This document shows positions 1 to 64,000 of a stretch of 64,000 nt of DNA, one piece after another. Where the stretch lies: positions 69,353 to 133,352 of the forward strand of contig JAKLDJ010000005.1 of assembly GCA_022703585.1 (NCBI GenBank). Reading direction: 5' to 3'. Numbering within the stretch: the first letter of the stretch is position 1; each line of letters begins with the position of its first letter. The notes beneath the pieces were generated by a model. That model worked only from the letters and a program-made list of their open reading frames with translations. It was not told the origin of the DNA and did no database searches. The position numbers and the translations under genes are program-made. Source of the stretch: Candidatus Omnitrophota bacterium (GTDB lineage: Bacteria; Omnitrophota; Gorgyraeia; Zapsychrales; JAKLDJ01).

Positions 1-949
1 ATTCTGCCCGGTAAGAAGGATTCTTGGCATGGCAGGAAAAAGAAAGACGCAGCTTTGTATATAAGGAAAAGACCGTTTCTATGTACGTCTTGAAATCGAT
101 ATTATCATCATTGTTATTCTGGGAATTGTCAAAATAGATATTCTCAAATCCTACCTCCTGGGTCCAATGAAACAGATTGGGGAATTTTTCAGTCAACCCC
201 ACAAAGGCCCGGTTAGAGGTCGATGACTTCTGGTCGATTTGGTCAAACTGAATATTCCGGTAGGTATTACCGAAGAATCCGACAAGATTATTTTCCGGCG
301 TCAAATTATAATCGATTTTGTTGCTTACGTAATTGACATAGTGATCGATAAAATCATCGTTATCACCGTTACGGACATCCAGAAATTCATGAAAAACATC
401 CAGGGTAAACGTCGCCTTTGGGTCAATCTCATATTTTAGCTGGAACGACGGAACATTCTGGGTATAGCCCAAGGCCAAGACCCTGTCGCCGATGACCGCC
501 GCCATTTTACTATCCTGAAGCCAGTTGTAATCATCCCTGAAGCCGAACGACAACTTTTCAAACGGGCGATAGGAATACAGGACATTCGCCGTATGGCCCA
601 AAACCCCTTTGGCCTCTTTATCGTAATAGGCATAATTGCCCGAATACCCCCACTGAAAATAATGGTCTCCTTTGATGAGCTGATAAAAGAGCGTCTGGGT
701 AAAAATTTCCTTCCAGTCAAAATCTTCTCCGTCTTCCGTCAAGAAGATATTGGTATCGTATTCGAACTTCAGGCGACTGCTGTAGTCGATGTCTTTAAGA
801 AATTTGAGGAAGGGATTTTCGTTTTTATTGGTTTTTGGGTCGGCTTCCCTGGACTCCGCAGAGACAGCGGCAGAGCTCCCTAAGCAGGCAAAGGTTGATA
901 GAATAATCAAGGCCGTTAAAGAAACTGCGGTAATTCTTCGCTTCGTCAT
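1..949 (-). CDS. Partial CDS (3' end beyond window): hypothetical secreted/outer-membrane protein with N-terminal signal peptide
   Basis: Hand translation of the minus strand from an ATG at about 949: MTKRRITAVSLTALIILSTFACLGSSAAVSAESRE... runs with no stop codon to position 1. It is not in the ORF track, presumably because it leaves the window. The N-terminus is signal-peptide-like, and the sequence is rich in Y/F/N/D with alternating hydrophobic residues, typical of beta-barrel or secreted proteins. Confidence 0.45.
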   Translation of the reverse strand, partial: MTKRRITAVSLTALIILSTFACLGSSAAVSAESREADPKTNKNENPFLKFLKDIDYSSRLKFEYDTNIFLTEDGEDFDWKEIFTQTLFYQLIKGDHYFQWGYSGNYAYYDKEAKGVLGHTANVLYSYRPFEKLSFGFRDDYNWLQDSKMAAVIGDRVLALGYTQNVPSFQLKYEIDPKATFTLDVFHEFLDVRNGDNDDFIDHYVNYVSNKIDYNLTPENNLVGFFGNTYRNIQFDQIDQKSSTSNRAFVGLTEKFPNLFHWTQEVGFENIYFDNSQNNNDDNIDFKTYIETVFSLYTKLRLSFSCHAKNPSYRAE

Positions 950-1048
950 TAAGCCTTTCAATATACTGGGGGTTTAAAACAACGGTTTATCGTAGCAATT
1001 CAACAGGTGGATGTCAAATATTTAATTGAAGAAAAGACATTTTTTTGG

Positions 1049-1097
1049 AAAAAAGTTAGGGCGGCAGCGCTTTGAGAAACTCGAAGCGCTGCCGCCC
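1049..1097 (-). terminator. Rho-independent terminator downstream of the S8 protease gene
   Basis: A 14-bp GC-rich inverted repeat (GGGCGGCAGCGCTT...AAGCGCTGCCGCCC) is followed on the minus strand by UAACUUUUUUCC. It lies about 130 nt past the protease stop. Confidence 0.5.
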
Positions 1098-1228
1098 TAA
1101 ACACTGCTTCCCACGCTTAAAAATACTGACTGCACCTGCAGTAATTGCGTATCGTGGTATTCTGCGGATTCAAAGAGATTTAGAACGAAGGTTCCGGGAC
1201 CGGAATGATAAAAGCGCAGATCCTATCC

Positions 1229-1984
1229 TTATAAGCTGCCTTGGAGATGGGTAAGAATATCGTTTTTGTCCATCGTACGCTGAGCAGAATCGGCCAATAA
1301 CTGGGCCACCTCCGCCGTTACCCGGGCACAAGCAAAAGAGGTCCCCTCCTGACCTCTTGTTTTTCCCTGGGCATAAACATCACAATGACGGCCGGAATAA
1401 CCGGCAATCTCGCCGTTTTTATTCAGCGCCCCTACCGAAATCACGTACGGACTCGAAGCGGGAAATGCCGGCTTAACGTCCTTGGAAACTTTGCAGACAT
1501 ACCCCTTCGAATCCGTCGCGAAGTGACTGGCCAGGGTCTTATTACCCCCGGCAGCAATAAACAAAACACCGTGGCTGGTGGCGGCATTGGTAATCGCGTT
1601 TTCGATCTCTTGGTCATATTTGGTAACAAGCGACATATTAACGATGCGGATATTGCGGTCCACACTCCACTGAATAGCCTTTAAAATAGCGTCCCGGGAA
1701 GGCTTAAAGTCCCCGCCGGTTTTTTCACAGACTTGCAGCATATAAATCTTAGCGGAAGGATTATTTTGTCGGATAAGCCTGGCAATCTCTGTCCCGTGGC
1801 CAAGCGGATCCTGTCTTGCCGGATAGGAGGTAAAACTTTCACCAGCGTCAACATAGGATCTCGCCCCGGAATCGATAATCGCAATACTGATTTCGTCCGC
1901 TGACAGAGACGGCCCAGCCATCACAATAAGCACCAATGCTAAGGCAAAAATCATTCCCTCAACCATCTTCTTTAATACGTTCAT
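1229..1984 (-). CDS. Secreted subtilisin-like serine peptidase (S8 family)
   Basis: 251-aa ORF with a signal peptide (MNVLKKMVEGMIFALALVLIVMAGPSLSA). It carries the catalytic triad motifs in D/H/S order: IAIIDSG (Asp), HGTEIA (His), GTSFACA (Ser). An RBS (GGAGAG) sits 7 nt upstream of the ATG. Confidence 0.85.
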   Translation of the reverse strand: MNVLKKMVEGMIFALALVLIVMAGPSLSADEISIAIIDSGARSYVDAGESFTSYPARQDPLGHGTEIARLIRQNNPSAKIYMLQVCEKTGGDFKPSRDAILKAIQWSVDRNIRIVNMSLVTKYDQEIENAITNAATSHGVLFIAAGGNKTLASHFATDSKGYVCKVSKDVKPAFPASSPYVISVGALNKNGEIAGYSGRHCDVYAQGKTRGQEGTSFACARVTAEVAQLLADSAQRTMDKNDILTHLQGSL

Positions 1985-2002
1985 CGTTTCTCTCCGAATA
2001 AG

Positions 2003-2049
2003 ACCCCAACAAAAAAGCGCCTGCTCTTATGTGCATAAGAGCAGGCGCT
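2003..2049 (-). terminator. Strong intrinsic terminator immediately upstream (about 20 nt) of the protease RBS
   Basis: A perfect 16-bp palindrome AGCGCCTGCTCTTATG/CATAAGAGCAGGCGCT is followed on the minus strand by UUUUUUGUUGG. Confidence 0.6.
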
Positions 2050-2092
2050 TAAGTTAACGGATCAAGCCTACCCGTGGCTATTCAAGCCGCGC

Positions 2093-2245
2093 AGGCGTTT
2101 TTGGCAAAAAAAACGCCTACTCGCTTAAATAAGTAGGCTCTCCGAACTCAACCGGCAACTGACTACCCGTCTCCGCATTAATCGGAGGTGTGGGCTCTAG
2201 AGTTTTGCGCCCCACGCTTTCGCGAGGTTTGCCCTTATCAATCGA
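2093..2245 (-). ncRNA. c-di-GMP-I (GEMM) riboswitch candidate: aptamer about 2135-2245 plus terminator expression platform about 2106-2138
   Basis: The minus-strand RNA reads ...AAGGGCAAACCUCGCGAAAGCGUGGGGCGCAAAACUCUAGAGCCCACACCUCCGAUUAAUGCGGAG... It contains GGGCAAACC, a GAAA tetraloop hairpin and a GGGNCGCAAA core that I recognise from the Vibrio Vc2 c-di-GMP-I aptamer (recalled from memory, not searched). It is followed by the hairpin GCCUACU..AGUAGGC plus U8. Confidence 0.6.
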
Positions 2246-2426
2246 GATTTGTTACTTAAACCAAATTGTCAATGGACCAATTTATCCCAACAATTGAAGT
2301 ATAGCCTATAAATACTCAAAAGGCAAGGCGGAGAAAAAGATTTTTATCAGGCCTATTTTAGAAACCCAAAAAGGGCCTTTTTTGGGAAAGCGCTCGTCTT
2401 TAAACAGCCGAAAAGCTCATCATGCT

Positions 2427-2852
2427 TTATTCCAGCGGCAGCTCAGGCAACTTATCCAGCAGAGGCAAAAGATAATCTTCCTCGACTTTAATGCGGCTTA
2501 ACATATCCTTGGAAAGTTGTATAAAGTCCAAGGGAAAATCCTTCGAACCTCTATCAGCCAATTCACCGGTATATTTTTCAAAAAATATGAGAAACCTGAT
2601 CTTGACCTCTTTAAGATCATGGATCAAAAACTCGATCATCTTTATGGACTGGCGGTCATTTTGATAAAAAGAACTTAGGCGCTCAAAAAGCTCTTTATCC
2701 TGGCCTCCAAAATGCGCCAGGAGCCTCTCTCGCATCTCGCAAACCCTGGGTTTCGCGGCCATATAGTTACGGGCCAAAGGCTGGATTCGGTCGATGGAGT
2801 CTACAATTGCCTGGTGGCTAACTTTCAGTCTTTCGATAAGCGCTTGGGACAT
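2427..2852 (-). CDS. Hypothetical protein (possibly a hemerythrin-like metal-binding fold)
   Basis: 141-aa ORF, co-directional with its neighbours. The sequence is helical with several His/Glu pairs (HQAIVDS, HFGGQDKE, HDLKE). I see no definitive motif. Confidence 0.5.
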   Translation of the reverse strand: MSQALIERLKVSHQAIVDSIDRIQPLARNYMAAKPRVCEMRERLLAHFGGQDKELFERLSSFYQNDRQSIKMIEFLIHDLKEVKIRFLIFFEKYTGELADRGSKDFPLDFIQLSKDMLSRIKVEEDYLLPLLDKLPELPLE

Positions 2853-2910
2853 AATAGTTTGCAGTATGATATTTGCTTCTATTTAAAGAAATATTTTCCC
2901 GGAAAGGCTA

Positions 2911-4875
2911 TCAGAATGTCTCGATGCCATGTTCCTTTAGAACAATCAGAGTGCAGTCGTCATGCTGAGGGGCGCGGCCGATAAAAGAGCTGATTTCCTT
3001 GGTAACTTCCCTTATAAGCTGAGAAGCGCTGTCATTCTCGCAAGCGCGCATTACCGAAAATAGCCTCTCTTCGCCAAAATCCTCTCTTCGCAAATTCTTG
3101 GCTTCCACAACGCCATCCGTGTAGAGAATGACGGTATCCCCGGGATCCAAAACAGCTTCTCCTTGAGAAAATTCAACACTGTTGACAAGCCCCAGAGGGA
3201 GCCCTTCTTTCGGTTGTATCTTTTCTACGGTATGGTCCTTTTTTCTCAAAATCAACGTAGGGCAATGCCCGGCATTGGCCACTAAGATTTTATGTTCGGG
3301 AACAATATAAATGACATAGGTCGCGGTAACGAAAATACCCGGATTGGTATTTCTGACCATCTCTTCATTAAGTTGAAAAAGCAGGTCGCTAGGCTCATCG
3401 CAAATCCCGGCCAGCATGCGGAATAGCGAAATGGCCTTGGCCATGACCAGCGCCGCCGGTACGCCCTTGCCAGAAACATCCCCGATAAATACGCCCATCC
3501 GGTACTTGCCCAGGGCATACATATCGTAAAGATCGCCGCCGACATGCTTAGCCGTGACCATGCTGGTCGCGATCTCCAGGCTGCCGAACCGTTCAATGGG
3601 CGAAGGCAGAAAACTGTCCTGGATCGACTTGGCAATCGAGAGCTCTTTCTCGACGAGTTCGTGCTTTCTGTTTTCTTCTAAGAAGTTATAAATGCTCACA
3701 CCCGTATTCATAAAAATCATCATAATAAACGGGCAAAAGACATCAATCCAAATCCCCCTGGTCATAAAGATCCCGAATGCGAAAGAGACAAAGAGAAAAG
3801 AATATCCAACCGTATACGAAAAAGCGGCAATCGGCTGATTCCGCTTGCGAGACGTAGTCAGAAACACAATTCCCAGGAGAATAAAAAGAATAATCAAATT
3901 CGTCTTGGCGCTAACCCGATAGACATAACGATCCAGCAGGATACTGCTGAAAATATTTGCATGCAACCCCACCATCGGGTATTCCTTTTCCAAGGGAATC
4001 GCCTGCAAGTCCGAGGTGCCGGTAGCCGTCATGCCCACAAAACAAACCGCTCCCTTAAAATCATCCAACGGTACCCGGGGGGCCTTTTTTGCGGCCCTAT
4101 CCTGCCATGCCCCCAAAACATCCACATAAGAATAATGTTTAAACGTCTGGCGCCAGCGGCCGGCATAATTCACCAGCATCGCCCCGCTGGAAGAAGTCGG
4201 AATGGTAAGCCGCGGGCCGATGGAGACCGCGTTCCAGTGAAAAACAATATTTTCTAAAGGAATACCCAAATAATCGCAGGCCATACGTAAGGAAATATGG
4301 GGCTTAAGCTCACCGTTAAAATCGATAAACAGCGGCACCCAGCGATTCTTTCCATCCGCATCCCGATAACTATTGATATATCCGGTGGCCTTGGCGGCAT
4401 CGGCGAGTTTGGGTAAAATCGAAGCCGCCATCCCCTTGGCCTTGGGTAATTTCTTGGATTGAAGATCGCTTTCGATCCGAAGGACGTAGGGCAGGTAAAC
4501 ATTGCCGGCATCCTTAACCGAGGCGCTAAAGGCATCGTCCTCTTGTGTCGGATCCGTAAAAATAACATCGAACATCACCTGCTTGGTGCCTAAGGCCGAG
4601 AGGACATCAACGAGACTGGCGTGAAAATCGCGAGGCAAAGGCCAATAGCCCAGACTTTTTAAGGTGTCATCGGAGATTTCAATAAGGATAATTTTATCGG
4701 AGAAATTCTGGACCGGACGCAAGAAAAACCGCAGATCCAGCAAGATGTTTTCGTAAGAATCCAGCAGCCGCCAGGAAGAGGTAAGAACAACCAGGATCAG
4801 GACGAGACAGAAAAAAACAAGTTTGACAATGCGTCTTCGGAGGGATGCGTTAAACGGTAAGATTTTTGAAAACAT
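2911..4875 (-). CDS. CHASE2 sensor domain / PP2C-family (SpoIIE/RsbU-like) serine phosphatase
   Basis: 654 aa. The N-terminal ~300 aa look like a CHASE2 periplasmic sensor, followed by a hydrophobic TM block, then PP2C motifs (GDVSGKGVPAALVMA, DGVVEAKN). Confidence 0.8.
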   Translation of the reverse strand: MFSKILPFNASLRRRIVKLVFFCLVLILVVLTSSWRLLDSYENILLDLRFFLRPVQNFSDKIILIEISDDTLKSLGYWPLPRDFHASLVDVLSALGTKQVMFDVIFTDPTQEDDAFSASVKDAGNVYLPYVLRIESDLQSKKLPKAKGMAASILPKLADAAKATGYINSYRDADGKNRWVPLFIDFNGELKPHISLRMACDYLGIPLENIVFHWNAVSIGPRLTIPTSSSGAMLVNYAGRWRQTFKHYSYVDVLGAWQDRAAKKAPRVPLDDFKGAVCFVGMTATGTSDLQAIPLEKEYPMVGLHANIFSSILLDRYVYRVSAKTNLIILFILLGIVFLTTSRKRNQPIAAFSYTVGYSFLFVSFAFGIFMTRGIWIDVFCPFIMMIFMNTGVSIYNFLEENRKHELVEKELSIAKSIQDSFLPSPIERFGSLEIATSMVTAKHVGGDLYDMYALGKYRMGVFIGDVSGKGVPAALVMAKAISLFRMLAGICDEPSDLLFQLNEEMVRNTNPGIFVTATYVIYIVPEHKILVANAGHCPTLILRKKDHTVEKIQPKEGLPLGLVNSVEFSQGEAVLDPGDTVILYTDGVVEAKNLRREDFGEERLFSVMRACENDSASQLIREVTKEISSFIGRAPQHDDCTLIVLKEHGIETF

Positions 4876-4927
4876 TCAATAGCCCTGAGGCATCATTGGG
4901 GTATTTTAAAAGAACTCTTGCGCTAAT

Positions 4928-5641
4928 TTATTTTATTGGCTTTTCTTTACCTTTATATAAAAGTTTCCAAGGATTGACCTTAACGTCAGCACTTAATTCT
5001 TCCAGATTCTTGCTGGTCGCATTTAAATTCGCCACAATCTCATCGATAGCCAAACGGTTGACCTTAAGCCGCTCATCAACATTGCCTGATATCGAAGAAA
5101 TATTCTTCATCGAAGTATTCATATTAGCGACGATATCATCGATCGCCTGGCTGTTAACCTTAAGCCGCTGGTTAATGTTTTCCGAAATCTCTTTTAAGCT
5201 GTCCGCAATCGCATCGCCTTTGGCCAGCAGGCGGTCAAAATCTATCGGCTCCTGCGCTTCAATCAAGGCATCCTGGGCTAAGAAATTTCCACCGGGGTTA
5301 CCGGCTGAAAGCTCGACATATTTCTCACCTAACATACCCATGATCTTTATAAATGCCTTGGCCCCTTCACGGATTTTGGCCTCTTCTTTAATCCATAGAG
5401 TCAACTCCATCTTGGTATCCTGGTCGTAAACAAGGCGAATATCCTTGACCGAGCCAACCTCCATACCGTTTAACCGTACGGGCGCGTTTTTTTCCAGGCC
5501 GTCAATACGATAGAAAGAAGTCTTTACCGTATAGCCCTGCTGGGTAAATTTGAAATTACCCACCTTGAAGGTTAAAAAAAGCAGCGCCGAAACCGCGATC
5601 GTTACCAGGATACCGATTTTTGCCTCATTTGTTAGCTTCAT
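4928..5641 (-). CDS. mlaD: MlaD (MCE-domain) phospholipid ABC transporter substrate-binding protein
   Basis: 237 aa with an N-terminal TM anchor, an MCE domain and a C-terminal coiled-coil repeat. It is adjacent to mlaF and mlaE. Confidence 0.8.
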   Translation of the reverse strand: MKLTNEAKIGILVTIAVSALLFLTFKVGNFKFTQQGYTVKTSFYRIDGLEKNAPVRLNGMEVGSVKDIRLVYDQDTKMELTLWIKEEAKIREGAKAFIKIMGMLGEKYVELSAGNPGGNFLAQDALIEAQEPIDFDRLLAKGDAIADSLKEISENINQRLKVNSQAIDDIVANMNTSMKNISSISGNVDERLKVNRLAIDEIVANLNATSKNLEELSADVKVNPWKLLYKGKEKPIK

Positions 5642-5656
5642 TCGTAGCTCCTTTGA

Positions 5657-6457
5657 TTATTCGGCTAGGTCTTTTAAATAATCATCGCCTTTGTCGATAA
5701 AATTAACCGGGCCTTCTGTTTCCCCGCGTATAAATTGTTGGACGATTGCATTCTTTGAATTTTTTATATCTTCGGGTGTTCCTATCTCCAGGACCCTGCC
5801 CGCGTGAAGCATCGCCACACGGTTGGCAATGCGAAAAACGCTGTTCATGTCATGGGTCACAACCACCGAAGTAATCAGCAGTTTCTTGCTTAAATCCAAA
5901 ATAAGCTTGTCGATAACGGCCGCGACAATGGGGTCAAGGCCGGCTGTAGGCTCGTCGTAAAAAACAATTTCCGGGTCCATGGCAATGGCCCGGGCAAGCC
6001 CCACCCTTTTTTTCATCCCGCCGGAGAGCATGCTCGGCATCAGATGTTCAAAACCCCTTAAACCCACAAGGCCTAATTTCATTTTCACGATGATATTGAT
6101 GATATGCGGATCCAGCTTGGTATGCTCACGCAAGGGCAAACTGACGTTATCCTCGACGCTCAACGAATCCAGAAGAGCCGAAGACTGAAAGCACATGCCA
6201 AATTTTCTTTTTGTTCTGTCCTTCTCGTCCTTGGAAAGCGTGGTCAAATCCCTGTCACCGATAAAAACCTTTCCCTTATCGGGAACCAGGGCTCCGGTCA
6301 TATGCCGCAATAAAGTACTTTTGCCACAACCTGACCCGCCCATGATAACAAAGGTTTCCCCCTGGTAGATATCCAGGTTGATGCCGTTTAAGACCTTGCG
6401 GTCTCCCAGGGTTTTATTAACATTCTGGACAGAAATGGCAACTTTTTTGTCTTCCAT
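5657..6457 (-). CDS. mlaF: MlaF ABC transporter ATP-binding protein
   Basis: Walker A GGSGCGKST, ABC signature LSGGMKKRVGLARA and Walker B FYDEP are present. Confidence 0.85.
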   Translation of the reverse strand: MEDKKVAISVQNVNKTLGDRKVLNGINLDIYQGETFVIMGGSGCGKSTLLRHMTGALVPDKGKVFIGDRDLTTLSKDEKDRTKRKFGMCFQSSALLDSLSVEDNVSLPLREHTKLDPHIINIIVKMKLGLVGLRGFEHLMPSMLSGGMKKRVGLARAIAMDPEIVFYDEPTAGLDPIVAAVIDKLILDLSKKLLITSVVVTHDMNSVFRIANRVAMLHAGRVLEIGTPEDIKNSKNAIVQQFIRGETEGPVNFIDKGDDYLKDLAE

Positions 6458-6463
6458 GTCGAC

Positions 6464-7261
6464 CTATAGGTTAGAAAAATAATAGATACCGGTTAAAACA
6501 CAGTCCGCGAGAATAATTAAAATGAAGCTCGTAACCACACTTAGAGTCGTGGCCTCGCCGACACCCACCGCTCCTTCGCGCGTCTTAATACCCTGATAAC
6601 AACCGACCAGCGAAATAATCAAAGCAAAAACAATAGATTTGGAAAGGCCGGTATAAATATCCTTAAGCGATAAAAATTTTAAGGCCGTTTGGATATACAA
6701 TGCCGAGTTGATCTTCAGATTAAAAACACCCATCAAATACCCGCCGAGCATACCCGAAAAATCCCCGATGATTGTCAGGCACGGCAACATAATCAACAGC
6801 GCCAGAACCTTGGGCGCCATAAGAAACCTGACCGGATGAATGGCCATGGTTTCTAGGGCTTCGATTTGCTCGGTAACCTTCATTGAACCGATTTCCGCGG
6901 TAATCGCCGCTCCGACCCGACCGGCGATAACAAGGGCGGTTAATACCGGCCCTAACTCGCGGCATAGGGAAATAGAGACAAGGCTAGAGACATATACCAC
7001 CGCACCGACCTGGGCCAGCTGGTAGGCCGCCTGCATCGCCAAAACAACGCCCGTAAAGAAGGTAACGAAGAAAACGATGACGATCGAGCGGATGCCCATA
7101 AAAACCATTTGCGTAAAGACGTGCGGCGTATTGAGAGGTTTTTTCTTAAAAGGGCCGACAAATATCCAATAGAGCGTCTCGGCGGAGAGCTTGGAAAAAT
7201 CAACAAGCACAAAACAGCCGTATTTTGTAAAAGCGCCTATTTTCTCAAAGAATTTAATCAT
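6464..7261 (-). CDS. mlaE: MlaE ABC transporter permease
   Basis: 265-aa polytopic protein. Conserved MlaE block: LCRELGPVLTALVIAGRVGAAITAEIGSMKVTEQIEALETMAI. Confidence 0.85.
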   Translation of the reverse strand: MIKFFEKIGAFTKYGCFVLVDFSKLSAETLYWIFVGPFKKKPLNTPHVFTQMVFMGIRSIVIVFFVTFFTGVVLAMQAAYQLAQVGAVVYVSSLVSISLCRELGPVLTALVIAGRVGAAITAEIGSMKVTEQIEALETMAIHPVRFLMAPKVLALLIMLPCLTIIGDFSGMLGGYLMGVFNLKINSALYIQTALKFLSLKDIYTGLSKSIVFALIISLVGCYQGIKTREGAVGVGEATTLSVVTSFILIILADCVLTGIYYFSNL

Positions 7262-7265
7262 GCGA

Positions 7266-7598
7266 TTACCCGGCCTTTACCACTTCGTCCACATTCGCAA
7301 AAATGCTGAAAAGCTTATCAAGTCTGGTGATTTCAAAGATACTCTTAATCTTTGCCGACATCTGCACCAGATACATATGCCCCTGGTTTTTCTTCAGCCT
7401 CTGCATCATCTCGATTAAGGTTGCCAGGCCCGAACTATCGATATAGGCTACTTTCGAAAAATCAACAACAATCTTGGAGACTTTACGTTCAACCAAGTCC
7501 GTAAAGGCTTTGCGCATCTGCGGAGAAGAATTAAGGTCTATCTCCCCCTCTATGGATACGACCATAAACCCGTTGATTTCGGATTGGCTAATATTCAT
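7266..7598 (-). CDS. STAS-domain protein (anti-sigma-factor antagonist RsbV/SpoIIAA-like; alternatively MlaB-like)
   Basis: 110 aa. The STAS fold carries the conserved phosphorylatable-serine motif YIDSSGL. It overlaps the upstream kinase gene by 4 nt and directly precedes mlaE. Confidence 0.8.
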   Translation of the reverse strand: MNISQSEINGFMVVSIEGEIDLNSSPQMRKAFTDLVERKVSKIVVDFSKVAYIDSSGLATLIEMMQRLKKNQGHMYLVQMSAKIKSIFEITRLDKLFSIFANVDEVVKAG

Positions 7599-8002
7599 CT
7601 TGCCCCCCTTTTTTTCTTCAGCTTTTTAATCATCCTCAGGCAACTGCCATTGCGCTCAAAAATAACCTTGTCCATTAATTTACGTATCAGAAAAACACCC
7701 CGCCCGCCGCACCGCTCTAAATTCTTCTCGTGGGTCGGATTCTTGCACGTCGTATGGTCAAAACCCTCGCCTTGGTCACGCACAACAATTTCGACCGCGT
7801 CCTTGCCCTTAACGACATCCACGTCAACGGTCAAACGAGGATCATTCTTATTGCCATGCTTCATGGCATTAATAAGGGCTTCCTCAAAACTCAATTTTAT
7901 ATCAAACAGTAGAGAAGAATCAAGCTTTAAATCGCTCAAGGAATCCAAAATCTTTTTGCTGGCGTGCTTGACGCTCTTTAAATCCGTCGGGAATCTATAC
8001 AT
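7595..8002 (-). CDS. Anti-sigma regulatory factor (RsbW/SpoIIAB-like Ser protein kinase, HATPase_c)
   Basis: HATPase_c motifs EALINAMKHG (N-box), DQGEGF (G1) and GRGVFLIRKLMD (G2). The track ORF starts at a TTG at 8110 and would overlap the upstream CBS gene. I moved the start to the internal ATG (M37) at 8002, giving 135 aa. Confidence 0.7.
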   Translation of the reverse strand: MYRFPTDLKSVKHASKKILDSLSDLKLDSSLLFDIKLSFEEALINAMKHGNKNDPRLTVDVDVVKGKDAVEIVVRDQGEGFDHTTCKNPTHEKNLERCGGRGVFLIRKLMDKVIFERNGSCLRMIKKLKKKRGAR

Positions 8003-8054
8003 TTTGATAAATAGTTTTGACTGATTTCTTTTAAAACCAACCTTTAAAACAGCC

Positions 8055-8447
8055 CTATTCAGGCTTGGGTGAAAGCGCCGCCACAAGATTGCGGCTGGAC
8101 ACAATGCCAATCAATTTTCCATCCTTGACGATGGGCAAGTGCCTAAAAGGCGACATGCACATAATTTCGTGAATCTTATTTAAGCCCTGACAGATATCGG
8201 CCGTGACCACTTTTTTAGTCATAATCGAGCGCACCTTCGTCTTTCGCGCCGGCAACTCGCCGCAAACCACCCTTTTAACAATATCGCGCTCGCTGACGAT
8301 ACCGGTAATCCGTTCTTTTTTTAAAATGACCACAGCGCCGATATTATGCTTCTTCATAAGATTGGCAACGTCGAAAACCGTATCGTTTTCTCCGGCAACC
8401 ACCACGCCGCTGGTGATCGAAATAGCAAAACCCGTCTGCTTTAACAT
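8055..8447 (-). CDS. CBS-pair domain protein
   Basis: 130 aa with two CBS repeats (ITGIVSERDIV... and LIGIVSSRNLV). Confidence 0.75.
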   Translation of the reverse strand: MLKQTGFAISITSGVVVAGENDTVFDVANLMKKHNIGAVVILKKERITGIVSERDIVKRVVCGELPARKTKVRSIMTKKVVTADICQGLNKIHEIMCMSPFRHLPIVKDGKLIGIVSSRNLVAALSPKPE

Positions 8448-8460
8448 CCCCTGGCTCCTT

Positions 8461-9204
8461 TCAACCTTTTTTAAGGGCCGTGTTCTCCTTCTGGAGAATG
8501 TCTAATTTAGCCTCGGCCTCTCTGAGCTCGTCTTTGATCTTTTCCATGCCTTCGAGTTTTGTCTTAAAATCTTCACAAATCTTTTCCAGGCCGGCGGTCT
8601 GGGTGCGATTCTTGGCCAATTCGAGCTGCGCCATTCGTTCCCGTTCGGTCAATTGGGCATTAAGCTCTTTTAACTTCGCTAATTCCCCGTTATCGCTCGC
8701 CATCGCCGGGGCTGAGGCCGCGCCGCCTTTTTTCTCCTGAAGATCCTTGACCTGCCCCTTCAGGCTTTCAATAAGCCCCAGCGCGCCCTGCGCTTGCTCG
8801 GTCATCTTGGCGGTAATCGCCGCAATCTCGCTTTCCAAATGCTGAATTTTCTGCTGGTCGGCTTCTTTTTCGGCTTTTAACTGTTCGGCGAGCGCCTGTG
8901 CTTCAGTAATCCGTGCCCGGCTTTTTGACTCTAAATCATCGACGACGGCCCTGGCCTCCTGTTCGGCCTTACTGGTCAGCTCGAGGCTTTCGCGGACCGC
9001 CTCGAGTTCTCCCGACAAAACCGTCAATTCCGTTTTTGTTTTCTTTTCTGAATCTTTGGCAAGAATAAGATTTCTCTCAGCGGTTTCCAGTTGAGCACGC
9101 GGAACAATCGACTGCGGGTCGGGAATGGAAAAATACGCCCTGAATAAGAATACGACACCTGCGATAAAAAGAATGATCCCAAAGACGCTGAACGCGACTA
9201 CCAT
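8461..9204 (-). CDS. Membrane-anchored coiled-coil protein, function unknown
   Basis: 247 aa: an N-terminal TM helix, then ~200 aa of charged heptad-like coiled coil (E/K/A/L-rich). Confidence 0.6.
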   Translation of the reverse strand: MVVAFSVFGIILFIAGVVFLFRAYFSIPDPQSIVPRAQLETAERNLILAKDSEKKTKTELTVLSGELEAVRESLELTSKAEQEARAVVDDLESKSRARITEAQALAEQLKAEKEADQQKIQHLESEIAAITAKMTEQAQGALGLIESLKGQVKDLQEKKGGAASAPAMASDNGELAKLKELNAQLTERERMAQLELAKNRTQTAGLEKICEDFKTKLEGMEKIKDELREAEAKLDILQKENTALKKG

Positions 9205-9233
9205 GCCATTGCTTTCCTTAAATCACTCCGTTA

Positions 9234-9590
9234 TTACTTTTCAAAAACAATTCTTTCTTCGCCTGATTCGGAAACAACCCGCGCCCGATATCCCATCTTC
9301 ACTAAACAAGCAACAGTCTTCTTTTTTATCCTTGAGGCTAATGCCGGATCACGCAAAATCTTTTGTGCCATCTCAACATATTCCCGCATCACCTCATCGG
9401 AGAACTGTTTAAGATATTTCGCTGTCCGTTCATTGGTCAGCTGCGCATTTCCATTTGCTTCGCGAGAAATCCGGATACCTTCTGCGGCCATGCGGGCATA
9501 TTCATCTTCACTCATCGCCCAGCCTTGGCCGACGAGCATCAACAACGCTACAACGACAGAAATACAGTACTTTTTAATTCTTTTCGGCAT
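9234..9590 (-). CDS. Small secreted hypothetical protein
   Basis: The track ORF (start 9680) overlaps hldD. The internal Met at 9590 (MPKRIKKYCISVVVALLMLVGQGWA, a signal peptide) abuts the hldD stop. Confidence 0.45.
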   Translation of the reverse strand: MPKRIKKYCISVVVALLMLVGQGWAMSEDEYARMAAEGIRISREANGNAQLTNERTAKYLKQFSDEVMREYVEMAQKILRDPALASRIKKKTVACLVKMGYRARVVSESGEERIVFEK

Positions 9591-9591
9591 C

Positions 9592-10581
9592 CTAGAGATA
9601 GGCGTGTCGCGAAAGATATCCTGCATAATCCGCGACCGCATCCTCCAATTCCGTAAAAGATTTTTGGTAGCCGCTTGCACGCAATTTATTCATATCGGCT
9701 TGCGTAAAATACTGATACTGCGCGCGCATGTATTCCGGCATATTAATATACTCGATAATCGGCTTTTTGCCAACTGCTTTAAAAAGAGCATGCGCAAGGT
9801 CATTCCAACTGCGCGCCTTACCGGTTCCGACGTTATAAATGCCGCCGAGGGAAGGGTTGCTAAAGAAATACATTACCACATCCACGGCATCCTTGACATA
9901 AATAAAATCCCGTTTTTGCTCTCCGTCTGCATATTCCTTTTTATAAGATTTGAAAAGCCCCATCTTGCCTTCTTTAACAACCCGTTCATGGGCCTTGGCA
10001 ACAAGGCTGCGCATTTCGCCCTTGTGGTATTCGTTAGGCCCGAAGACATTAAAAAACTTCAGGCCCGTGAACTTATCGACCGCACCGTGGTCCAAAACCC
10101 ATTCGTCGAATTTTTGCTTCGATTTTCCGTACAGGTTAAGAGGCTTGCAGCGGCGGGTCGAGGCATCATCATCGTGATAGCCCTGAGCGCCGTCTCCGTA
10201 AGTAGCGGCCGAACTGGCATAAATCAACTTTACCTTGTGATGCAGGCACCACTCGGCTATTTTGCGGGAATACCCAAAATTATTTTCTTCGAAATAAGCC
10301 GCATCCTGCAGAATCGTCGAACTGCAAGCCCCCATATGGATAACGCAATCGACGGAGGGCTGAAGCTTGTCAAGGCTGACAAACTCGATAAATTCTTTTT
10401 TATCCAGATATTGGGAGAATTTCTTGTTCTTTAAATTTTCTTTCTTAAGATCGTCGTCCATGTGGTCGACAGCGACGATATCGTTTCGGCCGGCCGAATT
10501 AAGAGCAGCCAGTATGCAGCTTCCGATAAAACCTGCGGCTCCGGTTAAGACAATCAATCTTTGTTCCTTTCTAAATGTCAA
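9592..10581 (-). CDS. hldD: ADP-L-glycero-D-manno-heptose 6-epimerase
   Basis: 329-aa SDR. Motifs VLTGAAGFIGS, LIYASSAATYG, YGKSK (YxxxK), FFNVFGPNEYHKG and YQYFTQADMNKLRASGY match the HldD/RfaD family closely. Confidence 0.85.
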   Translation of the reverse strand: MTFRKEQRLIVLTGAAGFIGSCILAALNSAGRNDIVAVDHMDDDLKKENLKNKKFSQYLDKKEFIEFVSLDKLQPSVDCVIHMGACSSTILQDAAYFEENNFGYSRKIAEWCLHHKVKLIYASSAATYGDGAQGYHDDDASTRRCKPLNLYGKSKQKFDEWVLDHGAVDKFTGLKFFNVFGPNEYHKGEMRSLVAKAHERVVKEGKMGLFKSYKKEYADGEQKRDFIYVKDAVDVVMYFFSNPSLGGIYNVGTGKARSWNDLAHALFKAVGKKPIIEYINMPEYMRAQYQYFTQADMNKLRASGYQKSFTELEDAVADYAGYLSRHAYL

Positions 10582-11132
10582 TTAAGCTGGCTTAAAATAA
10601 ATTCCCCCACCCGTTGTCCGATACGATAGGACATCAATTGGTAATCCTCTTGATTAAGGCCCACGATTTCGCGATAAGAAAAAACAAGGACGTTTTTTCC
10701 TGTTTCCGGGTCGCTCATCTGGCCTTCGATGGCCAAAAATGACTTCTCCTGCCCGGCAACCCATTTCGTAACGCCCCGGGATTCTCCCAATGCCGTCACG
10801 TGCCCCTTAAGAACAAGATCCGTATTCTCGGCATCTTCATTTGTCAAGATTCTAAAAGGGGTCCTTGCTTTTCCCAGAGTTTCCATAATGCCCTTAAAAG
10901 CCATCAGGGAAATCTTCTCCATCTTGTCATTTGCCTCAACGCCCGGACCAGGCCTAAAGGGAACAATCAAAAGATTCCCTCCGCTTTTAAAGGCCGCCGT
11001 ATCTAAAACCCTGGCTTCGTCAACCAATTCATCAACCTTCGGCATCGTCGATCCCTTGATTTGCTTAGAGGCACATCCGGAGATGATACAAACTATTACA
11101 AGCAAACAACTTATAAAATACTTTCTTTTCAT
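10578..11132 (-). CDS. Lipoprotein, function unknown
   Basis: 184 aa. Signal peptide with lipobox (LVIVCIISGCAS). Confidence 0.6.
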   Translation of the reverse strand: MKRKYFISCLLVIVCIISGCASKQIKGSTMPKVDELVDEARVLDTAAFKSGGNLLIVPFRPGPGVEANDKMEKISLMAFKGIMETLGKARTPFRILTNEDAENTDLVLKGHVTALGESRGVTKWVAGQEKSFLAIEGQMSDPETGKNVLVFSYREIVGLNQEDYQLMSYRIGQRVGEFILSQLN

Positions 11133-11141
11133 GAATCTTCC

Positions 11142-12086
11142 TTAAAATATTGTTCTCGACATCATCAAATTAAATCCAATCCCCAGGACAATCGACATCA
11201 CGCAGATAACCCAAAGATACGCGGCCAGGACCTTGCCGCCAAAGGATTTCTTCACGGCAAAAATCATTCCATAACTTGTTATCGGCCCGACCAAGAGGTA
11301 AACCATCACCGGCCCATAGGCCATGCCGCTTTTAAGAAACGCGTCCGCCATCGGCACATTGCCTGTTGAGCATACGTAGGTTGCCAGCCCAACGATAAGA
11401 GCGAATACGTAGCCCCACACCCCCGACAGATACTGCTTAATCAAATGTTGTGCAGGCGTAAAAACCATAATCAGGCTGGCAATAACCACACCAAGCAATA
11501 ACTCCAACCCGATTTCTTTTGGGAGAGTTATAAGGCTGTAGGTAAGAACGCTTTTTATCCGAGTGAACAGATCATGAGAATGCTTTACGCCTCCCTGTTT
11601 GCCTTGCGAAACCGTACAGCAGCAATCATTTCCCGGACCTTTCTCAAATTCCCCCTCGGGCTTAGATACTTCAGATCGGGACATCACGTTTCCGATCAGG
11701 CCCATTATCAGCCCCATCACGATAACCGCGAAGAATATATACAACGTAAATGCCGGCCCCATTAATTTCCAGCAGATAATTAATGCCGGGGCTGATGTCG
11801 CGGGAGTCGTAACCAAAAATGCCAGCACCGGCCCCAACCGGGCGCCTTTGCGCTTCATGGTTAGGGCAATCGGTAAAGACCCAAAACAGCAAACCGGCAA
11901 GACAACGCCGATTAACGAAGCGGCAAAAATCGGCATAATCCCTTTTTGTCCTAAATATTTTTCGATAATATTCGAGGGGATAAATTCGTAGAGGATACCG
12001 CTGAGAAGAAACCCAATAAGTACCGAAAACCACAACTCCTGGATATAATGGCTAAAGGTACCCAAGAATGCATCTATGAATTCCAT
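11142..12086 (-). CDS. Two-repeat permease (UPF0718/DUF318-like) with Cys-rich central loop
   Basis: 314 aa. Two hydrophobic 4-TM repeats are separated by a cytosolic CCCTVSQG loop. The architecture is typical of 'predicted permease' family proteins. Confidence 0.7.
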   Translation of the reverse strand: MEFIDAFLGTFSHYIQELWFSVLIGFLLSGILYEFIPSNIIEKYLGQKGIMPIFAASLIGVVLPVCCFGSLPIALTMKRKGARLGPVLAFLVTTPATSAPALIICWKLMGPAFTLYIFFAVIVMGLIMGLIGNVMSRSEVSKPEGEFEKGPGNDCCCTVSQGKQGGVKHSHDLFTRIKSVLTYSLITLPKEIGLELLLGVVIASLIMVFTPAQHLIKQYLSGVWGYVFALIVGLATYVCSTGNVPMADAFLKSGMAYGPVMVYLLVGPITSYGMIFAVKKSFGGKVLAAYLWVICVMSIVLGIGFNLMMSRTIF

Positions 12087-12138
12087 CTATATGCACCCCA
12101 ATTATTTACAAATACAACAATCTCTTTTTATACTTTGC

Positions 12139-13128
12139 TTAGCGCTGCTTCTTCTGGCTTACATCCTTTTCATCATAGATCTCGCCAAAAAGCTCCTCCA
12201 GGACATCCTCCATCGAGATAACACCGATATTCTTTTGAGAATCATCCCGGACAATAAACAGATGCTGGTTGTACGCCTGGAATTTTTGTAAAAGCGCATC
12301 CGCCTTGATGCGATGATTGACAAATATCGGCCTGGTCATGAATTCCTTGACATAAATACTTTCCTCATCAGCCGCGATGTGCCTCAAAAGTATTCTATGC
12401 TCAACCACGCCGACAATGTCCGTGGGATCTTTGCCATAAACCCCGATACGGCTAAAACGCGAATCGATAATTTCTTTCTTAAGTTCGCCCAAAGTCTTGT
12501 CGGCCGGCAAAGAGAAAAGCTGACTAATGGACTTCATCATCTGATAGGCCTTTAAATCGTTGAGCTTAAAAACGCGATTACATAAAACTTCCTCGTCTAT
12601 TTCAACGGTACCTGCATCCCGCCCGAGTTGCAACATCATTTTTATTTCCTCCTCGGTAACCCGGGGCAATTTAGCGCGTTTCATAAAGGGAAGCGCACTG
12701 GCCATAATGAGCTCAACCAACGGCCGCATGACCCACACCAGGGCCGCCAGAGGCCGGGCGATGAGCAAGGAAACGGATGTCTTGTAGCGCTCCCCTACGG
12801 TTTTGGGGATAACCTCTCCCAAGATAATAATCGAAAAAGTCATCAGCGCAGAAGCAATCGCCAGCCATTGATCGCCGTAAAGATTGGCAACCATCTCCCC
12901 CACAAAAATGGACCCGACAATATTAACCGTATTATTCAGGATAACGATGGCGCCAACGGTCGCATTAATGTTCTCTTTAATATACAGGAGGGCTTTGGCA
13001 CTCTGGCGATGTTCTTCGGCCATGGTTCGAGCACGAACCAAGGGAAGGCTTAAGATAGCCGCCTCCGACATGGAGCACAAGGCGGATAACACAATAACCA
13101 CAGTAAAGAATATCAACAACGAGAACAT
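12139..13128 (-). CDS. DUF21-CBS (CNNM/CorC-HlyC family) membrane protein
   Basis: 329 aa. An N-terminal 4-TM DUF21 region is followed by a CBS pair. The domain order matches CorC/TlyC-type transporters. Confidence 0.8.
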   Translation of the reverse strand: MFSLLIFFTVVIVLSALCSMSEAAILSLPLVRARTMAEEHRQSAKALLYIKENINATVGAIVILNNTVNIVGSIFVGEMVANLYGDQWLAIASALMTFSIIILGEVIPKTVGERYKTSVSLLIARPLAALVWVMRPLVELIMASALPFMKRAKLPRVTEEEIKMMLQLGRDAGTVEIDEEVLCNRVFKLNDLKAYQMMKSISQLFSLPADKTLGELKKEIIDSRFSRIGVYGKDPTDIVGVVEHRILLRHIAADEESIYVKEFMTRPIFVNHRIKADALLQKFQAYNQHLFIVRDDSQKNIGVISMEDVLEELFGEIYDEKDVSQKKQR

Positions 13129-13276
13129 TTTCTAACCTTTAATCTTGCACCGCGAAGAAAGACATAAATATACCGGACTCTTCCGGAACCGCTTATTATG
13201 GAAGAAAACCAAGCTTTACTTCAATCATTATATAGGTTTAGGGGGGTTTTGCATACTGGAAAGTTGCGAAAATCTG

Positions 13277-14464
13277 TTAAATCTTTACACCGGGGATATC
13301 ATCGATATTGAGGCGAACACGAATATCCTTGTAAATCTCCTCCAGATTGACGCTATGGGTAGGACGGCATAGCAGGTATCCTTGCCCGGCATCAACTCCG
13401 AGGTCAATTAAGATGTCCAAGTCTTCTTTTTGCTCGATGCCTTCGGCGATGGAGATAATATTATTTTCCTTGCAAAAAGAAACGATAAACTTGACCAAGC
13501 TGCGCCGGATAGGATCGTTCTTCAAGTTTTGGATCAGATGGATATCAATCTTGACGACTGAGGGCCTTATTTCGACAATCGATTCAAGGCTGGCATAGCC
13601 CCCACCGACATCATCGATCGCAATATCAAAACCATAGTTACGATAAAACCTTAGGCGTTCATAAAAAGAATTGTAATCAGATACCAGCGAACGTTCGGTT
13701 AATTCCAGGACGATATTCTTAGGATTAACGTTATTTTTATCAAAAATCGATTTGATCTTAAAGAATTTCGGGCTTTCGACAAAAAACGGATTACAGTTTA
13801 AGAATAATCTCGCCTCTTCGGAACAACGAGGCATGGATTCCAGGGCCTTTTGCCAGGAAATCATTTCAAGATCGCAATATAAGCCGAACCGTAGCGCGGC
13901 TTTAAACAGCAGCTCGGGATTGGACAATATGCTCTTGATAGGCGGCCGGCTTAGGGCTTCGAACCCGAATATCCTGAAGGGTTTAAGGAAAAATATCGGC
14001 TGATAAAAAGGAATGACCAACTCTTCTTTGACAATCTTTTTTAACTCAAGAATAACAACCTCATTATCGCTCGTTGACTCATCAAAGAATACGCTACGGC
14101 GCAGGACCGCCTCCATCCGCGCCAGCAACTCTTCATGATCAAAAGGCTTGGTCAAATAATCATCGGCCCCCAGATAAAGGCCTTCGATTTTGTCTTCAAA
14201 CAAATATTTTACGCTAACAATAATAATGGGGATATGGCGAGTGGTTTTTCCTTCGCGCAGGCGCCGGCAGACTTCGAAACCCTCAACGTCCGGGAGAATA
14301 AGATCCAATAAAATTAAATCCGGCTTGGTCATGGCTTTCTCTATAGCCGCCGAGCCGGAATCTGCAATGTCTACCTCATAGCCTCTGGTTTCCAATATGA
14401 GGGACATCATTTGGGCGATATTTCTTTCGTCATCAACGATAAGTACGCGTTTCTTGTTCGTCAT
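13277..14464 (-). CDS. Response regulator receiver + EAL domain protein (c-di-GMP phosphodiesterase)
   Basis: 395 aa. REC domain (VLIVDDE, phospho-acceptor in DLILPD) plus EAL motifs (FEALSRP, ELTERS, IAIDDVGGGYASL, IKIDIHLI, AEGIE). Confidence 0.85.
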   Translation of the reverse strand: MTNKKRVLIVDDERNIAQMMSLILETRGYEVDIADSGSAAIEKAMTKPDLILLDLILPDVEGFEVCRRLREGKTTRHIPIIIVSVKYLFEDKIEGLYLGADDYLTKPFDHEELLARMEAVLRRSVFFDESTSDNEVVILELKKIVKEELVIPFYQPIFFLKPFRIFGFEALSRPPIKSILSNPELLFKAALRFGLYCDLEMISWQKALESMPRCSEEARLFLNCNPFFVESPKFFKIKSIFDKNNVNPKNIVLELTERSLVSDYNSFYERLRFYRNYGFDIAIDDVGGGYASLESIVEIRPSVVKIDIHLIQNLKNDPIRRSLVKFIVSFCKENNIISIAEGIEQKEDLDILIDLGVDAGQGYLLCRPTHSVNLEEIYKDIRVRLNIDDIPGVKI

Positions 14465-14533
14465 GGCTTCCTTAGTGCTTGTTTGGCTGTCTATATATTA
14501 ACAAGTCCTGACGCTGAAACCTTGTCGATTCCG

Positions 14534-14580
14534 AAAAAAAACGGCATCCCTTCTCTCTAAACACTTCTAGAAGGATGCCG
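14534..14580 (-). terminator. Intrinsic terminator in the phosphorylase / EAL-regulator spacer
   Basis: CGGCATCCCTTCT..AGAAGGATGCCG hairpin followed on the minus strand by U8. Confidence 0.5.
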
Positions 14581-14995
14581 TGGCTTTCACCCAATTTAAG
14601 TATAGACTAGGCGTCAAGAGAAGACCAGAAAATTTTAAAATATATCTCATTATACATCAATAGGTTACAACTAACTTATTTATTTCTTAATTAAAATTTC
14701 TGCCCGCACAGAAATCGCTACCTTAGAAATAGTCTAACTTTCACAGGCAAACCATGGCAGAAAAATCAGGAAGAATGAACGCCCGGATAATAAAATAGTC
14801 AACTTTTAATTAGGATAGGCGGCTTTCACGTAGGCAATTTCTGGCTGATAACCGGAAATCTATTGGGCCTGCCCCCGCCCATCAAATCGTTCTTCTCGCT
14901 CAAAATAAAATAATGAACTAAAACGCGGCTTGGTTTTACTGGAGATTTGTTTTAAGGGTACCTTCGGAAAGTCGACAAACCCGGCTATCAGAAAA

Positions 14996-17023
14996 TTATT
15001 TCCACATTTGACTTTGATACTGTTTGACCATGCGCTGCGTATTAAAAAACGCGCTCTTCTCAATGCAGCAAATCATTTTATCAATCCAGGGACTGTCGAT
15101 GTTAATTTTACCATCGTTATTTGTTTCATAATAAAGTTTCATGACTCCTTCAAGCGTATCGCAAAGCGCCTTGGAATCTTCGTCCAAATGCTGATCCGAT
15201 TCCTTGCCGATATCGCCACCTTTATGTTGGTAACCAAAAAACCAGCCGATATCATCCTTAACCGCCTCCACCACCCAGCCATCCACTGTGCTCATCTGCA
15301 AAACGCCGTTTAATATCGCCTTCATCCCGCTGGTACCCGATGCCTCAAATGGCGGTATAGGATTATTGAGCCACACATCAACCGAATTGGTAAGCAGTTT
15401 TCCAAAGTATGTATCGTAATTCTCTAGCAATACTACTCTTATGACATCTTTATACCCGTTAAGCTGGTCAATGCGGTTTAATATATCGTCAATATAGGCA
15501 GCGCCTAAGTTGTCATTCGGGTGCGCCTTACCGGCCATAACCAGCTGGATAGGGCCGAGCGAGTAAGCCATTTTGACCAACCGGTCCACATCGCGGAGAA
15601 TAAGAACCGGCCGTTTGTAACCCGCGATTCTTCGAGCCCAGCATATGGTAAAAATATTTTCCTTAAGCTGCCAGCCTTTAAGAATGCTCATCAGTTGACG
15701 CTTGTTTTCCTGGTGCGCCTCAAAGACCTCCCGGCGAAAAGCTTTATTTTTTGAAAGGGTTGAAATACGTGACAGCCGTCCGGGATTATCCCGCCAGTCT
15801 CCGAAAAAGTCCTTATGCTTGTCAAAAAGTTTTCTGAAGCTCTCCGAAAGCCAGGTATGGGTATGGACGCCATTGGTAATAAAGCCTATCTTCTCGTCAA
15901 AAGCAGGAAACTGAAAACGCATCACCTCTCCGTGTTTCATAGCAACGGCGTTGACTTTATTGCAATTATTCAGTGCCATATAAGTTAAGTTAATTTCATC
16001 CGAACTCGGCCTTTCTTTACCGAATTCTTCCAACGCGCTTACGTATTCGGGTTTGAGGATGCGGGCAACATCGGATAATTTAAAACGGTCGTGGCCGGCC
16101 GCTACAGGCGTGTGACAGGTGTATACAAATTTCTTTAGTAAGGCCCCCGCGTCATCCTTGTCTTTAAGGTTGACGTATTTTTCAAGAAGCGCGAACGCCG
16201 CATGGCCTTCATTAAGATGATAGCGATAAACCTGATAACCTAAACTCTCCAGGGCCTTGACTCCCCCCATCCCCAGAATCGCGCGCTGATATATTTTCCA
16301 CCAGGCATTATCGCTGCGGTAAAGCTGATCAGTCAACTTTTGAAACGGCTCAGAATTCTCGGGCAAGTTAGAATCAAGGAGAATAATCGGACAGGCGGTT
16401 TTCTTGTCGTGACTGTAAACGTAATACTTCCAAAGTCTTAAGTTAAGCGGCCCCTCCTGGGTTTCTAGCGTAACAATGTTCTTAAGCGGAATAAGGCCCG
16501 GATAACTGTGAGGATCCCACGCTTGCTGCTCGGGAACTTGCCCGTGTTTGTACCAAAATCTCTGCTTAAAATATCCCTTGTTCCAAAGAATGCCGATACC
16601 GACAACCGATAGCCCCAGATCCGCGCAGCTTTTCATGGCATCCCCGGCCAAAACCCCTAAGCCGCCCCCGTAGATCGGGATATCGATCATCTTATCGATT
16701 TCGACTTTAAAAAGGTAATCACATAACCAATAATTTGAAAATACCTCGTGGGTAAAAAATTTATTTTTATTGCTCATGGGCCGGCTGAGGCTAAAGGTAT
16801 TGTAAATGCTGGGGGCAATACCGAATTCCATAGAAAAATAAGCCACAGAATTTTCTTCTTCGGAAATGAGATTCTTTTCTGCCTTGAGGATAGGACTGAT
16901 GGGAAAACCGAAAAACTTTTCCTTGTTGATATCACCGATATAAGTTTCTTTAAAGCTCTCAACCAGCCCGGCAAAATCACTGAAGGTATATTCGACTTCT
17001 TTTTTCTTCCTGGGACGTCCCAA
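14996..17023 (-). CDS. Alpha-glucan (glycogen/maltodextrin) phosphorylase, GT35
   Basis: 675 aa. YFSMEFG, GGGLGVLAGD and the pyridoxal-phosphate lysine motif EASGTSGMK are present. Confidence 0.85.
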   Translation of the reverse strand: MGRPRKKKEVEYTFSDFAGLVESFKETYIGDINKEKFFGFPISPILKAEKNLISEEENSVAYFSMEFGIAPSIYNTFSLSRPMSNKNKFFTHEVFSNYWLCDYLFKVEIDKMIDIPIYGGGLGVLAGDAMKSCADLGLSVVGIGILWNKGYFKQRFWYKHGQVPEQQAWDPHSYPGLIPLKNIVTLETQEGPLNLRLWKYYVYSHDKKTACPIILLDSNLPENSEPFQKLTDQLYRSDNAWWKIYQRAILGMGGVKALESLGYQVYRYHLNEGHAAFALLEKYVNLKDKDDAGALLKKFVYTCHTPVAAGHDRFKLSDVARILKPEYVSALEEFGKERPSSDEINLTYMALNNCNKVNAVAMKHGEVMRFQFPAFDEKIGFITNGVHTHTWLSESFRKLFDKHKDFFGDWRDNPGRLSRISTLSKNKAFRREVFEAHQENKRQLMSILKGWQLKENIFTICWARRIAGYKRPVLILRDVDRLVKMAYSLGPIQLVMAGKAHPNDNLGAAYIDDILNRIDQLNGYKDVIRVVLLENYDTYFGKLLTNSVDVWLNNPIPPFEASGTSGMKAILNGVLQMSTVDGWVVEAVKDDIGWFFGYQHKGGDIGKESDQHLDEDSKALCDTLEGVMKLYYETNNDGKINIDSPWIDKMICCIEKSAFFNTQRMVKQYQSQMWK

Positions 17024-17125
17024 TAAAGCCTCCCTTGGTTTCGGTAAACGAATGAATTTATTATAACAGAAAAAGATTATGTATGTTTATACGAATAAAT
17101 TTTTTAAATAGGCGGCCGCCTTGGA

Positions 17126-18199
17126 CTAGAAACGCTCCTTTGCGCGCAATAGCTCATAGCCCGCGGTTTCATGTAGGGTAACCCCCTTCTTCTGGCCCAT
17201 AAAATTCAAAAAGCCTCCTGCCGTTCCATCGGCATCATCAAAGGATTCAACAATAAACGCGGCTCTTTTACTTCCCAAGGAATCAATAAAAGCAATGCCT
17301 CGCTGACCTCCCAAAACACACAAAGCCGTTGACAGCGCATCCGCCTCCGTCGCCGTAGGGGCAATCACGGTCGCACTCATTACTGCTGTTTCCGGAAAAC
17401 CCGTTATTGGATTAATAATGCGCGGCCAACGGCGCTCCTGAATTTCGTAATACCGTTCGTAGCTTCCGGATGTCGAAACCGCCCTATTCATAAGCTCAAT
17501 AACATCAATAACTTTAGAAGTATCGAAAGGATCCCGTATGCCGACCTGCCACGGTTTGCCCTGGCAATTTAATCCCGAAGCCAAAAGTTCGCCGCCGGCA
17601 TCAACCAAAAAGTTCTTAAAACCATTTCCCTTTAAAATTTCGCCGGCCTCGTCCGCCGCGTAACCGCAAGCGATACCGCCAAGATCGATTTTCGTTTGAT
17701 TATTTAAAAGCCTTACCCGGTTATTGGTGAGAAATTCAATATTCTTAATCCCGACCGAGCTTCTTGCTTGCAATAATTCGGCTTTTGCCGGAATTCGATT
17801 TTCCTGCTCGGCTTTTTTCCATAATTCTGTCAGCGGGTAAATCGTAACATCAAAAATACCTCCCGTCACCTGCGAAATCTTCACAGAGTCTTCTAAGAGC
17901 CCGTAGGTGTCCGCGCCGACAATAACCGGCGCCGGATAAGACCGGTTAACCCGGCCGACATCGCCTTCAGGATTTGAGACATTCATACGCCGGTTTATGT
18001 CTTCCAGGCGTTCCCAGGCTCGAGCAAAGGCTTTTTGTACGGCTATTTCCTCGCCTGCGTCACTACAAATATCCAGGCGGACAATGGTTCCAAAAAGCGG
18101 CCGGGATTCGCTATATTTTACCGCCGGAGATAAAGAATTAGTATTTTGACAGCCGACAAGAAAGATAGCGGCTAAGGGGAAAAAAATGTTTTTCTTCAT
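17126..18199 (-). CDS. apbE: FAD:protein FMN transferase (ApbE family) lipoprotein
   Basis: 357 aa. Lipobox LVGCQ. ApbE motifs DLGGIACGYAAD and STSGSYERY. Confidence 0.8.
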   Translation of the reverse strand: MKKNIFFPLAAIFLVGCQNTNSLSPAVKYSESRPLFGTIVRLDICSDAGEEIAVQKAFARAWERLEDINRRMNVSNPEGDVGRVNRSYPAPVIVGADTYGLLEDSVKISQVTGGIFDVTIYPLTELWKKAEQENRIPAKAELLQARSSVGIKNIEFLTNNRVRLLNNQTKIDLGGIACGYAADEAGEILKGNGFKNFLVDAGGELLASGLNCQGKPWQVGIRDPFDTSKVIDVIELMNRAVSTSGSYERYYEIQERRWPRIINPITGFPETAVMSATVIAPTATEADALSTALCVLGGQRGIAFIDSLGSKRAAFIVESFDDADGTAGGFLNFMGQKKGVTLHETAGYELLRAKERF

Positions 18200-20919
18200 A
18201 GTGCAGATCGGACAAGAAATTTACGGCCAAAGAATAAATACCCGGCAATGGCACAAAAAGACAGGATACATAAAAAATAGGCAGCCAACGACAACATCAG
18301 ATACGGCACCTCGTATTTAAAAACAACGCGGTGCTCACCGGCCGGCAACAGCACCGCTTTAAAGGCGTGATTTGCTATAAAAACTTCCGTCGGCTTCCCG
18401 TCCAGGGCAGCCTTCCAGCTATTGTCGTAGGCATCACCGTAATACAATACAGCAGGGCTTTCCGTTTTGGCAAGAATTTCAACAGTATTAGGCCCATAGC
18501 GGATGACCTTGGCGTCATCGGGCGGACTCGGCCGTTTGTTCAGCATATAAATCTTTCTTGGCAGGGTCGGTTTCGAATTGTCGGATTCCAAAAACAGCCC
18601 CTTGCCTGAAACAAATTTCATCAACGTTTGACGGTCCCGGCTGGCATAAAACATTTGGCCGTCTACATCCGTCGCGAAAGGAAATTCGGGAAAGAAATAA
18701 CGCGAAACCATGTCTTCCGAATCCTTAAACTCCAGCTTAAGATGCGGCGCAAAACCTATATAAAAAAGGAGATTGTGGTAAATTCCCGGCATAGCTTCCT
18801 GAAAACTATGTTGCGGAACAGTCACGACTCCGTCGAATAGCTGAGTATGGACTGACTCTTCAATCTTCTCCGTGCCGCGGCCTCCTAGCGAAAAATATTT
18901 CCACGGCATCCGCAAACCGGAAGAAATTCTTCGAGAAACAGCATCAAGCTCTTTCGGGGACGGTGTATTCGCCCTCTCCAGCGTAAGCGTATCGTCCAGG
19001 TCTGAAATGTTCATTCCTGCCAGCTTAGAAACCGCATCGTCATCAGCCGAAAGAAGCAGGCTGTTCGCATAAATTTTAACAAGGGGAGACGTAACGCCCA
19101 GCGATAATTTCAACTTATCCGATGGCAGCGAACTAATCAGGTCGTAATAACGCCGTGACAAAAACAGCACATCGCAATGCCAGTAAGCCGGCAAGGCACT
19201 GCGCAAGTTCATCTGGTGGACAATCGAATTCGCATGAGTTCCCCCATAAGCCGCCGGCAATACTGGAGAGCGAAACGGGCGATAATCAAGCGTTAATCTT
19301 TCCCTCAGCATACGGCTATGCGCCAGCACTCCCTTGTTCTGATCGCGCCCGGCAATCAACGACCCGTAATAAAAAGTAGCGTCTAAGATAAAGACGAAAA
19401 ATAAGAATCCCAGATAGAACGTAAATAGGCGCGGCTTCTCAGCGGTTTTTCGTGCCAGGAAAAAGATGCTGACGAAACCCAAAAGAAAAAGAAGATACAG
19501 GCGTTTTATGGGGAGGTCTCCTAAGAATTCCAAATCCCTATAGCCGATACTGGCCATCATGACAAAAAGAATGGTCAGGACCAGAGCGGTTAATCCGGCG
19601 ATAAACATCCGCATTATTGCACGCGAAATCATTATCCTGCACAGGACGCGATAGTTAAGCAGCCGGCAAAAGCCAATGCAGCCGGCCGTACTGGCGAAAA
19701 TCAGAAAGGCCGGGTATAGCAATTGCCGCTGATTAAACATTTTAAGAAACGGCAATGCCGGCTCGGCAAAGACAATCAATCCGCTCGAAGACCACGTCAT
19801 CAGGAATGCGCTCATTGCTGCCGAACAAAGGTAGAGCCATAGAGCCCTGTTGCGCCCAAAGATCATGCCGAATAAAACTCCGATAACTCCTAAAAACCCA
19901 AAATAAACAGTTCCGTCCGCGATGGACCTCAGGCGATAGAAAAACGGGAACAAGCACGAACTAAATTCCCGCCCTCGCCTCATCGGAGACTCTTCCATAT
20001 TCGTCTCCATATAATCGATCGGATCTTTTTTAAAGATTGATAACGTGCGGCCGCTTCCCTTGGCTTGATGAACACGTACATAGGCAAAATTTTCGCTCTT
20101 TTGATAGTTGGCATGCGAAATAAGAGCCGGGGACAACATCGCCGCTATCATCACAAGCCCCAAGAGCCCATGCCGTATGCTGATGCGCCCAAAGAACAAC
20201 TTAAAGGATTCAACGGACTGTTTAAATCCAACTACAAATGCGCAGATTCCGATAACGCCGACAAAGATAAGAGTATAGGCAGGATTATAAATCAGCAGGC
20301 TGACACAAAACAGAAGGATAGAACCGTAAAATGCCGGAAAAAACGGGCGAGGCTTGTGAAAAGAATCCAAAAAATATTTCAATGATGCCAATAACAGCGG
20401 CCAGTAAACAACAAAAATGACCCCGTCTTGCAACAAACAAATCGCCATTGCATAATAAAGAAATGCAGCCCCCAAAAGAGCGATCGTGCTGTGACGGCAA
20501 TGCTGTTTAAGGAGCCAAAACATCCCGATAAAAATAGGAAAGTTTCTCAAAATAATCCAGGCCATATACACCTGAAAGACATTGAGCGAAAATACCTTTC
20601 CTAAGAACACCGAAACTGCGAACAAAGGCTCCAGCATCCCTCCGATCATGAACACAGGATAAAACGGAGTGCCGCAGGCCGCCATCGGGTCCCAGAGAGG
20701 GATTGTGCCGTTGAGCAGTGACGATATCGCGTAATAATACCCGTGCGCATAACCGTTATAGCAATCGCCGTTAGGAAAGAGCTTAAAGGCGAAAACGGCA
20801 TAGGGCATAGCCAAAAGGATTACGATGGAAAAGATAACTTCAAACCGGGGAGGAATATTTTTTAGCCTGTGCGAGAGGGCAAGAGCGGATTTTAAATGGT
20901 GGCGGTCGGGAGATTTCAT
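18196..20919 (-). CDS. YfhO-like polytopic membrane protein (putative GT-C glycosyltransferase)
   Basis: 907 aa. About 14 N-terminal TM segments precede a large C-terminal soluble domain. The early PLWDP motif is shared with the 28125..30344 paralogue. Confidence 0.6.
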   Translation of the reverse strand: MKSPDRHHLKSALALSHRLKNIPPRFEVIFSIVILLAMPYAVFAFKLFPNGDCYNGYAHGYYYAISSLLNGTIPLWDPMAACGTPFYPVFMIGGMLEPLFAVSVFLGKVFSLNVFQVYMAWIILRNFPIFIGMFWLLKQHCRHSTIALLGAAFLYYAMAICLLQDGVIFVVYWPLLLASLKYFLDSFHKPRPFFPAFYGSILLFCVSLLIYNPAYTLIFVGVIGICAFVVGFKQSVESFKLFFGRISIRHGLLGLVMIAAMLSPALISHANYQKSENFAYVRVHQAKGSGRTLSIFKKDPIDYMETNMEESPMRRGREFSSCLFPFFYRLRSIADGTVYFGFLGVIGVLFGMIFGRNRALWLYLCSAAMSAFLMTWSSSGLIVFAEPALPFLKMFNQRQLLYPAFLIFASTAGCIGFCRLLNYRVLCRIMISRAIMRMFIAGLTALVLTILFVMMASIGYRDLEFLGDLPIKRLYLLFLLGFVSIFFLARKTAEKPRLFTFYLGFLFFVFILDATFYYGSLIAGRDQNKGVLAHSRMLRERLTLDYRPFRSPVLPAAYGGTHANSIVHQMNLRSALPAYWHCDVLFLSRRYYDLISSLPSDKLKLSLGVTSPLVKIYANSLLLSADDDAVSKLAGMNISDLDDTLTLERANTPSPKELDAVSRRISSGLRMPWKYFSLGGRGTEKIEESVHTQLFDGVVTVPQHSFQEAMPGIYHNLLFYIGFAPHLKLEFKDSEDMVSRYFFPEFPFATDVDGQMFYASRDRQTLMKFVSGKGLFLESDNSKPTLPRKIYMLNKRPSPPDDAKVIRYGPNTVEILAKTESPAVLYYGDAYDNSWKAALDGKPTEVFIANHAFKAVLLPAGEHRVVFKYEVPYLMLSLAAYFLCILSFCAIAGYLFFGRKFLVRSAL

Positions 20920-21653
20920 GGGGTATTTTCTAAAATAAGATCAAAACGCCAGTCGACCGTTTCCGGTTCCCCAGGCCGGTAAAAAGGATTAAAGGAATCA
21001 CGAAATTGATAGCGGATATTCTGCTTATCCAGAAAACCGGCTAATTGATTTCGGTCGAACAGTTTTATCAAGGGGGATTCCTTTTCTCTGATATTTTTTC
21101 CAATCTTAAATGCGCCTTCACAATACCGTAAATAATCGCCTTTGGCATTATCGTAACGCGCCGACCCATTCCTGTCAGGCAATTGCCCCAAAAGCGCGCG
21201 GCCTCCCTTTTTTAAAACACGCACAATCTCCAAGAGAGACTGCTGGATATACCAGTCATCCTCGATATTAATAAAAACAAAATAAGACAAAACCCGGTCG
21301 ACGGATTCGGATTTCAAAGGAATCCCAGCGGCCTGGCCGCACACAAAACTTCCCCTGCCGCAAACCTCTTGGGCTAGAAATAGCATTTCCCGGGAAATAT
21401 CCACCCCAAATATCTTCTTTGCGTAAGGCCTTAGGGCGCCGGCTATCCATCCCCCGCCGCAGCCTAAATCGAGCAAGACATCCGACTTCCCGATATTTAA
21501 GCCTCGGGCGATATGGCGAGTCATCAAATCAACCTTCTCTTTCGGCCATTCGACCCCCTCAAAAATTTCCCATTTACTTAAAAGCCATTGCTTATCTTTA
21601 TAACGCCCTCGCGTACGCCGCGCCCAGTGATCAAAAATTTCTTTTAGCTCCAT
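20916..21653 (-). CDS. Class I SAM-dependent methyltransferase
   Basis: Motif I VLLDLGCGGGWIA. Confidence 0.7.
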   Translation of the reverse strand: MELKEIFDHWARRTRGRYKDKQWLLSKWEIFEGVEWPKEKVDLMTRHIARGLNIGKSDVLLDLGCGGGWIAGALRPYAKKIFGVDISREMLFLAQEVCGRGSFVCGQAAGIPLKSESVDRVLSYFVFINIEDDWYIQQSLLEIVRVLKKGGRALLGQLPDRNGSARYDNAKGDYLRYCEGAFKIGKNIREKESPLIKLFDRNQLAGFLDKQNIRYQFRDSFNPFYRPGEPETVDWRFDLILENTP

Positions 21654-21663
21654 AACTGTTCCC

Positions 21664-22698
21664 TTACGCTAAATACGGATAGATAAGATGGCTCCCTAAT
21701 TTCAGCATAAAATTCGGCATCCAGGGAAGCGTAAACGTCCGGGTCATCACTTTTAAAATTCTTTTCTGGCTGAATTTATAATCCGGCGGCGCAAAACCCA
21801 GATGGGTAATATCCAGCCGCCTCGCGCCGGTATGGTCCTTAAACATCACCAGGCCTGTTTGTTCGTAGCCGCTTGAGCCCATATCCAGGAATTCCAGATT
21901 CCGTTCTTTGGCAAATTTGATACCTTCCCACATCAAAATATTGTTCGGCCTTAGCTTCAGGCAATCACGATCGGAGGTATTGAATTTATAATACAGAGTA
22001 TTGCCGCAAATAAGAAAGACCGTCCCTCCGATAAAACGGCCGTCTTTATCAAAGGCCCCCAGGAGAACCCCCTGGCCTTGATCGACATAATCCCGCCAGA
22101 TAATGTCAAAAAACCTGTACGGCTGGGGAAAAAGACGGTATTTGTTTTTGCGTAACTTCAGATGAAGCCCGTAAAACTTCCTCAAACCGTCCTTGCCGCA
22201 TCTTTTCACCACCACCCCGGCCTTGGTTGCCTGCTTAACCGGCGAGCGGAACGAATCATGCGTTCCTTTCCAAAGCCTGTCCAAGTCCGGACGGACGTCA
22301 AGGATATGAAAACGTTCCTTGCTTAAAACCTTAAAATTCTGATTTCCCCGGACTGTCTCATCCCGCAGGTTTCTTACCGCAATCCGGTAGTGCGGGTATT
22401 GGGCACGTAACTCTTCAAAAAACAACTGCCAATCCCGGGGATCTTCTATATGGCCATCAAAGTAATCGCAGTACGAGCATACGCAGATCTTCCACTCCAG
22501 AAAATTCTTAACCACCGAGTAAACAATATAGCTGGAAATTCTTCCCTCGCGCTCAACATACATAACAAACAGCTTAAGGTCGTATGTTTTCTGTAAAACA
22601 ACCAGCCATTCGGGCGAAGAAAATAAATTGCGCTTTAATTCCGGCAGCTGCAAAGTCTCCAGCGCCTCTTTTAACAATACGGTTTTAACCACGCTCAT
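21664..22698 (-). CDS. FemAB-like / GNAT-fold (PF13480-like) acyl- or aminoacyl-transferase
   Basis: 344-aa soluble protein resembling peptidoglycan-bridge FemAB / BioF2-like GNAT proteins. Tentative. Confidence 0.5.
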   Translation of the reverse strand: MSVVKTVLLKEALETLQLPELKRNLFSSPEWLVVLQKTYDLKLFVMYVEREGRISSYIVYSVVKNFLEWKICVCSYCDYFDGHIEDPRDWQLFFEELRAQYPHYRIAVRNLRDETVRGNQNFKVLSKERFHILDVRPDLDRLWKGTHDSFRSPVKQATKAGVVVKRCGKDGLRKFYGLHLKLRKNKYRLFPQPYRFFDIIWRDYVDQGQGVLLGAFDKDGRFIGGTVFLICGNTLYYKFNTSDRDCLKLRPNNILMWEGIKFAKERNLEFLDMGSSGYEQTGLVMFKDHTGARRLDITHLGFAPPDYKFSQKRILKVMTRTFTLPWMPNFMLKLGSHLIYPYLA

Positions 22699-24482
22699 CT
22701 CTTTCTGGCGGCATTACGGGCCGCTAGCCCACGGTTAATCGTCCCGATAACGGTCTTTAAATCGTAAATCTTTAACTCCCCCAACCGGTCGCGGTCCGAC
22801 CGGTTAAGAAACCTCAGGGACTGAATCAAATTATCGTTATGCTCAAAAACAAACCGCTCCAGCATGGTACGGTTGAAGTGCGGGAATACCTTGACCGGCC
22901 GGATGTGTTTCTCGATAAAATCCAGATATTCAATCAAAGGCTTCTTAAACTTTATCTCATCGGCGGTATAAGAAACAAAGGCCTGAGGGTCAACCACCAG
23001 ATAGCGCACGCCGTCCGCATACAGCACCAATAAAACCCTGAAATCCTTGGGGCACTCAACCACCTTCTTCGAATCAGCGAACAGCCCTTGAATGCGCCAT
23101 TGCGTCGAACACGCCTGAAAATTTTTATCAGCTTGCTTCAAATATTTAACCGAAGATTCATAGTCGGATTCGGACTGAGCAATCGCCAACGATTGAACAA
23201 CGCAAAAAGCAGCCATCACACAACCCCAAATCGATAAAACAACTTTAAAGCGCGCGTTTCTATATTCTTCAAGCAGATAGTCAATCAAGGACACAACCGC
23301 CAGGACCATAAAGGGAAGCATAATGCATAAATACCGTGCCCCCTTATCTGCCGTCAAGGAAAACACTCCCATCGTAAAACAAACCATCAAAAACGGAAAA
23401 AGCCGCTTCCACTCCCTTTTAAAGAGCAGATAAATGTTTCCAAAAAACAGAAGCCCAAACAGCAAACCTTCAAAGCGGAAAATATAATACGGATACGACA
23501 GGAAATTAAAAAGCTCCAATTGTTTTTCGGCCAGCTGGGTCTGGCGATACATCCAGGCGAACGTATTAACAGTGTTCTGTCCCCGGTCAAGCCCCCCGAT
23601 GGCAAAAACCAAAAGAAGAAAAATAAGCGTGTGCCAGAGATATTTTCTAAAATTCGGCATTCTCTTTTCCGCAAGGCTGAGCAAGAATTCCGCGAAAAAG
23701 ACAAAAACCGGAATAATAATCAGGCGATAATTGGAAAAGAAAGCCATCGCCAAAAAGAAAGACGACAAAAAAGTCCGGTAGCCGAATCTTGGCGGAAACA
23801 GATAGAAGTAGAAACCGATTATAAAAATAAACGTGCAAAACCCTTCCTGAAGGGCCAGGCGTGAATACAATACGTGGCTCGGCAAAATCGCCAATAGCGC
23901 CGCGCTTAACAGCGCGGCGCGAGAGGAATTAAACCCAGATTTTATCCCGTCATCAACGGGATAAAATCTGCCTTCGGCCGCCTTGGGCGGGGTTAACCCC
24001 GCTAGTCCCGACGATAATTTTTTTACGTCGGGACGCAGCGGCCCGGCGGGCGGATTTTGCCTGCCTTGCAAGAAGCGGGGCTGGGCAAAATCCGGGTTAA
24101 AAAACCTTCGGGCAAACAGAAAAACCAGCGGAATTGTCAGTGTCCCCGCCATCGCCGAAACCAGGCGGGGAAAATACCAGTCCTCCAGCCCTCCCCAAAA
24201 AACCCGCACATGGGAGATAAAAAACCACAGGGCCTTGCCTTCGCCCAAGGCCAGCCGAAAACATAGCCCCAAAGCACCCATAAAATTATGAAAATCCTTA
24301 GGCGGGTATTTCGTGATCAATTCCAAATATTGACGGTGCAAATCCAGGTAAAGGCCTTCATCATACAGAAAAAAATTATTAGCGGTAATTCGATAAAACC
24401 GCAGCCATATCCCGAAAAGGCAGACGGCTATGCCGGCGCCGATAAATATTTTTCGTACCATCCTATCGCGTTCTTCGCTCAT
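22695..24482 (-). CDS. GT-C type membrane glycosyltransferase (ArnT/PMT GT39/GT83-like)
   Basis: 595 aa with about 11 TM segments. An N-terminal DE-containing loop (LYDEGLY) matches the typical GT-C catalytic position. Confidence 0.5.
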   Translation of the reverse strand: MSEERDRMVRKIFIGAGIAVCLFGIWLRFYRITANNFFLYDEGLYLDLHRQYLELITKYPPKDFHNFMGALGLCFRLALGEGKALWFFISHVRVFWGGLEDWYFPRLVSAMAGTLTIPLVFLFARRFFNPDFAQPRFLQGRQNPPAGPLRPDVKKLSSGLAGLTPPKAAEGRFYPVDDGIKSGFNSSRAALLSAALLAILPSHVLYSRLALQEGFCTFIFIIGFYFYLFPPRFGYRTFLSSFFLAMAFFSNYRLIIIPVFVFFAEFLLSLAEKRMPNFRKYLWHTLIFLLLVFAIGGLDRGQNTVNTFAWMYRQTQLAEKQLELFNFLSYPYYIFRFEGLLFGLLFFGNIYLLFKREWKRLFPFLMVCFTMGVFSLTADKGARYLCIMLPFMVLAVVSLIDYLLEEYRNARFKVVLSIWGCVMAAFCVVQSLAIAQSESDYESSVKYLKQADKNFQACSTQWRIQGLFADSKKVVECPKDFRVLLVLYADGVRYLVVDPQAFVSYTADEIKFKKPLIEYLDFIEKHIRPVKVFPHFNRTMLERFVFEHNDNLIQSLRFLNRSDRDRLGELKIYDLKTVIGTINRGLAARNAARKR

Positions 24483-25205
24483 TTATTTCTTGATCCCTAG
24501 TGCTAGATAGACCAGCGGCCGTAAAATACTCCACCAACCCGTTAACGGTTTCATCTTGGTATAGCCCTCGGCTTTAGGCGGATAGATCTTGGCTACCGGC
24601 ACTTCTTTAACCTTATAGCCCAACACAATCGCCTTATAGAAAACATACGGCTCCAGCTCATAACGGTCAAGCCATTGCTGTTTAAGGTCAATGCGCTTAT
24701 CTTCGAGGATGGACAGCCGGATGGCGCGAAAACCGTTGGTGCTATCGGTTATTTTCTTTCCCGTAATTAGGGAAAACAAAAGCGGATGAATGAGACGAGT
24801 CGCCACCTTTCGGTAAAACGGCATCCTGCCGTGAATACCCCCGGCGAGATAACGAGAACCCTGAACAAGGTCAAAGCCTTCCTCAATCGCGGCTTTTAAC
24901 TTTATAATGTCATCCGCCGAATCCTTGTCGTTGCCGGAAACAAAGAAAACAGACTCGTAGCCATGGGTTTTGCCGTAATCGATAATTTGCCGGGTGGCAT
25001 ACCCTGCCCCTTTATTATCGGAATTGACAATGAGCTTAACCGGAAATTTCTGCTCAATTCCCTGCAGGGAACCGTCGGTGGAGGCATCGTCAATCAAAAG
25101 GACATCATAACAGGCATAATCATTAAACTTTTGAAGAACCCGATGGATCTTTTGTCCTTCATTATAAGCGGCAATACCGACCAGATATTTCTTCATATTC
25201 AGCAC
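24483..25205 (-). CDS. GT2 polyprenyl-phosphate glycosyltransferase (ArnC/GtrB/DPM-like)
   Basis: 240 aa. VGIAAYNE and DDASTDGS (DxD region), and QGSRY, are characteristic of DPM1-like GT2 enzymes. Confidence 0.8.
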   Translation of the reverse strand: MLNMKKYLVGIAAYNEGQKIHRVLQKFNDYACYDVLLIDDASTDGSLQGIEQKFPVKLIVNSDNKGAGYATRQIIDYGKTHGYESVFFVSGNDKDSADDIIKLKAAIEEGFDLVQGSRYLAGGIHGRMPFYRKVATRLIHPLLFSLITGKKITDSTNGFRAIRLSILEDKRIDLKQQWLDRYELEPYVFYKAIVLGYKVKEVPVAKIYPPKAEGYTKMKPLTGWWSILRPLVYLALGIKK

Positions 25206-25250
25206 TTTCTTCCTTTTCTCCGCTCACACAATTACAGACCTATCCTGGGG

Positions 25251-27392
25251 CTATTTTCTCTTAAGCGCCACTAAATACTGACCCGCCTCAAACAATGAAT
25301 ACTTTTCTCTTAAATACTTAACCATAAGAGCCAGCGTCGTATGACGGGAATAATAAACCGCGGGAATTTCCCCGAAAAAAAGTTTTCTTTCGATAAAAAC
25401 AAACTCAGGCCTTTGCGTTTCCAGCTGTTCAATAGTCTTTACAAAACGTTCCATGCTGTATAAATACGTCCCCCCAAAATCTTTCATCTTTAAAGACCGC
25501 GAACTAAGAAGCGGAAAGAAATAAAAGAAAGGTTTTCTGTCCGCTGCCATTAACAGCGCAGTTTCATAACCGCTGATCAGGCATACCTTTTCCCGGGGCG
25601 AGGTTATCCGGGAAATCAGCGCCACATCCTTCTCAAACGACAGCTCCTCTTTAATAAACTTTTTATTCTGCGCAAATAAATTCTTTGCCCGGTTAAAATA
25701 ATTCGGATACACGAGAAACGCGTCCATGGTCATCACCGTAAAAACCAATCCTAAGGCCACCGCCGCCAACACCCCGCGCCTTACATCGAGGCGGACATGT
25801 CTTAGGCCGACGTCCAGCCAATAGCACAGGATTAAGACAAAAGGAATGCCCGCCCCGTAATAATTCGCCAAAACAGAGCGACAGATATAGTGATGGTAGA
25901 GGCAAAGCCCGTAGATTCCCAAGGTAATAACAAAAATATTCTCCGCGGAAATTTTCTTCTTAAAACACAGCCCGCCGATAAAGACAACCGTAAAAAGGTA
26001 AACCAAAGGAATACCCAAGCCTATAAAGAAATTAAGAAAACGTCTGGCCAAAAGGTTGTCATAGATCGGCAAAGCACCCAGACCCTGCAAGAAACCTTGA
26101 ATGAACTCTCCTCTATTTTTCCAAAATATCGGCGCCCATAAACTCTGGCCGGTTAAGAGCCAGAGCAACCCCAACGATACTCCTATGGGAATAATAAAAA
26201 GCATGAGCGTCCAAAGAATACTTTTACGGTTCCCGCAAAACTTCTCACGGCACTGCGGAATCAACCACAGCAAAATAAGATATGTGTAGAGAGCAGCTAG
26301 CTGATAAGTACCCGTATCATTCATATATAACAAAGACAAACCCGTTATCAACGCCGCCCCAAAAAGATATCTCTTGGCCGCATGCCTCACGTGCCCCAAG
26401 AGCAGTAAAAGGAAAGCAATGTCAAAAATATACCTTAACACCGTCCCGCTGGGGGTCCGCCACACAAACGGATCGGCACCTTCGTTAAAAATCTGAAACT
26501 TAATCATCAAAGCAACCCCGATAAACGAAATCAACACGTCTTTTAACCAGACCCGCAGCAGGACATAGCTCAAAATATAGTAAAGAATCGAGCATAATAT
26601 CATAATTAAAAGAACATGCTCGTAAGTAAAACTCCCCCATAATTTACAAATAGCGCTGACAAGTATAGGAAGCCCCATGCCGTATTGCGTAATCACATCT
26701 ATGTAAAAAATACACCCCTTAGCAAATGCCCAGGCCGGAGCCATAATAAAACTATCAAAATGCAAGAAACCGTCAGCCGCAAACATTGCCGCCACCGCCC
26801 CCTCCCGGTCGGGGATAAAGATAACCAGAAAAATAAGCACCGGGATCAACAAATCACAGGCCCTCGTCACCCACGAGATTTTTCCGTTGCCGCTCCCCGG
26901 GCGTAAAAAGAATCGTTGGATCAAAATGTCTATTTTAAACCAAAATATTTTTACGACAGCGGCCAACCCGAGTGAAAAACAAAATAGATAGCGGAAGAAG
27001 TCCGCACCCCTAAAGATAATCATCTTGAACGCTACCAGCGACATAAGCCCTACCAGCAACGTCTCAACCACGGCAAAGCGAACCAGTACTCCTGAAAACT
27101 TACCACCCGCCAACCGTTTCTTAAAAATCAACAAAACCAGCGCCTGAATAAACAACACTGACACAATAAATACCCGATACAGCAGCATCTCTCTTTCCGG
27201 CCGAAGAAGTCCCATGGCCTCGGGGAAAAAAGACCCGTAGGGATTAATCGGCATGGGGGAAAAACTGGAGATAAGCCCGGCAACAAATAGGATCTGCACG
27301 CCCTCTAAGATAGAAACTAAAGACAACAGCGCGATATTAATAAAAGTAAAATCGGATACGGTTTCGTTTGAGCCCTTGCTATTCATAAGCAA
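25251..27392 (-). CDS. Large polytopic membrane protein (glycan polymerase / GT-C-like?)
   Basis: 713 aa with more than 15 predicted TM helices and no soluble domain I recognise. Confidence 0.55.
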   Translation of the reverse strand: MLMNSKGSNETVSDFTFINIALLSLVSILEGVQILFVAGLISSFSPMPINPYGSFFPEAMGLLRPEREMLLYRVFIVSVLFIQALVLLIFKKRLAGGKFSGVLVRFAVVETLLVGLMSLVAFKMIIFRGADFFRYLFCFSLGLAAVVKIFWFKIDILIQRFFLRPGSGNGKISWVTRACDLLIPVLIFLVIFIPDREGAVAAMFAADGFLHFDSFIMAPAWAFAKGCIFYIDVITQYGMGLPILVSAICKLWGSFTYEHVLLIMILCSILYYILSYVLLRVWLKDVLISFIGVALMIKFQIFNEGADPFVWRTPSGTVLRYIFDIAFLLLLLGHVRHAAKRYLFGAALITGLSLLYMNDTGTYQLAALYTYLILLWLIPQCREKFCGNRKSILWTLMLFIIPIGVSLGLLWLLTGQSLWAPIFWKNRGEFIQGFLQGLGALPIYDNLLARRFLNFFIGLGIPLVYLFTVVFIGGLCFKKKISAENIFVITLGIYGLCLYHHYICRSVLANYYGAGIPFVLILCYWLDVGLRHVRLDVRRGVLAAVALGLVFTVMTMDAFLVYPNYFNRAKNLFAQNKKFIKEELSFEKDVALISRITSPREKVCLISGYETALLMAADRKPFFYFFPLLSSRSLKMKDFGGTYLYSMERFVKTIEQLETQRPEFVFIERKLFFGEIPAVYYSRHTTLALMVKYLREKYSLFEAGQYLVALKRK

Positions 27393-28212
27393 CCTTATCG
27401 GTTAAAAAATAGTTAAAATGCAGTGTTGCCTTGGCCCTAGCCTTAAGGCCCTGCGCTAAAGACAGATTAGTGGCGCGGAATATCGGATTCTGGGGATACA
27501 ATTTTTCTCCCTCAAACGCTACCCGTCTCATGGCCGCGTAATCTTTAAGATTAAAATAAGAACTTACTAATCCCGCATAGGCCTGTTCCCGGTCACTGCG
27601 GGCCCGAAGGGCAAACTGGGCGAATATCCGGGCTCCCTCCTTTATCCCGCGTTCGTTAAGCGTCTTTACTAGATTCAGATAAGACCTTTCAGCCCGAGGG
27701 ATCAGAGTAAGACAATCACCGAAAAAACCAACCGCCTGTTTAAACTCTTTTTTCTCGAGACAAATCATCCCTAAATCGCAATGAAAAGAATACAAATTAG
27801 GCTGGATTTCTACCGCCCTAAGATACGCCTTCATGGCCTTTTGGTAATCACCTAAATAGAAATAACAAAACCCAAGATTCGCATGCGCATACGCGCTGAA
27901 AGGAGAAATCCGCAAAAGCTCCTTATAATAACGCACACCTTCACGCAATGCGGATGTCTTAAATTCTTCTTTTCTTTGCGCAAATTTCTCCAGGTCCACC
28001 TCGACCCCTTTTAGATTATTGATATAGTTTAAAACCGCCGTATCCCGATCGACCGCCGCAAACCCGACGGCGCCCAGAACGAGATAAAGCATCCACATGC
28101 GCCATTTTAAAAGAAACGCAAGTTTCACGTCTTTATCCCTCCTCGGCAAAGCTGAAATACCGTAAACGCAAAGAAAGCCAAAAAGAAGAAAAACAAAGAG
28201 AAATAAAGCCAT
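27379..28212 (-). CDS. TPR-repeat protein with N-terminal membrane anchor
   Basis: 277 aa. TPR-like repeats (AYAHANLGFCYFYLGDYQKAMKAYLRAVEIQP...). Confidence 0.7.
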   Translation of the reverse strand: MALFLFVFLLFGFLCVYGISALPRRDKDVKLAFLLKWRMWMLYLVLGAVGFAAVDRDTAVLNYINNLKGVEVDLEKFAQRKEEFKTSALREGVRYYKELLRISPFSAYAHANLGFCYFYLGDYQKAMKAYLRAVEIQPNLYSFHCDLGMICLEKKEFKQAVGFFGDCLTLIPRAERSYLNLVKTLNERGIKEGARIFAQFALRARSDREQAYAGLVSSYFNLKDYAAMRRVAFEGEKLYPQNPIFRATNLSLAQGLKARAKATLHFNYFLTDKVAYE

Positions 28213-30344
28213 TCACCGCTCCAGGGGATAAACCGGAATAAGACAATATTCTCTCCCTTGGGCAACCAAACCCCTTTAAAGGCGTAGTTAGCCCGGTACA
28301 AAGGCACCATTTTGCCATTAATAAACGCCTTCCATCCGGAATGAAAACTGTCGTTATAAACCAGGAATTTTTCCGTATCAAAATTTGTTTTTAGCTTCAG
28401 GGAATTAACGGTATATCCTAAAAGGCTCAGCTTATCGGAACCACCGGTTATGAATAAAGGCTCCTTGGTCGACGGCGCATTTTCCTTGACCGGCATTCCG
28501 GATTTCTGCCCGCTGTCTTGTGATGCGATAAATGCCGTATTTTGATTACGCCTAAAGGCTTCGCGCAGACTGTCAAAATCCCCATGACCCAGCCACGCCG
28601 TATTATCGTAGACGACAAATTTATATTTCACATACCCCTTAAGGTCTTCCTTGCTGATTTTTTGAGATAATTCATACGACCAGCGGGTCGGGAAACTATA
28701 CCGGTAGGCGATGAATCCAGGGGAATCCTGCATCGAAAGAATATGCCGGTTAAAGATATACGTCGGCTCAAGGCCTTCGAGATTTGCGTCCTGATCCCTG
28801 GGGTATTCAGGCCGCATAAACGAAAACGACGGCTTATTGTATCCCTGGGTTACGCCATCACGAATAACGGGGTTTTGCATTTCGCGAGCACTTCCGGCAT
28901 AGGCACCGATAATGTCGACCGGCTGCACCATCATCAAGACAACAACGCCGACCATCCACAATTTCTGCGTCCTTTTCGACAAACCGAGAACATGGACAAC
29001 AAAGAAAAGATAGCCGAGCCAGAACGTCAGATAGGACGACTCTGCGACGCCTTCCTGGTACTTAAGAAAAATAAGGAATAAGGCAAAGGCCATCGTTATC
29101 ATTCCGATCGCAGCGTACTTCCCGGCCCGCTGGCTATATTTCTCCTCGACAAACACCCTTAAGCAATCGGCGACAAATACGATATAAATCGAGATTACAA
29201 AGGGGGTAAAGAAATAAAGATTGCGAAATAGCTTAAAATAAAAAAGATGTTCGAATAAAAACCGGTGCACCGGACTGGCATTGGCTAACGCGATTAAAAA
29301 CAGCACAAATCCCCAGCCTGCCAATAGCACGCTTCTTTTTCTTAGCATCGCCCCCAAAGAAATCAGCAGAATTAGAAAGCTAAAGAACGGAACAAAGATA
29401 AATCCATCATTGTCATATGAGATGCCGTGCTGGTCGGAAAATAATTGACGCCAGGTCATTTTTTCGCTTAGGCCCCCTCTTTTTAATTCATCATACGCCA
29501 TCACCGCGCCTTTGCTAAAAGTTGAGGCGTCGTCAAAATGCCGGGTGGGAATAACCGCATCCGCAGAGGACATCGATTTGTAGGTTAAAACCGGCGGCAG
29601 GAGCGAAACCGCCAAAACCAGTACGCACGCCGATAACAGAATTTTGTTAATCTTAGCGAAGGCAATAAATTCAAGAAAGATTTGCTTTATCCGCAAAGGA
29701 TACAGGGCAACGAAGAAAATCAGAAAAATAAGAAAAACAGTCAGAAAGTAAAATGGCAGATAAGTAGTTAGGATTAAGACCAGGCTGGCCGTAAGCCCAA
29801 AGAGAAACTGTTTCTGCCACGCCCGAGCCAAACGAATCAGAAAATAAAAAAACCAGACCGCCGGAACCCACAGTAACAGCATGGTCACCTGATTAAAGAT
29901 CGTCATCCCGGCCGAAGAAAACATTAGCATGACAAATCCCGCATACGCCGCAAAATGATTCTTAATCAATTCTTTAAGCAAGAGGTAGAAACCGACAAGT
30001 CCGAAGAAATAATATAAAGTCAGCATCGCCACAGATGAATGATAAAGACTGACACCTAATCCGTTAAGCAGAAAAATAAAGGACATGAGCGGATTATAAA
30101 TCCCGCACTGTCTCAAATTAACCTCGTAGAACATGCCCCAGAGCACATACGGATCCCACAACGGGTACGTTCCGCTACGGATATTATCCAGAAAAAATTT
30201 GACACCCCCTCCGTACCAGGAAAAGGTGTCGTTGGTGATTGTTGCCTTTCCGGAAATAAAATCCCGAAAGAGAAAAAGCCACAGCAAAAACGGCAAAAGC
30301 AGCTTTAACGAAGGCCAAATATATTTTTTAAAGGTATCGTTCAA
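28125..30344 (-). CDS. YfhO-like polytopic membrane protein (paralogue of 18196..20919)
   Basis: 739 aa. TM-rich N-terminal half, GTYPLWDPY motif, and a C-terminal extracytoplasmic domain. Confidence 0.6.
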   Translation of the reverse strand: MNDTFKKYIWPSLKLLLPFLLWLFLFRDFISGKATITNDTFSWYGGGVKFFLDNIRSGTYPLWDPYVLWGMFYEVNLRQCGIYNPLMSFIFLLNGLGVSLYHSSVAMLTLYYFFGLVGFYLLLKELIKNHFAAYAGFVMLMFSSAGMTIFNQVTMLLLWVPAVWFFYFLIRLARAWQKQFLFGLTASLVLILTTYLPFYFLTVFLIFLIFFVALYPLRIKQIFLEFIAFAKINKILLSACVLVLAVSLLPPVLTYKSMSSADAVIPTRHFDDASTFSKGAVMAYDELKRGGLSEKMTWRQLFSDQHGISYDNDGFIFVPFFSFLILLISLGAMLRKRSVLLAGWGFVLFLIALANASPVHRFLFEHLFYFKLFRNLYFFTPFVISIYIVFVADCLRVFVEEKYSQRAGKYAAIGMITMAFALFLIFLKYQEGVAESSYLTFWLGYLFFVVHVLGLSKRTQKLWMVGVVVLMMVQPVDIIGAYAGSAREMQNPVIRDGVTQGYNKPSFSFMRPEYPRDQDANLEGLEPTYIFNRHILSMQDSPGFIAYRYSFPTRWSYELSQKISKEDLKGYVKYKFVVYDNTAWLGHGDFDSLREAFRRNQNTAFIASQDSGQKSGMPVKENAPSTKEPLFITGGSDKLSLLGYTVNSLKLKTNFDTEKFLVYNDSFHSGWKAFINGKMVPLYRANYAFKGVWLPKGENIVLFRFIPWSGEWLYFSLFFFFLAFFAFTVFQLCRGGIKT

Positions 30345-30345
30345 C

Positions 30346-30888
30346 TCATTTCCCTTCAGCTATTTTCCGTAGCTTGCCGACGATGATGTCGCTCACCGTA
30401 AAATAGTTTTTGCGATTTTTTACCCGGTAAACCCCATCTTTTAATTCAATTTCTCCCGACGACACCAGCCGATCCAGCCGCCTGTCAACGACCGTCCGGG
30501 CATTGTAACGGCTGAGAAGCTCCCGGGGCAGCATGCCGCGGGGGAATTCTTTATATAGTTCTCGTAGTACGCGCAGACGAACCGACGACTCGTAAGGGCC
30601 AAAAACCAGAACAATGTAATGAAAAGTCACCAGAAGATACACCCCGGCCGATAGAATCAGACAAAGCCCTTTGGCCCCAAAAACCATCTGAGCCGATACC
30701 TCCGGATTCTTTAGAAATAAGATAATCCCTCCTGCAATATTTACGGCCAGGCCCAGAATAACAAGATTCATCAGCCAACGCAAAACCTCTTTAGAGCTGA
30801 CAAACCGGCAGGAGAAAAATTGCACCACGGCAAAGAACAAAAATGAGGCCAGGGCGTTGATCAGTACAGCCATATCAAAGACACTCAT
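30346..30888 (-). CDS. Small membrane protein with C-terminal winged-helix-like domain
   Basis: 180 aa. Three N-terminal TM helices are followed by a soluble ~80-aa region (LRVLRELYKEFPRGMLPRELLSR...GEIELKDGVYRV) resembling a wHTH. Confidence 0.5.
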   Translation of the reverse strand: MSVFDMAVLINALASFLFFAVVQFFSCRFVSSKEVLRWLMNLVILGLAVNIAGGIILFLKNPEVSAQMVFGAKGLCLILSAGVYLLVTFHYIVLVFGPYESSVRLRVLRELYKEFPRGMLPRELLSRYNARTVVDRRLDRLVSSGEIELKDGVYRVKNRKNYFTVSDIIVGKLRKIAEGK

Positions 30889-31406
30889 TATCCGCCTGCC
30901 TCCCTGCCCGTAAGCACCTGATATGCATTTAAGGCTTTAGCAACAACAATCCCACGAGCTGTCAGGCAATAGGCCCCTTCCTTCATCTGGATATAACGGC
31001 AGCGCAACAAATCATCAATGCGGGGAATAATGATCTCGCTATCGGAAATACACGACGCGAGCTCCTCATAGCCAATGCCATCATGCTCGTGAATAATCCT
31101 TAAGATCTTTTGGGTTGGGCTTTCCACGCGGGTATTAAAATACAGCGCCAGGTAGATGGGAATAAGCAAAATATAAACAACCGCGGCACTCAATGCCAAC
31201 GGCAAATTCCATAGATTAACCGCTCTATCAGCCGAAGACCCATAAAAAAATAAATGTGCCAGCGCTCCATAGTAAAGCAAACCTACTAGCGAAAAAAACG
31301 CAAACGGAGCGATCTGCAACCTGTTCTTAGGAAAAACCCGGCACCATAGTATATGCATTAAAACCGCGATGCAAAATATGGACAGAGTTGCCAAAACGTA
31401 AAACAT
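30888..31406 (-). CDS. Small membrane protein with C-terminal winged-helix-like domain (paralogous architecture)
   Basis: 172 aa. N-terminal TM helices, then ILRIIHEHDGIGYEELAS...RYIQMKEGAYCLTARG, which is MarR-like. Confidence 0.5.
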   Translation of the reverse strand: MFYVLATLSIFCIAVLMHILWCRVFPKNRLQIAPFAFFSLVGLLYYGALAHLFFYGSSADRAVNLWNLPLALSAAVVYILLIPIYLALYFNTRVESPTQKILRIIHEHDGIGYEELASCISDSEIIIPRIDDLLRCRYIQMKEGAYCLTARGIVVAKALNAYQVLTGREAGG

Positions 31407-32122
31407 TATTTCCCCGCCTTATCTTTTTCTGGAAAGTAAATATCCTTGACCAAAATAAAAATGGCCTTCGAAACGCTTCTAAGGCTTCGTAGCGTCAGTG
31501 CCGTCGATTTTCCTTCTTTTCTGCCGGTATGGTGAAAGCAGACTTGTTTATAAGTGCAGCCAGATTTGATCATCCTGACCAGACATTCCGCGATCGCGGT
31601 CAGGCCGGACGATTTGATAGTGACGGATTGGATCGCTTGGCGCCGGCAGATAAACAGCCCGTTATAATATTTAAGCTTTAACCCAAAAAGACAATTCATT
31701 ACCAAAACAAATGTCTTTGAAATCATCCGCCGCAGCAGGCTGCGGTTTCGCGTGTCTTCCATGTAGGTAAAAATCAAATCGACATTATCGATTTGGCCGA
31801 TAATATCTTTTAGCGACTGCGCCGAGGCGTCATTGTCTCCAGGAAATCCGGTTACATAACTCTTGGTCGCCGCCCGTACCCCCGTCGAGAAAGCGCAACC
31901 AAATCCCTTGTTGGCCTCATGATGGATAACGTTTATCCGCGGATTGGCTTTCGCCTTGGCCTCGGCCAGCGCGCCGGTACGATCATGGCTGCCGTCATTG
32001 ACCACCACAATTTCATAGTCATCGGGCAGGCTGCCGACCGCTTGAACCACGTTATCAATGGCCGCTTCGATGTTCTTTTCTTCGTTAAACGCGGCAATGA
32101 CAATGGAAACATCCTTAGACAT
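31406..32122 (-). CDS. GT2 polyprenyl-phosphate glycosyltransferase
   Basis: I moved the start to the internal ATG at 32122 (an AAGGAG RBS lies 6 nt upstream), which avoids overlap with the preceding gene. Motifs VSIVIAAFNEE and VVNDGSHD. Confidence 0.75.
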   Translation of the reverse strand: MSKDVSIVIAAFNEEKNIEAAIDNVVQAVGSLPDDYEIVVVNDGSHDRTGALAEAKAKANPRINVIHHEANKGFGCAFSTGVRAATKSYVTGFPGDNDASAQSLKDIIGQIDNVDLIFTYMEDTRNRSLLRRMISKTFVLVMNCLFGLKLKYYNGLFICRRQAIQSVTIKSSGLTAIAECLVRMIKSGCTYKQVCFHHTGRKEGKSTALTLRSLRSVSKAIFILVKDIYFPEKDKAGK

Positions 32123-32132
32123 CAGAAACTCC

Positions 32133-33161
32133 TTAAGAAAACCGGATAATAATTCTTCCTGCCCGGCCCTGCTCGAGCGTTGCCAGGGCTTTATTGATTT
32201 GGGCAAACTTAAAACGGTGAGTGATCAATCTGCCAAGCGGAAATTTTCCGGCGCGGTACGCCCTTACAAAAAGAGGAAAATCCCTGTCAGGAACGGTCTC
32301 CCCGCCCCAGGTGCCGATAATTCGTTTGCCCTTGATTAGGTCAAAAGGGTTGATCGATATTTCCTGGTCATGCCTTAAATTGCCGGCAATGACCGCGGTC
32401 CCCTTGTCCCGAATCGCTTTAAAACAAGCCTCCATCCCCTCTTTTGTGCCCGAGGCCTCGAGGGCATAATCAACGCCGCCGGGGACAATTGCCTTTACGG
32501 ACGCATCAATATCTTTGCGGAAAATGAGGGCATGGGTTGCGCCCAACTTTTTAGCAAAAGAAATCTTTTCCTTTTGGGCGTCGATAGCGATTATCTTCGA
32601 ACACCCCTTTAACCGCGCGGCAAGGATAGCGCTGGCGCCGATACCTCCGGCACCAAAGATAGCAATCGTTGAGCCCTTGGATACGTTTAAAGTATTTAAA
32701 ACAATTCCCGCGCCTGTGGCCACCGCGCAGCCCAAAAGCGCCGCTTTATCCGGCGGAATCGTTTTGGGGATTTTGGTTAAACGGTTTTCGGCAATGACCG
32801 CGTGCTCGCAAAATGTGGCGATCGCTCCCGAATTAATGATTTGGTTGCCGGCTTTGTACTGAGTTCCGGCCGCATCCAAACCGCTTCCCTTAATCCACGA
32901 AAGAACGACATAATCATTCTTTTTTACTTTGCGCACCCCCTTGCCGGTTGCCACAACCACCCCTGCCCCTTCATGGCCCATCATATGCGGCAGATAACGG
33001 TCGGGGCCTTTGAAGCCTTTTATTTCATTGAGCTGGCTGCGGCACAGGCCGCTGGCAAGCACCTTGACCAAAACCTGGCCTTGGCTCAACGGCGGAATTT
33101 CAACCTCACGTATCACCAGAGGCGAATGAAGTTTATAAAGTATGGCTGCTTTTGTTTTCAT
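32133..33161 (-). CDS. Zn-dependent alcohol dehydrogenase (MDR family)
   Basis: GHEGAGVV and the Rossmann motif GAGGIGASAI. The start was moved to the internal Met (MKTKAAIL). Confidence 0.8.
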   Translation of the reverse strand: MKTKAAILYKLHSPLVIREVEIPPLSQGQVLVKVLASGLCRSQLNEIKGFKGPDRYLPHMMGHEGAGVVVATGKGVRKVKKNDYVVLSWIKGSGLDAAGTQYKAGNQIINSGAIATFCEHAVIAENRLTKIPKTIPPDKAALLGCAVATGAGIVLNTLNVSKGSTIAIFGAGGIGASAILAARLKGCSKIIAIDAQKEKISFAKKLGATHALIFRKDIDASVKAIVPGGVDYALEASGTKEGMEACFKAIRDKGTAVIAGNLRHDQEISINPFDLIKGKRIIGTWGGETVPDRDFPLFVRAYRAGKFPLGRLITHRFKFAQINKALATLEQGRAGRIIIRFS

Positions 33162-33166
33162 ACATT

Positions 33167-33826
33167 TTAATCCGCGATGAACCAAAAATAGTCCCCGGTG
33201 TAACCGACTTCACGAAACATCTTCACCCAATCATCCACATGCATCATGGTTTCGGCGGTTAAAACCCACTTTAATAAATTCTCACGCTCAGTTTCATTTC
33301 GCCAGGCATCAACCGTAATGTAACTACTGCCCCGGCATACGCGCTGAATCTCTCTGAGGGCGGTTTTAAGGCGCTCCAAGGGAAGATTGTGAATAGAATT
33401 AATCGAAATAACCAGGTCAAAGGATTTGTCCGCGTAGGGAAGTTTCTCAGCACTGGCGATTTTTAGAAACGGTTTAACCGAAGGCATGGCATGTTCTATC
33501 GCATAAGTGCTGACATCGATTCCGGCCACGGTCGCCTGCGGCATCAGCTCTTTGAAATCATGAAGCATAAATCCCTTGCCGCATCCGATATCCAGAATAG
33601 CCGCCGTCTCGGAGAGATTATAAAAATCCTTCAGCCTTTTAACCACCGGTTTCCAGCGACCGTCGTAACGGTACCCTCCGTAACCGCAGCGCCGGTCGCC
33701 GTCAAAGAAATCTTTTCCGAACTGTTTCGCTATTTTTACGATCTCCGGGGTCTTTTCCCGCGCCCGCGCGTCGTAATCCCGCACTGTCTTCGGGTGCTGG
33801 CTCAACAGATTGATTTCTTGTCCCAT
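33167..33826 (-). CDS. Class I SAM-dependent methyltransferase
   Basis: ILDIGCGKG motif I. This is a tandem paralogue of the next gene; they share the blocks FGK/REYFDGDR..GYGGY and DLVISIN. Confidence 0.75.
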   Translation of the reverse strand: MGQEINLLSQHPKTVRDYDARAREKTPEIVKIAKQFGKDFFDGDRRCGYGGYRYDGRWKPVVKRLKDFYNLSETAAILDIGCGKGFMLHDFKELMPQATVAGIDVSTYAIEHAMPSVKPFLKIASAEKLPYADKSFDLVISINSIHNLPLERLKTALREIQRVCRGSSYITVDAWRNETERENLLKWVLTAETMMHVDDWVKMFREVGYTGDYFWFIAD

Positions 33827-33841
33827 TTTCTAAGCGTCTTT

Positions 33842-34564
33842 CTATTCAGCGATAAACCACCAGTAATCACCGGTATAACCTGCTTCAGAGAATAATTTTT
33901 TCCATTCATCCGTATGCATATAGGTCAGGGCGGTCAGGTTCCATTTTAACAACAGCTCCCGTTCCTCCTCCGTACGCCAGGCGTGCACCGAAATAAAAGC
34001 ATTCTTTCGGGAGACGCGCTGGATTTCTTTTAAAGCCTGTCTGCATTCTTCTAAAGGCAAATGATCGATGGTATTGATCGAAATAACGAGGTCAAAGGAT
34101 TTGTCGGGATAAGGCAGCTGACGGGCATTGCCCACTTTAATAAAAGGCTTCATCTCGGCAAGCGCATGGTCATAGGCATATTGAGAAATATCAAGCCCTG
34201 ACACCGATAGTCCGGGTAAGAGCTTCTTAAAATCATTCAGCATAAAACCCTTGGCGCAACCCACGTCCAGAATCGACGAAGTGTTTGCAAGTTTGTAATG
34301 CTCCGATATTTTTTTAACCGTATCCGTCCAAAACCGGGGATGATAATAATATCCGCCGTATCCGTATAGCCGGTCACCGTCAAAATATTCTCGTCCAAAC
34401 TGCCGCGCTATGGACAGCATTTTATGCTCTAAGAGAATGTCGGTATTGTCCGGCTGTTTTACTTCGGATGAAAGCCAGTCGCCCCCTGCCAACCGCCGCT
34501 TGCCCCGTTCTTCAATAGGCCGTTTTGAACGGGGATAAAGATCCAGTAAATTTATTTCTGCCAT
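33842..34564 (-). CDS. Class I SAM-dependent methyltransferase (tandem paralogue)
   Basis: ILDVGCAKG motif I. The C-terminus ends ...GYTGDYWWFIAE, against ...GYTGDYFWFIAD in its neighbour. Confidence 0.75.
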   Translation of the reverse strand: MAEINLLDLYPRSKRPIEERGKRRLAGGDWLSSEVKQPDNTDILLEHKMLSIARQFGREYFDGDRLYGYGGYYYHPRFWTDTVKKISEHYKLANTSSILDVGCAKGFMLNDFKKLLPGLSVSGLDISQYAYDHALAEMKPFIKVGNARQLPYPDKSFDLVISINTIDHLPLEECRQALKEIQRVSRKNAFISVHAWRTEEERELLLKWNLTALTYMHTDEWKKLFSEAGYTGDYWWFIAE

Positions 34565-34578
34565 TTTTCCTCTTATTC

Positions 34579-36393
34579 CTATCTCGATATCGGCTTCACA
34601 ATCATATTGCTCATAAATTCATTCTGACTTAATAACGGCTCCATGTCTTCCAGAGGCCGGGCCGCGTACGAGCCGTCCTCTCTTTGACGAAAACCCATGC
34701 GCGGAATCAGTTGCTGATCCTTTGAAATCATAATCTCGCACAAAACCGGCCCTTTGCCTTTAAGCACATGGCAAAGTTTTTTAACCAGCTCACCGTGATT
34801 GCTGATTCGTACCGCTTTGATACCATAGGCCCGAGAAACCTTTTTAAAATCGGGCAGGCTCACTCCCCCCTTTTTTCCAGAGCCCACATAACGGGATGAA
34901 AAAAATCCGTCCTGGGTATGTCGAATGGCTAAATAGCCGTCATTGTTAAAAACAAATATCTTTACCGGAAGCCGGTGATGGGCAATAGTCTGTAACTCAT
35001 GAATATTAAATTGCATACTCCCGTCGCCGACAATACAGATGGTGCGCTTACGGTTATTGGCAAAACAGGCGCCGATACTTTCCGGTAGTCCGGAACCCAT
35101 GGCACCGATCCCTGCCGAGGTAATAATACGCTGACCCTGCTTAATCCGCATGCCTTGAAACGGCATATACAACCCCGTCCCGCCTCCGTCGACACAAATA
35201 ACATCATGAGCTCCCAATTCATCGGATAAGACATCCATAAGGACATAGGGATTAACAAATTTCTTTTGCCTTCCCCACTCGCGAGGCACGGCATTGTATT
35301 TTTTATAGGCTGAGCACTTCCCGGCCCAAAACTTATCGGATTTTTGCAATTTGTTTTTATTTAATCCGGATAAAACTTTATTTAAAAATAATTTGGCATC
35401 CGAGCGAATGGAAAGATCGACGCGCACGGTCCGCTTGGCTATCTCGACCGGATCGATATCCACCATGATTATTTTCGCGTCCCGGGCAAAGGCAGCGTAA
35501 TTGGTGCCGGTCAACGGAATGCTCAAATGCGATCCGATACTTAATAATAAATCACAATTTTGAACCGCCAGATTAGCCCCGCGTTGCCCGGAAATTCCCA
35601 GCCGCCCCATATACAACGGTTCTTCGGTCGGCAAAATATCGCTGGCATTCCAGGTGGAGACAAAGGGAATTTTTGTCTTTTTAATAAACTCTTTAAATTC
35701 CTGCGCCGCTCCCGCTAAGCGCACCCCGTAGCCGGCTAAGACCAGTGGCCGTTTAGATGCCGCGATAAACCGGCGGCATTGTTTTAATTGTTCCTCAGAA
35801 ACAGTTTTTCCGGCGTCCTTTTGTTTAAGCGAAGCAGGATTAAAACTTTTAAGCTTATTCGGCTCAATCATCGCCCACTGGAAATTTAAAGGAATATCGA
35901 CCCAAACCGGCCCGGGCCTCCCGGACTGTGCAATATACAACGCTTTCTGTAGCTCATATTTAATCATCCCCGGATCCTGAATCATCACCGCGTATTTTGT
36001 TAAGGGCTTGACCAGCGAAACAATATCGATCTGCTGGCTGCCTAATTGCCTTATGGGTTTATTGTGCGTGGTGTGTTCTATCCTCGCCTGCCCCGAAATA
36101 AAAATACAGGGAACGGAATCAAGCCAGGCCGCGCACAAGCCCGTAATCGCATTCGTACCTCCGGGCCCCGTGGTCACAAACGCCGCCCCCAACTGGTTAT
36201 TGACCCGGGCATAAGCCTCGGCAGCCAAAGCCGCTGCCTGTTCGTGATGGGTAAAAACCGGCATCGTCTTAGAGTTGCGGTCCGCCGAGTCGAAAAGATG
36301 AACGACCGCGCCTCCGGTCACTCCGAAGATGTGCCCGACACCTTCTTTCGCCAGAAAATCCACCACGTAATCCGAAAGTTTTATTTTAGCCAT
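34579..36393 (-). CDS. Thiamine-diphosphate enzyme, acetolactate-synthase-large-subunit-like (YerE-like?)
   Basis: 604 aa. N-terminal Pyr domain (GVTGGAVVHLFD), central domain, and a C-terminal ThDP motif (GDGSMQFNIHEL...NNDGY). Confidence 0.85.
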   Translation of the reverse strand: MAKIKLSDYVVDFLAKEGVGHIFGVTGGAVVHLFDSADRNSKTMPVFTHHEQAAALAAEAYARVNNQLGAAFVTTGPGGTNAITGLCAAWLDSVPCIFISGQARIEHTTHNKPIRQLGSQQIDIVSLVKPLTKYAVMIQDPGMIKYELQKALYIAQSGRPGPVWVDIPLNFQWAMIEPNKLKSFNPASLKQKDAGKTVSEEQLKQCRRFIAASKRPLVLAGYGVRLAGAAQEFKEFIKKTKIPFVSTWNASDILPTEEPLYMGRLGISGQRGANLAVQNCDLLLSIGSHLSIPLTGTNYAAFARDAKIIMVDIDPVEIAKRTVRVDLSIRSDAKLFLNKVLSGLNKNKLQKSDKFWAGKCSAYKKYNAVPREWGRQKKFVNPYVLMDVLSDELGAHDVICVDGGGTGLYMPFQGMRIKQGQRIITSAGIGAMGSGLPESIGACFANNRKRTICIVGDGSMQFNIHELQTIAHHRLPVKIFVFNNDGYLAIRHTQDGFFSSRYVGSGKKGGVSLPDFKKVSRAYGIKAVRISNHGELVKKLCHVLKGKGPVLCEIMISKDQQLIPRMGFRQREDGSYAARPLEDMEPLLSQNEFMSNMIVKPISR

Positions 36394-36416
36394 ATCTTAA
36401 ATTTATTTTTGTGAAC

Positions 36417-37436
36417 TTATTGCCTCTTTTCCCTCTGCTTGTCAACAAGACTAATAGCAACCTCGACGATCATGTCTTCCTGCCCGCCTACAGCCTTACG
36501 CCGGCCTAATTCAAAAAAGACATCTTTGGCATCAACGCCGTATTGCAGAGAAACCCGTTCTACATGCCGGACAAAACCGGAAAAAACCCCGGCTAAGCCG
36601 CTGACAATGCTGATCGATTTTATTCCCTTGGCGCTTGTAAATAATTCTTTGGCTGCCATATCCGCCAGATCCAGGATTTTATAAAGATCGATTCCCGTCT
36701 TATAACCCATTTTATTTAATATCGCTACGACCGCTTCCATTTGGGTGTTGCCGGCACCGGCGCCAAATCCCAAAATGCAGCAATCTAAAATAGTTGCCCC
36801 GGCCTCAATCGCAGCAACGGAATTCGCAATTGCCAGCCCGAGATTATTGTGGGCATGAAACCCCACCGGTATTTTTAGCGCACCCGCTAAAGCAGCTATC
36901 CTCTCCTTGACATCGGCGGTTATATACGCCCCGGCCGAATCCATGATAATAACGCCGTCCACGTCATACGATTGCATTTTAAGGCACTCGTCGATTAATA
37001 TTTCTTTGGAAACCATGTGGGTCATCATCAAGTTGCCGTAGGCCAGCTTCCCTTTTTCTTTGACATAATTAATATGCCTTTGGGTGGTGTCGGCTTCCGT
37101 GCAATGCGATGACACACAAACCACATCAACACCCTGCTCAATGGCAGGGCCTAAATCTTTATTGATCGTCCCGAATCCGGGAATGATAAAAACTCCTAAT
37201 TTTGAACGGCTCAATTTTCCGCGGGCACACGCGATCATTTCTTGATCCGTCAGCAGGCTTTCGCCGACCTGCAGAGATGAAGCCCCCAGGCCGTTACCGT
37301 GGCCAACCATAACAATCGGGACTCCGGCGGTCTCAGCCGCCGCACAATACGATTCTATCTGGCGTCTATCCAACTGATGGCGGATGGCATGACTGCCGTC
37401 GCGCAACGAAGAATCAATAATGAAGACATCGGTCAT
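36417..37436 (-). CDS. 4-hydroxy-2-oxovalerate aldolase (DmpG/BphI/MhpE family)
   Basis: IIDSSLRDGSHAIRHQ, HGNGLG, SHCTEAD, HAHNNLGLAIANS and VGGQEDMIVEVA closely track DmpG. The start is set at the internal Met so that it overlaps the DmpF-like stop in an ATGA junction. Confidence 0.85.
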   Translation of the reverse strand: MTDVFIIDSSLRDGSHAIRHQLDRRQIESYCAAAETAGVPIVMVGHGNGLGASSLQVGESLLTDQEMIACARGKLSRSKLGVFIIPGFGTINKDLGPAIEQGVDVVCVSSHCTEADTTQRHINYVKEKGKLAYGNLMMTHMVSKEILIDECLKMQSYDVDGVIIMDSAGAYITADVKERIAALAGALKIPVGFHAHNNLGLAIANSVAAIEAGATILDCCILGFGAGAGNTQMEAVVAILNKMGYKTGIDLYKILDLADMAAKELFTSAKGIKSISIVSGLAGVFSGFVRHVERVSLQYGVDAKDVFFELGRRKAVGGQEDMIVEVAISLVDKQREKRQ

Positions 37437-38344
37437 AAGTGTTTTGCCCCTACCAACGCATCCTGCATCCGACAGGCATAGCGCTCTGCCGTTCTCACAG
37501 CAGCACAATTGATAATATCCAGGTTTCCCGCGTAGGCGGGAAGATAATCGCCCAAGCCCCGCACCTTAACCATGATCACGATGCGGTTATTTTCATAAAC
37601 CGGCGGGACAATGACCGAATACCCGGGCACATACGCTTGGATTGCTCTTTCCATCTCAAAAACGGCAGCCCTTAATTTCTCAATATCCGGCTTCGGCATT
37701 TTAGCGGACAAAGTCGTTTGCATATCAATACAAGGATCCGCGGGATTGAGAATCAAAATAACTTTGACATTATCGCATCGGGTAAAAGAACGCAGCCCCT
37801 CCTCGGTATTTTCGATGTATTCGTCGATATTGATCCGAGTCGCCATGCCCGCACTCCGCGAGGCGATAGAGGAAACAACCTCGATATACTCAATATCTTT
37901 ACACGTCCGGGAAAGGACAAAGGCGAGCGGAATCGATGCCTGACCGCCGCAGCTGACCATATTGACATTGCGATTATCGAGGGCATCATCAAGATTGATG
38001 GCCGGAACGATCATCTTGCCTATTTTGGACGGCGTCATGTCGATAACGGTTTTATCGGTTTCTTTTAATAACGCCCAATGCTGCAGGTGGTCCTTGGCCG
38101 AGGTCGCGTCAAACACAATCCGGCAGCAGTCAGGGTTATCAAGAATTTCGTTTATCCCCTTATCCGAGACCGCCACTCCCTTTTCTTTAGCTTTAAGCAT
38201 ACCCTTGGAATGGCAATTTCTCCCCACAAAACGCGTGCACTCCAAAACATCCGAGCGCAATATTTTTATCAGCAAATCCGTACCGATATTGCCGCTGCCT
38301 AAAATTGCGACTTTAATTTTTTCAGGGTACTGCGCCATAAACAA
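37433..38344 (-). CDS. Acetaldehyde dehydrogenase (acetylating), DmpF/MhpF family
   Basis: KVAILGSGNIGTDLLIKILRS and the catalytic-Cys region VSCGGQASIP. It is co-translationally coupled to the DmpG-like gene. Confidence 0.85.
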   Translation of the reverse strand: MFMAQYPEKIKVAILGSGNIGTDLLIKILRSDVLECTRFVGRNCHSKGMLKAKEKGVAVSDKGINEILDNPDCCRIVFDATSAKDHLQHWALLKETDKTVIDMTPSKIGKMIVPAINLDDALDNRNVNMVSCGGQASIPLAFVLSRTCKDIEYIEVVSSIASRSAGMATRINIDEYIENTEEGLRSFTRCDNVKVILILNPADPCIDMQTTLSAKMPKPDIEKLRAAVFEMERAIQAYVPGYSVIVPPVYENNRIVIMVKVRGLGDYLPAYAGNLDIINCAAVRTAERYACRMQDALVGAKHL

Positions 38345-38345
38345 T

Positions 38346-39044
38346 TTACCTTTTTTTCAAACCCACGCCGACCGCGAACAAATAATGCGCCATCGGATAA
38401 TAGCCGGTATGCACGACCTCGTCATTCATCGAGAATATAAAACCGTTTACAAAATATTTTTCTAATAGGGCCTTTAAATCCTTATGGTCCTTCTGATTAA
38501 TATGCTGGATACGGCTTCTTTCGGTAGCATATTTATCGGCGGTTTTATTGGGAGTGCCGATGATACAAATGCCGTCATCTTTGAGGCAACGGCAGCTATT
38601 TTCCATAAAAGGCTTTTCCAATTCCGGGTCCAGATGCTCGATGACATCAATGGAGAAGACACCGTCAAATTTGCGGTTAACCGGCGCCTGACAGATATCG
38701 ACTTTTTTAAATTCGATATTTTTAATCTTTTTTAAGCGCTGGCTATTGCCCACCATCAACCGGTCATCAACATCGATACCCAAACAATAGTGCGCATCCT
38801 GGGCAACCAAGGGAATGCCAAAGCCATCGCCGCAACCCACCTCCAGAATATCTTTTTTTCCTTGAAACATCTTGGCGCAAAATTTATACCGCGCCAAAAC
38901 AAAGCACATATGTTTGGGGTCATTAAGCAAGCTATAGGATGTCCAGGGGCCGAGCGAAATACACTCGGTATCAAACTGATAACTGCTGGCAATCTTAAAC
39001 GCCTCTTTTTGGGTCAATTTTTTCAACGGAATCTCCTTTTTCAT
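38346..39044 (-). CDS. Class I SAM-dependent methyltransferase
   Basis: ILEVGCGDGFG motif I. Confidence 0.75.
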   Translation of the reverse strand: MKKEIPLKKLTQKEAFKIASSYQFDTECISLGPWTSYSLLNDPKHMCFVLARYKFCAKMFQGKKDILEVGCGDGFGIPLVAQDAHYCLGIDVDDRLMVGNSQRLKKIKNIEFKKVDICQAPVNRKFDGVFSIDVIEHLDPELEKPFMENSCRCLKDDGICIIGTPNKTADKYATERSRIQHINQKDHKDLKALLEKYFVNGFIFSMNDEVVHTGYYPMAHYLFAVGVGLKKR

Positions 39045-39045
39045 T

Positions 39046-39864
39046 TCACATTAAAAAATCGTTTCTGCAGCGCCTGAGCTTATACATATTGGGGTCTTTC
39101 TTTAATGCCTGGGATAGCTTTTTGCTCGCAGGGCCCTGCCATTTGTCATTGACGACAGAAAAATTCCTTCCCCCGGCGATCTTCCTTCCTTGCCCGCACA
39201 GCCAGCGGATGCATCCGTAGATCTCATCCATGGTCGTGCCCTTGCCTTTTTTAAGAAACTCAATAACCTTTTGGCGCCTTTCGTCGTCCTTGCCGACATG
39301 TTTTAGGACAAAGGCGTGCGTCTTGGTCCTGGTCCACCCGGGCCCGACAATAAAGATATTGATATTCTTGTCCTCCGCATCCAGGAATTCGCACATCTTG
39401 ATCAACATGATCTTGGACACGGTATAGGCGGAAAATTTTAATACCGCATTATTAACCCCGCCACCGGCAAGAAAGACCACATCCACCACTTTGTTTTTCT
39501 TCCGGAGAGGATACATCTGGTGCAGCAGGCGCAATTGCTCGATAGAATTAACATGAACCGAATCACTCCACTCGTTAAAATCGCATTTAAAGAAATCTTT
39601 TAGCGGCAGCGGATTGCAGGGGCAAGAGATAAAGACATCCCAGGGCAAATGCAGCTTTTTATATCCGGCGATAAAACGGCTGATGCTTTTTTTATCCCCC
39701 ACATCACAGAAAAAGAGACGGCAATCTTTGATTCCCCTAAACTCCGGCAGCAATTTGGTAGAGCGATACGTCCCGACAATTTGATAGCCGGCCTTGGCGT
39801 AGCGTTTCGCCAGGGCAAGGCCGATATCGCTGGTGATGCTGATAATTACAACTGTCTTTTTCAT
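39046..39864 (-). CDS. Short-chain dehydrogenase/reductase (SDR) family protein
   Basis: The N-terminal Rossmann motif is modified (VVIISITSDIGLALAKR). The catalytic motif YTVSK (YxxxK) is present. Confidence 0.6.
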   Translation of the reverse strand: MKKTVVIISITSDIGLALAKRYAKAGYQIVGTYRSTKLLPEFRGIKDCRLFFCDVGDKKSISRFIAGYKKLHLPWDVFISCPCNPLPLKDFFKCDFNEWSDSVHVNSIEQLRLLHQMYPLRKKNKVVDVVFLAGGGVNNAVLKFSAYTVSKIMLIKMCEFLDAEDKNINIFIVGPGWTRTKTHAFVLKHVGKDDERRQKVIEFLKKGKGTTMDEIYGCIRWLCGQGRKIAGGRNFSVVNDKWQGPASKKLSQALKKDPNMYKLRRCRNDFLM

Positions 39865-39881
39865 AAATCCCCGTGCCTCGG

Positions 39882-40943
39882 TTATGATTTTAGAAAAGAA
39901 TATTTTTGTTCATCAATCTTTAACTTCCGAGCAAGGCTGCGAAAACGAACTACATCGCTTGCCTCCACCGCGATCCCTTTTGATCTCCTGACGCGATACG
40001 CTTCCTTTTCGGGATCTCCGGCCACCCGGACCCTGCCAAATCCTTTGGCCGGCGGTACCGAACGCAATTCGGTTAAAAGTTTTTTAAGCCGCGATTTAAA
40101 AGCGCCGACATTTTGAAATTTAGATATATCAATCGCCATAAGAAAATGGCCGAGCCTTCTTTTTTTACCGTCTACGGGAAACATATTCTCAATGTGCGGG
40201 CCCCAAGGCATACCCGTCAATACCCCGCACAATATCTCGACCATAAGGCCAAGCCCGTAGCCTTTGTAACCGCCGATAGGAAGAAGTGCGTTAGCGGCCG
40301 CGGCATTCAAGCATATCTTACCGTTTTTATCTGCCGCCCACCCGGCTTCCAGGCGCTTACCCTTGGCTTGATACTGCATCAATTTATTCCAAGAAATCAT
40401 GCTCGTTGCCATGTCCAGGCAAAAAGGCTCTTCCCCTCGGCAGGGAGCGGCGAAACAAATCGGATTTGTCCCCAAAAAACGTCTTTTACCCCCAAAGGGA
40501 ATAACCAGCCCTTCCACATTGGTAAAACTAAAACCCAGCATATTTTCTTTAGCCGCCATCAGGGCGTAAATCGACGCGGCGCCAAAATGCGTCGAATTAT
40601 AAACCGCGACACAGCCCACCCCGCAACGCCGGGCAACCTGTATCGCCTTTTCCATCGCCATGCCCGCCGCGGCAATCCCAAAGGTGTGATCCGCATTCAT
40701 CAGAACCGTTGTCAGCGAAGTCTTTTTAAATGTCAGCCGCGGTGATAGATTGATCCGTCCGATCAATGCCGCCTGAACATAATGCGGCAAAAGCCGGACG
40801 CCGTGCGAGTCTACTCCTCGAAGCGATGACTCGATAAGGCCGTCAATAACCGGCGCGGATAATTTTCTAGGGCAGCGAATACGGGAAAAGATATCCCTAA
40901 AAAATTCCCTGGCTAAGTTTTCTTTTAAGTATTTAAAAGCCAT
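39882..40943 (-). CDS. Ldh_2 family (malate/L-lactate/sulfolactate-type) 2-hydroxyacid dehydrogenase
   Basis: GVDSHGVRLLPHY, GTNPICFAAP and GGYKGYGLGLMVE are signature Ldh_2 blocks. Confidence 0.8.
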   Translation of the reverse strand: MAFKYLKENLAREFFRDIFSRIRCPRKLSAPVIDGLIESSLRGVDSHGVRLLPHYVQAALIGRINLSPRLTFKKTSLTTVLMNADHTFGIAAAGMAMEKAIQVARRCGVGCVAVYNSTHFGAASIYALMAAKENMLGFSFTNVEGLVIPFGGKRRFLGTNPICFAAPCRGEEPFCLDMATSMISWNKLMQYQAKGKRLEAGWAADKNGKICLNAAAANALLPIGGYKGYGLGLMVEILCGVLTGMPWGPHIENMFPVDGKKRRLGHFLMAIDISKFQNVGAFKSRLKKLLTELRSVPPAKGFGRVRVAGDPEKEAYRVRRSKGIAVEASDVVRFRSLARKLKIDEQKYSFLKS

Positions 40944-40970
40944 CAGACTCGCCCGCTTTGAATTTAAAAT

Positions 40971-41480
40971 TTATAGCCGAAATAGCTTTAGCGTCTCTTT
41001 CATCCAAATCGCATTATCGCGAAAATGCTGCGCCGTCACCAGCGTCCCGTCGACCACCACCGGCTCGTCGATATAACTAGCACCGGCATTGATCAAATCA
41101 TCCTTGCAGCCTTTATAGCAGGTGGCCTTCTTTCCTTTCATAATCCCTGCCGAAACCAACACCCACGGCCCGTGACAAATACTCGCAATAGGCTTTTTAA
41201 GGTCATGCATGGCCTTGGTGAATTTTAAGATCTCAGGAACCTGTCGCACCCGATCCGGCGCTTCGTGCCCGCCGGGAATCACCAATAGATCAAACTGTTT
41301 CGCATCCAGAGCAGAAAAATTAATCGTCGGCTTTGCGGATATTCCGTGTTTACCACTCACCACTCCGTCCGTTGATGTACACACATCCACCGAAAATCCC
41401 GCCTCCTGCAAACGGTAATAGGGATAAAAGAATTCGGTATCTTCAAAGCCGGGCCCGGTAATAATAACCGCTCGATTCAT
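40971..41480 (-). CDS. DJ-1/PfpI family protein
   Basis: 169 aa. The nucleophile-elbow motif ASICHGPWVL is present. Confidence 0.8.
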   Translation of the reverse strand: MNRAVIITGPGFEDTEFFYPYYRLQEAGFSVDVCTSTDGVVSGKHGISAKPTINFSALDAKQFDLLVIPGGHEAPDRVRQVPEILKFTKAMHDLKKPIASICHGPWVLVSAGIMKGKKATCYKGCKDDLINAGASYIDEPVVVDGTLVTAQHFRDNAIWMKETLKLFRL

Positions 41481-41570
41481 ATCGATCCTCCGTTCTTTAG
41501 AAACAAAAAATGCTACCCTTCACCACAGAAATCCTGACGGCACAAAAATGACCGATAGGCATTAAAATAA

Positions 41571-43514
41571 TCAAACGGGTATACCTATCATTTTCGCAAC
41601 GTCATATATTTCAAAAAACTTTGACCAAAAAGGTGATTCTTTTACAGCTTTTTTATAATGGGCAGCTGCAAATTCATACCTCTCTTCATTGCCGAGCAAC
41701 CGGGCTGCCTTTGCGTTAACACCCCAAGCCACTGCATCCATTAAATAAAATCTAAGAATATGATCCGTGATATTTAAGATTTTCTTAGGTTCTCCAGAGG
41801 GTTGAAGATTAGGATTTCCGATAAGATTAACAAAGACATTAAAATATATCTGAAACTGCTGAATTTCCAACGGGCCAGGATTTTTATCAGGATCCATTTT
41901 TCGGAAATCATAAACTTCTTTGTACCGGTCGTCAAAAGTTAAGCCACGTTCCATTGCCCATTGGCCCGGAGTATATATATTTATTTTGGCGGTTTCATCG
42001 CCATGAACGACACGTTCATCGCCTAAAGATCGAAGCTGTTCAAACATTGCCGTACCCGGAATAGGAAATAAAACCGCACATTGGCAAAAGTCAACCCTTA
42101 AATCTTTGGCATAATCAAAAGTATTAAATAACTCCGCATAGGTCTCATTCGGAAACCCGATCATAAAATTGGCAAATAGCCAAATATGCGGATGGTTCTT
42201 TTTAAATATTTGACAGGCCTCTTCGACTTTGCTCAAAACAATAGGTTTGCACAAAGTTTTCAAGCGTTTCTCATTGGCCGTTTCTACCCCAAACCCGGCC
42301 ACGACACAGCCAGCCTGCGACATAGCCTTAGCCACTTTTTCATCGATCGAAATCGCCAACAAGGCATTTCCGGTGGAGAATGTCAAATCCAAATCAAGCG
42401 AGGCCCAACGGTCAAACAGCTCCAGCGCACGATCATGATAGGCGAGCAAATCATCATCGATAATCTCAACATGCCGAACTTTCTTCTCGTGATAGAGAAA
42501 GGATAACTCATCCATGACATCGTCGACGGACCTGCTCCTGACGCCGTTTCCCATGAGATTGTTCACCTGACAAAAGGCACAGCGCCCGCGACAACCGCGG
42601 TTGGTTAACAGGGTCGCCCACCTTCTGTCGGGAGAAGAGCCGGAGCGCGCCCACAGATTCGGCATGCCGACGTCGTTGTATCCATCCAGATCAATAAGGC
42701 TATATTCTTTTCGAATGTCGGGACATACGGTTCTTTCCCTGCGGTCGTCAAATGAAACAATATCTCCGTTGTGCTTAAATGACAGGTTGGATAGGACAGG
42801 AACAGCTGCTTCGGCCTCCGAAGAACCGCAGTTGACTTTCTCCCAGAAATTCAACAATTTAACAAATTGCGCCTGGCCTTCTTTTTTAATAACGATATCG
42901 CAATGGCCGAATTTCAATAGATTTTCAAAATTAGCAGAACTCTGCGGCCCTCCAGCAATCAAAAGTTTGCCCCGTCCGGATAGATGTCTTAGAAAATGAA
43001 GCGCCTCTGTCTGAGAAGGCTCAAAAAGAATTGAGAAACCATAGAGGTCACAATCATCAGGGATCAATTCCAAAAGCGCGTTAACATCATGCGGTTGATG
43101 CCGGGCTGTTCTTTTTAATGCCTCAAGAGATAGATCGATAATCTCTACGCTCCAATCCGGCAGCAAATGCCGTAAGGCAGACGAAAGCATCATCAGTCCG
43201 TACGGAGGATAGACGCTGTAACGCTTATTCTCAACCGCCCGAGGCTCTGTCTTTTGAGGGTCTAATGTCGGCGGAACTAGCAGGCATACCTTTCGATTAC
43301 GAATGGGAAAATTCGCCAGAAGATCCGAAAGTTTTTGATACTGAACGAGCTGCTCATTGCTTAAGATTCCGGAATCGAAGGAATTTTGAAAGAATACTTC
43401 CCTCAGCTCTTCCGTAGATAAATGATCAACTGACGGATCCGCTTTAAACATTTTTAAAGATCCAATTTCTGCCTTTAAGAACTCGTGCTTATGCTTAACA
43501 AGATCCTTGGTCAT
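41571..43514 (-). CDS. B12-binding-domain radical SAM protein
   Basis: 647 aa. An N-terminal cobalamin-binding-like domain precedes a CxxxCxxC radical-SAM motif (CRGRCAFC). Confidence 0.85.
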   Translation of the reverse strand: MTKDLVKHKHEFLKAEIGSLKMFKADPSVDHLSTEELREVFFQNSFDSGILSNEQLVQYQKLSDLLANFPIRNRKVCLLVPPTLDPQKTEPRAVENKRYSVYPPYGLMMLSSALRHLLPDWSVEIIDLSLEALKRTARHQPHDVNALLELIPDDCDLYGFSILFEPSQTEALHFLRHLSGRGKLLIAGGPQSSANFENLLKFGHCDIVIKKEGQAQFVKLLNFWEKVNCGSSEAEAAVPVLSNLSFKHNGDIVSFDDRRERTVCPDIRKEYSLIDLDGYNDVGMPNLWARSGSSPDRRWATLLTNRGCRGRCAFCQVNNLMGNGVRSRSVDDVMDELSFLYHEKKVRHVEIIDDDLLAYHDRALELFDRWASLDLDLTFSTGNALLAISIDEKVAKAMSQAGCVVAGFGVETANEKRLKTLCKPIVLSKVEEACQIFKKNHPHIWLFANFMIGFPNETYAELFNTFDYAKDLRVDFCQCAVLFPIPGTAMFEQLRSLGDERVVHGDETAKINIYTPGQWAMERGLTFDDRYKEVYDFRKMDPDKNPGPLEIQQFQIYFNVFVNLIGNPNLQPSGEPKKILNITDHILRFYLMDAVAWGVNAKAARLLGNEERYEFAAAHYKKAVKESPFWSKFFEIYDVAKMIGIPV

Positions 43515-44338
43515 CTATCTTTCCTGACAACAATCGCTTCTAAAACACCACTCGTGCGTACGCCGGAAGATTCTTTAATGTCTTCCCGCCCCAGCACATT
43601 GCCCGCCTTAAAGACAACCTTGCCCTGTCCGTCGATAATTCTTCCCTTCAAGATGCACATCATGTCCCAGCGGAACCGGCGCGACAGATCCTTTAGCGAT
43701 TGATGGTTGTTATAACGCATAAATTGAATCCGGCAGCGGCCAAACCTTTTTTGGGTATCAAAGTGAGAGTTCGAGTCGATAAACGAAACGTAGTCGTACT
43801 GCTGCAGGTCAGAATATATGTATTCATCAGTTTCATAGCCGGTCTGTTCGCGCCCGTAATCATCCTTTAAACGCACTAAATCGCGTTTGTTAACCGGCGT
43901 TTCAATCTCGAGAATAAAAGTACCCCGGGAAGATAATGATCGCGTGGAATGAAAGACCCCTTTGCCGAATAATACCCCCTGGGCAGGGCGCCTTTGCATT
44001 TTTTCACCAAGCGTCAGGCATAAGGCATTTCCCGACAGGACGATGATTGATGTCTTTTTGCCTTGGTGACAGTGCATCGAAGTCCGGCACCCTTTTTTGA
44101 TATTTAGGATCCATGCGGAAACAAATTTATTGGCAAAAAGAAGATACTCATAACCCCACGGTTTTCGCACTACCGCCCGGGAAAAATCATGGAGGTCGTT
44201 ACCCTTGGGAGCCACATTTGTCTTGATCTCAGCAAGCGCGCGGCGGTCAAACGTGCAGGGAATCAATTTTTTATTGATCCGAAAAGACAAGGTATTTTTT
44301 AATCGACTCACGCTACTTTTTTCGGCCATTTTAATCAA
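43511..44338 (-). CDS. Cupin-domain protein
   Basis: KPWGYEYLL...SMHCHQGKK...GVFH resembles a cupin_2 metal site. It overlaps the B12-rSAM start by 4 nt. Confidence 0.55.
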   Translation of the reverse strand: MIKMAEKSSVSRLKNTLSFRINKKLIPCTFDRRALAEIKTNVAPKGNDLHDFSRAVVRKPWGYEYLLFANKFVSAWILNIKKGCRTSMHCHQGKKTSIIVLSGNALCLTLGEKMQRRPAQGVLFGKGVFHSTRSLSSRGTFILEIETPVNKRDLVRLKDDYGREQTGYETDEYIYSDLQQYDYVSFIDSNSHFDTQKRFGRCRIQFMRYNNHQSLKDLSRRFRWDMMCILKGRIIDGQGKVVFKAGNVLGREDIKESSGVRTSGVLEAIVVRKDR

Positions 44339-44370
44339 AACGATTTTACGTTTGTTGCCCTATGCCAACT

Positions 44371-45363
44371 TTAAGGTTTATGAATATATTCCAGCGGCTC
44401 TTTTTTAATCCGTTCCCACCTTCCCTCCACCCAATCGATCACATCGCCCAATCCTTCTTCGACAGAAACAGCGGGCTTCCAGCCAAAGGCCTTTCTCGCC
44501 TTAGTCGAATCGATGACATACGCCGCATCCTGGCCCAGTCGTTCGCCTGCCGCTTGGGTTGCCTTTTTAAAATCAACCCCCATCATCTGGCAAATCGTCT
44601 TAACGACATCCTTAACCGCGATGCCGCTCTTTGGCGACAGATGATAGATCTCTCCGTTTTTTCCTTTTTCCATTGCTAGCTTTTCGCCTTTGGAAATATC
44701 ACGAATATGAATATAGGATTTGACCGCCTTGCCGCCGCCGTGAAGATAAATCTTTTTTCCCATCTTAATAGAAATCACGGTACGGGGAATAATTTTAAAA
44801 AGCTGCTGGTGCGCACCGTAAACATTGGTCGAGCGGATTGTGACCAGCGGAAAATTATAATTCTTAACCAACGTAAACAGGAATAGATCGCCGGCCGCCT
44901 TGGACGCGGCATACGGCGTGCTGGGATTGACGGAATAATCTTCCTTGACCACCCCGCGGCAGGTCCCGTAAACTTCAGGGCTTGAGATATGCACATAGCG
45001 GCGCAAATATTTGGCTTTCTTTAAATGATCTCCCAGGCGGGACAGCGCGACGACGTTGGTCATAAACCACTGCTCGGGATGCTCCCAACTGGGCGCGACC
45101 TCGCTTTGCGCGGCAAAATTAACGATATATTCGGGTTTAAAAGAATCGAGCAGTTTTCGGATCCCGTCCATATCTTTATTGAGATCCATTTGATAGAAGT
45201 TGAATCTTCCGGTCTGGCGGCGTTTATACGGCAGAAACAGATCGCTTTTTTCCGGCGAGCGGCTGATGCCGATAATCTCGTTTTCTTTTTCATCGAGTAA
45301 TAGATCGATAAAGTCGCTTCCCGAAAATGAATTGCTGCCGATAACAACAATGCGCTTGGACAT
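44371..45363 (-). CDS. NAD-dependent NDP-sugar 4,6-dehydratase/epimerase (extended SDR)
   Basis: 330 aa. ISSPEVYG, the YAASKAAGD catalytic motif and an RmlB-like C-terminus. The N-terminal Gly motif is degenerate (GSNSFSGS). Confidence 0.7.
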   Translation of the reverse strand: MSKRIVVIGSNSFSGSDFIDLLLDEKENEIIGISRSPEKSDLFLPYKRRQTGRFNFYQMDLNKDMDGIRKLLDSFKPEYIVNFAAQSEVAPSWEHPEQWFMTNVVALSRLGDHLKKAKYLRRYVHISSPEVYGTCRGVVKEDYSVNPSTPYAASKAAGDLFLFTLVKNYNFPLVTIRSTNVYGAHQQLFKIIPRTVISIKMGKKIYLHGGGKAVKSYIHIRDISKGEKLAMEKGKNGEIYHLSPKSGIAVKDVVKTICQMMGVDFKKATQAAGERLGQDAAYVIDSTKARKAFGWKPAVSVEEGLGDVIDWVEGRWERIKKEPLEYIHKP

Positions 45364-45378
45364 TTTTTCCTTTTTAAT

Positions 45379-46455
45379 CTAGAACGGCCCGCGAAACGAT
45401 AGATCCGGAACGTCATGCGGGTTGACTTCGCTTTGCGCTTCTTTTAAAAGCGTTTTAAGCTCATTAGCATCTTTTCCTAAAAGTTCCCAGGCGGCTTGCA
45501 CGATCGCACGGTATCCGGGATAAAAATCCTCCGTTAAAGACGGTGCTGACGGCATGGGAATTTCGGGTAAGGCAATGCGCCGCGGCGCTTTCTTTAAACT
45601 TTTCCACGCCCCTTCGGTCGCACGCGCCGCGATCTCCGCACTTACCCCGAACGACAGCCAACCGCAATCGGCAACGATTAAATGGCCGGTCTTTTTAACC
45701 GATTGGCTGACGGTCTCAAAATCCAGCGGCCGGATACTGCGCAAGTCAATGACCTCGGCCGTGATCCCTTTTTTCTCTAGGATCTGAGCCGCCCGAATCG
45801 CTTCGATCGTCATATGCGAAACGGCAGCAATAGTCACCATATCCCCTTTGCGGACAACACTCGCTTTTCCCAAAGGAATACGATAAGGGTCCTGGTGAAC
45901 ATGGCCTTCGATATCGTAAAGCCAGCGGTGCTCAATGGAGATAACCGGATTATCATCTTCGATAGCGGAGACAAGCAGGCCCTTGGCATCGTGCGGTGTT
46001 GCCGGCATAATCACTTTTAAACCCGGAATATGCGCGAACAATGCCTGCAGGCTTTGGGAATGCTGCGCCCCCTGGCCCCAGCCGCGGCCCACGACCATAC
46101 GGATAACCAAAGGAATATTCATCTGCCCGCCGAACATAAAATGCCATTTGGCGGCATTGTTAATAATCTGGTCCAAGGAAAGCAATGCAAAATCCACCCG
46201 TTGGTGAGTAAGAATCGGCCGAAATCCGCGCAGCGCCGCGCCGATACAAATTCCGGTCATCCCGTTTTCACAAACCGGCATATCCATGACCCGGCCGGAA
46301 CCATATTTTTCTTTTAACCCTAAGGTCGAGCCAAAGATTCCTTTTGGATCGGGCACGCCTTCCCCAATAATAAAGACAGCCGGGTCTTTGGCCATGCATT
46401 GATCAATGGCCTCGCGGAGTGCTTGCGAATATTTTATTTGTCGTTCTACGGTCAT
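45379..46455 (-). CDS. ThDP-dependent dehydrogenase E1 component, beta subunit (transketolase C-terminal-like)
   Basis: 358 aa with typical E1-beta blocks (FIIGEGV, MPVCENGMTGICIGAALRGFRPI, LKVIMPATPHDAKGLL). Confidence 0.85.
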   Translation of the reverse strand: MTVERQIKYSQALREAIDQCMAKDPAVFIIGEGVPDPKGIFGSTLGLKEKYGSGRVMDMPVCENGMTGICIGAALRGFRPILTHQRVDFALLSLDQIINNAAKWHFMFGGQMNIPLVIRMVVGRGWGQGAQHSQSLQALFAHIPGLKVIMPATPHDAKGLLVSAIEDDNPVISIEHRWLYDIEGHVHQDPYRIPLGKASVVRKGDMVTIAAVSHMTIEAIRAAQILEKKGITAEVIDLRSIRPLDFETVSQSVKKTGHLIVADCGWLSFGVSAEIAARATEGAWKSLKKAPRRIALPEIPMPSAPSLTEDFYPGYRAIVQAAWELLGKDANELKTLLKEAQSEVNPHDVPDLSFRGPF

Positions 46456-46461
46456 ATTGAT

Positions 46462-47427
46462 TTATAAGGCATAAACATCGTTTAGAGAAACACCCTTGGC
46501 AAAAGGCGCAGCCTGCGCCAAGGTAACGGCCGTATCAATTTCTTTTTGAATCTGCGTTTCCATCCCGGTGATTTCGGCCGGCTTGATCACCTTGTTTAAA
46601 AGGGCGTATTTCTTAAACCGGTCGATGGGGCATTTCTTTTGCCAGAGTTTAAACTCGGCCTCATCGCGATAACCGATATGATTGTCGTAATTCGGGCCGC
46701 AATGCTCGCGCCAGCGGTAGGTTAAGAATTCGATCAAAGCCGGCCCGCGCCCTGCGCGGACAGCATCGATCATTTCTTTTGATACCTCGTAAACTTTTCC
46801 GCAATCATTCCCGTCGGCTCGAAACGAACGGATCCCGTAGCCTTTGGCCAGAGAGGCAATGGAGCGCTTGGGCTGCCGCTCGGCAATCGGCGTATACACC
46901 GAATAAAGATTATTCTCGCAGACAAAAACAATAGGCAAGTTTTTTAAAACCGCAAAGTTAACCGATTCGTGGAATGCCCCTTCTTCGACGGCCGCGTCTC
47001 CCAAGAAAGCGACCGTCACGGTTTTGTTGTTTTTCATCTTTTCCGCCCAGGCCACACCTGTCGCCACCGGAATCGTTCCTCCGACAATAGGCGTTGAACC
47101 TAAAAAATTTACGGACAGATCGATCAAATGCATCGAACCGCCGCGGCCCCGGGAGCAGCCTGTTTCTTTGCCGTACAATTCGGCAAATAATTTTTCCAGA
47201 TTTCCGCCCTTGGCCAAATAATGCCCGTGCGAACGGTGATTGCTTAAAACCAGGTCTTCATTCTTTAAATTGGCGCTTACCCCCGCCGCGACCGCCTCCT
47301 GGCCGATGCATAAATGCACCGGGCAGCGCATTTGTTGCTGGGGATAGAGCTCAACAATTCGCTCCTCCACCATCCGGATGCGCAACATTTGGTAAAAAAG
47401 AGATTGTAAGATTTTTTTGGTGATCAT
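46462..47427 (-). CDS. ThDP-dependent dehydrogenase E1 component, alpha subunit
   Basis: 321 aa. ThDP motif GDAAVEEGAFHESVNFA...NN. YRWREH is typical of E1-alpha. Confidence 0.85.
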   Translation of the reverse strand: MITKKILQSLFYQMLRIRMVEERIVELYPQQQMRCPVHLCIGQEAVAAGVSANLKNEDLVLSNHRSHGHYLAKGGNLEKLFAELYGKETGCSRGRGGSMHLIDLSVNFLGSTPIVGGTIPVATGVAWAEKMKNNKTVTVAFLGDAAVEEGAFHESVNFAVLKNLPIVFVCENNLYSVYTPIAERQPKRSIASLAKGYGIRSFRADGNDCGKVYEVSKEMIDAVRAGRGPALIEFLTYRWREHCGPNYDNHIGYRDEAEFKLWQKKCPIDRFKKYALLNKVIKPAEITGMETQIQKEIDTAVTLAQAAPFAKGVSLNDVYAL

Positions 47428-48434
47428 TTAAGGTTTAAAGCCTGCATGGTTTTAATGTTGTAATAACGGATATCGTCCATCGGGTTTGGAATGAGGCCTT
47501 TCTCAAATGCCTTCTTTAAGTCACCCACTGCCTGCTCGATCGTGCACCGAGGGCTAAATCCCAGCTCCCGGGAAATTTTCTCCGAAGAAATATGATAGGA
47601 GCGGTTATCGTCCGTGGGCTTGCGCGTGATCTGGATGCTTCCGTTGCCGATCACTTTCTTGACGGTTTCGGCGATCTCGTTGACGGTATAATTTTGGTAA
47701 CCGGCGTTAAAAATTTTCCCCGCGATTTTCTCTTTTGGGTATTCCAGTGATTGCACGTATAGATCGGTCACGTCGTCAATATGAATATTGGGCCGCTTCT
47801 GATCCCCACCAAAGACGGTGATCTTTCCGGCGTTAATGGCGTGATTGGTTAAAATATTAACGGTCAGGTCCAGCCGCAACCGCGGCGAATAGCCGCACAC
47901 CGTCGCCGGCCGTAAAATAAGCACGGTAAAATCATTTGATTGCTGTTCGAGTAAATATTTTTCGCACAAAGCCTTATATTTTGAATAATCGGTGAGCGGC
48001 TCTAAGGCCAGATCTTCGGTAACATTGGATTCTTTTTTAACCCCGTACACGCTGGAGCTGGAGGCAAAAATAAATCTTTTTACCTTTGCCTTTTTGGCAA
48101 TCGTAACCAGCGGCAGGAAGGCGTCGTAATTGATCGACTTGCCTAAATCCGGATTTAATTCATAGCTGGGGTCGTTGGAAATGCAAGCCAGATGAATGAC
48201 CGCGTCAATGCCCTTCATTTCTTTTGTGAGAAGTTTGGTATCGCGGATATCGCCCTTGACCTGCCTGAGATTGGGATTATCTTTTACGCTATCCAAAACG
48301 TGTTCCCCGTACATATAAAGATCGATCACCGTAACCTTGTAATCGCGGGCAAGAAGTTTTGGGATTAAAACAGCGCCGACATACCCGGCGCCTCCGGTGA
48401 CCAAAATATTTTTCATATCGTCAGGTTCTTTCAC
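47424..48434 (-). CDS. NAD-dependent epimerase/dehydratase (extended SDR)
   Basis: ILVTGGAGYVGAV and YSKYK. Confidence 0.8.
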   Translation of the reverse strand: MKEPDDMKNILVTGGAGYVGAVLIPKLLARDYKVTVIDLYMYGEHVLDSVKDNPNLRQVKGDIRDTKLLTKEMKGIDAVIHLACISNDPSYELNPDLGKSINYDAFLPLVTIAKKAKVKRFIFASSSSVYGVKKESNVTEDLALEPLTDYSKYKALCEKYLLEQQSNDFTVLILRPATVCGYSPRLRLDLTVNILTNHAINAGKITVFGGDQKRPNIHIDDVTDLYVQSLEYPKEKIAGKIFNAGYQNYTVNEIAETVKKVIGNGSIQITRKPTDDNRSYHISSEKISRELGFSPRCTIEQAVGDLKKAFEKGLIPNPMDDIRYYNIKTMQALNLK

Positions 48435-49374
48435 GGGATGATGCCTTTTTGTTTAAAAGACGCGCACACTCCCGGGCCACTGTCTTAGGCGAAATATAAT
48501 TCATGCAAAAGCGGTCGAATTTGCAGATCGGGGAATAGCACGGCGCGAAAGGACAATTCAACGTCGAGGCAACAATGTGGATATTGTCAATGCCCGTCAT
48601 GCGCAAATAATTGGTCGGCCCGTAGAGTGAAATGACCTTTTTACCCAGCGCCTGCGCCAGAATCTGGCCCAGCGAATCCGAGGTCACGATCACGCGGCAA
48701 CTTTCGATCCAGTCGATGTATTTGGCGACATTTTTATGCCCCTGCTGCCAGCTAAGCGAATAATCCTTTTTTAAGATCCCCTCAAGCTCTTTCCAGTATT
48801 TCATCGGCCAGGCCTTGGTCGGCCATTTGGGCCCGACCGCAAAATTAAATCCGATATCGTATTTCTCCCGGTTTCCCCTTTTACGCCCCAAAACCGGGCT
48901 CTGGCCTTTCCAACGGCCGCCTAAGGTTTCGAAAAGCAATTCAAAAGCGTTTTTGTGAATATAACGATGATTCTCCTGGCCGGTCAAAAGATATTGGGTG
49001 GAGCGTTTGTAGGTGGCGATGTCATAGATCCGGCTGTTAAAATAAAATCCGTATTTTTTCTTAGCCTTGATCTGCGCCAGATAGGTGCAAATCCCGATAT
49101 CCTTTTCCAGATTAACCAGAATATCGAATGAACGGCGGGTAATCTTCTTTAGGGTCTCGGGCCCGAAGATCAATATTTCGTCGATATAAGGATTGTCCTT
49201 TAACAGCGGACTCCCCTTAAAAGAAGTAATCCAGGTGACGCGGTCATTTTTGTAGAGATGCAAAATCGAAGTGCAGATCAAGACATCGCCAAGGCTGATA
49301 GTGGTCGAGATTTCCCGGTCGAGGAATTCGGAAAAACCTGTTTTTATAACGAGGACTTTCCTGCGGTTGTGCAT
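48421..49374 (-). CDS. Glycosyltransferase family 9 (heptosyltransferase-like)
   Basis: The track ORF starts inside the upstream gene. The internal ATG (MHNRRKVLVIKTGFSEFLD...) at 49374 abuts the rSAM stop. The GT9-typical start 'KVLVIK..G..GD' and a C-terminal GT-B half are present. Confidence 0.7.
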   Translation of the reverse strand: MHNRRKVLVIKTGFSEFLDREISTTISLGDVLICTSILHLYKNDRVTWITSFKGSPLLKDNPYIDEILIFGPETLKKITRRSFDILVNLEKDIGICTYLAQIKAKKKYGFYFNSRIYDIATYKRSTQYLLTGQENHRYIHKNAFELLFETLGGRWKGQSPVLGRKRGNREKYDIGFNFAVGPKWPTKAWPMKYWKELEGILKKDYSLSWQQGHKNVAKYIDWIESCRVIVTSDSLGQILAQALGKKVISLYGPTNYLRMTGIDNIHIVASTLNCPFAPCYSPICKFDRFCMNYISPKTVARECARLLNKKASSRERT

Positions 49375-49375
49375 G

Positions 49376-50278
49376 TTATTTCTGCTCCTTGTCGGAGGAA
49401 TCAAGCCGGATATCGACCGACGTATAACCGTATTCCTGCAAGTGATTCGTCTTGATCTTAACATCACAGGGGCTGCAGGTGCCATACGCGGCGCAGCCCC
49501 GATACAGGTGCTCAAGTTTTAAATCGGGATCCAAAAGATTGCCCAAAGCCATTTCTTTTCGATGGGCGTAGAGGTCCGAATGACAGCGGTAAACCGTCGC
49601 ATCAATTCCAACGGGAAGCACCGTATTGCGGCACAGGACGTGAGCGCGGACCACCTTGCCCTCACAGGCATCGGGATAACGGTATTTTAAATAGTCGCGG
49701 CCGTTATATTTTCCTAAAAATTCTTTGGTGCGAAATTCAACCCCTTGTTTTTTGGCGTACTCGCGGATTTCAGCGATCAATTCCGGATAGCCGGGATGAT
49801 CAATATGATAAAGGCCGATACTTAGGATTTGCTGAAATTCTTTGATGCGGTCGATCAATACTTTATAGTCGTTTTGTCCCTTATGAAAACTGACGCGTAT
49901 CGTCGGATACGGGGCGGGGCGTTTGTTCCAATCCAGCGTGCGCAGTTTCTTGAATTTCTCAACAGTTAAACTCGGCGGCAGGGCGGTTAAAATATCCATT
50001 TTGTGGTGAACATTGTCCAGGATCTCCCAAATGCCGTCATAAAGAAACGGCTCTCCTCCCTGGAGGGTCAACGGGATCCCCTGGGGCAATTGAAGGCGAT
50101 TAAGCGCCTCGATCCATTGGCCGGGCTTTAGTTCCGCGGCGCCTTTAATATTAATAAACTTCTCATTATAATTAGTAATACAATAGGGACAGGAAAGAAA
50201 ACAGCGGTTGGTCAGATAAATCCCCAGATAATCTGTGATGGCGGGAACAATGATGGGTTGAAGTTCTGCTTTTAGCAT
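49376..50278 (-). CDS. Radical SAM protein with C-terminal Cys-rich (SPASM/twitch-like) region
   Basis: CFLSCPYC is a CxxxCxxC motif. The C-terminal cysteines are CAAYGTCSPC. 300 aa. Confidence 0.75.
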   Translation of the reverse strand: MLKAELQPIIVPAITDYLGIYLTNRCFLSCPYCITNYNEKFINIKGAAELKPGQWIEALNRLQLPQGIPLTLQGGEPFLYDGIWEILDNVHHKMDILTALPPSLTVEKFKKLRTLDWNKRPAPYPTIRVSFHKGQNDYKVLIDRIKEFQQILSIGLYHIDHPGYPELIAEIREYAKKQGVEFRTKEFLGKYNGRDYLKYRYPDACEGKVVRAHVLCRNTVLPVGIDATVYRCHSDLYAHRKEMALGNLLDPDLKLEHLYRGCAAYGTCSPCDVKIKTNHLQEYGYTSVDIRLDSSDKEQK

Positions 50279-50507
50279 TTAAAAATCACCCGGCAGCTCG
50301 ACTTCTAAAAAGGCTGCATAATTTTGGTACAAATTTTATCCGCCTTCGTCAGAAAACTGCGGCCGTAAGGCCGCAAATAAAACAATTGGCGGATAACCCT
50401 ACGAAACTCAAACACGAAAGTATTTGAGTGAAGTAGGGTTATTGGCTTACGCAGGAAAGTTATTGTACCACAGAGAGTTAAGCGAGGCAATAATTGAAAA
50501 AGCAAGG

Positions 50508-50981
50508 TCAAAAGCGGTAAAAACCGCTCTTACCTCCGCTTTTGGAAAGGAGCCTTACATCTGAAATGGCGATACCGTGATCCGACCACTTCATCATGTC
50601 GTAAATCGTGAGGGCAGCTATCGTTACCGCAGTTAAGGCCTCCATTTCAACCCCGGTTCGGCCCAGGCAGGAAACCTCGGATTGGACGGTTACAGAGCGC
50701 TTTTTCTTATCGACTTCAAAACTCACGGCCACCTTGCTCAATTCCAAAGGGTGGCACATGGGGATGATGGTTGGCGTATTTTTAGCCGCCATAATACCGG
50801 CGACCTTGGCGGTTTCAAAAACGTCGCCTTTAGGAGAACCCTTTTTCAATAAGGCCTTAAATGCCTTTGGAGGAAATTTGACGGTCGCCGTAGCGATCGC
50901 CACGCGTTTGGTGACGGATTTTTGACTGATGTCGACCATGCCTTTGGATTGGTTAGATGATTTCATTTTTATCCCAGTCAT
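50508..50981 (-). CDS. moaC: Cyclic pyranopterin monophosphate synthase MoaC
   Basis: MVDISQKSVTKRVA..., PMCHPL and GVEMEALTAVTIAALTIYDM are canonical MoaC blocks. The true start may be an internal Met (M6 or M15). Confidence 0.85.
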   Translation of the reverse strand: MTGIKMKSSNQSKGMVDISQKSVTKRVAIATATVKFPPKAFKALLKKGSPKGDVFETAKVAGIMAAKNTPTIIPMCHPLELSKVAVSFEVDKKKRSVTVQSEVSCLGRTGVEMEALTAVTIAALTIYDMMKWSDHGIAISDVRLLSKSGGKSGFYRF

Positions 50982-51151
50982 TTAACAAGTTACCAACGTT
51001 ACAAATGTTACCAAAGTTAGAAAGGTTACCCAAAAAAGGTTTGTTGAGGTTACGCTAAGGTTTCCGCAACCTTTTTGTAACATCGCGCAACCTCTAAAAA
51101 GTAACCTCGGCAACCTTATTAACCTTTATAACCTTAGTAACCTGATATCTA
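50982..51151. repeat. Phased short-repeat array in the moeA-moaC spacer (GGTTAC/GTAACC-core, ~9-bp period)
   Basis: Forward strand: gttaccaac gttacaaat gttaccaaa gttagaaag gttacccaa ... ggttacg ... gtaacctcggc aaccttatt aacctttat aaccttagt aacctgat. There are 5+5 units with opposite polarity in the two halves. Confidence 0.6.
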
Positions 51152-52360
51152 TTACGAAAGATACTCAACAACTACCTTTCTCCCCTTCACTACCTTGCGC
51201 ACACCTTCCGGGACCTTGAACAAACAATCCGCCTTTACGACCGAAATGATATTGCCTGAACCCTGATGTTCAGATAGTTTAACAAACAATTCCCCTTCCC
51301 GCAACAAGGTCTTACCGCGCAGGATTTTTGTGCGCGCCGGATTTAATTTAATTTCTTCAGCTAAGATCGCGGTGGCGGTTTTGGTTAAAAAATCGCGGCG
51401 ACCCGACATTTTTAAAATGCAAGGCCGGACGAATTCGTGGAATGAAACCATGGTTGAAACCGGATTTCCGGGCAGGCCAAAAATGAGCGTTTTATTTTTC
51501 TTGGCAAAAAGTAAGGGCTTGCCCGGCTGCACCGCAACTTTGTGAAAAAATATTTTCGCGCCGAGTGTGCGCAAAACCGACGGCACCAAATCGCAATCTC
51601 CGACGGAAACACCGCCGGAAATTAAAAGGATGTCGCATTCAAAGCCGCTTTTTATTTTTGTAATTAGCGCGCGGCGGTCATCACGGGCAATGCCTAAAAG
51701 AATGGGCGCCCCCCCGCTTTCTTTGACTTGGGTAAAAAGGCTGTATTGATTGCTGCTGCGGATTTTTCCGGAGGAAAGTTTTTGGGTGACATTGAGCAAT
51801 TCGTTTCCGGTAACGAGAATGGCCGTCTTGGGCCTGCCAAAAACTTTTACAAAAGGCAGGCCCAAAGTCGCACATAATCCGACAATTGCCGGCGTAACCA
51901 AATTTCCTTTTTCAATGATCAGAGAATTTTTATGGGCGTCTTCGCCTTTAAAAGCGATGCCCTCGCCTTTTCGCACGGCCTGGCCTACAAAAACTTCATT
52001 GCCCTTTTGCCGGCAATATTCTTTCATCGCCACGCAATCCGCGCCTTTGGGGACAACGCCTCCGGTCATGATTTTAATCGCTTGGCCCTTTCCAATAATT
52101 TTCTTTGATGGACATCCGGCTTCAGCCACACCAATGATTTTCAACAGCTTGGGGAATTTTGCACTTTGCGCCTTGAGATCAACGCTTTTGACCGCAAACC
52201 CGTCCACGGTCGCACGGTTAAACGCCGGCAAATCGGTCGTGGTGCGAATATCTTGCGCCAAAACCCTTCCCTGCGCCTGTAAAAATCCCTCTCTCTCAAC
52301 CCCTTTTATCAGACGGGTTTTTTGAAAGATAATTTGTTTGGCGAGATTAATAGAAATCAT
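51152..52360 (-). CDS. moeA: Molybdopterin molybdotransferase MoeA
   Basis: 402 aa with MoeA blocks (FNRATVDGFAV, GLPGNPVS). Confidence 0.85.
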   Translation of the reverse strand: MISINLAKQIIFQKTRLIKGVEREGFLQAQGRVLAQDIRTTTDLPAFNRATVDGFAVKSVDLKAQSAKFPKLLKIIGVAEAGCPSKKIIGKGQAIKIMTGGVVPKGADCVAMKEYCRQKGNEVFVGQAVRKGEGIAFKGEDAHKNSLIIEKGNLVTPAIVGLCATLGLPFVKVFGRPKTAILVTGNELLNVTQKLSSGKIRSSNQYSLFTQVKESGGAPILLGIARDDRRALITKIKSGFECDILLISGGVSVGDCDLVPSVLRTLGAKIFFHKVAVQPGKPLLFAKKNKTLIFGLPGNPVSTMVSFHEFVRPCILKMSGRRDFLTKTATAILAEEIKLNPARTKILRGKTLLREGELFVKLSEHQGSGNIISVVKADCLFKVPEGVRKVVKGRKVVVEYLS

Positions 52361-52417
52361 TAATAAGCACCCAATTCACAGATTAAGCAATACTTCCTCA
52401 GAAATTCCTACCCGCCT

Positions 52418-53005
52418 TTACCTGCCGAAGCTGCCCATCGACGGTATCGACATCTTTGTGTATCCAGCCGGAATTTCAAAAAGGTCAGCAGATTGTGCCT
52501 TAGCCGAAATATTTTTATATTCGGTGCTCCAGCTTCCGTCTTCGGCTTCGATCTTAATCGGAAATTTTCCGTCCTTGAGCCACTGAAAAACGGTCATGCG
52601 ACGGCCTCCTTCAATATAAGTCACTTTAAACTTTTCCGCCGGTTGTCCGTTAACGACCTCTGCCCCCAAAGAGATACGCTCGACCTCTCCGTCAAAATTC
52701 TTTGACGCCTTAGGCGCCTGGGACATATTAATCGGCTGCTCCATATACATCTTTTCCGAAGGCATAATGATCCAGGAAACCTTTTTGTCATTGCGGACAA
52801 TAATAATGCTCTCCGGCGTCTCCATGCGCGATTTTTCTCCCGAGACAAAAATCTTAGCGCTCATCGTTCCCGCACTCGAGCGGCTGACCATATCGGCAGA
52901 AAAATCCTCCGCCCACGCGGAACAAGTGATTCCCACGGCCAAAATCATCACAAAAAACAATACCGCCGGCACAACGCTTAAAAACTTTTTGTTCTTTTTA
53001 TCCAT
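52418..53005 (-). CDS. Secreted hypothetical protein (LolA-like/DUF4412-like?)
   Basis: 195 aa with a signal peptide (AVLFFVMILAVGITCSAWA). Confidence 0.5.
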   Translation of the reverse strand: MDKKNKKFLSVVPAVLFFVMILAVGITCSAWAEDFSADMVSRSSAGTMSAKIFVSGEKSRMETPESIIIVRNDKKVSWIIMPSEKMYMEQPINMSQAPKASKNFDGEVERISLGAEVVNGQPAEKFKVTYIEGGRRMTVFQWLKDGKFPIKIEAEDGSWSTEYKNISAKAQSADLFEIPAGYTKMSIPSMGSFGR

Positions 53006-53034
53006 GACAACCTCCTGTTAATGGAACGTTAAAC

Positions 53035-53463
53035 TTAAAATCCCTTTTTAGGGACTGCCCCCTTTTTGGAATCGATTTCTTCAATTGTAACCGGAATAAC
53101 GCCTTTTTTCAAATCCGCGATTCTTGAAAATGCCATTTTGCTTAAGTCAATAATCCTGCCCTGGTTATACAGGCGTATGCCCGGCCCAAAATCATTGTGC
53201 CGGACCACCACGCATTTACCGTTTTCGGTATTACACACCCGGTAATACTTGCCGTAATCGTTCTTTCGCATAGCGCAGGTTAAGCCGTAGTTGTTATGCC
53301 TCTTGCCTGTTGCCGCCAGCTTAACCACATACCAGGCCGCCTCGCCCGTCGTAGGATACTCACCCTTGACCGGCTTGTAATCTTCGCAACCGCCTAGAGA
53401 TAACAACACAGCGCCGGCGAGGATCGAGGTAAAGATGTTCTGGTTTTGGCGCATAGGCCTCAC
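53035..53463 (-). CDS. RlpA-like double-psi beta-barrel lipoprotein
   Basis: Lipobox LSLGGC. The DPBB block GEAAWY...G..TA......G...RV.N..NGK.VVVR.ND.GP...GRIIDLS matches the RlpA family. Confidence 0.75.
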   Translation of the reverse strand: MRPMRQNQNIFTSILAGAVLLSLGGCEDYKPVKGEYPTTGEAAWYVVKLAATGKRHNNYGLTCAMRKNDYGKYYRVCNTENGKCVVVRHNDFGPGIRLYNQGRIIDLSKMAFSRIADLKKGVIPVTIEEIDSKKGAVPKKGF

Positions 53464-53488
53464 CCGCTATCAAACCAATGACAGCCCT

Positions 53489-54487
53489 TTATTTCTCCGT
53501 TTTCTTATTTGAAATCAGCGCCTTAAGCGCCGTATTTTCTGCGAGAGCATACACCACAAACATGCGCCCTTTAAGGCGCAAATGTTCATTGGGGTAGCGC
53601 AAGACCTCGCTGTCTTCGACCCAGCCGAAAAATTCCCGGCTTAATGCCGTCGAGAAATCGAACAAATCCACGCCTTCTTTCTCCAGCAGCGAACGCAATA
53701 CCGCGACGTTATCGCGAAGACGCACGCGAAATTCCGTCCCCAGATATTTTTCGATTGTTTGGTAATCCAACGGAGTCACGTACACGATCGGTTGGATACC
53801 GGCCGCCTTTAACGTCCGCACCGTGTCCAGCAGGGATTGGATTTTACGGTGCCGGGGTGTAAGCGTATACAAAAAGCGGAACATGAGTTTTTTGCGGACA
53901 TTTTCATCAGTGGGAAAATAATACCCGGGATTATCAAAATCCCTGACCCGGCCCAGATAACGGGTTCCGTCAAAGACCGGTGCATATTCATAGGCAAACT
54001 GAGAAATGCGCGGCTCGAAAATTTTAAAAACCGATAGCGGTTTCATAAATTTCATCACCGGAGTATCCTTGTAATTTAAAATAATCCGCTCCCGGTCAAA
54101 TTGCCATAAGGGTTGCAAATCCCATTCCGGAGAAAATGACCTCATATTGACCGGCACCACTACATATCCCGGACGGTAACCTTTACGCACGACATAACGG
54201 CTATAAACGTCAAAGACATCGGTTTGATACGCGGCGTGAGTTACCTTCACCACCCGAGCCGGGCGAACCAACAGCGCCAAAAGGGCGGGCATGCTGGAAT
54301 CGTTAGCATCGCTGGCCGCGCTCCAGTTGACGGCACTGTCCCCCAGATAAATCACATCCGCCCCGCGCGTTAAGGCAAAATCCAATAATTTGATTTCGTT
54401 AGGGATATCGACCTTGCCGGGCCAAACCGCCTGCGCGCAAAAGACCAGGCCGGTAAGTAATATTCCTTTAAGGAAAAATTTTCTCAT
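53489..54487 (-). CDS. SGNH-hydrolase-like periplasmic protein (AlgJ/PatB/DltD-like partner of MBOAT)
   Basis: Signal peptide, then the GDS motif VIYLGDSAV near the N-terminus. It is adjacent to and co-directional with the MBOAT gene. Confidence 0.6.
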   Translation of the reverse strand: MRKFFLKGILLTGLVFCAQAVWPGKVDIPNEIKLLDFALTRGADVIYLGDSAVNWSAASDANDSSMPALLALLVRPARVVKVTHAAYQTDVFDVYSRYVVRKGYRPGYVVVPVNMRSFSPEWDLQPLWQFDRERIILNYKDTPVMKFMKPLSVFKIFEPRISQFAYEYAPVFDGTRYLGRVRDFDNPGYYFPTDENVRKKLMFRFLYTLTPRHRKIQSLLDTVRTLKAAGIQPIVYVTPLDYQTIEKYLGTEFRVRLRDNVAVLRSLLEKEGVDLFDFSTALSREFFGWVEDSEVLRYPNEHLRLKGRMFVVYALAENTALKALISNKKTEK

Positions 54488-54496
54488 AGGTTTCGG

Positions 54497-55981
54497 TTAA
54501 AATTGAAAATAAATAAAAGGAATTTCTTTGCTCACCCCTAAATTCATCACCGTCCAGATACAGGCAAGATAAACGGCCCAGCGAAGAACAACCGGCCGCG
54601 CCGAAAAAAATGTTTGCAGCGTCTGCAGCTCTTGGGCAACATCATTTTGCGCGCATGAGGCCTCCTGGAACACCTGCAGGCCCAAGACTAAAAGGATCAA
54701 CCCGACGGAGAAAACAAATTCCCCCTGCGACAACCCGATCGCGCTTTCAATGCCATGCACCGACAACCCGCCCCATCCTGCGGTCAAATGCGAAAAGATA
54801 TACACCGCATCCCCCATACTGCTGGCCCGAAAGAACACCCACGCCGCGCAAACCAGAACAAAAACAATGATCCGGCGCAAAAATCGGTGCACCGCCGGCT
54901 GCCGCTCCAATCCCAAAATTTGCACCGCGCCCGCCCTTATTCCCCGGCTCCATCGGGAAATAAGATAATACAATCCGTGCAACCCGCCCCAGACTAAAAA
55001 AGTCCAATTAGCGCCATGCCACAAACCGCTTAAAAGAAACGTTACCATAATATTGACGTGCCAGCCCCAGGCCGAAACCCGGCTGCCGCCCAGAGAAATA
55101 TAAACGTAATCCCGAAACCAGGTGGATAAAGAAATATGCCAGCGGTGCCAAAAATCCGCAATCGATTCCGCCAGATACGGCCGGCGGAAATTTTGCATAA
55201 GCCTGAATCCTAAAACCTGTGCCGCACCGATAGCAATATCGGAATAGCCGGCAAAATCACAATAGATCTGAAACGCAAAAAATACCGTGGCAATGACCAA
55301 AGCCGGGCCCTGATGCTCGGAAAGATTGCCGTACACTTGATTGACCGCCAAAGCCAGGCGGTCGGCGATGACCACTTTCTGGAACATGCCCCAGAGCATT
55401 AGTTTTAGCCCTTGGGTCACCCGGGTATAATCAAAATCGTGGCGCTCGTCAAACTGGGGCAAAAGATGTTTAGCCCTTTCAATGGGCCCGGCAACCAATT
55501 GCGGAAAAAACATGACGTACAAAGCATAGATCCCAAAACGGCGTTCTGCTTTAAAATGGCGGCGGTAAACTTCGATGACATAATTTAAACTCTGGAAGGT
55601 ATGAAAGGACAGGCCAATCGGCAAGATGAGCCCTAAGGTTTCCGGCTTATAATTCCAATGCAACAGTTCCGCCAGTCGCGCCAAATTGGCATTAAAGAAA
55701 TTAAAATATTTAAAGACAAATAAAACCGCGCAGGTGGCAACGATACTCACCAAAAGGTATACCCGGCGCGCCCTCCCTTCGGCCCGCTCGATTAACAGTG
55801 CCGCCGTGTAATCGATGACGATGAGGATAAAAAGGACCAAAATATAGACCGGAATAAAGGCCATGTAAAAGACGCAGCTGGCAACCAAGAGCCACAGCCA
55901 GCGCCAACGGTAGGGCAAAACAAAATGTATAGAGGCAACGATGGGGAAAAAAATCAGGAATTGAAGCGAATTAAAGGTCAC
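54497..55981 (-). CDS. MBOAT family membrane O-acyltransferase (AlgI/PatA/DltB-like)
   Basis: 494 aa, polytopic. The conserved His block LSGLWHGANWTFLVWGGLHG is present. Confidence 0.85.
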   Translation of the reverse strand: MTFNSLQFLIFFPIVASIHFVLPYRWRWLWLLVASCVFYMAFIPVYILVLFILIVIDYTAALLIERAEGRARRVYLLVSIVATCAVLFVFKYFNFFNANLARLAELLHWNYKPETLGLILPIGLSFHTFQSLNYVIEVYRRHFKAERRFGIYALYVMFFPQLVAGPIERAKHLLPQFDERHDFDYTRVTQGLKLMLWGMFQKVVIADRLALAVNQVYGNLSEHQGPALVIATVFFAFQIYCDFAGYSDIAIGAAQVLGFRLMQNFRRPYLAESIADFWHRWHISLSTWFRDYVYISLGGSRVSAWGWHVNIMVTFLLSGLWHGANWTFLVWGGLHGLYYLISRWSRGIRAGAVQILGLERQPAVHRFLRRIIVFVLVCAAWVFFRASSMGDAVYIFSHLTAGWGGLSVHGIESAIGLSQGEFVFSVGLILLVLGLQVFQEASCAQNDVAQELQTLQTFFSARPVVLRWAVYLACIWTVMNLGVSKEIPFIYFQF

Positions 55982-56147
55982 GGGATTTGATGGCTGAATG
56001 TTTCGCTAGGGTTTTGGGAATAATCTTTTTTTAGTGCAGGGCTATTATATTACATTTGCTCCTTGAGGCAAGAACTTTTGGCCCAAAGCGGGACAATCCC
56101 TTCGAATTTCGCACAGAGCAATCAGTGGCATGCGACGAGCGACTAAT

Positions 56148-56218
56148 CTTGCGACTTGCGTCTTGTGTCTTGTGACTTGCAACTTGTGTCTTGCGACTTG
56201 TGACTTGTGCCTTGCACC
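56148..56218. repeat. Degenerate heptanucleotide tandem array (TTGYGNC x10; GTCACAA-type on minus strand)
   Basis: cttgcgac ttgcgtc ttgtgtc ttgtgac ttgcaac ttgtgtc ttgcgac ttgtgac ttgtgcc ttgcacc. The same heptad recurs at about 56950-56985 and about 58285-58310. Confidence 0.7.
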
Positions 56219-56224
56219 TATTCA

Positions 56225-56370
56225 CTATTCACCCGTCTCGTCCCGCATTAGCGGGACGGACGAGGTCTCGTCATCCCGCAAACGGCGGGATGACGGACTA
56301 TTCACCCGTCTCGTCCCGCATTAGCGGGACGGACGAGGTCTCGTCATCCCGCAAACGGCGGGATGACGGA
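56225..56370. repeat. Two exact tandem copies of a 73-bp unit, each encoding two GC-rich hairpins
   Basis: The unit is ctattcacccgtctcgtcccgcattagcgggacggacgaggtctcgtcatcccgcaaacggcgggatgacgga. The hairpins are CGTCCCGC-ATTA-GCGGGACG and GTCATCCCGC-AAACG-GCGGGATGAC. The unit is flanked by TATTCAC heptads. Confidence 0.85.
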
Positions 56371-56413
56371 CTATTCACCATTCACTATTCACTAAAATCT
56401 TCTTGGGCTAAGA

Positions 56414-56917
56414 TCACTTTTTCTTCTTTTTACTTACCGTCTTCTTTCCTGCGGCCGGTTTCTTGGTTGCAGCCGGCTTCTTCTTTTCTTTCTCGATTGG
56501 CTCCAAAACATCGACGGCAGCCTTCACAATTGTTTGAGCAGGCGGCGCCCCTTGAGGCCTGTGATCGGCGGCCACTTTAAAATTGTTATTGGCCTTACGC
56601 CGCGAAAAACATTCTTTGCAAAAGACCGGCCGGTCTCCGCTGGGCTTAAAAGGCAATTCGCATTCCTTCTTGCAATCGGCGCATACGGCACGAAACATCG
56701 GCCGCTCTTTGTGATGATCCCTTGGCTTTTCATTTCCCTGATGCCGGCCACTCACCGGTAGATAAAATGGCGTCTTGGGCGCAGATCCCGGCCCCGCCGG
56801 CTGCTGTGTGGACCGGTTGAGCAAAAGGTCCACCTTCTTATCCAGCGCCGTCAACTGCTCTTGCATTTTAGTTATTAGGCCGACGATGTCGGGTTCATTG
56901 GGAATCTGTTTTTTCAT
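56414..56917 (-). CDS. Zinc-ribbon (CxxC-x17-CxxC) protein with lysine-rich histone-H1-like C-terminal tail
   Basis: 167 aa: a short N-terminal coiled coil, CADCKKECELPFKPSGDRPVFCKEC, and the tail KKKPAATKKPAAGKKTVSKKKKK. A perfect SD (AAGGAGGAG) precedes the ATG. Confidence 0.6.
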   Translation of the reverse strand: MKKQIPNEPDIVGLITKMQEQLTALDKKVDLLLNRSTQQPAGPGSAPKTPFYLPVSGRHQGNEKPRDHHKERPMFRAVCADCKKECELPFKPSGDRPVFCKECFSRRKANNNFKVAADHRPQGAPPAQTIVKAAVDVLEPIEKEKKKPAATKKPAAGKKTVSKKKKK

Positions 56918-57013
56918 GCTCCTCCTTAAGTGGTTTTGAGTGTCTTGCTACTTGTGACTTGTGACTTGTGACTTGTAACTTCGCCTCAAGGGCTTTTGGG
57001 GACCTGGTCCTGA
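56850..57013. repeat. Direct repeat copy A (promoter / 5' end of the zinc-ribbon gene), about 150 bp, duplicated at 58185..58336
   Basis: Near-identical blocks: ccgacgatgtcgggttcatt...ctgttttttcatgctcctccttaagtggtttt..gtgtcttg..ac.tgtgacttgtaac...aagggcttttgggacctggtc.tgag. Confidence 0.75.
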
Positions 57014-57038
57014 GTTGGACCCGATGACGACAAAGCTT

Positions 57039-57488
57039 CTACTTTGCATTCTCCAGAATTTCGTTAGCCCGGCCCAAAAGTTCTTTGGCCTTATCCAATA
57101 AATTTCTAGCGCCTTCTTTAGAAAACTCGTTCTCATAATCCGCATTCTCACGCAGGGTTTTTGCCGTCTGTAATGCCTCGATTAAATTAACGTCGAGTAA
57201 ACCCTTGGCAACAAAAAATGCCTTTATCGCCGCAATCAAGCAATAGTGGCTTCTTTCCCGGTATCCCTTCGAATAAATGAGAGCCCGTGCTGCATGAAAC
57301 ATGGCATAATACCCCTGGATCGTCGCCCATTTGAAACTGCCATCGTCAAAGCTATTCTCGGCAGTCTTTAGATCGTCACGGGCGGTTTTTAATTCCTTAG
57401 GTGCCAATTTTACCGCAGCAGCGAATTTCTTGATCTTGCCTTTCGACAAACATTCCTTCAAATCCTGATCTTCTATTCCTTTTCCCAT
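57039..57488 (-). CDS. HEPN-domain protein (putative toxin of a HEPN/MNT type VII TA pair)
   Basis: 149 aa, all-helical. It overlaps the upstream nucleotidyltransferase gene by 16 nt. It has a C-terminal LRENADYE block where the HEPN R-x4-6-H motif sits, with Tyr in the position where His is expected. Confidence 0.65.
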   Translation of the reverse strand: MGKGIEDQDLKECLSKGKIKKFAAAVKLAPKELKTARDDLKTAENSFDDGSFKWATIQGYYAMFHAARALIYSKGYRERSHYCLIAAIKAFFVAKGLLDVNLIEALQTAKTLRENADYENEFSKEGARNLLDKAKELLGRANEILENAK

Positions 57489-58009
57489 AAAACAATTCCC
57501 TTTTTAATTTCTTCATAGAAAACCGGCTCTTTTTTGTCAAAGCCCATATATTCTTGCGGGCTCTTAACAACAAGTTGGATCTTTTCTTTTAACCGTGGCT
57601 GGGATAAGACGAGCGCCCGCACCTTTTCCTTATCGTTTGATACCACAAAAATATCGATATCGCTTTTTTCGGTATCTTCGCCTAACGCACAGCTGCCAAA
57701 AAGAACAGCACGCTGTGATAGGCCCTTCACCTGTTCAACCAAGGGCTCCAGCATGCTGACATTCTTCAGGATCTTATACTGCCGGACAGTCGCTGATTTC
57801 GGGTCAACGCTGTAAAAGATCATCCGCCCTTTTTGTTCCGTCTTAAGCAAACCCTCTTTGGCCATCTGACGCAAGGCCTGATTGGTCCCGCCCTTGCTTA
57901 AAAGCGTATGCAAGGCAATTTCTGCCCCGTAAAAGGACACGTGAGGATTCCGGCAGAGAAAGTCCAGAATCTTTTGCTCGGCTGTGGATGAAAATCTGTC
58001 TTTTTTCAT
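57473..58009 (-). CDS. Minimal nucleotidyltransferase (MNT) with N-terminal winged helix (putative antitoxin)
   Basis: Nucleotidyltransferase motif LFGSCALGEDTEKSDIDIFVV (GS...DxD). An N-terminal wHTH-like region is present. Confidence 0.75.
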   Translation of the reverse strand: MKKDRFSSTAEQKILDFLCRNPHVSFYGAEIALHTLLSKGGTNQALRQMAKEGLLKTEQKGRMIFYSVDPKSATVRQYKILKNVSMLEPLVEQVKGLSQRAVLFGSCALGEDTEKSDIDIFVVSNDKEKVRALVLSQPRLKEKIQLVVKSPQEYMGFDKKEPVFYEEIKKGIVLWEKE

Positions 58010-58068
58010 ACGTTTAACCCGCTCATTCTACCTCTTTCATGCGTTTAGCCCGCTCATTCTGTCTCTAG
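58003..58068. repeat. Tandem ~31-bp direct repeat spanning the MNT start codon
   Basis: ttcatacgtttaacccgctcattctacctct | ttcatgcgtttagcccgctcattctgtctct. Confidence 0.5.
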
Positions 58069-58184
58069 CGTAACGACTGACCTTATATTCGTTATAATGA
58101 ATACAAGTTCATTTAAATGAACCTGATTAGACTATACCTTATGTTAAGGGTCCTGTCAAGAACGGCTTTCTTGCCTAACATCTA

Positions 58185-58336
58185 TTCCTGCTGCTCCTGC
58201 ATTTTGGTCATTAATCCGACGATGTCGGGTTCATTAGAAAGCTGTTTTTTCATGCTCCTCCTTAAGTGGTTTTTGGGTGTCTTGTAACCTGTGACTTGTA
58301 ACTGCGCCTTAAGGGCTTTTGGGACCTGGTCTTGAG
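58185..58336. repeat. Direct repeat copy B, including a truncated duplicate of the zinc-ribbon gene 5' end
   Basis: See copy A. The minus strand encodes MKKQLSNEPDIVGLMTKMQEQQE-stop, against MKKQIPNEPDIVGLITKMQEQLTA... in the intact gene. Confidence 0.75.
58188..58253 (-). pseudogene. 5' gene fragment (first ~22 codons) of a zinc-ribbon/H1-like paralogue, with its own SD
   Basis: As above. An in-frame stop follows codon 23. An SD AAGGAGGAG is present. Confidence 0.5.
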
Positions 58337-58454
58337 CTTAGTTGTTAGCTTCTTAGGTATTTTATCAGGTTAACCGGTTAGAAAGTTAGAATTTCTAACT
58401 TTAATAAGCGCTTAAGTTACGCGGCTTTTTGGGACCTGGGCCTTAGGGTCTTAG

Positions 58455-59312
58455 TTAACAACCGTGTTTCCGCTGGAGATTATCCACCTCAGCTTTCGCG
58501 GCAATCTTCCTGATAACATTCTTAACCTGCAAATCTACTGGAGTACGACTTAAATAATCCGCCGGCGCTACAAAATTCACCCGGTCTTGTTTCAACAACT
58601 TTCTGGCTCTGGCCTTTTTCTTTGAAGAATGCGGTTGATAGACGGCAATCGAATAGCCCCCTTGATCTTTTACTAATTTCATACAAGGTACATCCGTTTC
58701 GCCATCTCCAATATAAATCATCCGCTCAAATGGAATTCGCCGTTTCCACTCGGGAGTATAATCATTAATCTTCTTATCATCCCATTCATCAGAAATGCCT
58801 TTATTGATTCTGAATAAAAATTGAGTCTTAGTAGTATAATTCAAAGCCAAAATCGGCCAAGAAGCAACACCATGCTTATCGTACATAAACGCTGAGGCGT
58901 AAATCTTCTTAAAATGTCTCGCGATCTTGGTGCCCGAAATCATCTCGCGCAATCCAGAGGAGACAATATAATGCTCAATCTTCACATTTTGTTTACGCGC
59001 GAATTTGCTAATCCGGCCAAACCATTTATCAACACCATCAAAAAGATCTACCCCTTCCCCATGCCGCTCGAAAGATTTTCGATCAATCTTAACCTTATTG
59101 CTCTCTGCCCTGGCTTTTTCAATCATTAATGTCATATAAGAAAGGATATGATCACCCTTATGCTCTTTGGCGCGATTTCCAGCTTCTCTCCAGAAATCCC
59201 GCGGTTTTACTCCCAATCCAGGGAAAAAATTATATTCTTGCATGTTACCAGGAGATAAAGTCCCGTCGAAATCATAACAAATCGCCACTATTGGTCGTTT
59301 GGGCTTGCTCAT
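58455..59312 (-). CDS. HAD-superfamily hydrolase-like protein
   Basis: 285 aa. Motif I ICYDFDGTL (DxDGT), motif IV IGDGETD. Confidence 0.7.
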   Translation of the reverse strand: MSKPKRPIVAICYDFDGTLSPGNMQEYNFFPGLGVKPRDFWREAGNRAKEHKGDHILSYMTLMIEKARAESNKVKIDRKSFERHGEGVDLFDGVDKWFGRISKFARKQNVKIEHYIVSSGLREMISGTKIARHFKKIYASAFMYDKHGVASWPILALNYTTKTQFLFRINKGISDEWDDKKINDYTPEWKRRIPFERMIYIGDGETDVPCMKLVKDQGGYSIAVYQPHSSKKKARARKLLKQDRVNFVAPADYLSRTPVDLQVKNVIRKIAAKAEVDNLQRKHGC

Positions 59313-59327
59313 GTGCCACCTCCAAAC

Positions 59328-59735
59328 TTATTGTTTCTTTGTCCCTACTTCGAGTAATTTAATCTTTAAATTATGGCTCTGCTTCAGTTCTCCGTTTATC
59401 CTCACTTCGATACTATAATCCCCAATCTCATCAAATTTCAAGTTAACCAACTGCATCGGCATCGGCAGATGCTGCTCGCCCTCGTGCTGGCTCGGAACTT
59501 CAAGATCTCCCTCCGCCTTAAAAACCGCGCCTTTTTCTCCTATCATTCGGACGTCAAACCGATTCCGTCCAACATCTTGGCGAGTCACCTTCAATCTGAC
59601 CAGCAAAAACATGAGAGGATGTATCCAAGGTAGCTTTGCTGTAGTTATTTCCGTAATTCCAGCCCCTACCAACGTAAACTTACCTCGGTCATTTGCAGCC
59701 GCATAATCGGCTAAGATTAAATCTGATACTTCCAT
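59328..59735 (-). CDS. Hypothetical protein (135 aa)
   Basis: ORF co-directional with, and 15 nt downstream of, the HAD gene. I recognise no motif. Confidence 0.45.
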   Translation of the reverse strand: MEVSDLILADYAAANDRGKFTLVGAGITEITTAKLPWIHPLMFLLVRLKVTRQDVGRNRFDVRMIGEKGAVFKAEGDLEVPSQHEGEQHLPMPMQLVNLKFDEIGDYSIEVRINGELKQSHNLKIKLLEVGTKKQ

Positions 59736-59785
59736 ACTCGATCCTCCTTCTAGTTGTCATACGTAAACCTTGTTGGCAAAAAAAA

Positions 59786-60091
59786 TTACCTCTCAAGAAG
59801 GTACTTTGCCAATTCCTCTGGGGCAATAATATATCGCTCCCCAACCTTATCTGCCTGTACCCTGCCTGTTGCAATCATTTTTATAACTGCTTGACGGGTA
59901 ACACCTGCCTCTTTTGCGAATTCAGGGACCGACATTTCTCGACGTGATTCGCTCTTATTGATGCGCAAATCGACTATCCTACTCGTAGCATTCTTTAGCG
60001 GTGTCAGATCATAATCCACGCTACCTAGACACAGCTTTACGGAAGACGACTTGCCGTTACTTACAGTATTGATGTTCGTTACGTGTACCAT
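59786..60091 (-). CDS. Helix-turn-helix DNA-binding protein (excisionase/MerR-like HTH_17 at the C-terminus)
   Basis: The C-terminal 49 aa, MSVPEFAKEAGVTRQAVIKMIATGRVQADKVGERYIIAPEEL, form a classic excisionase-type HTH. The true start could be the internal Met at 59935. Confidence 0.6.
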   Translation of the reverse strand: MVHVTNINTVSNGKSSSVKLCLGSVDYDLTPLKNATSRIVDLRINKSESRREMSVPEFAKEAGVTRQAVIKMIATGRVQADKVGERYIIAPEELAKYLLER

Positions 60092-60135
60092 GGTTATTTT
60101 ATAGCAGAGAGGTTTACAGTTGTCAACCTTTATTT

Positions 60136-62613
60136 TCAGATATCAATGATCTTCATAACTTCGTCGCCATAGTGATTGATGACCTTCACGGCGATTTTGC
60201 CGGTTCTGGGTTTTGAAAATGGGCGGGAAATGGTGGAATAAAGATCGTCCCAGGCATCTTCTTTGATATCAGCCTTAAGGGCTTTCTTTAGTTTTTCGTA
60301 AGGTTTATCTGCACCAAGAAAATATGCATGCGTGACGAAGAAGGCTTCCCCATTGTAATTCGTATCAATGAACCAAGCGGCAATATCATGCTCTGGGTCA
60401 CCTGATCCGCTGGAGCGTATTTCACTTTTGACTGGGTCGTATATATCCACGCCGACTATTTCAACCACGATCCCCTCTTTGGTCTGTTTTATTTTTACTT
60501 CTGGCTCCCCAAAGGCAAGGAAAAGATTACCTGAGCCGGTTTTCTTTAAGAGATCACCCATGGAAAGATCGGGGTTAATCTTAACTTTCATTACGCGCAA
60601 TTTCTCGAATTCAGAGGGTTCGGAAAAAGCGGATGCCTCAAATGAAGTTGCCGCAACCACAAGAAGATCAGCAAATTTCTTAGCTACTTTCGCAGCATCG
60701 CGAACAAAATCATCATCAACGCTACCAAATTCAGGACCAATAGCCACAGCAACTTTCTTCAACCCTTGCTCCGTTTTATACTCGCCTGAAGCTTGTATTT
60801 CGGGCCCGCCGGGTAAAATATCTAAATTTACAAATTCTACCCTTGCTCCTTTTTTACCTGTTTGCACACCCGCTTTAAGAAGATTTGTAACTATAGTTTC
60901 CACAAAACGTTCAGAAGAGACCATCTCTTGGACGTCAGAAATACGATGAGGAGAAAGGGATTCAACAGTAAATGGTCCAGAAACGCGAACTATGTCGTTG
61001 TTTTCGACGGGTTGATCATATAAAACTTCTTGGCCTGCCGGCTCATCATTAGCAAGAGATCTTAAGGTAACATGTGGCACTGTTTTGTATTCAAAACCAG
61101 TAAAAATACTATGCTCATCTTTGAGCTTGTAATAGGAGAATTTGGCTGTCATCAGCCGTGTGCGCGCTAAAGCTAAAGCAACGCGCGAAGTATCAATAGT
61201 AATCCACCGTCTCCCCCACTGTTCAGCGACATAAGCGGTAGTCCCAGAACCACAAGTCGGATCGAGAATTAGATCCCCCGGGTCAGAAGTCATGAGAATG
61301 CACCGTTGAATAACAGTCGCCCCAGTTTGAACAACATACACTTTATCCTGCTGCCCTGTCGTATCTGTCCAAGTTGCTAATAGACTTGTGACGGGAAAAT
61401 CATCCGAAAATAACTTGTAAGTAAGTAAATTTCCCTTTACTGTTAACCGATTTCTTTTTTCAAGATTTTTTATTCCAGCTTCTGTTGTGCCATAACCATT
61501 CCCAGTAGGAGGATATTCCTTACCTTTAAACTTATATGTAAACTGTCCACTATCATTAGTACCAGTAGTTTTAAGGGACTTTTTCAGAAATACTCTGGCA
61601 CCAGGAGGTAGCAATTTATGATCATTAATTTGCTCTAAGGTCATCTGATGTTCAGACCCATTTGACAATTCATACCAACCGTAATCTTTATTCCTTTCAA
61701 CAGAATACGGCAAAAATAACTGACGATATTTAACCTTGATCTTTCCAGCACTATCTATCCTTTGCTTGGCATACCAAAGAATAAAATCATACATTTGCTC
61801 TAGAAGATTTGCTCCGAGTGGCATAGTTTTTTTTCGAAATGGAATTAAAGCAACAAAATTTTCTGACCCGAAAGCTTCATCCATAAGATTACGCACCAAA
61901 TGGATATTCTCATCTGAAATTTGAACAAAACATGAGCCGCTCTCAGTAAGAAGTTCTCTCCCAACGACTAAACGATCTCTGAGGTAAGATAGATAGGAAT
62001 GGATTCCGAGCTCCCAGGTATCGCGAAAAGCCTTAATTTGTTCAGGCTGACGAATAAAATCTTCTATTTTGTCTTTAACGTCTTTTTTCCTAGTAGAAAT
62101 CTGCCAATTCGAACCAAATTTAATGCCATAAGGCGGATCGATATAAATCGTCTGTACCTTACCGCGCATGCCTTCTTTTTCTAACAGGCTATTCATCGCG
62201 AGGAACGAATCACCTAAAATCATGCGATTCTGCCAATTATCCTCGTGCTTATAAAACTCAACGGCTTTATCAAACTGTTGCTGTGTTGTTTCACCAAAAA
62301 GAGTCAGCTGCATTTCATCTTTAGCCCCCTGTTTTAACCTCGCTATAATGGCCTCGGGAGCTATTTTTTCTTGAACGTAAATAGGAACCGTTGAAACAGA
62401 TAACTCGCTTCCCGCTTCTTTCTTCCCGGCCCAAACCAACTGTGGGTCAAGAGAAGGATCGTAATCATATCTTTTCTTTACTGGTTGCTTCTCGCGTGGA
62501 GATAGCTTGACGGATTCTTCTTGGGTAGGAATACGTTTACGCTTATCTTTATGTTTATAGGACGATACTGCCGCGGCATCAGTGGTCCGGGGCTCTAACC
62601 TTTTTCTTCTCAT
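60136..62613 (-). CDS. mod: Type III restriction-modification methyltransferase (Mod), beta-class N6-adenine/N4-cytosine MTase
   Basis: 825 aa. Motif IV IYIDPPYG precedes motif I LDPTCGSGTT (beta permutation). There is an ATGA overlap with the upstream res gene. Confidence 0.85.
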   Translation of the reverse strand: MRRKRLEPRTTDAAAVSSYKHKDKRKRIPTQEESVKLSPREKQPVKKRYDYDPSLDPQLVWAGKKEAGSELSVSTVPIYVQEKIAPEAIIARLKQGAKDEMQLTLFGETTQQQFDKAVEFYKHEDNWQNRMILGDSFLAMNSLLEKEGMRGKVQTIYIDPPYGIKFGSNWQISTRKKDVKDKIEDFIRQPEQIKAFRDTWELGIHSYLSYLRDRLVVGRELLTESGSCFVQISDENIHLVRNLMDEAFGSENFVALIPFRKKTMPLGANLLEQMYDFILWYAKQRIDSAGKIKVKYRQLFLPYSVERNKDYGWYELSNGSEHQMTLEQINDHKLLPPGARVFLKKSLKTTGTNDSGQFTYKFKGKEYPPTGNGYGTTEAGIKNLEKRNRLTVKGNLLTYKLFSDDFPVTSLLATWTDTTGQQDKVYVVQTGATVIQRCILMTSDPGDLILDPTCGSGTTAYVAEQWGRRWITIDTSRVALALARTRLMTAKFSYYKLKDEHSIFTGFEYKTVPHVTLRSLANDEPAGQEVLYDQPVENNDIVRVSGPFTVESLSPHRISDVQEMVSSERFVETIVTNLLKAGVQTGKKGARVEFVNLDILPGGPEIQASGEYKTEQGLKKVAVAIGPEFGSVDDDFVRDAAKVAKKFADLLVVAATSFEASAFSEPSEFEKLRVMKVKINPDLSMGDLLKKTGSGNLFLAFGEPEVKIKQTKEGIVVEIVGVDIYDPVKSEIRSSGSGDPEHDIAAWFIDTNYNGEAFFVTHAYFLGADKPYEKLKKALKADIKEDAWDDLYSTISRPFSKPRTGKIAVKVINHYGDEVMKIIDI

Positions 62614-64000
62614 AGATTAGTCTCTAATTTATCAAAACCATTTTGCAATCTAGCTCGTATTAAATTTTGTACTTCGTGGATATCTTGTACCTCTAAAATA
62701 GCCCATTTACCAAACTTTCCGATATTGTTTATGGCAGGAACCCATAATTCACGAGTCGTCTTAATCTTTATTATCTTTTTATCATCTTTCTTCCCAGTCA
62801 CTTCAATTATCAAACTTAAGACTGATTTATCGGGTAGCTCAAGCTTCACAATAAAATCGGGAATATAGGGATGTCCTACTCCTTGGTACTCATAAGGAAT
62901 GGCAAACCCCATATTCTGGTTCTTAACATAGGACAAAACCTCTAGCATCTGCTCTAACCTTGTCGCAACTCCCTGCTCCCATTCTTTAGTATCAGCTACA
63001 ACGTAATTAACATGGCTCTTGACTGTCGCCTGCACTTCTTTGGTAGTCAAGAAATCCACGTATCGAGTAGAGCCCAAAGTATCATAAGGAGCAAGAACTG
63101 GTAGGAGCTTCTTTTCTTTCTGTTGATCAAGGTTCTCAGCTACGATTCCCTGCTGAATTTTAGTAAGCGCACCAGAGAAATATTCGCCCACAGATAGATA
63201 GCCAATAACCATGCGGTCTTTTAATACAACATAGCCCTTAATATATTCTTCGCAGATTTTCTTAAGCTGTGGAAATAACCAGTATTTTTCCGTTCCGTCA
63301 GCGTCCATATAGTAACGTTTAAGCAAAGACTCAGCAAGCCGTATTGTTACCTCACCTTCCCTACGACTTTTTATCTTCTCAAGCTTTTCTACGGTTGTAT
63401 CTCCGATGATGCCACCTGAAGTAACTTCTGTGGGCTCATTTTCAATAATGGTTCTCGATTCTTCGGTAAACCGAGCTTTCAACTTTGTCTCATCTAACTC
63501 ATATCGATATCCTTCAACGCGCGGGAATGTAATCTCATATTGCTCGCGTTCCTGTAAAGCACGAACACGGTGGATAACTTTTGGTGGCTGAGGAGGAGTA
63601 ACGCCTTCAGATTTTAAGAAACTAAAAGGCACACCGTACACTTCAGCGTATTCGGGCGCCATGAGACCGTTCTCCTCATTAACATCATAATCAACGCGCC
63701 TCAAGGCACGGCCTACTACTTGTTCACACAAAAGCTGAGTCGAGAATGCTCGAATACCTAAAATGTGAGTAACGGTATTCACATCCCACCCTTCAGTGAG
63801 CATGGAAACAGATACTACACATTTGATATTTTCACCTAGCTTACCCGGCTTTCCAACGGTATTCATTACCTCTCGCAAAAGTTCTTCATCGCTAGGATCA
63901 TCTCTTCCCGGAAAACGATGTCGATATTCTTTATGAAAATCTCCAATTTCTTTAGTAAAGATCTTTTTGAAGTCGTCGTTTATTTTTTCACCACTTTCCA
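62610..64000 (-). CDS. res: Type III restriction enzyme Res subunit, partial (5' end beyond window)
   Basis: The track ORF starts at a TTG. Hand translation shows the reading frame continues with no stop to the window edge (...GGEKINDDFKKIFTKEIGDFHKEYRHRFPGRDDPSDEELLREV...). Helicase motifs V/VI are present (SVSMLTEGWDVNTV, QVVGRALRR). The C-terminal domain is PD-(D/E)xK-like (IPDFIVKL...LIIEVTGKK). Confidence 0.8.
   Translation of the reverse strand, partial: ESGEKINDDFKKIFTKEIGDFHKEYRHRFPGRDDPSDEELLREVMNTVGKPGKLGENIKCVVSVSMLTEGWDVNTVTHILGIRAFSTQLLCEQVVGRALRRVDYDVNEENGLMAPEYAEVYGVPFSFLKSEGVTPPQPPKVIHRVRALQEREQYEITFPRVEGYRYELDETKLKARFTEESRTIIENEPTEVTSGGIIGDTTVEKLEKIKSRREGEVTIRLAESLLKRYYMDADGTEKYWLFPQLKKICEEYIKGYVVLKDRMVIGYLSVGEYFSGALTKIQQGIVAENLDQQKEKKLLPVLAPYDTLGSTRYVDFLTTKEVQATVKSHVNYVVADTKEWEQGVATRLEQMLEVLSYVKNQNMGFAIPYEYQGVGHPYIPDFIVKLELPDKSVLSLIIEVTGKKDDKKIIKIKTTRELWVPAINNIGKFGKWAILEVQDIHEVQNLIRARLQNGFDKLETNL

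What the first reader, a model, noticed from the sequence alone, without database searches (positions are those of the whole stretch)
34579..40943. DmpG/DmpF aldolase-dehydrogenase pair, an AHAS-like ThDP enzyme and an Ldh_2 reductase inside a glycan cluster
DmpG and DmpF normally finish aromatic meta-cleavage pathways: 4-hydroxy-2-oxovalerate is cleaved to pyruvate plus acetaldehyde, then to acetyl-CoA. Here they sit with no meta-cleavage genes. They are flanked by methyltransferases, an SDR, an Ldh_2 2-oxo/2-hydroxy acid reductase and an AHAS-like ThDP enzyme. Run in the biosynthetic direction, this set could build and reduce a C5 hydroxy-oxo acid. That product might serve as a sugar ketal or ester substituent, or feed acetaldehyde or activated acetaldehyde to the ThDP enzyme. 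Either reading is non-canonical.
Basis: inference. Interest (0 to 1): 0.6.

Follow-up and report, generated by a model that had tools for sequence, protein, structure and literature searches.

The report
Side-chain builder for a branched sugar
The "aromatic-degradation" enzyme pair DmpG/DmpF is used here, as in the published erwiniose pathway of Pectobacterium, to make a small keto acid that a neighbouring thiamine enzyme grafts onto a sugar as a carbon side chain. The idea is therefore already known, but this Omnitrophota cluster is an undescribed, more elaborate version of it.

Summary
Six co-directional, tightly packed genes at 34579-40943 encode a ThDP enzyme, DmpG, DmpF, a methyltransferase, an SDR and an Ldh_2 protein, with no meta-cleavage genes in the 64-kb window.

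The pair works biosynthetically, and a published precedent exists: ErwJ/ErwI/ErwE in erwiniose biosynthesis (Steitz 2022, PMC9306805). There, acetyl-CoA gives acetaldehyde, pyruvate is added to form 4-hydroxy-2-oxopentanoate, and a YerE-like ThDP enzyme decarboxylates this and C-acylates a keto sugar.

- The window's ThDP enzyme is YerE-like: JanthE 458 bits, AHAS 248.
- 60 of the 80 closest genomic DmpG loci carry such a ThDP gene, 57 of them within 3.5 kb; none shows ring-cleavage genes.
- All 120 closest homologues have Phe at BphI Tyr290, the change that unlocks 4R stereochemistry.
- Ldh_2 is not tied to DmpFG. It travels with DJ-1 and a cupin in related cassettes that lack DmpFG.

The window belongs to a distinct cassette type: E1αβ second brancher, Cj1427-like dehydrogenase, methyltransferases, and heptose genes in relatives. 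Verdict: new variant of a known kind, moderate interest.

The parts
34579..36393 (-). YerE-like ThDP-dependent carboligase (604 aa), the predicted sugar C-branching enzyme
   Evidence: It has three ThDP domains and falls below every AHAS cutoff. Best solved relatives are JanthE 8RPH (458 bits) and PpYerE 5AHK (292), against AHAS at no more than 248 (8RPH = JanthE per PMC12188165; 5AHK = PpYerE is my recollection). The HHEQ catalytic Glu and the GDG...NN ThDP motif are present. In an NJ tree it sits inside the DmpFG-linked JanthE clade and outside E. coli IlvI and Gcl.
36417..37436 (-). DmpG/BphI-type class II pyruvate aldolase (339 aa) with Phe at both stereo-determining positions (BphI L87 and Y290)
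   Evidence: TIGR03217 scores 364 bits, above the 286 cutoff. It is 40% identical to E. coli MhpE. Catalytic Arg, Asp, His and the two metal-binding His are conserved, as is the channel-lining GG. F87/I89/F290 replace the L/L/Y of DmpG, HsaF and MhpE.
37433..38338 (-). DmpF/BphJ-type acylating acetaldehyde dehydrogenase (301 aa), translationally coupled to the aldolase by an ATGA overlap
   Evidence: TIGR03215 scores 369 bits, above the 282 cutoff. The GSGNIGTD NAD motif and the CGGQ nucleophile Cys are conserved. It is 43% identical to MhpF. The overlap was read directly from the sequence.
38346..39044 (-). Class I SAM methyltransferase (232 aa), probably an O-methyltransferase of the branch or sugar
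   Evidence: Pfam Methyltransf_11/25. Orthologues sit beside the SDR in L001, L010, L093 and L094.
39046..39864 (-). Classical SDR (272 aa), candidate reductase of the branch C1' ketone (the role ErwF/YerF play in the precedent)
   Evidence: Pfam adh_short. It is conserved next to the module in L001, L091 (75% identity), L093, L094 and L010.
39882..40943 (-). Ldh_2-family 2-hydroxy/2-oxo acid dehydrogenase (353 aa), part of a separate accessory set and not coupled to DmpFG
   Evidence: Pfam Ldh_2 357 bits; below all NCBIfam equivalog cutoffs. Nearest structures are type-2 malate/lactate, ureidoglycolate and sulfolactate dehydrogenases. Contexts of close homologues.
40971..41480 (-). DJ-1/PfpI protein (169 aa), constant partner of the Ldh_2 gene
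   Evidence: Pfam 173 bits. Copies 64-71% identical lie one or two genes from the Ldh_2 homologue in L093, L094 and L097.
41571..43514 (-). B12-binding radical SAM enzyme (647 aa), candidate C-methyltransferase
   Evidence: Pfam Radical_SAM plus B12-binding. Such genes also occur in L001 and L091.
43511..44338 (-). Cupin-like protein (275 aa), function unknown
   Evidence: Only weak Cupin_2 and PMI-C matches. It is 46% identical to the N-terminal part of an 875-aa cupin-ThDP fusion in L093 and 36% to a cupin in L097. No PDB sequence hit and a failed structure model.
44371..45363 (-). NDP-sugar 4,6-dehydratase-like SDR (330 aa)
   Evidence: TIGR01181 scores 202 bits, below the cutoff. Best PDB matches are dTDP-glucose 4,6-dehydratases. 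It is 46-70% identical in cassettes of this type.
45379..47427 (-). E1 beta (45379-46455) and E1 alpha (46462-47427) of a 2-oxo acid dehydrogenase with no E2/E3: a candidate second ThDP enzyme for sugar branching (alphaKADH2 type)
   Evidence: Pfam E1_dh and Transket_pyr/Transketolase_C; PDH-E1-like in NCBIfam. The pair is conserved in L001, L010, L012, L013, L029, L079 and L093. The class is described in PMC12247030.
47424..48434 (-). Extended SDR (336 aa), candidate NDP-heptose C4-dehydrogenase that would create the keto acceptor
   Evidence: Best PDB hit is 6VO6/6VO8 at 161 bits. I recall that entry as C. jejuni Cj1427 but could not verify it here. Cj1427 function is described in PMC10680097. 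The gene is 57-70% identical in L010, L092 (= L012) and L093, and cassettes of this type also hit it.
31406..34564 (-). Downstream conserved genes: methyltransferases (33842-34564 and 33167-33826), Zn-dependent alcohol dehydrogenase (32133-33185) and GT2 (31406-32206)
   Evidence: Pfam. The methyltransferase and Zn-ADH genes are conserved after the ThDP gene in L001, L010, L012, L013, L029, L052, L079, L093 and L094. The GT2 weakly resembles polyprenyl-phosphate glycosyltransferases such as DPMS, GtrB, ArnC and PpgS.
28125..30344 (-). YfhO-like polytopic membrane protein (739 aa, 13 predicted TM segments), candidate GT-C transferase that installs the sugar outside the cytoplasm
   Evidence: Weak Pfam YfhO match; hydropathy analysis. 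YfhO or PMT_2 genes also follow the cassette in L092 and L001.

Best explanation
The DmpF-DmpG-ThDP trio is a donor-supply plus C-branching module for a nucleotide sugar, of the kind described for erwiniose (ErwJ/ErwI/ErwE).

Proposed steps, all inferred from the precedent:
1. DmpF reduces acetyl-CoA to acetaldehyde, or possibly propionyl-CoA to propanal.
2. The aldehyde passes to DmpG, which adds pyruvate to give 4-hydroxy-2-oxopentanoate (HOPA). The Phe-for-Tyr290 change suggests the 4R or non-4S enantiomer.
3. The YerE-like ThDP enzyme decarboxylates this acid and attaches the resulting 3-hydroxybutanoyl unit by a C-C bond to a keto group of an NDP-sugar, creating a tertiary alcohol.
4. The SDR and/or Zn-ADH reduce the branch ketone.
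5. The SAM and B12-radical-SAM methyltransferases decorate the product.
6. A GT2 plus YfhO-type GT-C route installs it on a surface glycan.

Shown here: gene identities, active-site residues, conserved adjacency across phyla, and absence of catabolic partners. Not shown: the acceptor sugar. It is probably not the CDP-3,6-dideoxy-4-keto-glucose of the erwiniose and yersiniose pathways. Relatives of this cassette carry heptose-nucleotide genes and a Cj1427-like dehydrogenase, so a 4-keto heptose is my best guess. Ldh_2 is not part of this module.
For: Precedent: PMC9306805. ErwE sits beside a BphI-like aldolase and a BphJ-like dehydrogenase, accepts 4-hydroxy-2-oxopentanoate and rejects pyruvate.

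Identity of the window enzymes:
- DmpG and DmpF pass equivalog cutoffs.
- The ThDP enzyme fails AHAS cutoffs. It is closest to JanthE (458 bits) and PpYerE (292), against AHAS at 248.
- It nests in the DmpFG-linked clade.

Context:
- Among the 80 closest genomic DmpG loci, from many bacterial phyla, CPR and archaea, 60 have a YerE-like gene (57 within 3.5 kb of DmpG) and 78 have DmpF adjacent.
- Pfam-annotated examples (L001, L002, L006, L008, L091, L092) are all NDP-sugar clusters.
- No MhpB/MhpC hits were found. The 17 full-length loci that lack a YerE-like gene carry aminotransferase, hydratase, methyltransferase and NRPS neighbours, not ring-cleavage genes.

Stereochemistry:
- BphI is strictly 4S. 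Y290F relaxes this, and L87W/Y290F inverts it to 4R (PMC3962088).
- ErwE uses (4R)-HOPA.
- The window has F87/F290, and all 120 closest homologues have F290.
- In the representative search, the F290 group contains the closest relatives of the window. Canonical L87/Y290 proteins score lower.

Coupling: ATGA overlap of DmpF and DmpG, and a 23-nt gap to the ThDP gene.
Against: - No Erw protein sequence could be obtained, so orthology to ErwE/I/J is inferred through JanthE, PpYerE and gene context only.
- YerE-like enzymes 58-62% identical to the window's occur in syntenic cassettes with no DmpFG (L093, L094). The donor of this subclade is therefore not necessarily HOPA.
- The window lacks the cytidylyltransferase and DegT-type 3-dehydrase that make the acceptor in erwiniose-type (Erw-type) loci, and it lacks an ErwF-type extended SDR directly after the aldolase.
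- F290 also occurs in actinomycete DmpG genes that sit beside hydratases in natural-product clusters. It marks non-catabolic use rather than sugar branching specifically.
- JanthE is promiscuous for donors.
- No enzyme of this cassette type has been assayed.
Confidence: 0.72

Rival explanations
1. DmpFG makes the C5 acid, Ldh_2 reduces it to 2,4-dihydroxypentanoate, and this is attached to a sugar as an ester, amide or ketal. The ThDP enzyme does something unrelated.
For: Ldh_2 enzymes reduce 2-oxo acids. The gene lies about 1.5 kb upstream of dmpF, separated from it by the SDR and methyltransferase genes, in the same operon-like run.
Against: Ldh_2 and DJ-1 are absent from all 80 DmpG loci and from L001, L091 and L092. 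Ldh_2 homologues at 56-62% identity sit with DJ-1, and in two of three cases a cupin, in cassettes without DmpFG. No acyl-activating enzyme or acyltransferase lies next to the module. The ThDP gene is the constant neighbour of DmpG.
Confidence: 0.08
2. The aldolase pair and the YerE-like enzyme are not sequentially coupled here. The ThDP enzyme uses another 2-oxo acid: pyruvate, or one delivered by the cupin/DJ-1/Ldh_2 set. DmpFG feeds a different step, for example a second side chain or the E1 alpha/beta enzyme.
For: L093 and L094 keep the same ThDP subclade, SDR and methyltransferase without DmpFG. The window holds two ThDP systems. JanthE accepts several donors.
Against: DmpF-DmpG-ThDP are directly consecutive in the window, L001, L010 and L091. 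The window's ThDP enzyme is most similar (69-72%) to those of L001 and L091, which carry DmpFG. The only tested precedent couples the two activities.
Confidence: 0.15
3. Canonical catabolic role. DmpG cleaves 4-hydroxy-2-oxovalerate from aromatic or steroid degradation, and its position in a glycan cluster is coincidental.
For: Both proteins pass the equivalog models built on catabolic enzymes. The catalytic and channel residues are intact.
Against: There is no hydratase, dioxygenase or hydrolase in the window. The closest 80 loci show no meta-cleavage context. Tyr290 is replaced by Phe. The gene is embedded in a tight operon.
Confidence: 0.02
4. The ThDP enzyme is an ordinary acetohydroxyacid synthase for branched-chain amino acid synthesis.
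For: The best NCBIfam matches are AHAS large subunits.
Against: Every AHAS model scores below its cutoff (404 against 538 for TIGR00118). No regulatory small subunit lies adjacent. YerE-like structures score far higher than AHAS. The tree placement agrees.
Confidence: 0.02

Closest known systems
Erwiniose pathway of Pectobacterium atrosepticum SCRI1043: ErwE (ThDP), ErwF (reductase), ErwI (BphI-like aldolase), ErwJ (BphJ-like dehydrogenase); Steitz et al. 2022, PMC9306805
   Same: It has the same three-enzyme logic and adjacency: an acylating aldehyde dehydrogenase, a class II pyruvate aldolase and a YerE-like carboligase in a surface-glycan locus. Divergence from the catabolic enzymes is similar: window 40-43% to MhpE/MhpF, ErwI/J 43/41% to BphI/J.
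   Different: - Gene order differs: here the ThDP gene lies downstream of the aldolase, whereas in the Erw-type loci seen here it lies upstream.
- The ThDP enzyme belongs to a separate subclade, 36-40% identical to the Erw-type, JanthE-like enzymes.
- The CDP-3,6-dideoxyhexose genes are absent.
- A classical SDR and a Zn-ADH replace the extended-SDR reductase.
- E1 alpha/beta, three or four methyltransferases, a B12-rSAM, and cupin/DJ-1/Ldh_2 are added.
- Direct sequence comparison with the Erw proteins was not possible.
YerE (yersiniose A) and JanthE, YerE-like ThDP carboligases (PDB 5AHK, 8RPH)
   Same: Same enzyme family and same chemistry: decarboxylation of a 2-oxo acid and addition to a ketone to give a tertiary alcohol. 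JanthE-type genes lie 2.3-3.3 kb from DmpG in Janthinobacterium, Duganella and Massilia genomes.
   Different: YerE is pyruvate-specific and has no aldolase partner. JanthE has a CDG motif where the window enzyme has the canonical GDG.
DmpFG / BphIJ / MhpEF / HsaFG, the catabolic aldolase-dehydrogenase complexes of meta-cleavage and steroid pathways
   Same: Same fold, catalytic residues, communication domain and paired dehydrogenase with a nucleophile Cys. Both window proteins pass the equivalog HMMs.
   Different: The direction of use differs (condensation). The window pair has no hydratase or dioxygenase partners. Leu87 and Tyr290 are replaced by Phe and Phe, the positions that fix 4S stereochemistry in BphI.
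alphaKADH2-type E1 alpha/beta sugar-branching enzymes (for example KbDH of kibdelomycin; reviewed in PMC12247030)
   Same: An E1 alpha/beta pair without E2/E3 sits among NDP-sugar modifying genes (45379-47427).
   Different: The review describes such enzymes mainly in actinomycete antibiotic clusters. Here the pair co-occurs with a YerE-like enzyme in a surface-glycan cassette of uncultured phyla. I found no description of that combination in the held literature.
Caryophyllose / gastriose pathways (MMAR_2331 aldolase + MMAR_2332 ThDP enzyme)
   Same: The scheme is the same: an aldolase makes a hydroxylated 2-oxo acid that a ThDP enzyme grafts onto a keto sugar. Branch O-methylation is known in that system.
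   Different: Those pathways use HpcH/HpaI-type aldolases and longer donors. The window uses the DmpG type with Ile at BphI position 89, which argues for a short aldehyde. L092 and L097 carry HpcH/HpaI aldolases.

Membership tests
DmpG/BphI 4-hydroxy-2-oxovalerate aldolase (TIGR03217) | HMGL-like TIM barrel plus DmpG communication domain, scoring above the equivalog cutoff | tested here: met
   364 bits against a cutoff of 286; both Pfam domains present.
DmpG/BphI 4-hydroxy-2-oxovalerate aldolase (TIGR03217) | Catalytic Arg17, Asp18, His21, His200 and His202 (DmpG numbering), and small residues lining the channel (GG) | tested here: met
   The five catalytic residues are conserved in the window and invariant in the 120 closest homologues. 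The GG pair is present in the window; the homologue consensus reads AG.
DmpG/BphI 4-hydroxy-2-oxovalerate aldolase (TIGR03217) | Leu87 and Tyr290 (BphI numbering), which enforce 4S specificity | tested here: not met
   The window has Phe at both. All 120 homologues have F290. DmpG, HsaF and MhpE have L/Y. The meaning of these positions comes from PMC3962088.
DmpG/BphI 4-hydroxy-2-oxovalerate aldolase (TIGR03217) | Operon context with a 2-oxopent-4-enoate hydratase and ring-cleavage genes | tested here: not met
   None in the window. Among 80 related loci, 0 hit MhpB or MhpC. Hydratases occur only in 10 actinomycete natural-product loci.
DmpF/BphJ acylating acetaldehyde dehydrogenase (TIGR03215) | Score above cutoff, NAD-binding GxGxxG motif, nucleophile Cys, and adjacency to the aldolase | tested here: met
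   369 bits against 282. GSGNIGTD and CGGQ are present. The gene overlaps dmpG by ATGA.
YerE-like ThDP carboligases (sugar C-branching decarboxylase subclass) | Three-domain ThDP enzyme with catalytic Glu and GDG...NN motif, closer to YerE-like enzymes than to AHAS | tested here: met
   JanthE 458 bits, PpYerE 292, best AHAS 248. Tree placement agrees.
YerE-like ThDP carboligases (sugar C-branching decarboxylase subclass) | Located among NDP-sugar biosynthesis and glycosyltransferase genes | tested here: met
   for the window; for relatives.
YerE-like ThDP carboligases (sugar C-branching decarboxylase subclass) | Carboligation of a 2-oxo acid donor onto a keto-sugar acceptor | not testable with these tools
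   This needs an enzyme assay.
Erw-type acyl-branched sugar system (ErwE/F/I/J) | ThDP enzyme, BphI-like aldolase and BphJ-like dehydrogenase encoded side by side | tested here: met
   The window carries the three genes at 34579-38338. The same adjacency holds in 57 of 80 related loci, within 3.5 kb.
Erw-type acyl-branched sugar system (ErwE/F/I/J) | Genes for CDP-3,6-dideoxy-4-keto-glucose (cytidylyltransferase, 4,6-dehydratase, DegT-type 3-dehydrase) and an extended-SDR reductase after the aldolase | tested here: not met
   These are present in L002, L006 and L008. They are absent from the window, which instead has a Cj1427-like SDR, a divergent dehydratase-like SDR, a classical SDR and a Zn-ADH.
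Erw-type acyl-branched sugar system (ErwE/F/I/J) | Sequence orthology to WP_011093010 to WP_011093013 | not tested
Biosynthetic acetohydroxyacid synthase | Score above the TIGR00118 or PRK cutoffs, and an adjacent regulatory small subunit | tested here: not met
   404 bits against 538, and all other AHAS models are also below cutoff. The neighbours are dmpG and a methyltransferase.
Ldh_2 (type-2 malate/L-lactate dehydrogenase family) | Full-length Pfam PF02615 match | tested here: met
   357 bits, residues 11-329.
Ldh_2 (type-2 malate/L-lactate dehydrogenase family) | Membership of a characterised equivalog (AllD, sulfolactate dehydrogenase, YiaK and others) | tested here: not met
   All scores are below cutoff: 252 against 356, 227 against 500, and so on.

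The most novel reading that the evidence does not exclude
The window represents an undescribed cassette family spread across Omnitrophota, Planctomycetota, Verrucomicrobiota, Elusimicrobiota, CPR and Methylophilaceae. It would build a multiply C-branched, O- and C-methylated heptose using two different ThDP carboligases on one nucleotide sugar: an E1 alpha/beta pair for a C2 branch and a YerE-like enzyme for a C4 branch.

The cassette would draw on interchangeable donor-supply modules. One is a naturally 4R-selective DmpFG pair (F87/F290). The other is a previously unrecognised cupin/DJ-1/Ldh_2(/HAD) route that would turn a 2-oxoaldehyde into a 2-oxo acid donor.
Probability: 0.2. Interest if true: 0.7.

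Novelty: new variant of a known kind. Interest (0 to 1): 0.45.

Why it matters
It shows that the erwiniose-type trick is not a curiosity of a few Proteobacteria and mycobacteria. Running a "catabolic" aldolase-dehydrogenase pair backwards to feed a thiamine enzyme that grafts carbon side chains onto sugars turns out to be widespread. It appears in many bacterial phyla, candidate-phyla-radiation (CPR) bacteria and archaea.

- It gives a simple sequence marker, Phe at BphI position 290, that separates biosynthetic DmpG enzymes from degradative ones. This can correct the routine mis-annotation of these genes as aromatic-degradation genes in metagenomes.
- It points to natural 4R-selective pyruvate aldolases and new YerE-like carboligases of interest for biocatalysis of chiral tertiary alcohols.
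- It predicts an unusual, heavily modified branched sugar on the surface of uncultured Omnitrophota.

Tried and rejected
- Exact-sequence look-ups of DmpG failed twice because of wrong start codons. This was resolved through the homologue search and direct reading of the sequence.
- Erw protein sequences could not be obtained. The paper's supplement is not held, and the single genome scan returned no Pectobacterium locus. Direct comparison with ErwE/I/J, including ErwI position 290, was therefore not done.
- tblastn with E. coli MhpB/MhpC cannot detect glyoxalase-fold dioxygenases. I therefore added a Pfam scan of 110 neighbour ORFs from the 17 full-length loci that lack a YerE-like gene. No ring-cleavage family appeared among the 25 commonest.
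- The cupin-like protein (43511-44338) gave no PDB sequence hit. Its single-sequence AlphaFold model was unusable (pLDDT 30), so no fold search was run.
- I could not verify that PDB 6VO6 is Cj1427, because the papers are not held. It is flagged as recollection.
- PDB 7Z3S, the best DmpF match, could not be traced to an organism or pathway.
- The promoter/terminator scan was only slightly above shuffled expectation and was not used. The one exception is a hairpin at 50376-50357 between moaC and the cluster.
- Catabolic, AHAS and ketal/ester readings were considered and rejected, as set out under the rival explanations.

Full report
**Observation**

The 64-kb window is almost entirely minus-strand coding. 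The interval 34579-40943 holds six genes.
- A three-domain ThDP enzyme of 604 aa.
- A DmpG-type aldolase with its communication domain.
- A DmpF-type acylating acetaldehyde dehydrogenase.
- A class I methyltransferase.
- A classical SDR.
- An Ldh_2 protein.

DmpG and DmpF exceed NCBI's equivalog cutoffs (364/286 and 369/282 bits). The ThDP enzyme is AHAS-like but below every AHAS cutoff, for example 404 against 538.

The true starts are 37436 for DmpG and 38338 for DmpF. dmpF and dmpG overlap by ATGA, which agrees with the public gene calls.

The source is a Candidatus Omnitrophota MAG, GCA_035390605.1.

The wider locus, about 18.2-50.3 kb, is a glycan cluster. It contains:
- a radical SAM enzyme and a GT9-like protein;
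- two epimerase/dehydratase-family SDRs;
- an E1 alpha/beta pair;
- a cupin-like protein;
- a B12-radical SAM enzyme;
- DJ-1;
- three further methyltransferases;
- a Zn-ADH;
- two GT2 proteins;
- two YfhO-like and two other polytopic membrane proteins;
- a FemAB-like protein.

No Mhp-type hydroxylase, dioxygenase, hydrolase or hydratase is detectable in the window.

**What it is**

The arrangement has a published explanation. Steitz et al. 2022 (PMC9306805) worked on the O-antigen locus of Pectobacterium atrosepticum. They found a YerE-like ThDP enzyme (ErwE) beside a BphI-like aldolase (ErwI), a BphJ-like acetaldehyde dehydrogenase (ErwJ) and a reductase (ErwF).

ErwE accepts 4-hydroxy-2-oxopentanoate and related gamma-hydroxy 2-oxo acids, couples them to a ketone that mimics the sugar, and rejects pyruvate. 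Their proposed sequence is:
1. ErwJ converts acetyl-CoA to acetaldehyde.
2. ErwI adds pyruvate to give (R)-4-hydroxy-2-oxopentanoate.
3. ErwE decarboxylates this and adds it to CDP-3,6-dideoxy-4-keto-glucose.
4. ErwF reduces the product to erwiniose, a sugar with a C4 side chain.

A 2025 review (PMC12247030) treats YerE-like enzymes as a defined subclass. It mentions more than 200 candidates identified by cluster similarity.

**Tests of membership**

*The ThDP enzyme.* Its best solved relatives are JanthE (8RPH, 458 bits; identity of the entry confirmed in PMC12188165) and 5AHK (292 bits). 5AHK is deposited as 'acetolactate synthase II' and I recall it as PpYerE. Genuine AHAS scores 248 or less. 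The enzyme has the catalytic Glu and a canonical GDG...NN motif.

In a neighbour-joining tree, every ThDP enzyme found next to a DmpG homologue forms one clade together with JanthE. PpYerE is sister to that clade, and E. coli IlvI and Gcl lie outside.

*The aldolase and dehydrogenase.* DmpG keeps the catalytic Arg, Asp and His, both metal-binding His, and the small channel residues. DmpF keeps the NAD motif and the nucleophile Cys. They are 40% and 43% identical to E. coli MhpE and MhpF, much as ErwI/J are to BphI/J.

DmpG has homologues at 63-78% identity in Planctomycetota, Margulisiibacteriota, Elusimicrobiota, Chloroflexota, cyanobacteria, Altiarchaeia and Methanoperedens.

A scan of one genome per species returned the 80 closest loci. 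Searching them with the window's proteins and with E. coli MhpABCDFE gave these counts:
- 78 of 80 have DmpF adjacent.
- 60 of 80 have a YerE-like ThDP gene; 57 lie within 3.5 kb, with a median distance of 2.4 kb.
- None hits MhpB or MhpC.
- One Paenibacillus locus (L049) hits MhpA.

Pfam-annotated examples are all nucleotide-sugar clusters.

Of the 20 loci without a YerE-like gene, three are short contigs. The other 17 are mostly actinomycete. Their 110 neighbouring ORFs are dominated by class I/II aminotransferases, FAA-hydrolase-type hydratases, methyltransferases, LnmK-like proteins and NRPS domains. No ring-cleavage family is among the 25 most frequent.

**A stereochemical signature**

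BphI is strictly 4S-specific. Y290F or Y290S abolishes that control, and L87N/Y290F or L87W/Y290F cleave only the 4R enantiomer (PMC3962088). ErwE uses the 4R acid.

The window's DmpG has Phe at both positions. All 120 closest homologues have Phe at 290, with F, H, Y or occasionally L at 87. DmpG, HsaF and MhpE have Leu and Tyr.

A search of 1.84 billion cluster representatives shows three groups:
- The F290 group, 40-58% identical, contains the closest relatives of the window.
- Canonical L87/Y290 proteins follow at 37-43%.
- A large third group of about 650-700-aa proteins has Tyr in place of His21 and His at position 290.

Position 89, which limits aldehyde length in BphI, is Ile here. That argues for acetaldehyde or propanal.

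One caveat applies. The actinomycete loci with hydratase neighbours also carry F290. The signature therefore marks the non-catabolic clade rather than sugar branching as such.

**Two cassette types**

Most loci are Erw-like. Their usual content is a nucleotidyltransferase, a 4,6-dehydratase, a DegT-type 440-aa enzyme, then ThDP-DmpF-DmpG and an extended SDR. Their ThDP enzymes are 36-40% identical to the window's. JanthE nests among Duganella, Janthinobacterium and Massilia loci of this type.

The window belongs to a second type: L001, L010, L012 (= L092), L013, L016, L029, L052, L079 and L091. Its features are:
- ThDP enzymes 43-72% identical to the window's, placed after dmpG.
- An E1 alpha/beta pair in six of these nine loci; L091 has a split transketolase instead, and the contigs of L016 and L052 end too close to dmpG to tell.
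- Homologues of the two epimerase-family SDRs.
- Paralogous methyltransferases.
- A Zn-ADH.
- Often a classical SDR and a B12-radical SAM enzyme.

Five of these loci carry HldE and/or GmhA heptose-nucleotide genes directly upstream; the window does not. The SDR at 47424-48434 matches PDB 6VO6 best. I recall that entry as Cj1427, the GDP-heptose C4-dehydrogenase that uses alpha-ketoglutarate (function in PMC10680097), but I could not verify the PDB assignment.

The acceptor is therefore probably a keto-heptose rather than a 3,6-dideoxyhexose. This is inference.

E1 alpha/beta pairs without E2/E3 are the second known class of sugar C-branching ThDP enzymes, described mainly from antibiotic clusters. 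I found no description of their co-occurrence with a YerE-like enzyme in a surface-glycan cassette.

Downstream, a GT2 with weak similarity to polyprenyl-phosphate glycosyltransferases and YfhO-like GT-C proteins suggest delivery by a lipid-linked, extracytoplasmic route. This too is inference.

**The Ldh_2 gene**

Ldh_2 is not linked to DmpFG. Neither Ldh_2 nor DJ-1 occurs in any of the 80 DmpG loci, nor in L001, L091 or L092. Its closest homologues (56-63% identity) were examined in three contexts.
- L093 is syntenic with the window gene for gene. Percent identities to the window proteins are: Epi 70, E1a 53, E1b 61, dehydratase-like 70, cupin 46 (fused to a second ThDP enzyme), DJ-1 69, Ldh_2 62, SDR 57, MT 48, ThDP 58, MT 83, Zn-ADH 43. 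It has no dmpFG.
- L094 has DJ-1, Ldh_2, SDR, MT and ThDP, again without dmpFG.
- L097 has an HpcH/HpaI aldolase, a split ThDP enzyme, DJ-1, a cupin, Ldh_2 and a HAD protein.

Cupin, DJ-1 and Ldh_2 (with or without HAD) thus form a second recurrent accessory set. The window is a hybrid that carries both sets. Its function is unexplained. I offer two ideas:
- A route from a 2-oxoaldehyde, through a glyoxalase-III-type reaction and dehydrogenation, to a 2-oxo acid donor.
- Recycling of L-2-hydroxyglutarate for a Cj1427-like dehydrogenase.

Both are speculative.

**Verdict**

However, the mechanism is the published erwiniose-type donor supply and C-branching, not a ketal or ester substituent or an acetaldehyde feed, and Ldh_2 is not part of it.

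The core idea is known. Four things are new:
- The breadth of distribution.
- The F290 marker.
- A distinct, more complex cassette type: two ThDP branchers, a probable heptose acceptor and heavy methylation.
- The unexplained cupin/DJ-1/Ldh_2 set.

I rate it a new variant of a known kind, interest 0.45. Confidence in the proposed role of the trio is 0.72. Confidence is lower, about 0.5, for the 4R stereochemistry and for the nature of the acceptor.

Noticed in passing
window 40971-41480, 43511-44338 and 39882-40943; L093:4787-9059, L094:329-1884, L097:8692-11737: DJ-1/PfpI, a cupin-like protein and Ldh_2 (sometimes with a HAD hydrolase) recur together in nucleotide-sugar clusters that contain YerE-like ThDP enzymes, independently of DmpFG. 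In L093 the cupin is fused to a second ThDP enzyme (875 aa). Function unknown.
   Followed up: partly
L062, L065, L071, L073, L077, L078, L083, L086, L087, L089 (about 8-13 kb in each): Actinomycete DmpG homologues also carry Phe at BphI position 290. They sit with an MhpD-like hydratase, a divergent DmpF (about 40% identity), a class I/II aminotransferase, a methyltransferase, LnmK-like proteins and NRPS genes. They look like cassettes for an unusual amino-acid building block rather than catabolism.
   Followed up: partly
P0272-P0390: A large group of about 650-700-aa proteins has a DmpG-like N-terminal half, 30-36% identical to the window's DmpG. It has Tyr instead of the catalytic His21 and the signature F87/I89/H290. 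It appears to be a separate, uncharacterised subfamily.
   Followed up: no
L091:10054-11359 and L092:11023-11823: In L091 a split transketolase (N and pyrimidine-binding parts) takes the place of the E1 alpha/beta pair. In L092 an HpcH/HpaI aldolase follows dmpG directly, so that locus has two pyruvate aldolases of different folds.
   Followed up: no
window 30346-31406: Two adjacent small ORFs (172 and 180 aa) each have three N-terminal transmembrane segments and a soluble C-terminal domain, with no family match. They lie between the TM-less GT2 and the YfhO-like protein and may be membrane partners of the GT2.
   Followed up: partly
window 18196-27392: Four large polytopic membrane proteins lie in one glycan locus: YfhO-like proteins of 907 and 739 aa, plus unassigned proteins of 713 and 595 aa with 11 and 8 predicted TM segments. 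A FemAB/GNAT-like protein sits at 21664-22698.
   Followed up: no
window 56414-63878: G+C drops to 0.41-0.42 at the 3' end of the window. This stretch holds a DNA methylase (60136-62613), a 422-aa protein with only faint helicase-C and TnsA-like matches, an HTH-nucleotidyltransferase (57473-58009) and a zinc-finger protein. It may be a restriction-modification/defence or mobile island.
   Followed up: no
window 50357-50376 (minus strand): The strongest terminator-like hairpin of the region lies between moaC and the first gene of the glycan cluster, consistent with a separate transcription unit starting there.
   Followed up: no

What the first reader, a model, noticed from the sequence alone, without database searches (positions are those of the whole stretch)
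44371..48434. E1 alpha/beta ThDP pair sandwiched between two NDP-sugar SDR enzymes
The order is SDR epimerase, E1-alpha, E1-beta, NDP-sugar 4,6-dehydratase-like. The SDR/E1-alpha overlap is 4 nt. No E2 or E3 (lipoamide) genes are nearby. An E1 without E2/E3 cannot act as a dehydrogenase complex. It is, however, sufficient to generate hydroxyethyl-ThDP and transfer it to an electrophile such as a 4-keto sugar. The 330-aa dehydratase-like protein has a degenerate nucleotide-binding Gly motif (GSNSFSGS). That is unusual and may indicate a modified cofactor mode.
Basis: inference. Interest (0 to 1): 0.65.

Follow-up and report, generated by a model that had tools for sequence, protein, structure and literature searches.

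The report
E2-free thiamine enzyme in sugar operon
A pyruvate-dehydrogenase-like E1 alpha/beta pair with no E2/E3 partners sits between two sugar-nucleotide oxidoreductases in an Omnitrophota cell-surface glycan operon, and most likely adds a two-carbon branch to a keto sugar, a chemistry known from antibiotic pathways but here tied to heptose-type sugars in many uncultured bacteria and archaea.

Summary
On the minus strand lie SDR-A (47424-48434), E1-alpha (46462-47427), E1-beta (45379-46455) and SDR-B (44371-45363). SDR-A and E1-alpha overlap by 4 nt (ATGA). SDR-B carries GSNSFSG. The 64-kb window holds no E2, E3 or lipoyl gene.

The E1 belongs to a distinct clade. In 33 related loci (E1-alpha at least 47% identical) none has E2/E3, while 23 have an HldE-like gene and 21 each have SDR-A and SDR-B. 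In 51 more distant loci, 21 have E2 directly downstream. The clade's E1-beta carries a roughly 30-residue C-terminal tail ending FxGPF, absent from E2-linked and crystallised E1-beta.

SDR-A's closest solved relative is a heptose C4-dehydrogenase. SDR-B is RmlB/EvdS6-like. GSNSFSG is an invariant family signature (120/120), not decay. A YerE-like enzyme with an ErwI/ErwJ-like pair lies in the same operon.

Best reading: an E2-independent acyl-branching (or chain-extending) ThDP enzyme acting on a keto derivative of a heptose-type nucleotide sugar. The principle is already known (AviB1/B2, Pau11/12, EvdU5/S3, KbDH). The heptose and cell-envelope context, the phylogenetic breadth and the tail are new. 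No biochemistry was possible.

The parts
49376..50278 (-). Radical SAM protein (300 aa), first gene of the operon
   Evidence: PF04055 at 1.4e-08. Gene call in L001. Homologs sit beside E1 or GT9 in L012 and L057. A terminator-like hairpin (50376-50357) and a promoter-like site (50490-50462) lie just upstream.
48421..49374 (-). GT9-family (heptosyltransferase-family) glycosyltransferase, 317 aa as called in the public record
   Evidence: PF01075 at 6.9e-13, above the gathering score. Gene call. 40%-identical homologs lie beside E1 in L010 and L012.
47424..48434 (-). SDR-A: NAD-type extended SDR, closest to a heptose C4-dehydrogenase structure
   Evidence: PF01370 at 4.4e-40. Best PDB hit is 6vo6/6vo8 at 5.1e-46, with the next at 2e-27; identity is 37%. 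GGAGYVG, an Asp after beta-2 and YxxxK are conserved. It overlaps the E1-alpha start by 4 nt.
46462..47427 (-). E1-alpha (ThDP/Mg-binding subunit), E2-independent clade
   Evidence: PF00676 at 1.4e-69. TIGR03182 scores 314.9, below its cut-off of 393.85. GDA...ENNLY is aligned to human PDHA1 GDG...ENNRY. Clade signatures are RCPxHL in 120/120 and YRx(R/L)EHCG in 118/120.
45379..46455 (-). E1-beta (pyrimidine-binding and C-terminal domains) with a clade-specific C-terminal tail
   Evidence: PF02779 and PF02780. The Glu and His of 'CENG' and 'AQHSQ' are aligned to human PDHB.
45382..45483 (-). Coding region of the E1-beta C-terminal extension (about residues 325-358, ...HDVPDLSFRGPF-COOH)
   Evidence: It is not aligned to any solved E1-beta. 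The tail is present in 23/25 heptose-clade loci, 2/2 Streptomyces loci and 0/19 E2-linked loci.
44371..45363 (-). SDR-B: RmlB/EvdS6-like extended SDR with GSNSFSG, G-I-S-R-S and S-S-P-E-V-Y-G signatures
   Evidence: TIGR01181 scores 202.5, below its cut-off of 365.1. PDB hits are 2hun, 6bi4 and 8shh. All three signatures are found in 120/120 homologs. Alignment to E. coli RfbB, Gmd and Fcl is. The AF2 model has pLDDT 88.9 and its top folds are RmlB.
43511..44338 (-). 275-aa protein with no family hit (possible cupin by eye)
   Evidence: No Pfam or NCBIfam hit. It is co-transcribed by position. The cupin reading is my inference from the HCHQGKKTSIIVLSG stretch only.
41571..43514 (-). B12-binding radical SAM enzyme (probable C-methyltransferase type)
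   Evidence: PF04055 plus PF02310. B12-rSAM genes recur in related cassettes.
34579..38344 (-). Second ThDP branching module: YerE-like enzyme (34579-36393), 4-hydroxy-2-oxovalerate aldolase (36417-37508) and acetylating acetaldehyde dehydrogenase (37433-38344)
   Evidence: Best PDB hit is 8rph (JanthE, a YerE-like enzyme) at 4.4e-136, against 8.7e-86 for the next entry, annotated as an acetolactate synthase II large subunit (8rph is identified in PMC12188165). NF006049 scores 414.8 and TIGR03215 scores 369.1, both above their cut-offs. The ErwE/ErwI/ErwJ precedent is in PMC9306805.
28125..32206 (-). Likely export and transfer part: polyprenyl-phosphate-type GT2 (31406-32206), two small membrane proteins, and a YfhO-like membrane protein (28125-30344)
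   Evidence: PF00535 and a partial PF09586 hit. Weak ArnC/PpgS-like NCBIfam hits. The functional assignment is inference.

Best explanation
E1-alpha/beta forms a ThDP enzyme that never docks on an E2 core. It decarboxylates pyruvate to hydroxyethylidene-ThDP. It then adds this C2 unit to a carbonyl carbon of a nucleotide-activated heptose-type sugar, giving a C-acetyl (alpha-hydroxyketone) sugar.

The carbonyl is made by one of the two flanking extended SDRs. SDR-A would act as a Cj1427-like C4-dehydrogenase. SDR-B would act as an RmlB/EvdS6/GMD-like enzyme that forms a 4-keto sugar. The other SDR, together with the downstream reductases, methyltransferases and B12-radical-SAM enzyme, then tailors the product.

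The finished sugar is handed to the adjacent GT9 transferase and/or to the GT2 and YfhO-like membrane system for a cell-surface glycan.

What is shown:
- gene content and catalytic motifs;
- absence of E2/E3;
- clade separation;
- conserved neighbourhood.

What is inferred:
- the donor (pyruvate);
- the acceptor and the carbon attacked;
- which SDR makes the ketone;
- the identity of the nucleotide sugar;
- the role of the beta tail.
For: (1) ThDP/Mg motif, cofactor-activating Glu and active-site His residues are retained.

(2) E2/E3 are absent from the window.

(3) Among 33 loci with E1-alpha at least 47% identical, none has E2/E3, while 23 have HldE-like, 13 SIS/GmhA-like, 21 SDR-A and 21 SDR-B. 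Among 51 more distant loci, 21 have E2 and 9 have E3.

(4) In an NJ tree all E2-linked sequences form a separate clade. The window falls in the heptose-context clade, whose sister is a Streptomyces pair.

(5) Active-site loops differ systematically from E2-linked E1 (RCPxHL, GDAxxEEG, YRWREHCGP), and E1-beta has the FxGPF tail.

(6) SDR-A's closest solved relative is 6vo6. Cj1427 makes GDP-4-keto-heptose (PMC10680097).

(7) SDR-B's solved relatives are RmlB enzymes and EvdS6. EvdS6 supplies the 4-keto sugar proposed as substrate of the PDH-like EvdU5/EvdS3.

(8) Related cassettes carry enzymes that act on NDP-keto sugars: Methyltransf_13/14 C-methyltransferases and DegT aminotransferases. They also carry GmhB-like phosphatases.

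(9) Published precedent for E1-type C2 branching of keto sugars: AviB1/B2 and Pau11/12 (PMC4753412); KbDH-alpha/beta in vitro, the aldgamycin knockouts and about 120 BGCs (PMC12247030).

(10) A YerE-like enzyme with an ErwI/J-like pair in the same operon marks it as an acyl-branched-sugar pathway.
Against: - No enzyme assay and no glycan structure exist for any member of this clade.
- The window itself has no HldE-, GmhA- or GmhB-like gene and no nucleotidyltransferase, so the sugar substrate here is inferred from relatives and from GT9.
- The HldE-like and GmhA-like genes of relatives score far below NCBIfam cut-offs, and the HldE-like protein has its two domains in swapped order. The sugar might therefore not be a heptose.
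- Having two SDRs that each resemble 4-keto-forming enzymes is not explained.
- The His implicated in acetyl transfer to lipoamide is retained (PMC2663715), so loss of E2 chemistry is not visible in that residue.
- The rest of the genome could not be searched for E2/E3.
- The tree is a simple NJ tree without support values.
Confidence: 0.6

Rival explanations
1. This is a conventional E1 of a pyruvate or acetoin dehydrogenase complex whose E2 and E3 are encoded elsewhere in the genome. Its position among sugar genes is incidental.
For: E1-beta passes the NCBIfam subfamily model NF006667 (325 against a cut-off of 321). Catalytic residues, including the His linked to lipoyl acetylation, are conserved. 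The whole genome could not be checked.
Against: None of 33 close relatives has E2/E3 nearby, whereas 21 of 51 distant ones do. The clade is separate in the tree. E1-alpha falls below both PDH equivalog cut-offs. The C-terminal tail is never seen in E2-linked E1-beta. There is a 4-nt translational overlap with an SDR and the sugar-gene neighbourhood is conserved across phyla.
Confidence: 0.05
2. The chemistry is the same carboligation, but the acceptor is an aldehyde rather than a ring ketone. One example would be C7 of the heptose after oxidation by the Zn-dependent alcohol dehydrogenase. The result would be linear chain extension to a nine-carbon sugar instead of a branch.
For: ThDP enzymes generally accept aldehydes as acceptors; benzaldehyde is used for ErwE and MyGE in PMC9306805. 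A Zn-ADH recurs in 10 of 33 cassettes. A heptose has a free exocyclic CH2OH.
Against: The invariant partners are the two extended SDRs. Their solved relatives oxidise ring C4. All characterised E1-type sugar enzymes branch at C3 or C4 ketones (PMC12247030). Zn-ADH is less constant than SDR-A and SDR-B.
Confidence: 0.15
3. The E1 works in the cleavage or decarboxylase direction. It would remove a C2 unit from an alpha-hydroxyketone sugar (acetoin-cleaving type), or decarboxylate a sugar-derived 2-oxo acid. That would shorten or remodel the carbon chain rather than add pyruvate-derived carbon.
For: ThDP acyloin chemistry is reversible. The acetoin:DCPIP oxidoreductase belongs to the same superfamily (PMC12247030). 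Some cassettes include CMP-ulosonic-acid-type cytidylyltransferases and NDP-sugar 6-dehydrogenases.
Against: Those extra genes are sporadic. The closest family models are pyruvate-specific E1. Known sugar-pathway members use pyruvate as donor. Co-occurring split transketolases and YerE-like enzymes point to C-C bond formation.
Confidence: 0.12
4. The E1 makes a small free molecule for the pathway rather than modifying the sugar directly. Examples would be acetaldehyde, acetoin, or a 2-oxo-acid-derived precursor for the neighbouring YerE-like enzyme.
For: In this window the operon also holds an aldolase/acetaldehyde dehydrogenase pair and a YerE-like enzyme that need C2/C3 building blocks.
Against: Most related cassettes have E1 with SDR-A and SDR-B but no YerE-like enzyme (5 of 33) and no aldolase pair. 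The tight SDR-E1 coupling is the conserved feature.
Confidence: 0.06

Closest known systems
alpha-KADH2-type sugar-branching ThDP enzymes of actinomycete antibiotic pathways (AviB1/AviB2, Pau11/Pau12, EvdU5/EvdS3, aldgamycin and kosinostatin enzymes, KbDH-alpha/beta)
   Same: A two-subunit PDH-E1-like enzyme without E2/E3. It sits in a nucleotide-sugar pathway beside an RmlB/EvdS6-like SDR that makes a keto sugar. The proposed or shown role is transfer of a pyruvate-derived C2 unit to the ketone. Streptomyces E1 pairs are the nearest outgroup in the tree and share the FxGP[FY] beta tail.
   Different: Those enzymes act on dTDP/UDP 6-deoxyhexose or pentose intermediates of secondary metabolites in Gram-positive producers. 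This clade is linked to HldE/GmhA/GmhB-like genes, a Cj1427-like SDR and GT9. It lies in cell-envelope glycan loci and occurs in many phyla of bacteria and in archaea. No sequence of a characterised member was available for direct comparison.
YerE / ErwE / JanthE (single-chain, acetolactate-synthase-like ThDP sugar-branching enzymes of Gram-negative LPS)
   Same: Same overall reaction logic, with a ThDP-bound acyl anion added to an NDP-4-keto sugar, and the same biological setting of surface polysaccharide. A YerE-like enzyme with an ErwI/ErwJ-like pair sits in the same operon.
   Different: A different protein superfamily (decarboxylase type, one chain, FAD-binding fold) rather than E1-alpha/beta. 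The literature contrasts YerE in Gram-negatives with E1-type enzymes in Gram-positives (PMC4753412). Here both types are in one operon.
Pyruvate / acetoin / branched-chain 2-oxoacid dehydrogenase E1 (alpha2beta2)
   Same: Fold, ThDP-Mg motif, activating Glu and active-site His residues. The best solved matches are human PDH E1 (alpha 8e-47, beta 2e-73).
   Different: No E2/E3. The active-site loops differ. There is a 30-residue beta C-terminal tail. The E1-alpha score is below the equivalog cut-offs.
Campylobacter jejuni capsular heptose-modification enzymes (Cj1427 C4-dehydrogenase and partners)
   Same: SDR-A is 37% identical to the 6vo6 structure. The pathway logic of oxidising C4 of an NDP-heptose and then tailoring the sugar is the same.
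   Different: The C. jejuni pathway uses GDP-alpha-heptose and only epimerases and reductases, with no ThDP step. That 6vo6 is Cj1427 rests on my memory. Relatives here have HldE-like (ADP-heptose-type) activation genes.

Membership tests
E1-type (alpha-KADH2) sugar C-branching ThDP enzymes | Separate E1-alpha (ThDP/Mg motif) and E1-beta subunits with intact catalytic residues | tested here: met
   Pfam and NCBIfam hits. GDA...ENNLY, Glu in CENG and His in AQHSQ and REHCG are aligned to human PDH E1.
E1-type (alpha-KADH2) sugar C-branching ThDP enzymes | No cognate E2/E3 (lipoamide) components | tested here: met
   None in the 64-kb window, and 0/33 in close relatives. The rest of the genome could not be searched.
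E1-type (alpha-KADH2) sugar C-branching ThDP enzymes | Embedded in a nucleotide-sugar pathway with an enzyme that generates a keto sugar | tested here: met
   Flanked by SDR-A (6vo6-like) and SDR-B (RmlB/EvdS6-like). GT9, GT2, methyltransferases and a YerE-like enzyme are in the operon.
E1-type (alpha-KADH2) sugar C-branching ThDP enzymes | Sequence clustering with experimentally characterised members (AviB1/2, KbDH-alpha/beta, AlmDI/DII) | tested here: inconclusive
   No characterised sequence was available. The nearest outgroup is two Streptomyces pairs sharing the beta tail, with polyketide-type neighbours (ABM, DrrA-like ABC, LCM methyltransferase) but no sugar gene within 10 kb.
E1-type (alpha-KADH2) sugar C-branching ThDP enzymes | Pyruvate-dependent C-C bond formation on a keto sugar | not testable with these tools
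   Needs an enzyme assay.
2-oxoacid dehydrogenase complex E1 (PDH / acetoin DH) | Adjacent or cognate E2 with lipoyl and subunit-binding domains, plus E3 | tested here: not met
   Absent from the window and from 33 close loci. Present in 21/51 distant loci found with the same queries.
2-oxoacid dehydrogenase complex E1 (PDH / acetoin DH) | Reaches curated equivalog score for PDH E1 subunits | tested here: not met
   E1-alpha scores 314.9 against 393.85 (TIGR03182) and 214.5 against 411.35 (TIGR03181). E1-beta scores 310.9 against 454 (NF008854). Only the broad subfamily model NF006667 is passed, 325 against 321.
dTDP-glucose 4,6-dehydratase (RmlB) - for SDR-B | Curated score, and the Thr-Asp-Glu acid/base motif with NAD-type Asp after beta-2 | tested here: not met
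   TIGR01181 scores 202.5 against a cut-off of 365.1. S-S-P-E replaces S-T-D-E, and I-S-R replaces V-D-K of E. coli RfbB. Both changes are invariant in 120 homologs. YxxxK is retained. E. coli Gmd also lacks the Asp (T-S-E), so dehydratase chemistry is not excluded.
Cj1427-type NDP-heptose C4-dehydrogenase - for SDR-A | Close sequence relationship, NAD-type Rossmann motif, Ser/Tyr/Lys triad | tested here: inconclusive
   Best solved hit is 6vo6 at 5.1e-46 and 37% identity, well ahead of the next at 2e-27. GGAGYVG, Asp after beta-2 and YxxxK are present. The identity is too low to assign substrate or regiochemistry. That 6vo6 is Cj1427 is from memory.
ADP-heptose pathway context (GmhA, HldE, GmhB, GT9) | Presence of the activation genes near the module | tested here: inconclusive
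   In the window only GT9 is present. In relatives HldE-like is found in 23/33 and SIS in 13/33, and GmhB-like HAD in L089 and L091. All score below NCBIfam cut-offs, and HldE-like has swapped domain order.

The most novel reading that the evidence does not exclude
This module is one instance of a large, undescribed family of cassettes. These cassettes build C-branched or chain-extended, heavily methylated heptose-derived sugars for the cell surfaces of archaea, candidate-phyla bacteria, Chloroflexota, Cyanobacteria, Planctomycetota, Verrucomicrobiota and Omnitrophota. They mix and match three classes of ThDP enzyme (E1-alpha/beta, split transketolase, YerE-like) around two invariant SDRs. In this family the FxGPF tail of E1-beta replaces E2 docking and helps form the acceptor site.
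Probability: 0.4. Interest if true: 0.7.

Novelty: new variant of a known kind. Interest (0 to 1): 0.55.

Why it matters
ThDP-dependent branching of sugars by E1-like enzymes has so far been tied to actinomycete antibiotics. The YerE type has been seen as the Gram-negative LPS solution.

If this clade does the same chemistry on heptose-type nucleotide sugars, three things follow:
- Unusual higher-carbon sugars should be common on the surfaces of many uncultured bacteria and archaea.
- The signatures found here give a simple way to stop mis-annotating these genes as 'pyruvate dehydrogenase E1' and 'GDP-mannose 4,6-dehydratase'. The signatures are RCPxHL and YRWREHCG in alpha, the FxGPF-COOH tail in beta, and GSNSFSG with SPEVYG in SDR-B.
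- New carboligases for making tertiary alcohols would become available.

It also affects metabolic reconstruction. An E1 gene of this clade should not be counted as evidence for a pyruvate dehydrogenase complex in small-genome lineages.

Tried and rejected
- I tried to predict an alpha-linker-beta chimera to see where the beta tail docks. A single-chain model would not answer the question, so it was not run.
- I could not read Krug et al. 2024 or the two Cj1427 papers, which are not held. Whether this clade is among the roughly 120 published alpha-KADH2 clusters is therefore unknown. That 6vo6 is Cj1427 rests on my memory and on the entry's molecule name.
- Pfam scans of ORFs around the Streptomyces relatives L035 and L051 gave only polyketide-type hints and no sugar genes. 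High-GC ORF calling was unreliable, so the link to known antibiotic clusters stays tentative.
- I first read Asp-to-Pro in SDR-B as excluding dehydratase activity. I dropped that after aligning E. coli Gmd, which has T-S-E without the Asp.
- Three literature searches for a heptose-linked E1 module found nothing relevant.
- Terminator-like sites inside the operon are no more frequent than in shuffled sequence (19 against 14.8 +/- 3.9). They were not interpreted.

Full report
**1. What is in the sequence**

Almost every gene in the window is on the minus strand. The finding's interval holds four genes read 48434 to 44371:
- SDR-A, 336 aa from GTG 48434, or 330 aa from ATG 48416;
- E1-alpha, 321 aa;
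- E1-beta, 358 aa;
- SDR-B, 330 aa.

Pfam and NCBIfam confirm the families. The SDR-A stop and the E1-alpha start share ATGA. E1-alpha to E1-beta and E1-beta to SDR-B are 6 and 15 nt apart. SDR-B begins MSKRIVVIGSNSFSGS.

The window is from a Candidatus Omnitrophota MAG (GCA_035390605.1).

**2. No E2/E3**

Pfam scans of most window ORFs gave no lipoyl, 2-oxoacid_dh or pyridine-nucleotide-disulfide oxidoreductase domain. Motif searches in the ORFs outside the four finding genes and their six immediate neighbours found no lipoyl, E2 or E3 signature. tblastn with E. coli AceF and Lpd found nothing. The same queries detected E2/E3 next to other E1 genes, so the negative result is meaningful for the window. 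The rest of the genome could not be searched.

**3. The operon**

A strong terminator-like hairpin follows moaC (50376-50357). A promoter-like site precedes the radical-SAM gene at 50278.

From there the genes run head to tail in this order:
- radical SAM, GT9, SDR-A, E1-alpha, E1-beta, SDR-B;
- a 275-aa protein with no family hit;
- B12-radical SAM, PfpI, Ldh_2, a classical SDR, a methyltransferase;
- acetylating acetaldehyde dehydrogenase, 4-hydroxy-2-oxovalerate aldolase, an acetolactate-synthase-like ThDP enzyme;
- two methyltransferases, Zn-ADH, GT2, two small membrane proteins;
- YfhO-like and other large membrane proteins.

The acetolactate-synthase-like protein matches PDB 8rph at 4.4e-136, against 8.7e-86 for the next entry, annotated as an acetolactate synthase II large subunit. 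8rph is JanthE, a YerE-like sugar-branching-type enzyme (PMC12188165).

A YerE-like enzyme next to a BphI/BphJ-like aldolase and dehydrogenase pair is exactly the ErwE/ErwI/ErwJ arrangement. That arrangement is described for erwiniose, where 4-hydroxy-2-oxopentanoate is the ThDP donor (PMC9306805). The operon is therefore an acyl-branched-sugar pathway on independent grounds.

**4. The E1 is a separate, E2-independent clade**

The 120 best database relatives of E1-alpha are 56-87% identical. They come from Chloroflexota, Omnitrophota, Nanoarchaeota, other archaea and others.

Gene neighbourhoods of four of them show SDR, E1-alpha, E1-beta and SDR together. Alongside sit an HldE-like kinase/nucleotidyltransferase, a SIS isomerase, methyltransferases, Zn-ADH and B12-radical SAM.

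A scan of one genome per species returned 80 loci. I called their ORFs and compared them with a reference set that included E. coli E2 and E3.

| Neighbour | 33 loci, E1-alpha >= 47% identical | 51 more distant loci |
|---|---|---|
| E2 | 0 | 21 |
| E3 | 0 | 9 |
| HldE-like | 23 | 3 |
| SIS | 13 | 3 |
| SDR-A | 21 | 7 |
| SDR-B | 21 | 4 |

A neighbour-joining tree puts all E2-linked sequences in one clade and the window in a clade of heptose-context loci. Two Streptomyces loci are the nearest outgroup. The tree has no support values.

The clade differs from E2-linked E1 in its active-site loops:
- RCPxHL in place of PGxxHLY;
- TGC in place of TGYC;
- GDAxxEEG in place of GDGAxNxG;
- YRWREHCGP in place of YRxRGHxxxD.

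E1-beta carries about 30 extra C-terminal residues ending LDVPDxSFxGPF. The tail occurs in 23/25 heptose-clade loci, 2/2 Streptomyces loci, 5/26 other E2-less loci and 0/19 E2-linked loci. It has no counterpart in solved E1-beta structures.

Core catalytic residues are retained. One of them is the His that in the Geobacillus enzyme assists acetyl transfer to lipoamide (PMC2663715).

**5. The two SDRs**

*SDR-A.* It has a normal NAD-type motif (GGAGYVG, Asp after beta-2) and YxxxK. Its best solved relative by a wide margin is 6vo6/6vo8 (5.1e-46, 37% identity). I recall that entry as Cj1427. [quoted passage not shown]

*SDR-B.* It is most like RmlB (2hun, 6bi4), and its third-best match is EvdS6. 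An AlphaFold model (pLDDT 88.9, pTM 0.90) has a regular beta1-loop-helix-beta2 at the GSNSFSG site. Its nearest folds are RmlB and EvdS6.

- GSNSFSG, G[ILVM]SRS and S[ST]PEVYG are present in 120/120 homologs of 69-89% identity. The motif is therefore a selected signature, not decay.
- Aligned to E. coli enzymes, G-I-S-R-S matches the NADP-binding G-I-K-R-R of Gmd rather than N-V-D-K-L of RfbB.
- S-S-P-E lies where RfbB has S-T-D-E and Gmd has S-T-S-E.
- SDR-B therefore probably binds NADP(H).
- It could still be a 4-keto-forming enzyme of dehydratase or decarboxylase type, or it could be a reductase. This cannot be settled here.

EvdS6 is instructive. It releases UDP-4-keto-xylose, the proposed substrate of the PDH-like heterodimer EvdU5/EvdS3 in eurekanate biosynthesis (PMC10338323).

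**6. Which sugar**

Three lines point to a heptose-type nucleotide sugar:
- SDR-A's relative is a heptose enzyme;
- GT9 (the heptosyltransferase family) is the gene immediately upstream, and GT9 recurs in L010 and L012;
- relatives carry GmhA-like, HldE-like and GmhB-like genes.

Three cautions apply:
- these genes score below NCBIfam cut-offs;
- the HldE-like protein has its adenylyltransferase domain first;
- the window itself has none of them.

One possible reason, which is inference, is that a diderm with LPS already makes ADP-heptose elsewhere. Lineages without LPS would carry the activation genes inside the cassette.

**7. Other ThDP enzymes in the cassette family**

A split transketolase accompanies E1 in L005, L011, L013 and L090, and replaces it in L091. 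YerE-like enzymes occur in 5/33 loci. Methyltransf_13/14 C-methyltransferases and DegT aminotransferases also occur. Both enzyme families use NDP-keto sugars.

**8. Comparison with what is known**

E1-like two-subunit enzymes that attach a pyruvate-derived acetyl branch to NDP-keto sugars are established in the literature:
- AviB1/AviB2 and Pau11/Pau12 (PMC4753412);
- the aldgamycin enzyme, by feeding and knockout;
- KbDH-alpha/beta in vitro, and about 120 clusters found bioinformatically (PMC12247030).

The differences here are:
- the heptose-type and cell-envelope context;
- the Cj1427-like partner;
- co-occurrence with a YerE-like system in one operon, whereas the literature contrasts the two;
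- the very wide distribution, including archaea;
- the beta-subunit tail.

I found no paper describing a heptose-linked E1 module.

**9. Verdict**

The most likely function is an E2-independent C2 carboligase acting on a keto derivative of a heptose-type nucleotide sugar (confidence 0.6). The regiochemistry, the roles of the two SDRs and the final product are unresolved. I rate it a new variant of a known kind, of moderate interest.

Noticed in passing
window 34579-38344 (-): A second ThDP sugar-branching module lies in the same operon. It comprises a YerE/JanthE-like enzyme, a 4-hydroxy-2-oxovalerate aldolase and an acetylating acetaldehyde dehydrogenase, matching the ErwE/ErwI/ErwJ set proposed for erwiniose.
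   Followed up: partly
window 45382-45483 (-); L005-L032, L035, L051: E1-beta of E2-less clades ends in a conserved roughly 30-residue extension, ...LDVPDxSFxGP[FY]-COOH. It is present in 23/25 heptose-clade and 2/2 Streptomyces loci and in 0/19 E2-linked loci. Its role is unknown.
   Followed up: partly
L005 12647-14374, L090 12052-13781, L091 11668-13406, also L011 and L013: A split transketolase (Transketolase_N plus Transket_pyr/Transketolase_C) accompanies the E1 pair in related cassettes. In L091 it stands in its place beside SDR-A and SDR-B.
   Followed up: no
L004 5411-6940 and homologs in 23 loci: The HldE-like protein has the nucleotidyltransferase domain at the N-terminus and the PfkB kinase domain at the C-terminus. 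This is the reverse of the order in the HldE family model. It scores far below the HldE cut-off (158 against 521).
   Followed up: no
L006, L013, L014, L019, L020, L032 (SDR-B orthologs): In the more divergent SDR-B orthologs the Lys of YxxxK is Arg (PYAASR / PYAVSR / PYAISR), while GSNSFSG and TPEVYG are kept.
   Followed up: no
P0001-P0120 (E1-alpha homologs): In 22 of 120 close E1-alpha homologs the Mg-binding Asp of the GDG motif is Glu (GEA/GEG..EEG).
   Followed up: no
window 18196-32206 (-): There is a run of large multi-pass membrane proteins (907, 595, 713 and 739 aa; two have a C-terminal YfhO-like match). With them are two GT2 genes, a FemAB/GNAT-like protein, a methyltransferase and a TPR protein. 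This looks like a polyprenyl-phosphate-sugar, periplasmic-side glycosylation system.
   Followed up: no
window 39882-41480 (-): An Ldh_2-family 2-hydroxyacid dehydrogenase and a PfpI/DJ-1 protein lie inside the sugar operon. They are not seen in the related cassettes. One speculation is recycling of a 2-oxoacid oxidant for a Cj1427-type SDR.
   Followed up: no
window 50357-50490 (-): A GC-rich hairpin with a T-run (50376-50357) lies after moaC, and a promoter-like site with an extended -10 TG lies at 50490-50462. Together they mark the probable start of the sugar operon.
   Followed up: partly
window 53489-55981 (-): An MBOAT-family membrane O-acyltransferase is followed by a 332-aa secreted protein with no family hit. 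The arrangement resembles polysaccharide O-acylation pairs.
   Followed up: no
window 57039-58009 and 60136-63878 (-): A small gene pair lies at 57039-58009, one member annotated HEPN in the public record. Next to it are a large DPPY-motif DNA methyltransferase and a further large protein that was not scanned for families. This is a possible defence island beside the glycan locus.
   Followed up: no
window 9433-10434 (+): This is the only long plus-strand ORF in the window. It has no family hit and an odd composition, and is probably not a gene.
   Followed up: no

What the first reader, a model, noticed from the sequence alone, without database searches (positions are those of the whole stretch)
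55982..56413. Repeat-dense 430-bp region upstream of the MBOAT O-acyltransferase: 10x degenerate heptamer array plus two exact 73-bp double-hairpin units
Reading the minus strand, after the zinc-ribbon gene stop come TGAATAG heptads. Next are two identical 73-bp units, each folding into two GC-rich hairpins that share a TCCCGC/GCGGGA core (10-bp and 8-bp stems). Then come (GTCRCAA)x10, then about 150 nt to the MBOAT ATG. The exact duplication of the 73-bp unit suggests recent slippage or recombination. The heptamer array has a 7-bp period, which is not helical phasing and is more typical of microsatellites. It is too degenerate for efficient slipped-strand mispairing. The same GTCACAA heptads recur in the promoters of the zinc-ribbon gene and its duplicated fragment, which suggests a shared regulator. 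Candidate roles include tandem attenuators or terminators, protein-binding arrays, a structured sRNA, or a copy-number-variable element controlling envelope O-acetylation.
Basis: seen in the sequence. Interest (0 to 1): 0.65.

Follow-up and report, generated by a model that had tools for sequence, protein, structure and literature searches.

The report
Heptad repeats with nested double-hairpin element
The spacer between two genes of an uncultured Omnitrophota bacterium is built from common 7-base tandem repeats with a small GC-rich double-hairpin element nested in them and recently duplicated; it is a real but fairly ordinary kind of bacterial repeat DNA, with no sign that it controls the neighbouring acyltransferase gene.

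Summary
On the minus strand, 56148-56391 reads (TGAATRG)x3, a 66-bp double-hairpin element, TGAATAG, an identical element, (TGAATAG)x2, then (NYRCAAG)x10. The "73-bp unit" is the element plus one heptad, so the element sits inside a heptad array.

- **Heptads:** both units are widespread simple repeats, with at least 120 metagenome and 109 viral stretches holding three units.
- **"Shared promoter heptads":** one of the two extra arrays is part of a 133-bp segmental duplication. Zinc-ribbon orthologs at 57-65% identity lack the arrays.
- **MBOAT control:** the gene has its own sigma-70-like promoter downstream of all repeats. MBOAT loci in relatives lack the spacer.
- **Copy number:** one assembly has one copy and others have two, but all flanks are 100% identical, so assembly collapse cannot be excluded.
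- **Hairpin family:** a PVC-group relative (Auribacterota) carries three 51-57-nt double-hairpin inserts at tRNA T-loop sites, in both orientations. Their first hairpin begins with nearly the same 12 bases, and one lies beside TGAATRG heptads.

Best reading: a miniature palindromic insertion element nested in a heptanucleotide repeat and duplicated by slippage or unequal exchange. It probably acts only as a 3'-end hairpin for the zinc-ribbon transcript. It is a new member of known kinds, of modest interest.

The parts
56148..56217 (-). CAAG is invariant and the first three positions vary.
   Evidence: TRF period 7, 9.7 copies. The per-column count shows all 12 substitutions in 3 columns, P about 6e-5.
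56218..56231 (-). (TGAATAG)x2, the promoter-proximal end of the interrupted TGAATRG array.
56232..56297 (-). 66-bp double-hairpin element, the copy nearer MBOAT: TCCGTCATCCCGCCGTTTGCGGGATGACGAGACCTCGTCCGTCCCGCTAATGCGGGACGAGACGGG.
   Evidence: Exact match coordinates. Folds as two hairpins at -48.3 kcal/mol.
56298..56304 (-). Single TGAATAG heptad between the two element copies. Element plus this heptad makes the 73-bp unit.
56305..56370 (-). 66-bp double-hairpin element, the copy nearer the zinc-ribbon gene, 100% identical to the other copy. One of the two units is absent from assembly L004.
56371..56391 (-). TGAATAG TGAATGG TGAATAG, the gene-proximal end of the TGAATRG array. It begins 22 nt after the zinc-ribbon stop codon (TGA, 56414-56416).
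56044..56071 (-). Sigma-70-like promoter match (TTGCCT, 16 nt, TATAAT; 10 of 12) for the MBOAT operon, downstream of all repeats.
   Evidence: This is a consensus match only; no transcription data exist.
56414..56917 (-). Zinc-ribbon (CxxC-x17-CxxC, PF23477) gene with a lysine-rich tail. The repeats lie in its 3' flank.
   Evidence: NCBI labels the identical protein Candidatus Omnitrophota bacterium.
56945..56981 (-). (GTYACAA/TCACAAG)x5 array immediately upstream of the zinc-ribbon ribosome-binding site. It has the same CAAG-core unit as the 10-unit array.
54497..55981 (-). MBOAT O-acyltransferase gene (GTG start). It is a downstream neighbour, not shown to be regulated by the repeats.

Best explanation
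The region is a composite, non-coding spacer built in three layers.

1. **Heptad arrays.** Two heptanucleotide simple-sequence arrays, (TGAATRG)n and (NYRCAAG)n, belong to a repeat type found in intergenic DNA of many bacteria and phages. They grow and shrink by replication slippage.
2. **Nested element.** A 66-bp GC-rich double-hairpin element sits at a unit boundary inside the TGAATRG array. It belongs to a family of miniature palindromic (REP/MITE-like) elements seen in PVC-group bacteria.
3. **Recent duplication.** Slippage or unequal exchange between the identical TGAATAG units on either side duplicated element plus heptad, giving the two exact 73-bp units.

Functionally, the hairpins lie about 45 nt past the zinc-ribbon stop codon. 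They most likely serve as that transcript's 3'-end, terminator-like or stabilising structure, and as an insulator from the MBOAT operon, which starts from its own promoter downstream of the repeats.

Shown: the anatomy, the ubiquity of the heptads, the related elements in another phylum, and the lack of conservation at orthologous loci. Inferred: that the element arrived by insertion, the duplication mechanism, and the 3'-end role.
For: **Anatomy**
- The element is bounded by whole TGAATAG units on both sides in both copies. Removing it would leave an uninterrupted 5-unit array.
- The two units are 100% identical.

**The heptads are a general repeat class**
- (TCACAAG)x3 occurs in at least 120 metagenome stretches (scan truncated), from contigs of 30-70% GC.
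- (TGAATRG)x3 occurs in 109 viral stretches.
- PMC4692102 reports that heptameric repeats are over-represented in bacterial intergenic DNA, including heterogeneous units with conserved and variable positions.
- Omnitrophota-like relatives L125 and L126 have 7-10-nt arrays and GC palindromes in many intergenic regions. One intergenic region differs completely between strains that are 99.6-99.8% identical, with a palindromic element in one and heptads in the other.

**The hairpin has relatives**
- L050 (Auribacterota, PVC group) has three 51-57-nt double-hairpin inserts exactly between GGGTTC and GAATCCC of tRNA-Ser-derived T arms.
- They occur in both orientations, and their first hairpin starts TC(C/A)GTCATCCCG as ours does. 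One is followed by TGAATGG TGAATAG.

**Function**
- No T-tract follows the hairpins, but canonical terminators are not enriched here. Other long 3' gaps in the window also carry strong hairpins without T-tracts.
- The MBOAT promoter-like site lies downstream of the repeats.
- The spacer is absent from MBOAT loci and zinc-ribbon loci of relatives.
Against: - No second locus carrying this exact element was found. The other 64 kb of the window has none at up to 3 mismatches. The metagenome scan with the inter-hairpin junction found nothing, although that collection evidently lacks this organism. A protein search with the read-through ORF found no hits, and plasmid and phage searches found none.
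- No empty-site allele is available, so insertion as opposed to in-situ origin is not shown.
- No transposase or RAYT was found in the window ORFs scanned or next to the L050 cluster.
- The GTCATCCCGC palindrome core occurs in many unrelated phyla, so similarity of that core alone is weak evidence of kinship.
- The strict CAAG invariance is not typical of this heptad class elsewhere. It hints at a local constraint that this explanation does not account for.
- No expression data exist.
Confidence: 0.5

Rival explanations
1. Regulatory array. The heptads are multimeric binding sites on DNA or RNA for a regulator, possibly the adjacent basic-tailed zinc-ribbon protein acting on its own 5' leader and 3' flank. 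Alternatively a ring-shaped RNA-binding protein of the HutP/TRAP type reads NAG triplets spaced 7 nt apart. Binding would modulate termination at the hairpins and so read-through into the MBOAT operon.
For: - CAAG is invariant in 10 of 10 units while the other three positions vary (P about 6e-5). This is not a general property of the heptad class.
- Both arrays share an NAG-N4 period (TGAA-TAG and NYRC-AAG) and they flank the hairpins.
- The same CAAG-core units sit just upstream of the zinc-ribbon ribosome-binding site.
- Ortholog L129 keeps two CACAAG units in the same 5' position.
- HutP sites being three UAG triplets with 4-nt spacers flanking a terminator is recalled from the literature, not checked here.
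Against: - Three of four zinc-ribbon ortholog loci lack the heptads, and all four lack the hairpins.
- MBOAT loci in relatives lack the spacer.
- MBOAT has its own promoter-like site downstream of the repeats.
- Identical heptad arrays occur in hundreds of unrelated contexts without gene-orientation bias.
- No HutP/TRAP-like domain appeared in the ORFs scanned.
Confidence: 0.12
2. REP/REPIN system. The element is a repetitive extragenic palindrome doublet, present in many copies genome-wide and mobilised by a RAYT (Y1 transposase) encoded elsewhere in the genome.
For: - It is short, extragenic, GC-rich and palindromic, and it occurs as a doublet. A forced single long hairpin is also stable at -40.4 kcal/mol.
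- Tandem REP clusters are known (PMC3116915).
- The same core palindrome forms a clear multi-copy REP-type family in another MAG, with about 25 copies in CBFDBV01 contigs.
- The L050 relatives insert without an obvious target duplication at a fixed short target, as IS200/IS605-type Y1 transposition does. That last point is from established knowledge, not tested here.
Against: - There is no other copy in 64 kb, where typical REP densities would predict several.
- The two-hairpin fold (-48.3) is more stable than the long hairpin. Both hairpins carry their bulged A on the 3' arm, which suggests direct rather than inverted orientation.
- No Y1_Tnp domain was found near the locus, in 20 further window ORFs, or beside the L050 cluster.
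Confidence: 0.15
3. Purely local, neutral slippage product. The hairpins arose in place, for example from the gene's original terminator duplicated once into two diverged hairpins and then again as the 73-bp unit. Nothing here is mobile or functional beyond an ordinary terminator.
For: - Duplications are nested at 7, about 33, 73 and 133 bp scales in a 2.3-kb stretch.
- The two hairpins of one element are paralogous, with the same core, the same bulge side and a compensated 3-bp difference on both arms.
- No dispersed copy was found.
Against: - Near-identical first-hairpin sequence, over 12 consecutive bases and both stem arms, recurs in three mobile-looking inserts next to the same TGAATRG heptads in a different phylum.
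- The element boundaries coincide exactly with heptad unit boundaries.
Confidence: 0.2
4. Contingency (phase-variable) locus. Changes in repeat number switch expression of the MBOAT O-acyltransferase and so vary the cell envelope.
For: - One assembly (L004) has one 73-bp unit and the others have two.
- The repeats lie upstream of a surface-modification gene.
Against: - The heptad arrays are identical in all six assemblies.
- The repeats lie upstream of the -35 box, not between the promoter hexamers or inside an ORF.
- A 73-bp change there has no obvious effect on the promoter.
- The one-copy contig may be an assembly collapse, since the flanks are 100% identical.
Confidence: 0.04

Closest known systems
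Heptanucleotide simple-sequence repeats in bacterial intergenic DNA, such as cyanobacterial STRR and the Xanthomonas/Nostoc heptamer arrays
   Same: - Tandem 7-nt units lie in intergenic regions at several loci per genome.
- Units are heterogeneous, with some positions conserved and others free.
- Arrays sometimes occur as inverted pairs.
- Function is unknown, and slippage is the presumed origin (PMC4692102).
- Our two unit types are themselves widespread.
   Different: - The unit sequences differ: TGAATRG and NYRCAAG here, against the G-rich GGGAATC and GGGGAYT studied there. Ours cannot form G-quadruplexes.
- The host is an Omnitrophota MAG.
- CAAG invariance here is stricter than in the same unit elsewhere.
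REP elements and REPINs mobilised by RAYT transposases
   Same: A short GC-rich extragenic palindrome occurring as a doublet, with higher-order tandem arrangement and a position in the 3' flank of a gene (PMC3116915).
   Different: - Only one locus was seen in 64 kb.
- The hairpins appear to be in direct orientation, and the two-hairpin fold is the more stable one.
- No RAYT was found in the sequence available.
Small dispersed repeats (SDR) of Nostoc punctiforme (Elhai et al. 2008; cited as ref. 43 in PMC3116915; details recalled from memory because the paper is not held)
   Same: Very small hairpin-forming mobile elements without their own transposase, reported to lie nested within tandem heptameric repeats.
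   Different: - SDRs are 21-27 nt, cyanobacterial and present in many copies.
- This element is 66 nt, a double hairpin, in a PVC-group bacterium, and its dispersal is unproven.
- I could not read the source to test the comparison.
Double-hairpin inserts in tRNA-Ser-derived T arms of Candidatus Tritonobacter lacicola
   Same: - The first hairpin begins TC(C/A)GTCATCCCG and ends CGGGATG(A/C)C(G/T)GA, as ours does.
- A second GC-rich hairpin follows directly.
- One copy lies 22 nt from TGAATGG TGAATAG heptads.
   Different: - The second hairpin is unrelated (TGCGGCACC..GGTGACGCA).
- The length is 51-57 nt.
- The target is the centre of the T-loop, TTC^GAA, not a heptad boundary.
- Copies occur in both orientations.
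Intrinsic (Rho-independent) terminators
   Same: Strong GC-rich stem-loops shortly after a stop codon, on the transcribed strand.
   Different: No U-tract follows either hairpin, and the terminator scan does not call them. There are four hairpins in tandem rather than one.

Membership tests
Heptanucleotide SSR (STRR-like) | Head-to-tail 7-nt units, at least 3 copies, non-coding | tested here: met
   TRF finds period-7 arrays of 9.7, 3.6, 2.1 and 4.6 copies, all in intergenic DNA.
Heptanucleotide SSR (STRR-like) | The same unit recurs at several loci and in other genomes | tested here: met
   There are 3 loci in the window, one of them made by duplication. Elsewhere there are at least 120 metagenome and 109 viral stretches.
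Heptanucleotide SSR (STRR-like) | Unit number varies between strains | tested here: not met
   The heptad arrays are identical in all six same-species assemblies, which are clonal. Arrays do differ between the related strains L125 and L126.
REP/REPIN | Short extragenic imperfect palindrome | tested here: met
REP/REPIN | Many dispersed copies in the genome | tested here: inconclusive
   There are none elsewhere in the 64-kb window. The rest of the genome could not be searched: the genome scan was truncated and the metagenome collection lacks the organism.
REP/REPIN | Two REPs in inverted orientation forming one long hairpin | tested here: not met
   The MFE is two separate hairpins at -48.3, against -40.4 kcal/mol for the forced long hairpin. 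The bulged A is on the 3' arm of both hairpins. Sequence alignment cannot settle orientation, scoring 17 direct against 21 inverted.
REP/REPIN | Cognate RAYT (Y1 transposase) gene, usually flanked by REPs | tested here: inconclusive
   None was found in the 20-kb gene table, in 28 window ORFs or in L050. Most of the genome was not seen.
MITE | Terminal inverted repeats | tested here: met
   The element's ends, TCCGTC...GACGGG, are complementary (sequence).
MITE | Target-site duplication | tested here: inconclusive
   TGAATAG flanks both sides, but the element sits in an array of that unit, so duplication cannot be told apart from the pre-existing repeat. The L050 relatives show no duplication.
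MITE | Presence/absence polymorphism or multiple insertion sites | tested here: inconclusive
   One copy against two at this locus may be an artefact. Related elements sit at three sites in L050.
Intrinsic terminator | GC-rich stem-loop followed by a U-tract | tested here: not met
   The stems are present, but the tails are GAGACC and GGGTGAATAG. The scan does not call them.
Phase-variation contingency locus | Repeat within an ORF or between the -35 and -10 boxes, with unit-number changes that alter expression | tested here: not met
   The repeats lie upstream of the -35 match and the heptad number is invariant across assemblies.
Known RNA families (Rfam) | Match at or above a family's gathering score | tested here: not met
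   Only sub-threshold matches were found, such as Termite-flg at 25.6 bits against 40 and Mcr7 at 22 against 380.
HutP/TRAP-type RNA-binding site | NAG triplets at regular spacing flanking a terminator hairpin | tested here: met
   TGAA-TAG and NYRC-AAG both give an NAG-N4 period on either side of the hairpins. The site definition is recalled from memory.
HutP/TRAP-type RNA-binding site | Cognate ring-forming RNA-binding protein encoded nearby | tested here: inconclusive
   No such domain appeared in the ORFs scanned. The whole genome was not available.

The most novel reading that the evidence does not exclude
PVC-group bacteria (Omnitrophota and Auribacterota) may share an undescribed family of 50-66-nt double-hairpin mobile elements that carry no gene and have no identified transposase. 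These would home to very short specific targets: the centre of the tRNA T-loop (TTC^GAA) in Tritonobacter, and a TGAATAG unit boundary here. Their insertion and excision could be one way heptad arrays are seeded or expanded. The locally invariant CAAG core would then mark a second, protein- or RNA-level constraint still to be explained.
Probability: 0.2. Interest if true: 0.6.

Novelty: new member of a known kind. Interest (0 to 1): 0.3.

Why it matters
As it stands this is a well-documented example, in a poorly studied candidate phylum, of two known kinds of bacterial repeat DNA nested in each other. It warns against reading regulatory meaning into heptad arrays that turn out to be ubiquitous.

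If the link to the Tritonobacter T-loop inserts is real, it points to a family of ultra-small, target-specific mobile hairpins in PVC bacteria whose mobilising enzyme is unknown. It also points to a possible mechanistic connection between such elements and heptanucleotide repeats. The literature I could read says the excess of those repeats in bacterial intergenic DNA has been noted but not explained (PMC4692102).

Tried and rejected
1. **Genome-collection scan** with the hairpin-1 core (GTCATCCCGC-N3-7-GCGGGATGAC). The core is too common to be diagnostic.
2. **Metagenome scan** with the 25-nt inter-hairpin junction. It gave 0 hits even though the sequence exists in a JGI sample, so that collection lacks this organism.
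3. **Protein search** with the spurious + strand ORF that reads through both copies, used as a trick to find other copies. No hits.
4. **blastn** of the region against plasmids and phages. No match.
5. **Rfam** at gathering and E-value thresholds. Nothing credible.
6. **Viral scan** for the extended hairpin. 0 hits.
7. **Enrichment of perfect GC hairpins** next to TCACAAG arrays. The result was 11 of 120 against 6 of 142 controls, which is not convincing. No nested hairpins were found in 109 viral TGAATRG arrays.
8. **Gene-orientation bias** of TCACAAG arrays. None was seen, and the analysis is crude because the unit has no stop codons on its own strand.
9. **CAAG-core invariance as a general property.** Rejected, because substitutions in 375 flanking units are spread over all positions.
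10. **Integron attC, CRISPR, riboswitch or attenuator for MBOAT.** Rejected on anatomy: no RYYYAAC/GTTRRRY cores, only two copies with a 7-bp spacer, and a promoter downstream of the repeats.
11. **Contig breaks in L003 and L128 as evidence of population heterogeneity.** Rejected, because the overlaps (55 and 83 nt) are what the tandem repeat itself produces.
12. **Elhai et al. 2008.** Could not be retrieved by DOI, PubMed id or a guessed PMC id. One literature search was wasted on the prefix "STRR".
Full report
**1. The observation**

Reading the minus strand from the zinc-ribbon stop codon (TGA, 56414-56416), the sequence runs as follows:
- 22 nt of unique sequence
- TGAATAG TGAATGG TGAATAG (56391-56371)
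- a 66-bp element (56370-56305)
- TGAATAG (56304-56298)
- an identical 66-bp element (56297-56232)
- TGAATAG TGAATAG (56231-56218)
- ten units of NYRCAAG (56217-56148)
- 166 nt of unique sequence up to the GTG start of the MBOAT gene at 55981

Tandem Repeats Finder gives period 73, 2.1 copies and 100% identity, plus the period-7 arrays. Motif counts exceed shuffled expectation by more than 20-fold. Each element folds into two hairpins with stems of 11+3 and 8+4 bp. Each hairpin has a single bulged A on its 3' arm and the shared TCCCGC/GCGGGA top. The fold energy is -48.3 kcal/mol per element, and the 281-nt region has z = -10.5.

The key refinement is that the 73-bp unit equals the 66-bp element plus one heptad. 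The element interrupts a TGAATRG array exactly at unit boundaries.

**2. Host and neighbourhood**

The zinc-ribbon protein (PF23477, CxxC-x17-CxxC, lysine-rich tail) is labelled by NCBI as from a Candidatus Omnitrophota bacterium. The nearest MBOAT homologs outside the species are only 65% identical and are also labelled Omnitrophica/Omnitrophota.

The window is 46% GC. Upstream of the locus on the transcribed strand lie a nucleotidyltransferase/HEPN pair, a HAD hydrolase, DUF6941, a type III restriction-modification pair and a Fic/RhuM gene. Downstream lie MBOAT, its 332-aa partner, a DPBB-domain protein, DUF4412, and MoeA and MoaC.

**3. Same locus in other assemblies**

Six assemblies of the same species were recovered (L001-L004, L127, L128).
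- All are 100% identical to the window in the flanks, over as much as 19.5 kb.
- The window, L001 and L002/L127 have two units. L004 has one. L003 ends, and L128 begins, inside the repeat.
- The terminal overlaps (55 nt in L003, 83 nt in L128) are what a tandem repeat produces in a de Bruijn assembly.

Because there are no SNPs to show that L004 is a different strain, its single copy may be a collapse. Copy-number heterogeneity is therefore possible but not shown. The heptad arrays are invariant across all six assemblies.

**4. Is it conserved where the genes are conserved?**

It is not.
- MBOAT loci at 64-65% identity (L124-L126) keep MBOAT and the 326-332-aa partner gene. They have different upstream genes and short spacers of 38-187 nt without these repeats.
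- Zinc-ribbon orthologs at 57-65% identity (L129-L132) lack the hairpins. They also lack heptad arrays, except that L129 has GGTCACAAGAGCACAAG right after a TATAAT box in the equivalent 5' position.
It is a copy, not independent evidence.
- A TTGCCT-16-TATAAT site at 56071-56044 (10 of 12 matches) lies between the repeats and MBOAT.

Together these results argue against a conserved regulatory role for either gene.

**5. The heptads are a general repeat class**

Three perfect TCACAAG units occur in at least 120 metagenome stretches (scan truncated) from contigs of 30-70% GC. Arrays there reach up to 24 units. TGAATRG x3 occurs in 109 viral-contig stretches.

In 11 of 120 cases a second, inverted array follows, as (TCACAAG)n, a loop, then (CTTGTGA)n. 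The reverse order was never seen. These pairs would form long hairpins resembling bidirectional terminators. No bias relative to neighbouring gene orientation was seen, although the analysis was crude.

The Omnitrophota-like relatives L125 and L126 carry 7-10-nt arrays in many intergenic regions, each with its own core: AAAGTCAC, GGTGACCA, CCCAGNNN, AGCTNNN, AGTATCG and TTAGTTTCCA. They also carry GC palindromes. One intergenic region is entirely different between the two strains although the flanks are 99.6-99.8% identical. One strain has a double palindrome (CTCAACACCCGGTGTT TAA ACACCGGGTGTTGAG) and the other has AATTTCA heptads.

The literature I could read states that heptameric repeats are over-represented in bacterial intergenic DNA. 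It also notes that units can be heterogeneous with fixed and free positions, that inverted arrangements occur, and that no function is established (PMC4692102).

Within the window, short-period arrays are confined to intergenic DNA between 50.9 and 58.3 kb. They include 9-nt GGTTAC arrays in inverted orientation between MoeA and MoaC.

**6. One local peculiarity**

In the 10-unit array, CAAG never varies, while 12 substitutions fall in the other three positions (P about 6e-5 after allowing for all seven registers). All variants at positions 2-3 are CG, TG or CA, that is, transitions around a CpG.

In 375 non-selected flanking units from the metagenome arrays, substitutions are spread over all positions, and only position 6 is somewhat protected. 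The invariance is therefore local. It may reflect a constraint, or descent by higher-order duplication: TRF scores period 21 at 85% against 78% for period 7. I leave this unexplained.

Both arrays share an NAG-N4 period on the transcribed strand. From memory, that is the spacing of HutP sites around the Bacillus hut terminator. I found no HutP-like protein in the sequence available, and I treat this only as a lead.

**7. The hairpin element**

Nothing else in the 64-kb window resembles either hairpin at up to 3 mismatches, apart from one weak chance-level match. The core palindrome GTCATCCCGC..GCGGGATGAC is common across phyla, with more than 119 hits. In one MAG it forms an obvious REP-type family (GGGGACAGTCATCCCGC...; about 25 contigs). 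The core by itself therefore says little.

The informative hit is L050, from Candidatus Tritonobacter lacicola (phylum Auribacterota, PVC group). There, three 51-57-nt inserts lie exactly between GGGTTC and GAATCCC of tRNA-Ser-derived T arms. The intact tRNA-Ser genes in the same locus read GGGTTCGAATCCC.
- Each insert is a double hairpin.
- One hairpin starts TC(C/A)GTCATCCCG and ends CGGGATG(A/C)C(G/T)GA. This is the same 12-nt start and the same stem as our hairpin 1.
- The other hairpin is TGCGGCACC..GGTGACGCA.
- The inserts occur in both orientations.
- One is followed, after the tRNA 3' end and CAAATACAG, by TGAATGG TGAATAG TGAAAAG. A second tRNA-end remnant in the locus is followed by TGAATAG TGAAATG TGAATGG TGAATAG.

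TGAATRG dimers were otherwise found only in one other of the roughly 250 loci then held. This co-occurrence of hairpin type and heptad type in a second PVC phylum is the best evidence that our element belongs to a family of small insertion elements rather than being a local invention.

No RAYT or other transposase lies near the L050 cluster, whose neighbours are gyrA, serS, a methyltransferase and unannotated small ORFs. None was found among 28 window ORFs scanned or in the 20-kb gene table.

**8. REPIN test**

REPINs are inverted REP doublets that fold into one long hairpin and are tied to a RAYT (PMC3116915). Here the two-hairpin fold (-48.3) beats the forced long hairpin (-40.4 kcal/mol). 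Both hairpins carry the bulged A on the 3' arm, which favours direct orientation. Sequence alignment cannot decide, scoring 17 direct against 21 inverted. Dispersal and the presence of a RAYT could not be tested genome-wide. I therefore do not file the element as a REPIN, though it may work like one.

**9. Likely function**

The hairpins start about 45 nt after the stop codon, on the transcribed strand, with no other structure in between. They have no U-tract and are not called by the terminator scan.

Canonical terminators are not enriched in this region: 7 were found against 5.7 expected. The other long 3' gaps in the window, after MoaC, MoeA and the subtilase-like gene, also carry strong hairpins without T-tracts.

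The most economical reading is that the element acts as a 3'-end-forming or stabilising hairpin for the zinc-ribbon mRNA, and as an insulator from the MBOAT operon. The duplication would add nothing essential. This is an inference, and no expression data were available.

**10. Verdict**

The mechanistic ideas about a shared regulator and control of O-acetylation are not supported. The region is best seen as a miniature palindromic element nested in a ubiquitous type of heptanucleotide repeat and recently duplicated through the flanking heptads.

It is a new member of known kinds, and I score interest at 0.3. The most novel reading that survives is a PVC-wide family of target-specific double-hairpin mobile elements linked to heptad arrays. 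I give it a probability of about 0.2.

Noticed in passing
L050 (Candidatus Tritonobacter lacicola), + coordinates 3364-3434, 4154-4218, 4972-5036: Three 51-57-nt double-hairpin inserts lie exactly between GGGTTC and GAATCCC of partial tRNA-Ser copies, in two orientations and with no obvious target duplication. The intact tRNA-Ser genes nearby read GGGTTCGAATCCC. This looks like a tiny element that targets the palindromic T-loop centre TTC^GAA. No transposase is nearby.
   Followed up: partly
window 56855-57000 and 58191-58323 (minus strand): A roughly 133-bp, 88-90% identical duplication of the zinc-ribbon gene's upstream region, heptads and first ~25 codons brackets the nucleotidyltransferase/HEPN toxin-antitoxin cassette. 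That cassette has its own strong promoter match (TTGACA-17-TATAGT, 58159-58131). The upstream copy would encode only a 23-aa peptide. It looks like a cassette insertion with a long target duplication.
   Followed up: partly
window 58004-58065: A 31-bp unit (TTTCATACGTTTAACCCGCTCATTCTACCTC on the + strand) is tandemly duplicated at 87% identity right at the start of the nucleotidyltransferase gene. The start-codon region is therefore present twice.
   Followed up: no
window 50982-51151 (minus strand, MoeA-MoaC spacer): 9-nt arrays built on GGTTAC on one side and its complement GTAACC on the other surround a -20.7 kcal/mol hairpin. This is an inverted-array architecture like the inverted heptad pairs seen in metagenomes.
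   Followed up: partly
L136, L139, L159, L161, L168, L183, L187, L195, L198, L201, L218: (TCACAAG)n arrays are paired with a downstream inverted (CTTGTGA)n array in 11 of 120 loci. The opposite order never occurs (0 of 120). This gives long hairpins with an A-rich 5' arm and a U-rich 3' arm on both strands, like bidirectional terminators made of heptads.
   Followed up: partly
L125 8754-8883 against L126 5867-5915: Two strains that are 99.6-99.8% identical differ completely in one intergenic region. One strain has a 130-nt segment with two copies of a double palindrome (AACACCCGGTGTT TAA ACACCGGGTGTT). The other has a 49-nt AATTTCA heptad array.
   Followed up: partly
L174 1608-1635 and L181: Four TCACAAG units lie inside what looks like a radA/sms coding sequence, just after its zinc-finger motif. 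They would encode a VTSHKSQ repeat, so the heptad array can sit in frame-tolerant coding linkers.
   Followed up: no
L143, L160, L229, L232, L245: A REP-like palindrome (AAGGCGAC..GTCGCCTT, followed by a second palindrome resembling enterobacterial REPs) lies directly after long TCACAAG arrays. In L143 and L160 it lies before inverted CTTGTAA arrays. This is another case of palindromic elements nested between heptad arrays.
   Followed up: no
window 2151-2243 (minus strand): A c-di-GMP-I riboswitch (57 bits, gathering score 35) lies upstream of a subtilase-family peptidase gene (1229-1984). An EAL/receiver-domain protein is encoded at 13277-14464.
   Followed up: no
protein list: Most homologs of the zinc-ribbon protein sit on very short contigs, with a median of roughly 1-3 kb. 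This suggests the gene family often lies next to sequence that breaks assemblies, or that it belongs to low-coverage organisms.
   Followed up: no
L073 1-49 (Gemmatimonadales MAG): The contig starts with (CCATTCA)x7, the complement of TGAATGG, and also carries the GTCATCCCGC hairpin core 4.4 kb away. This is probably coincidence.
   Followed up: no
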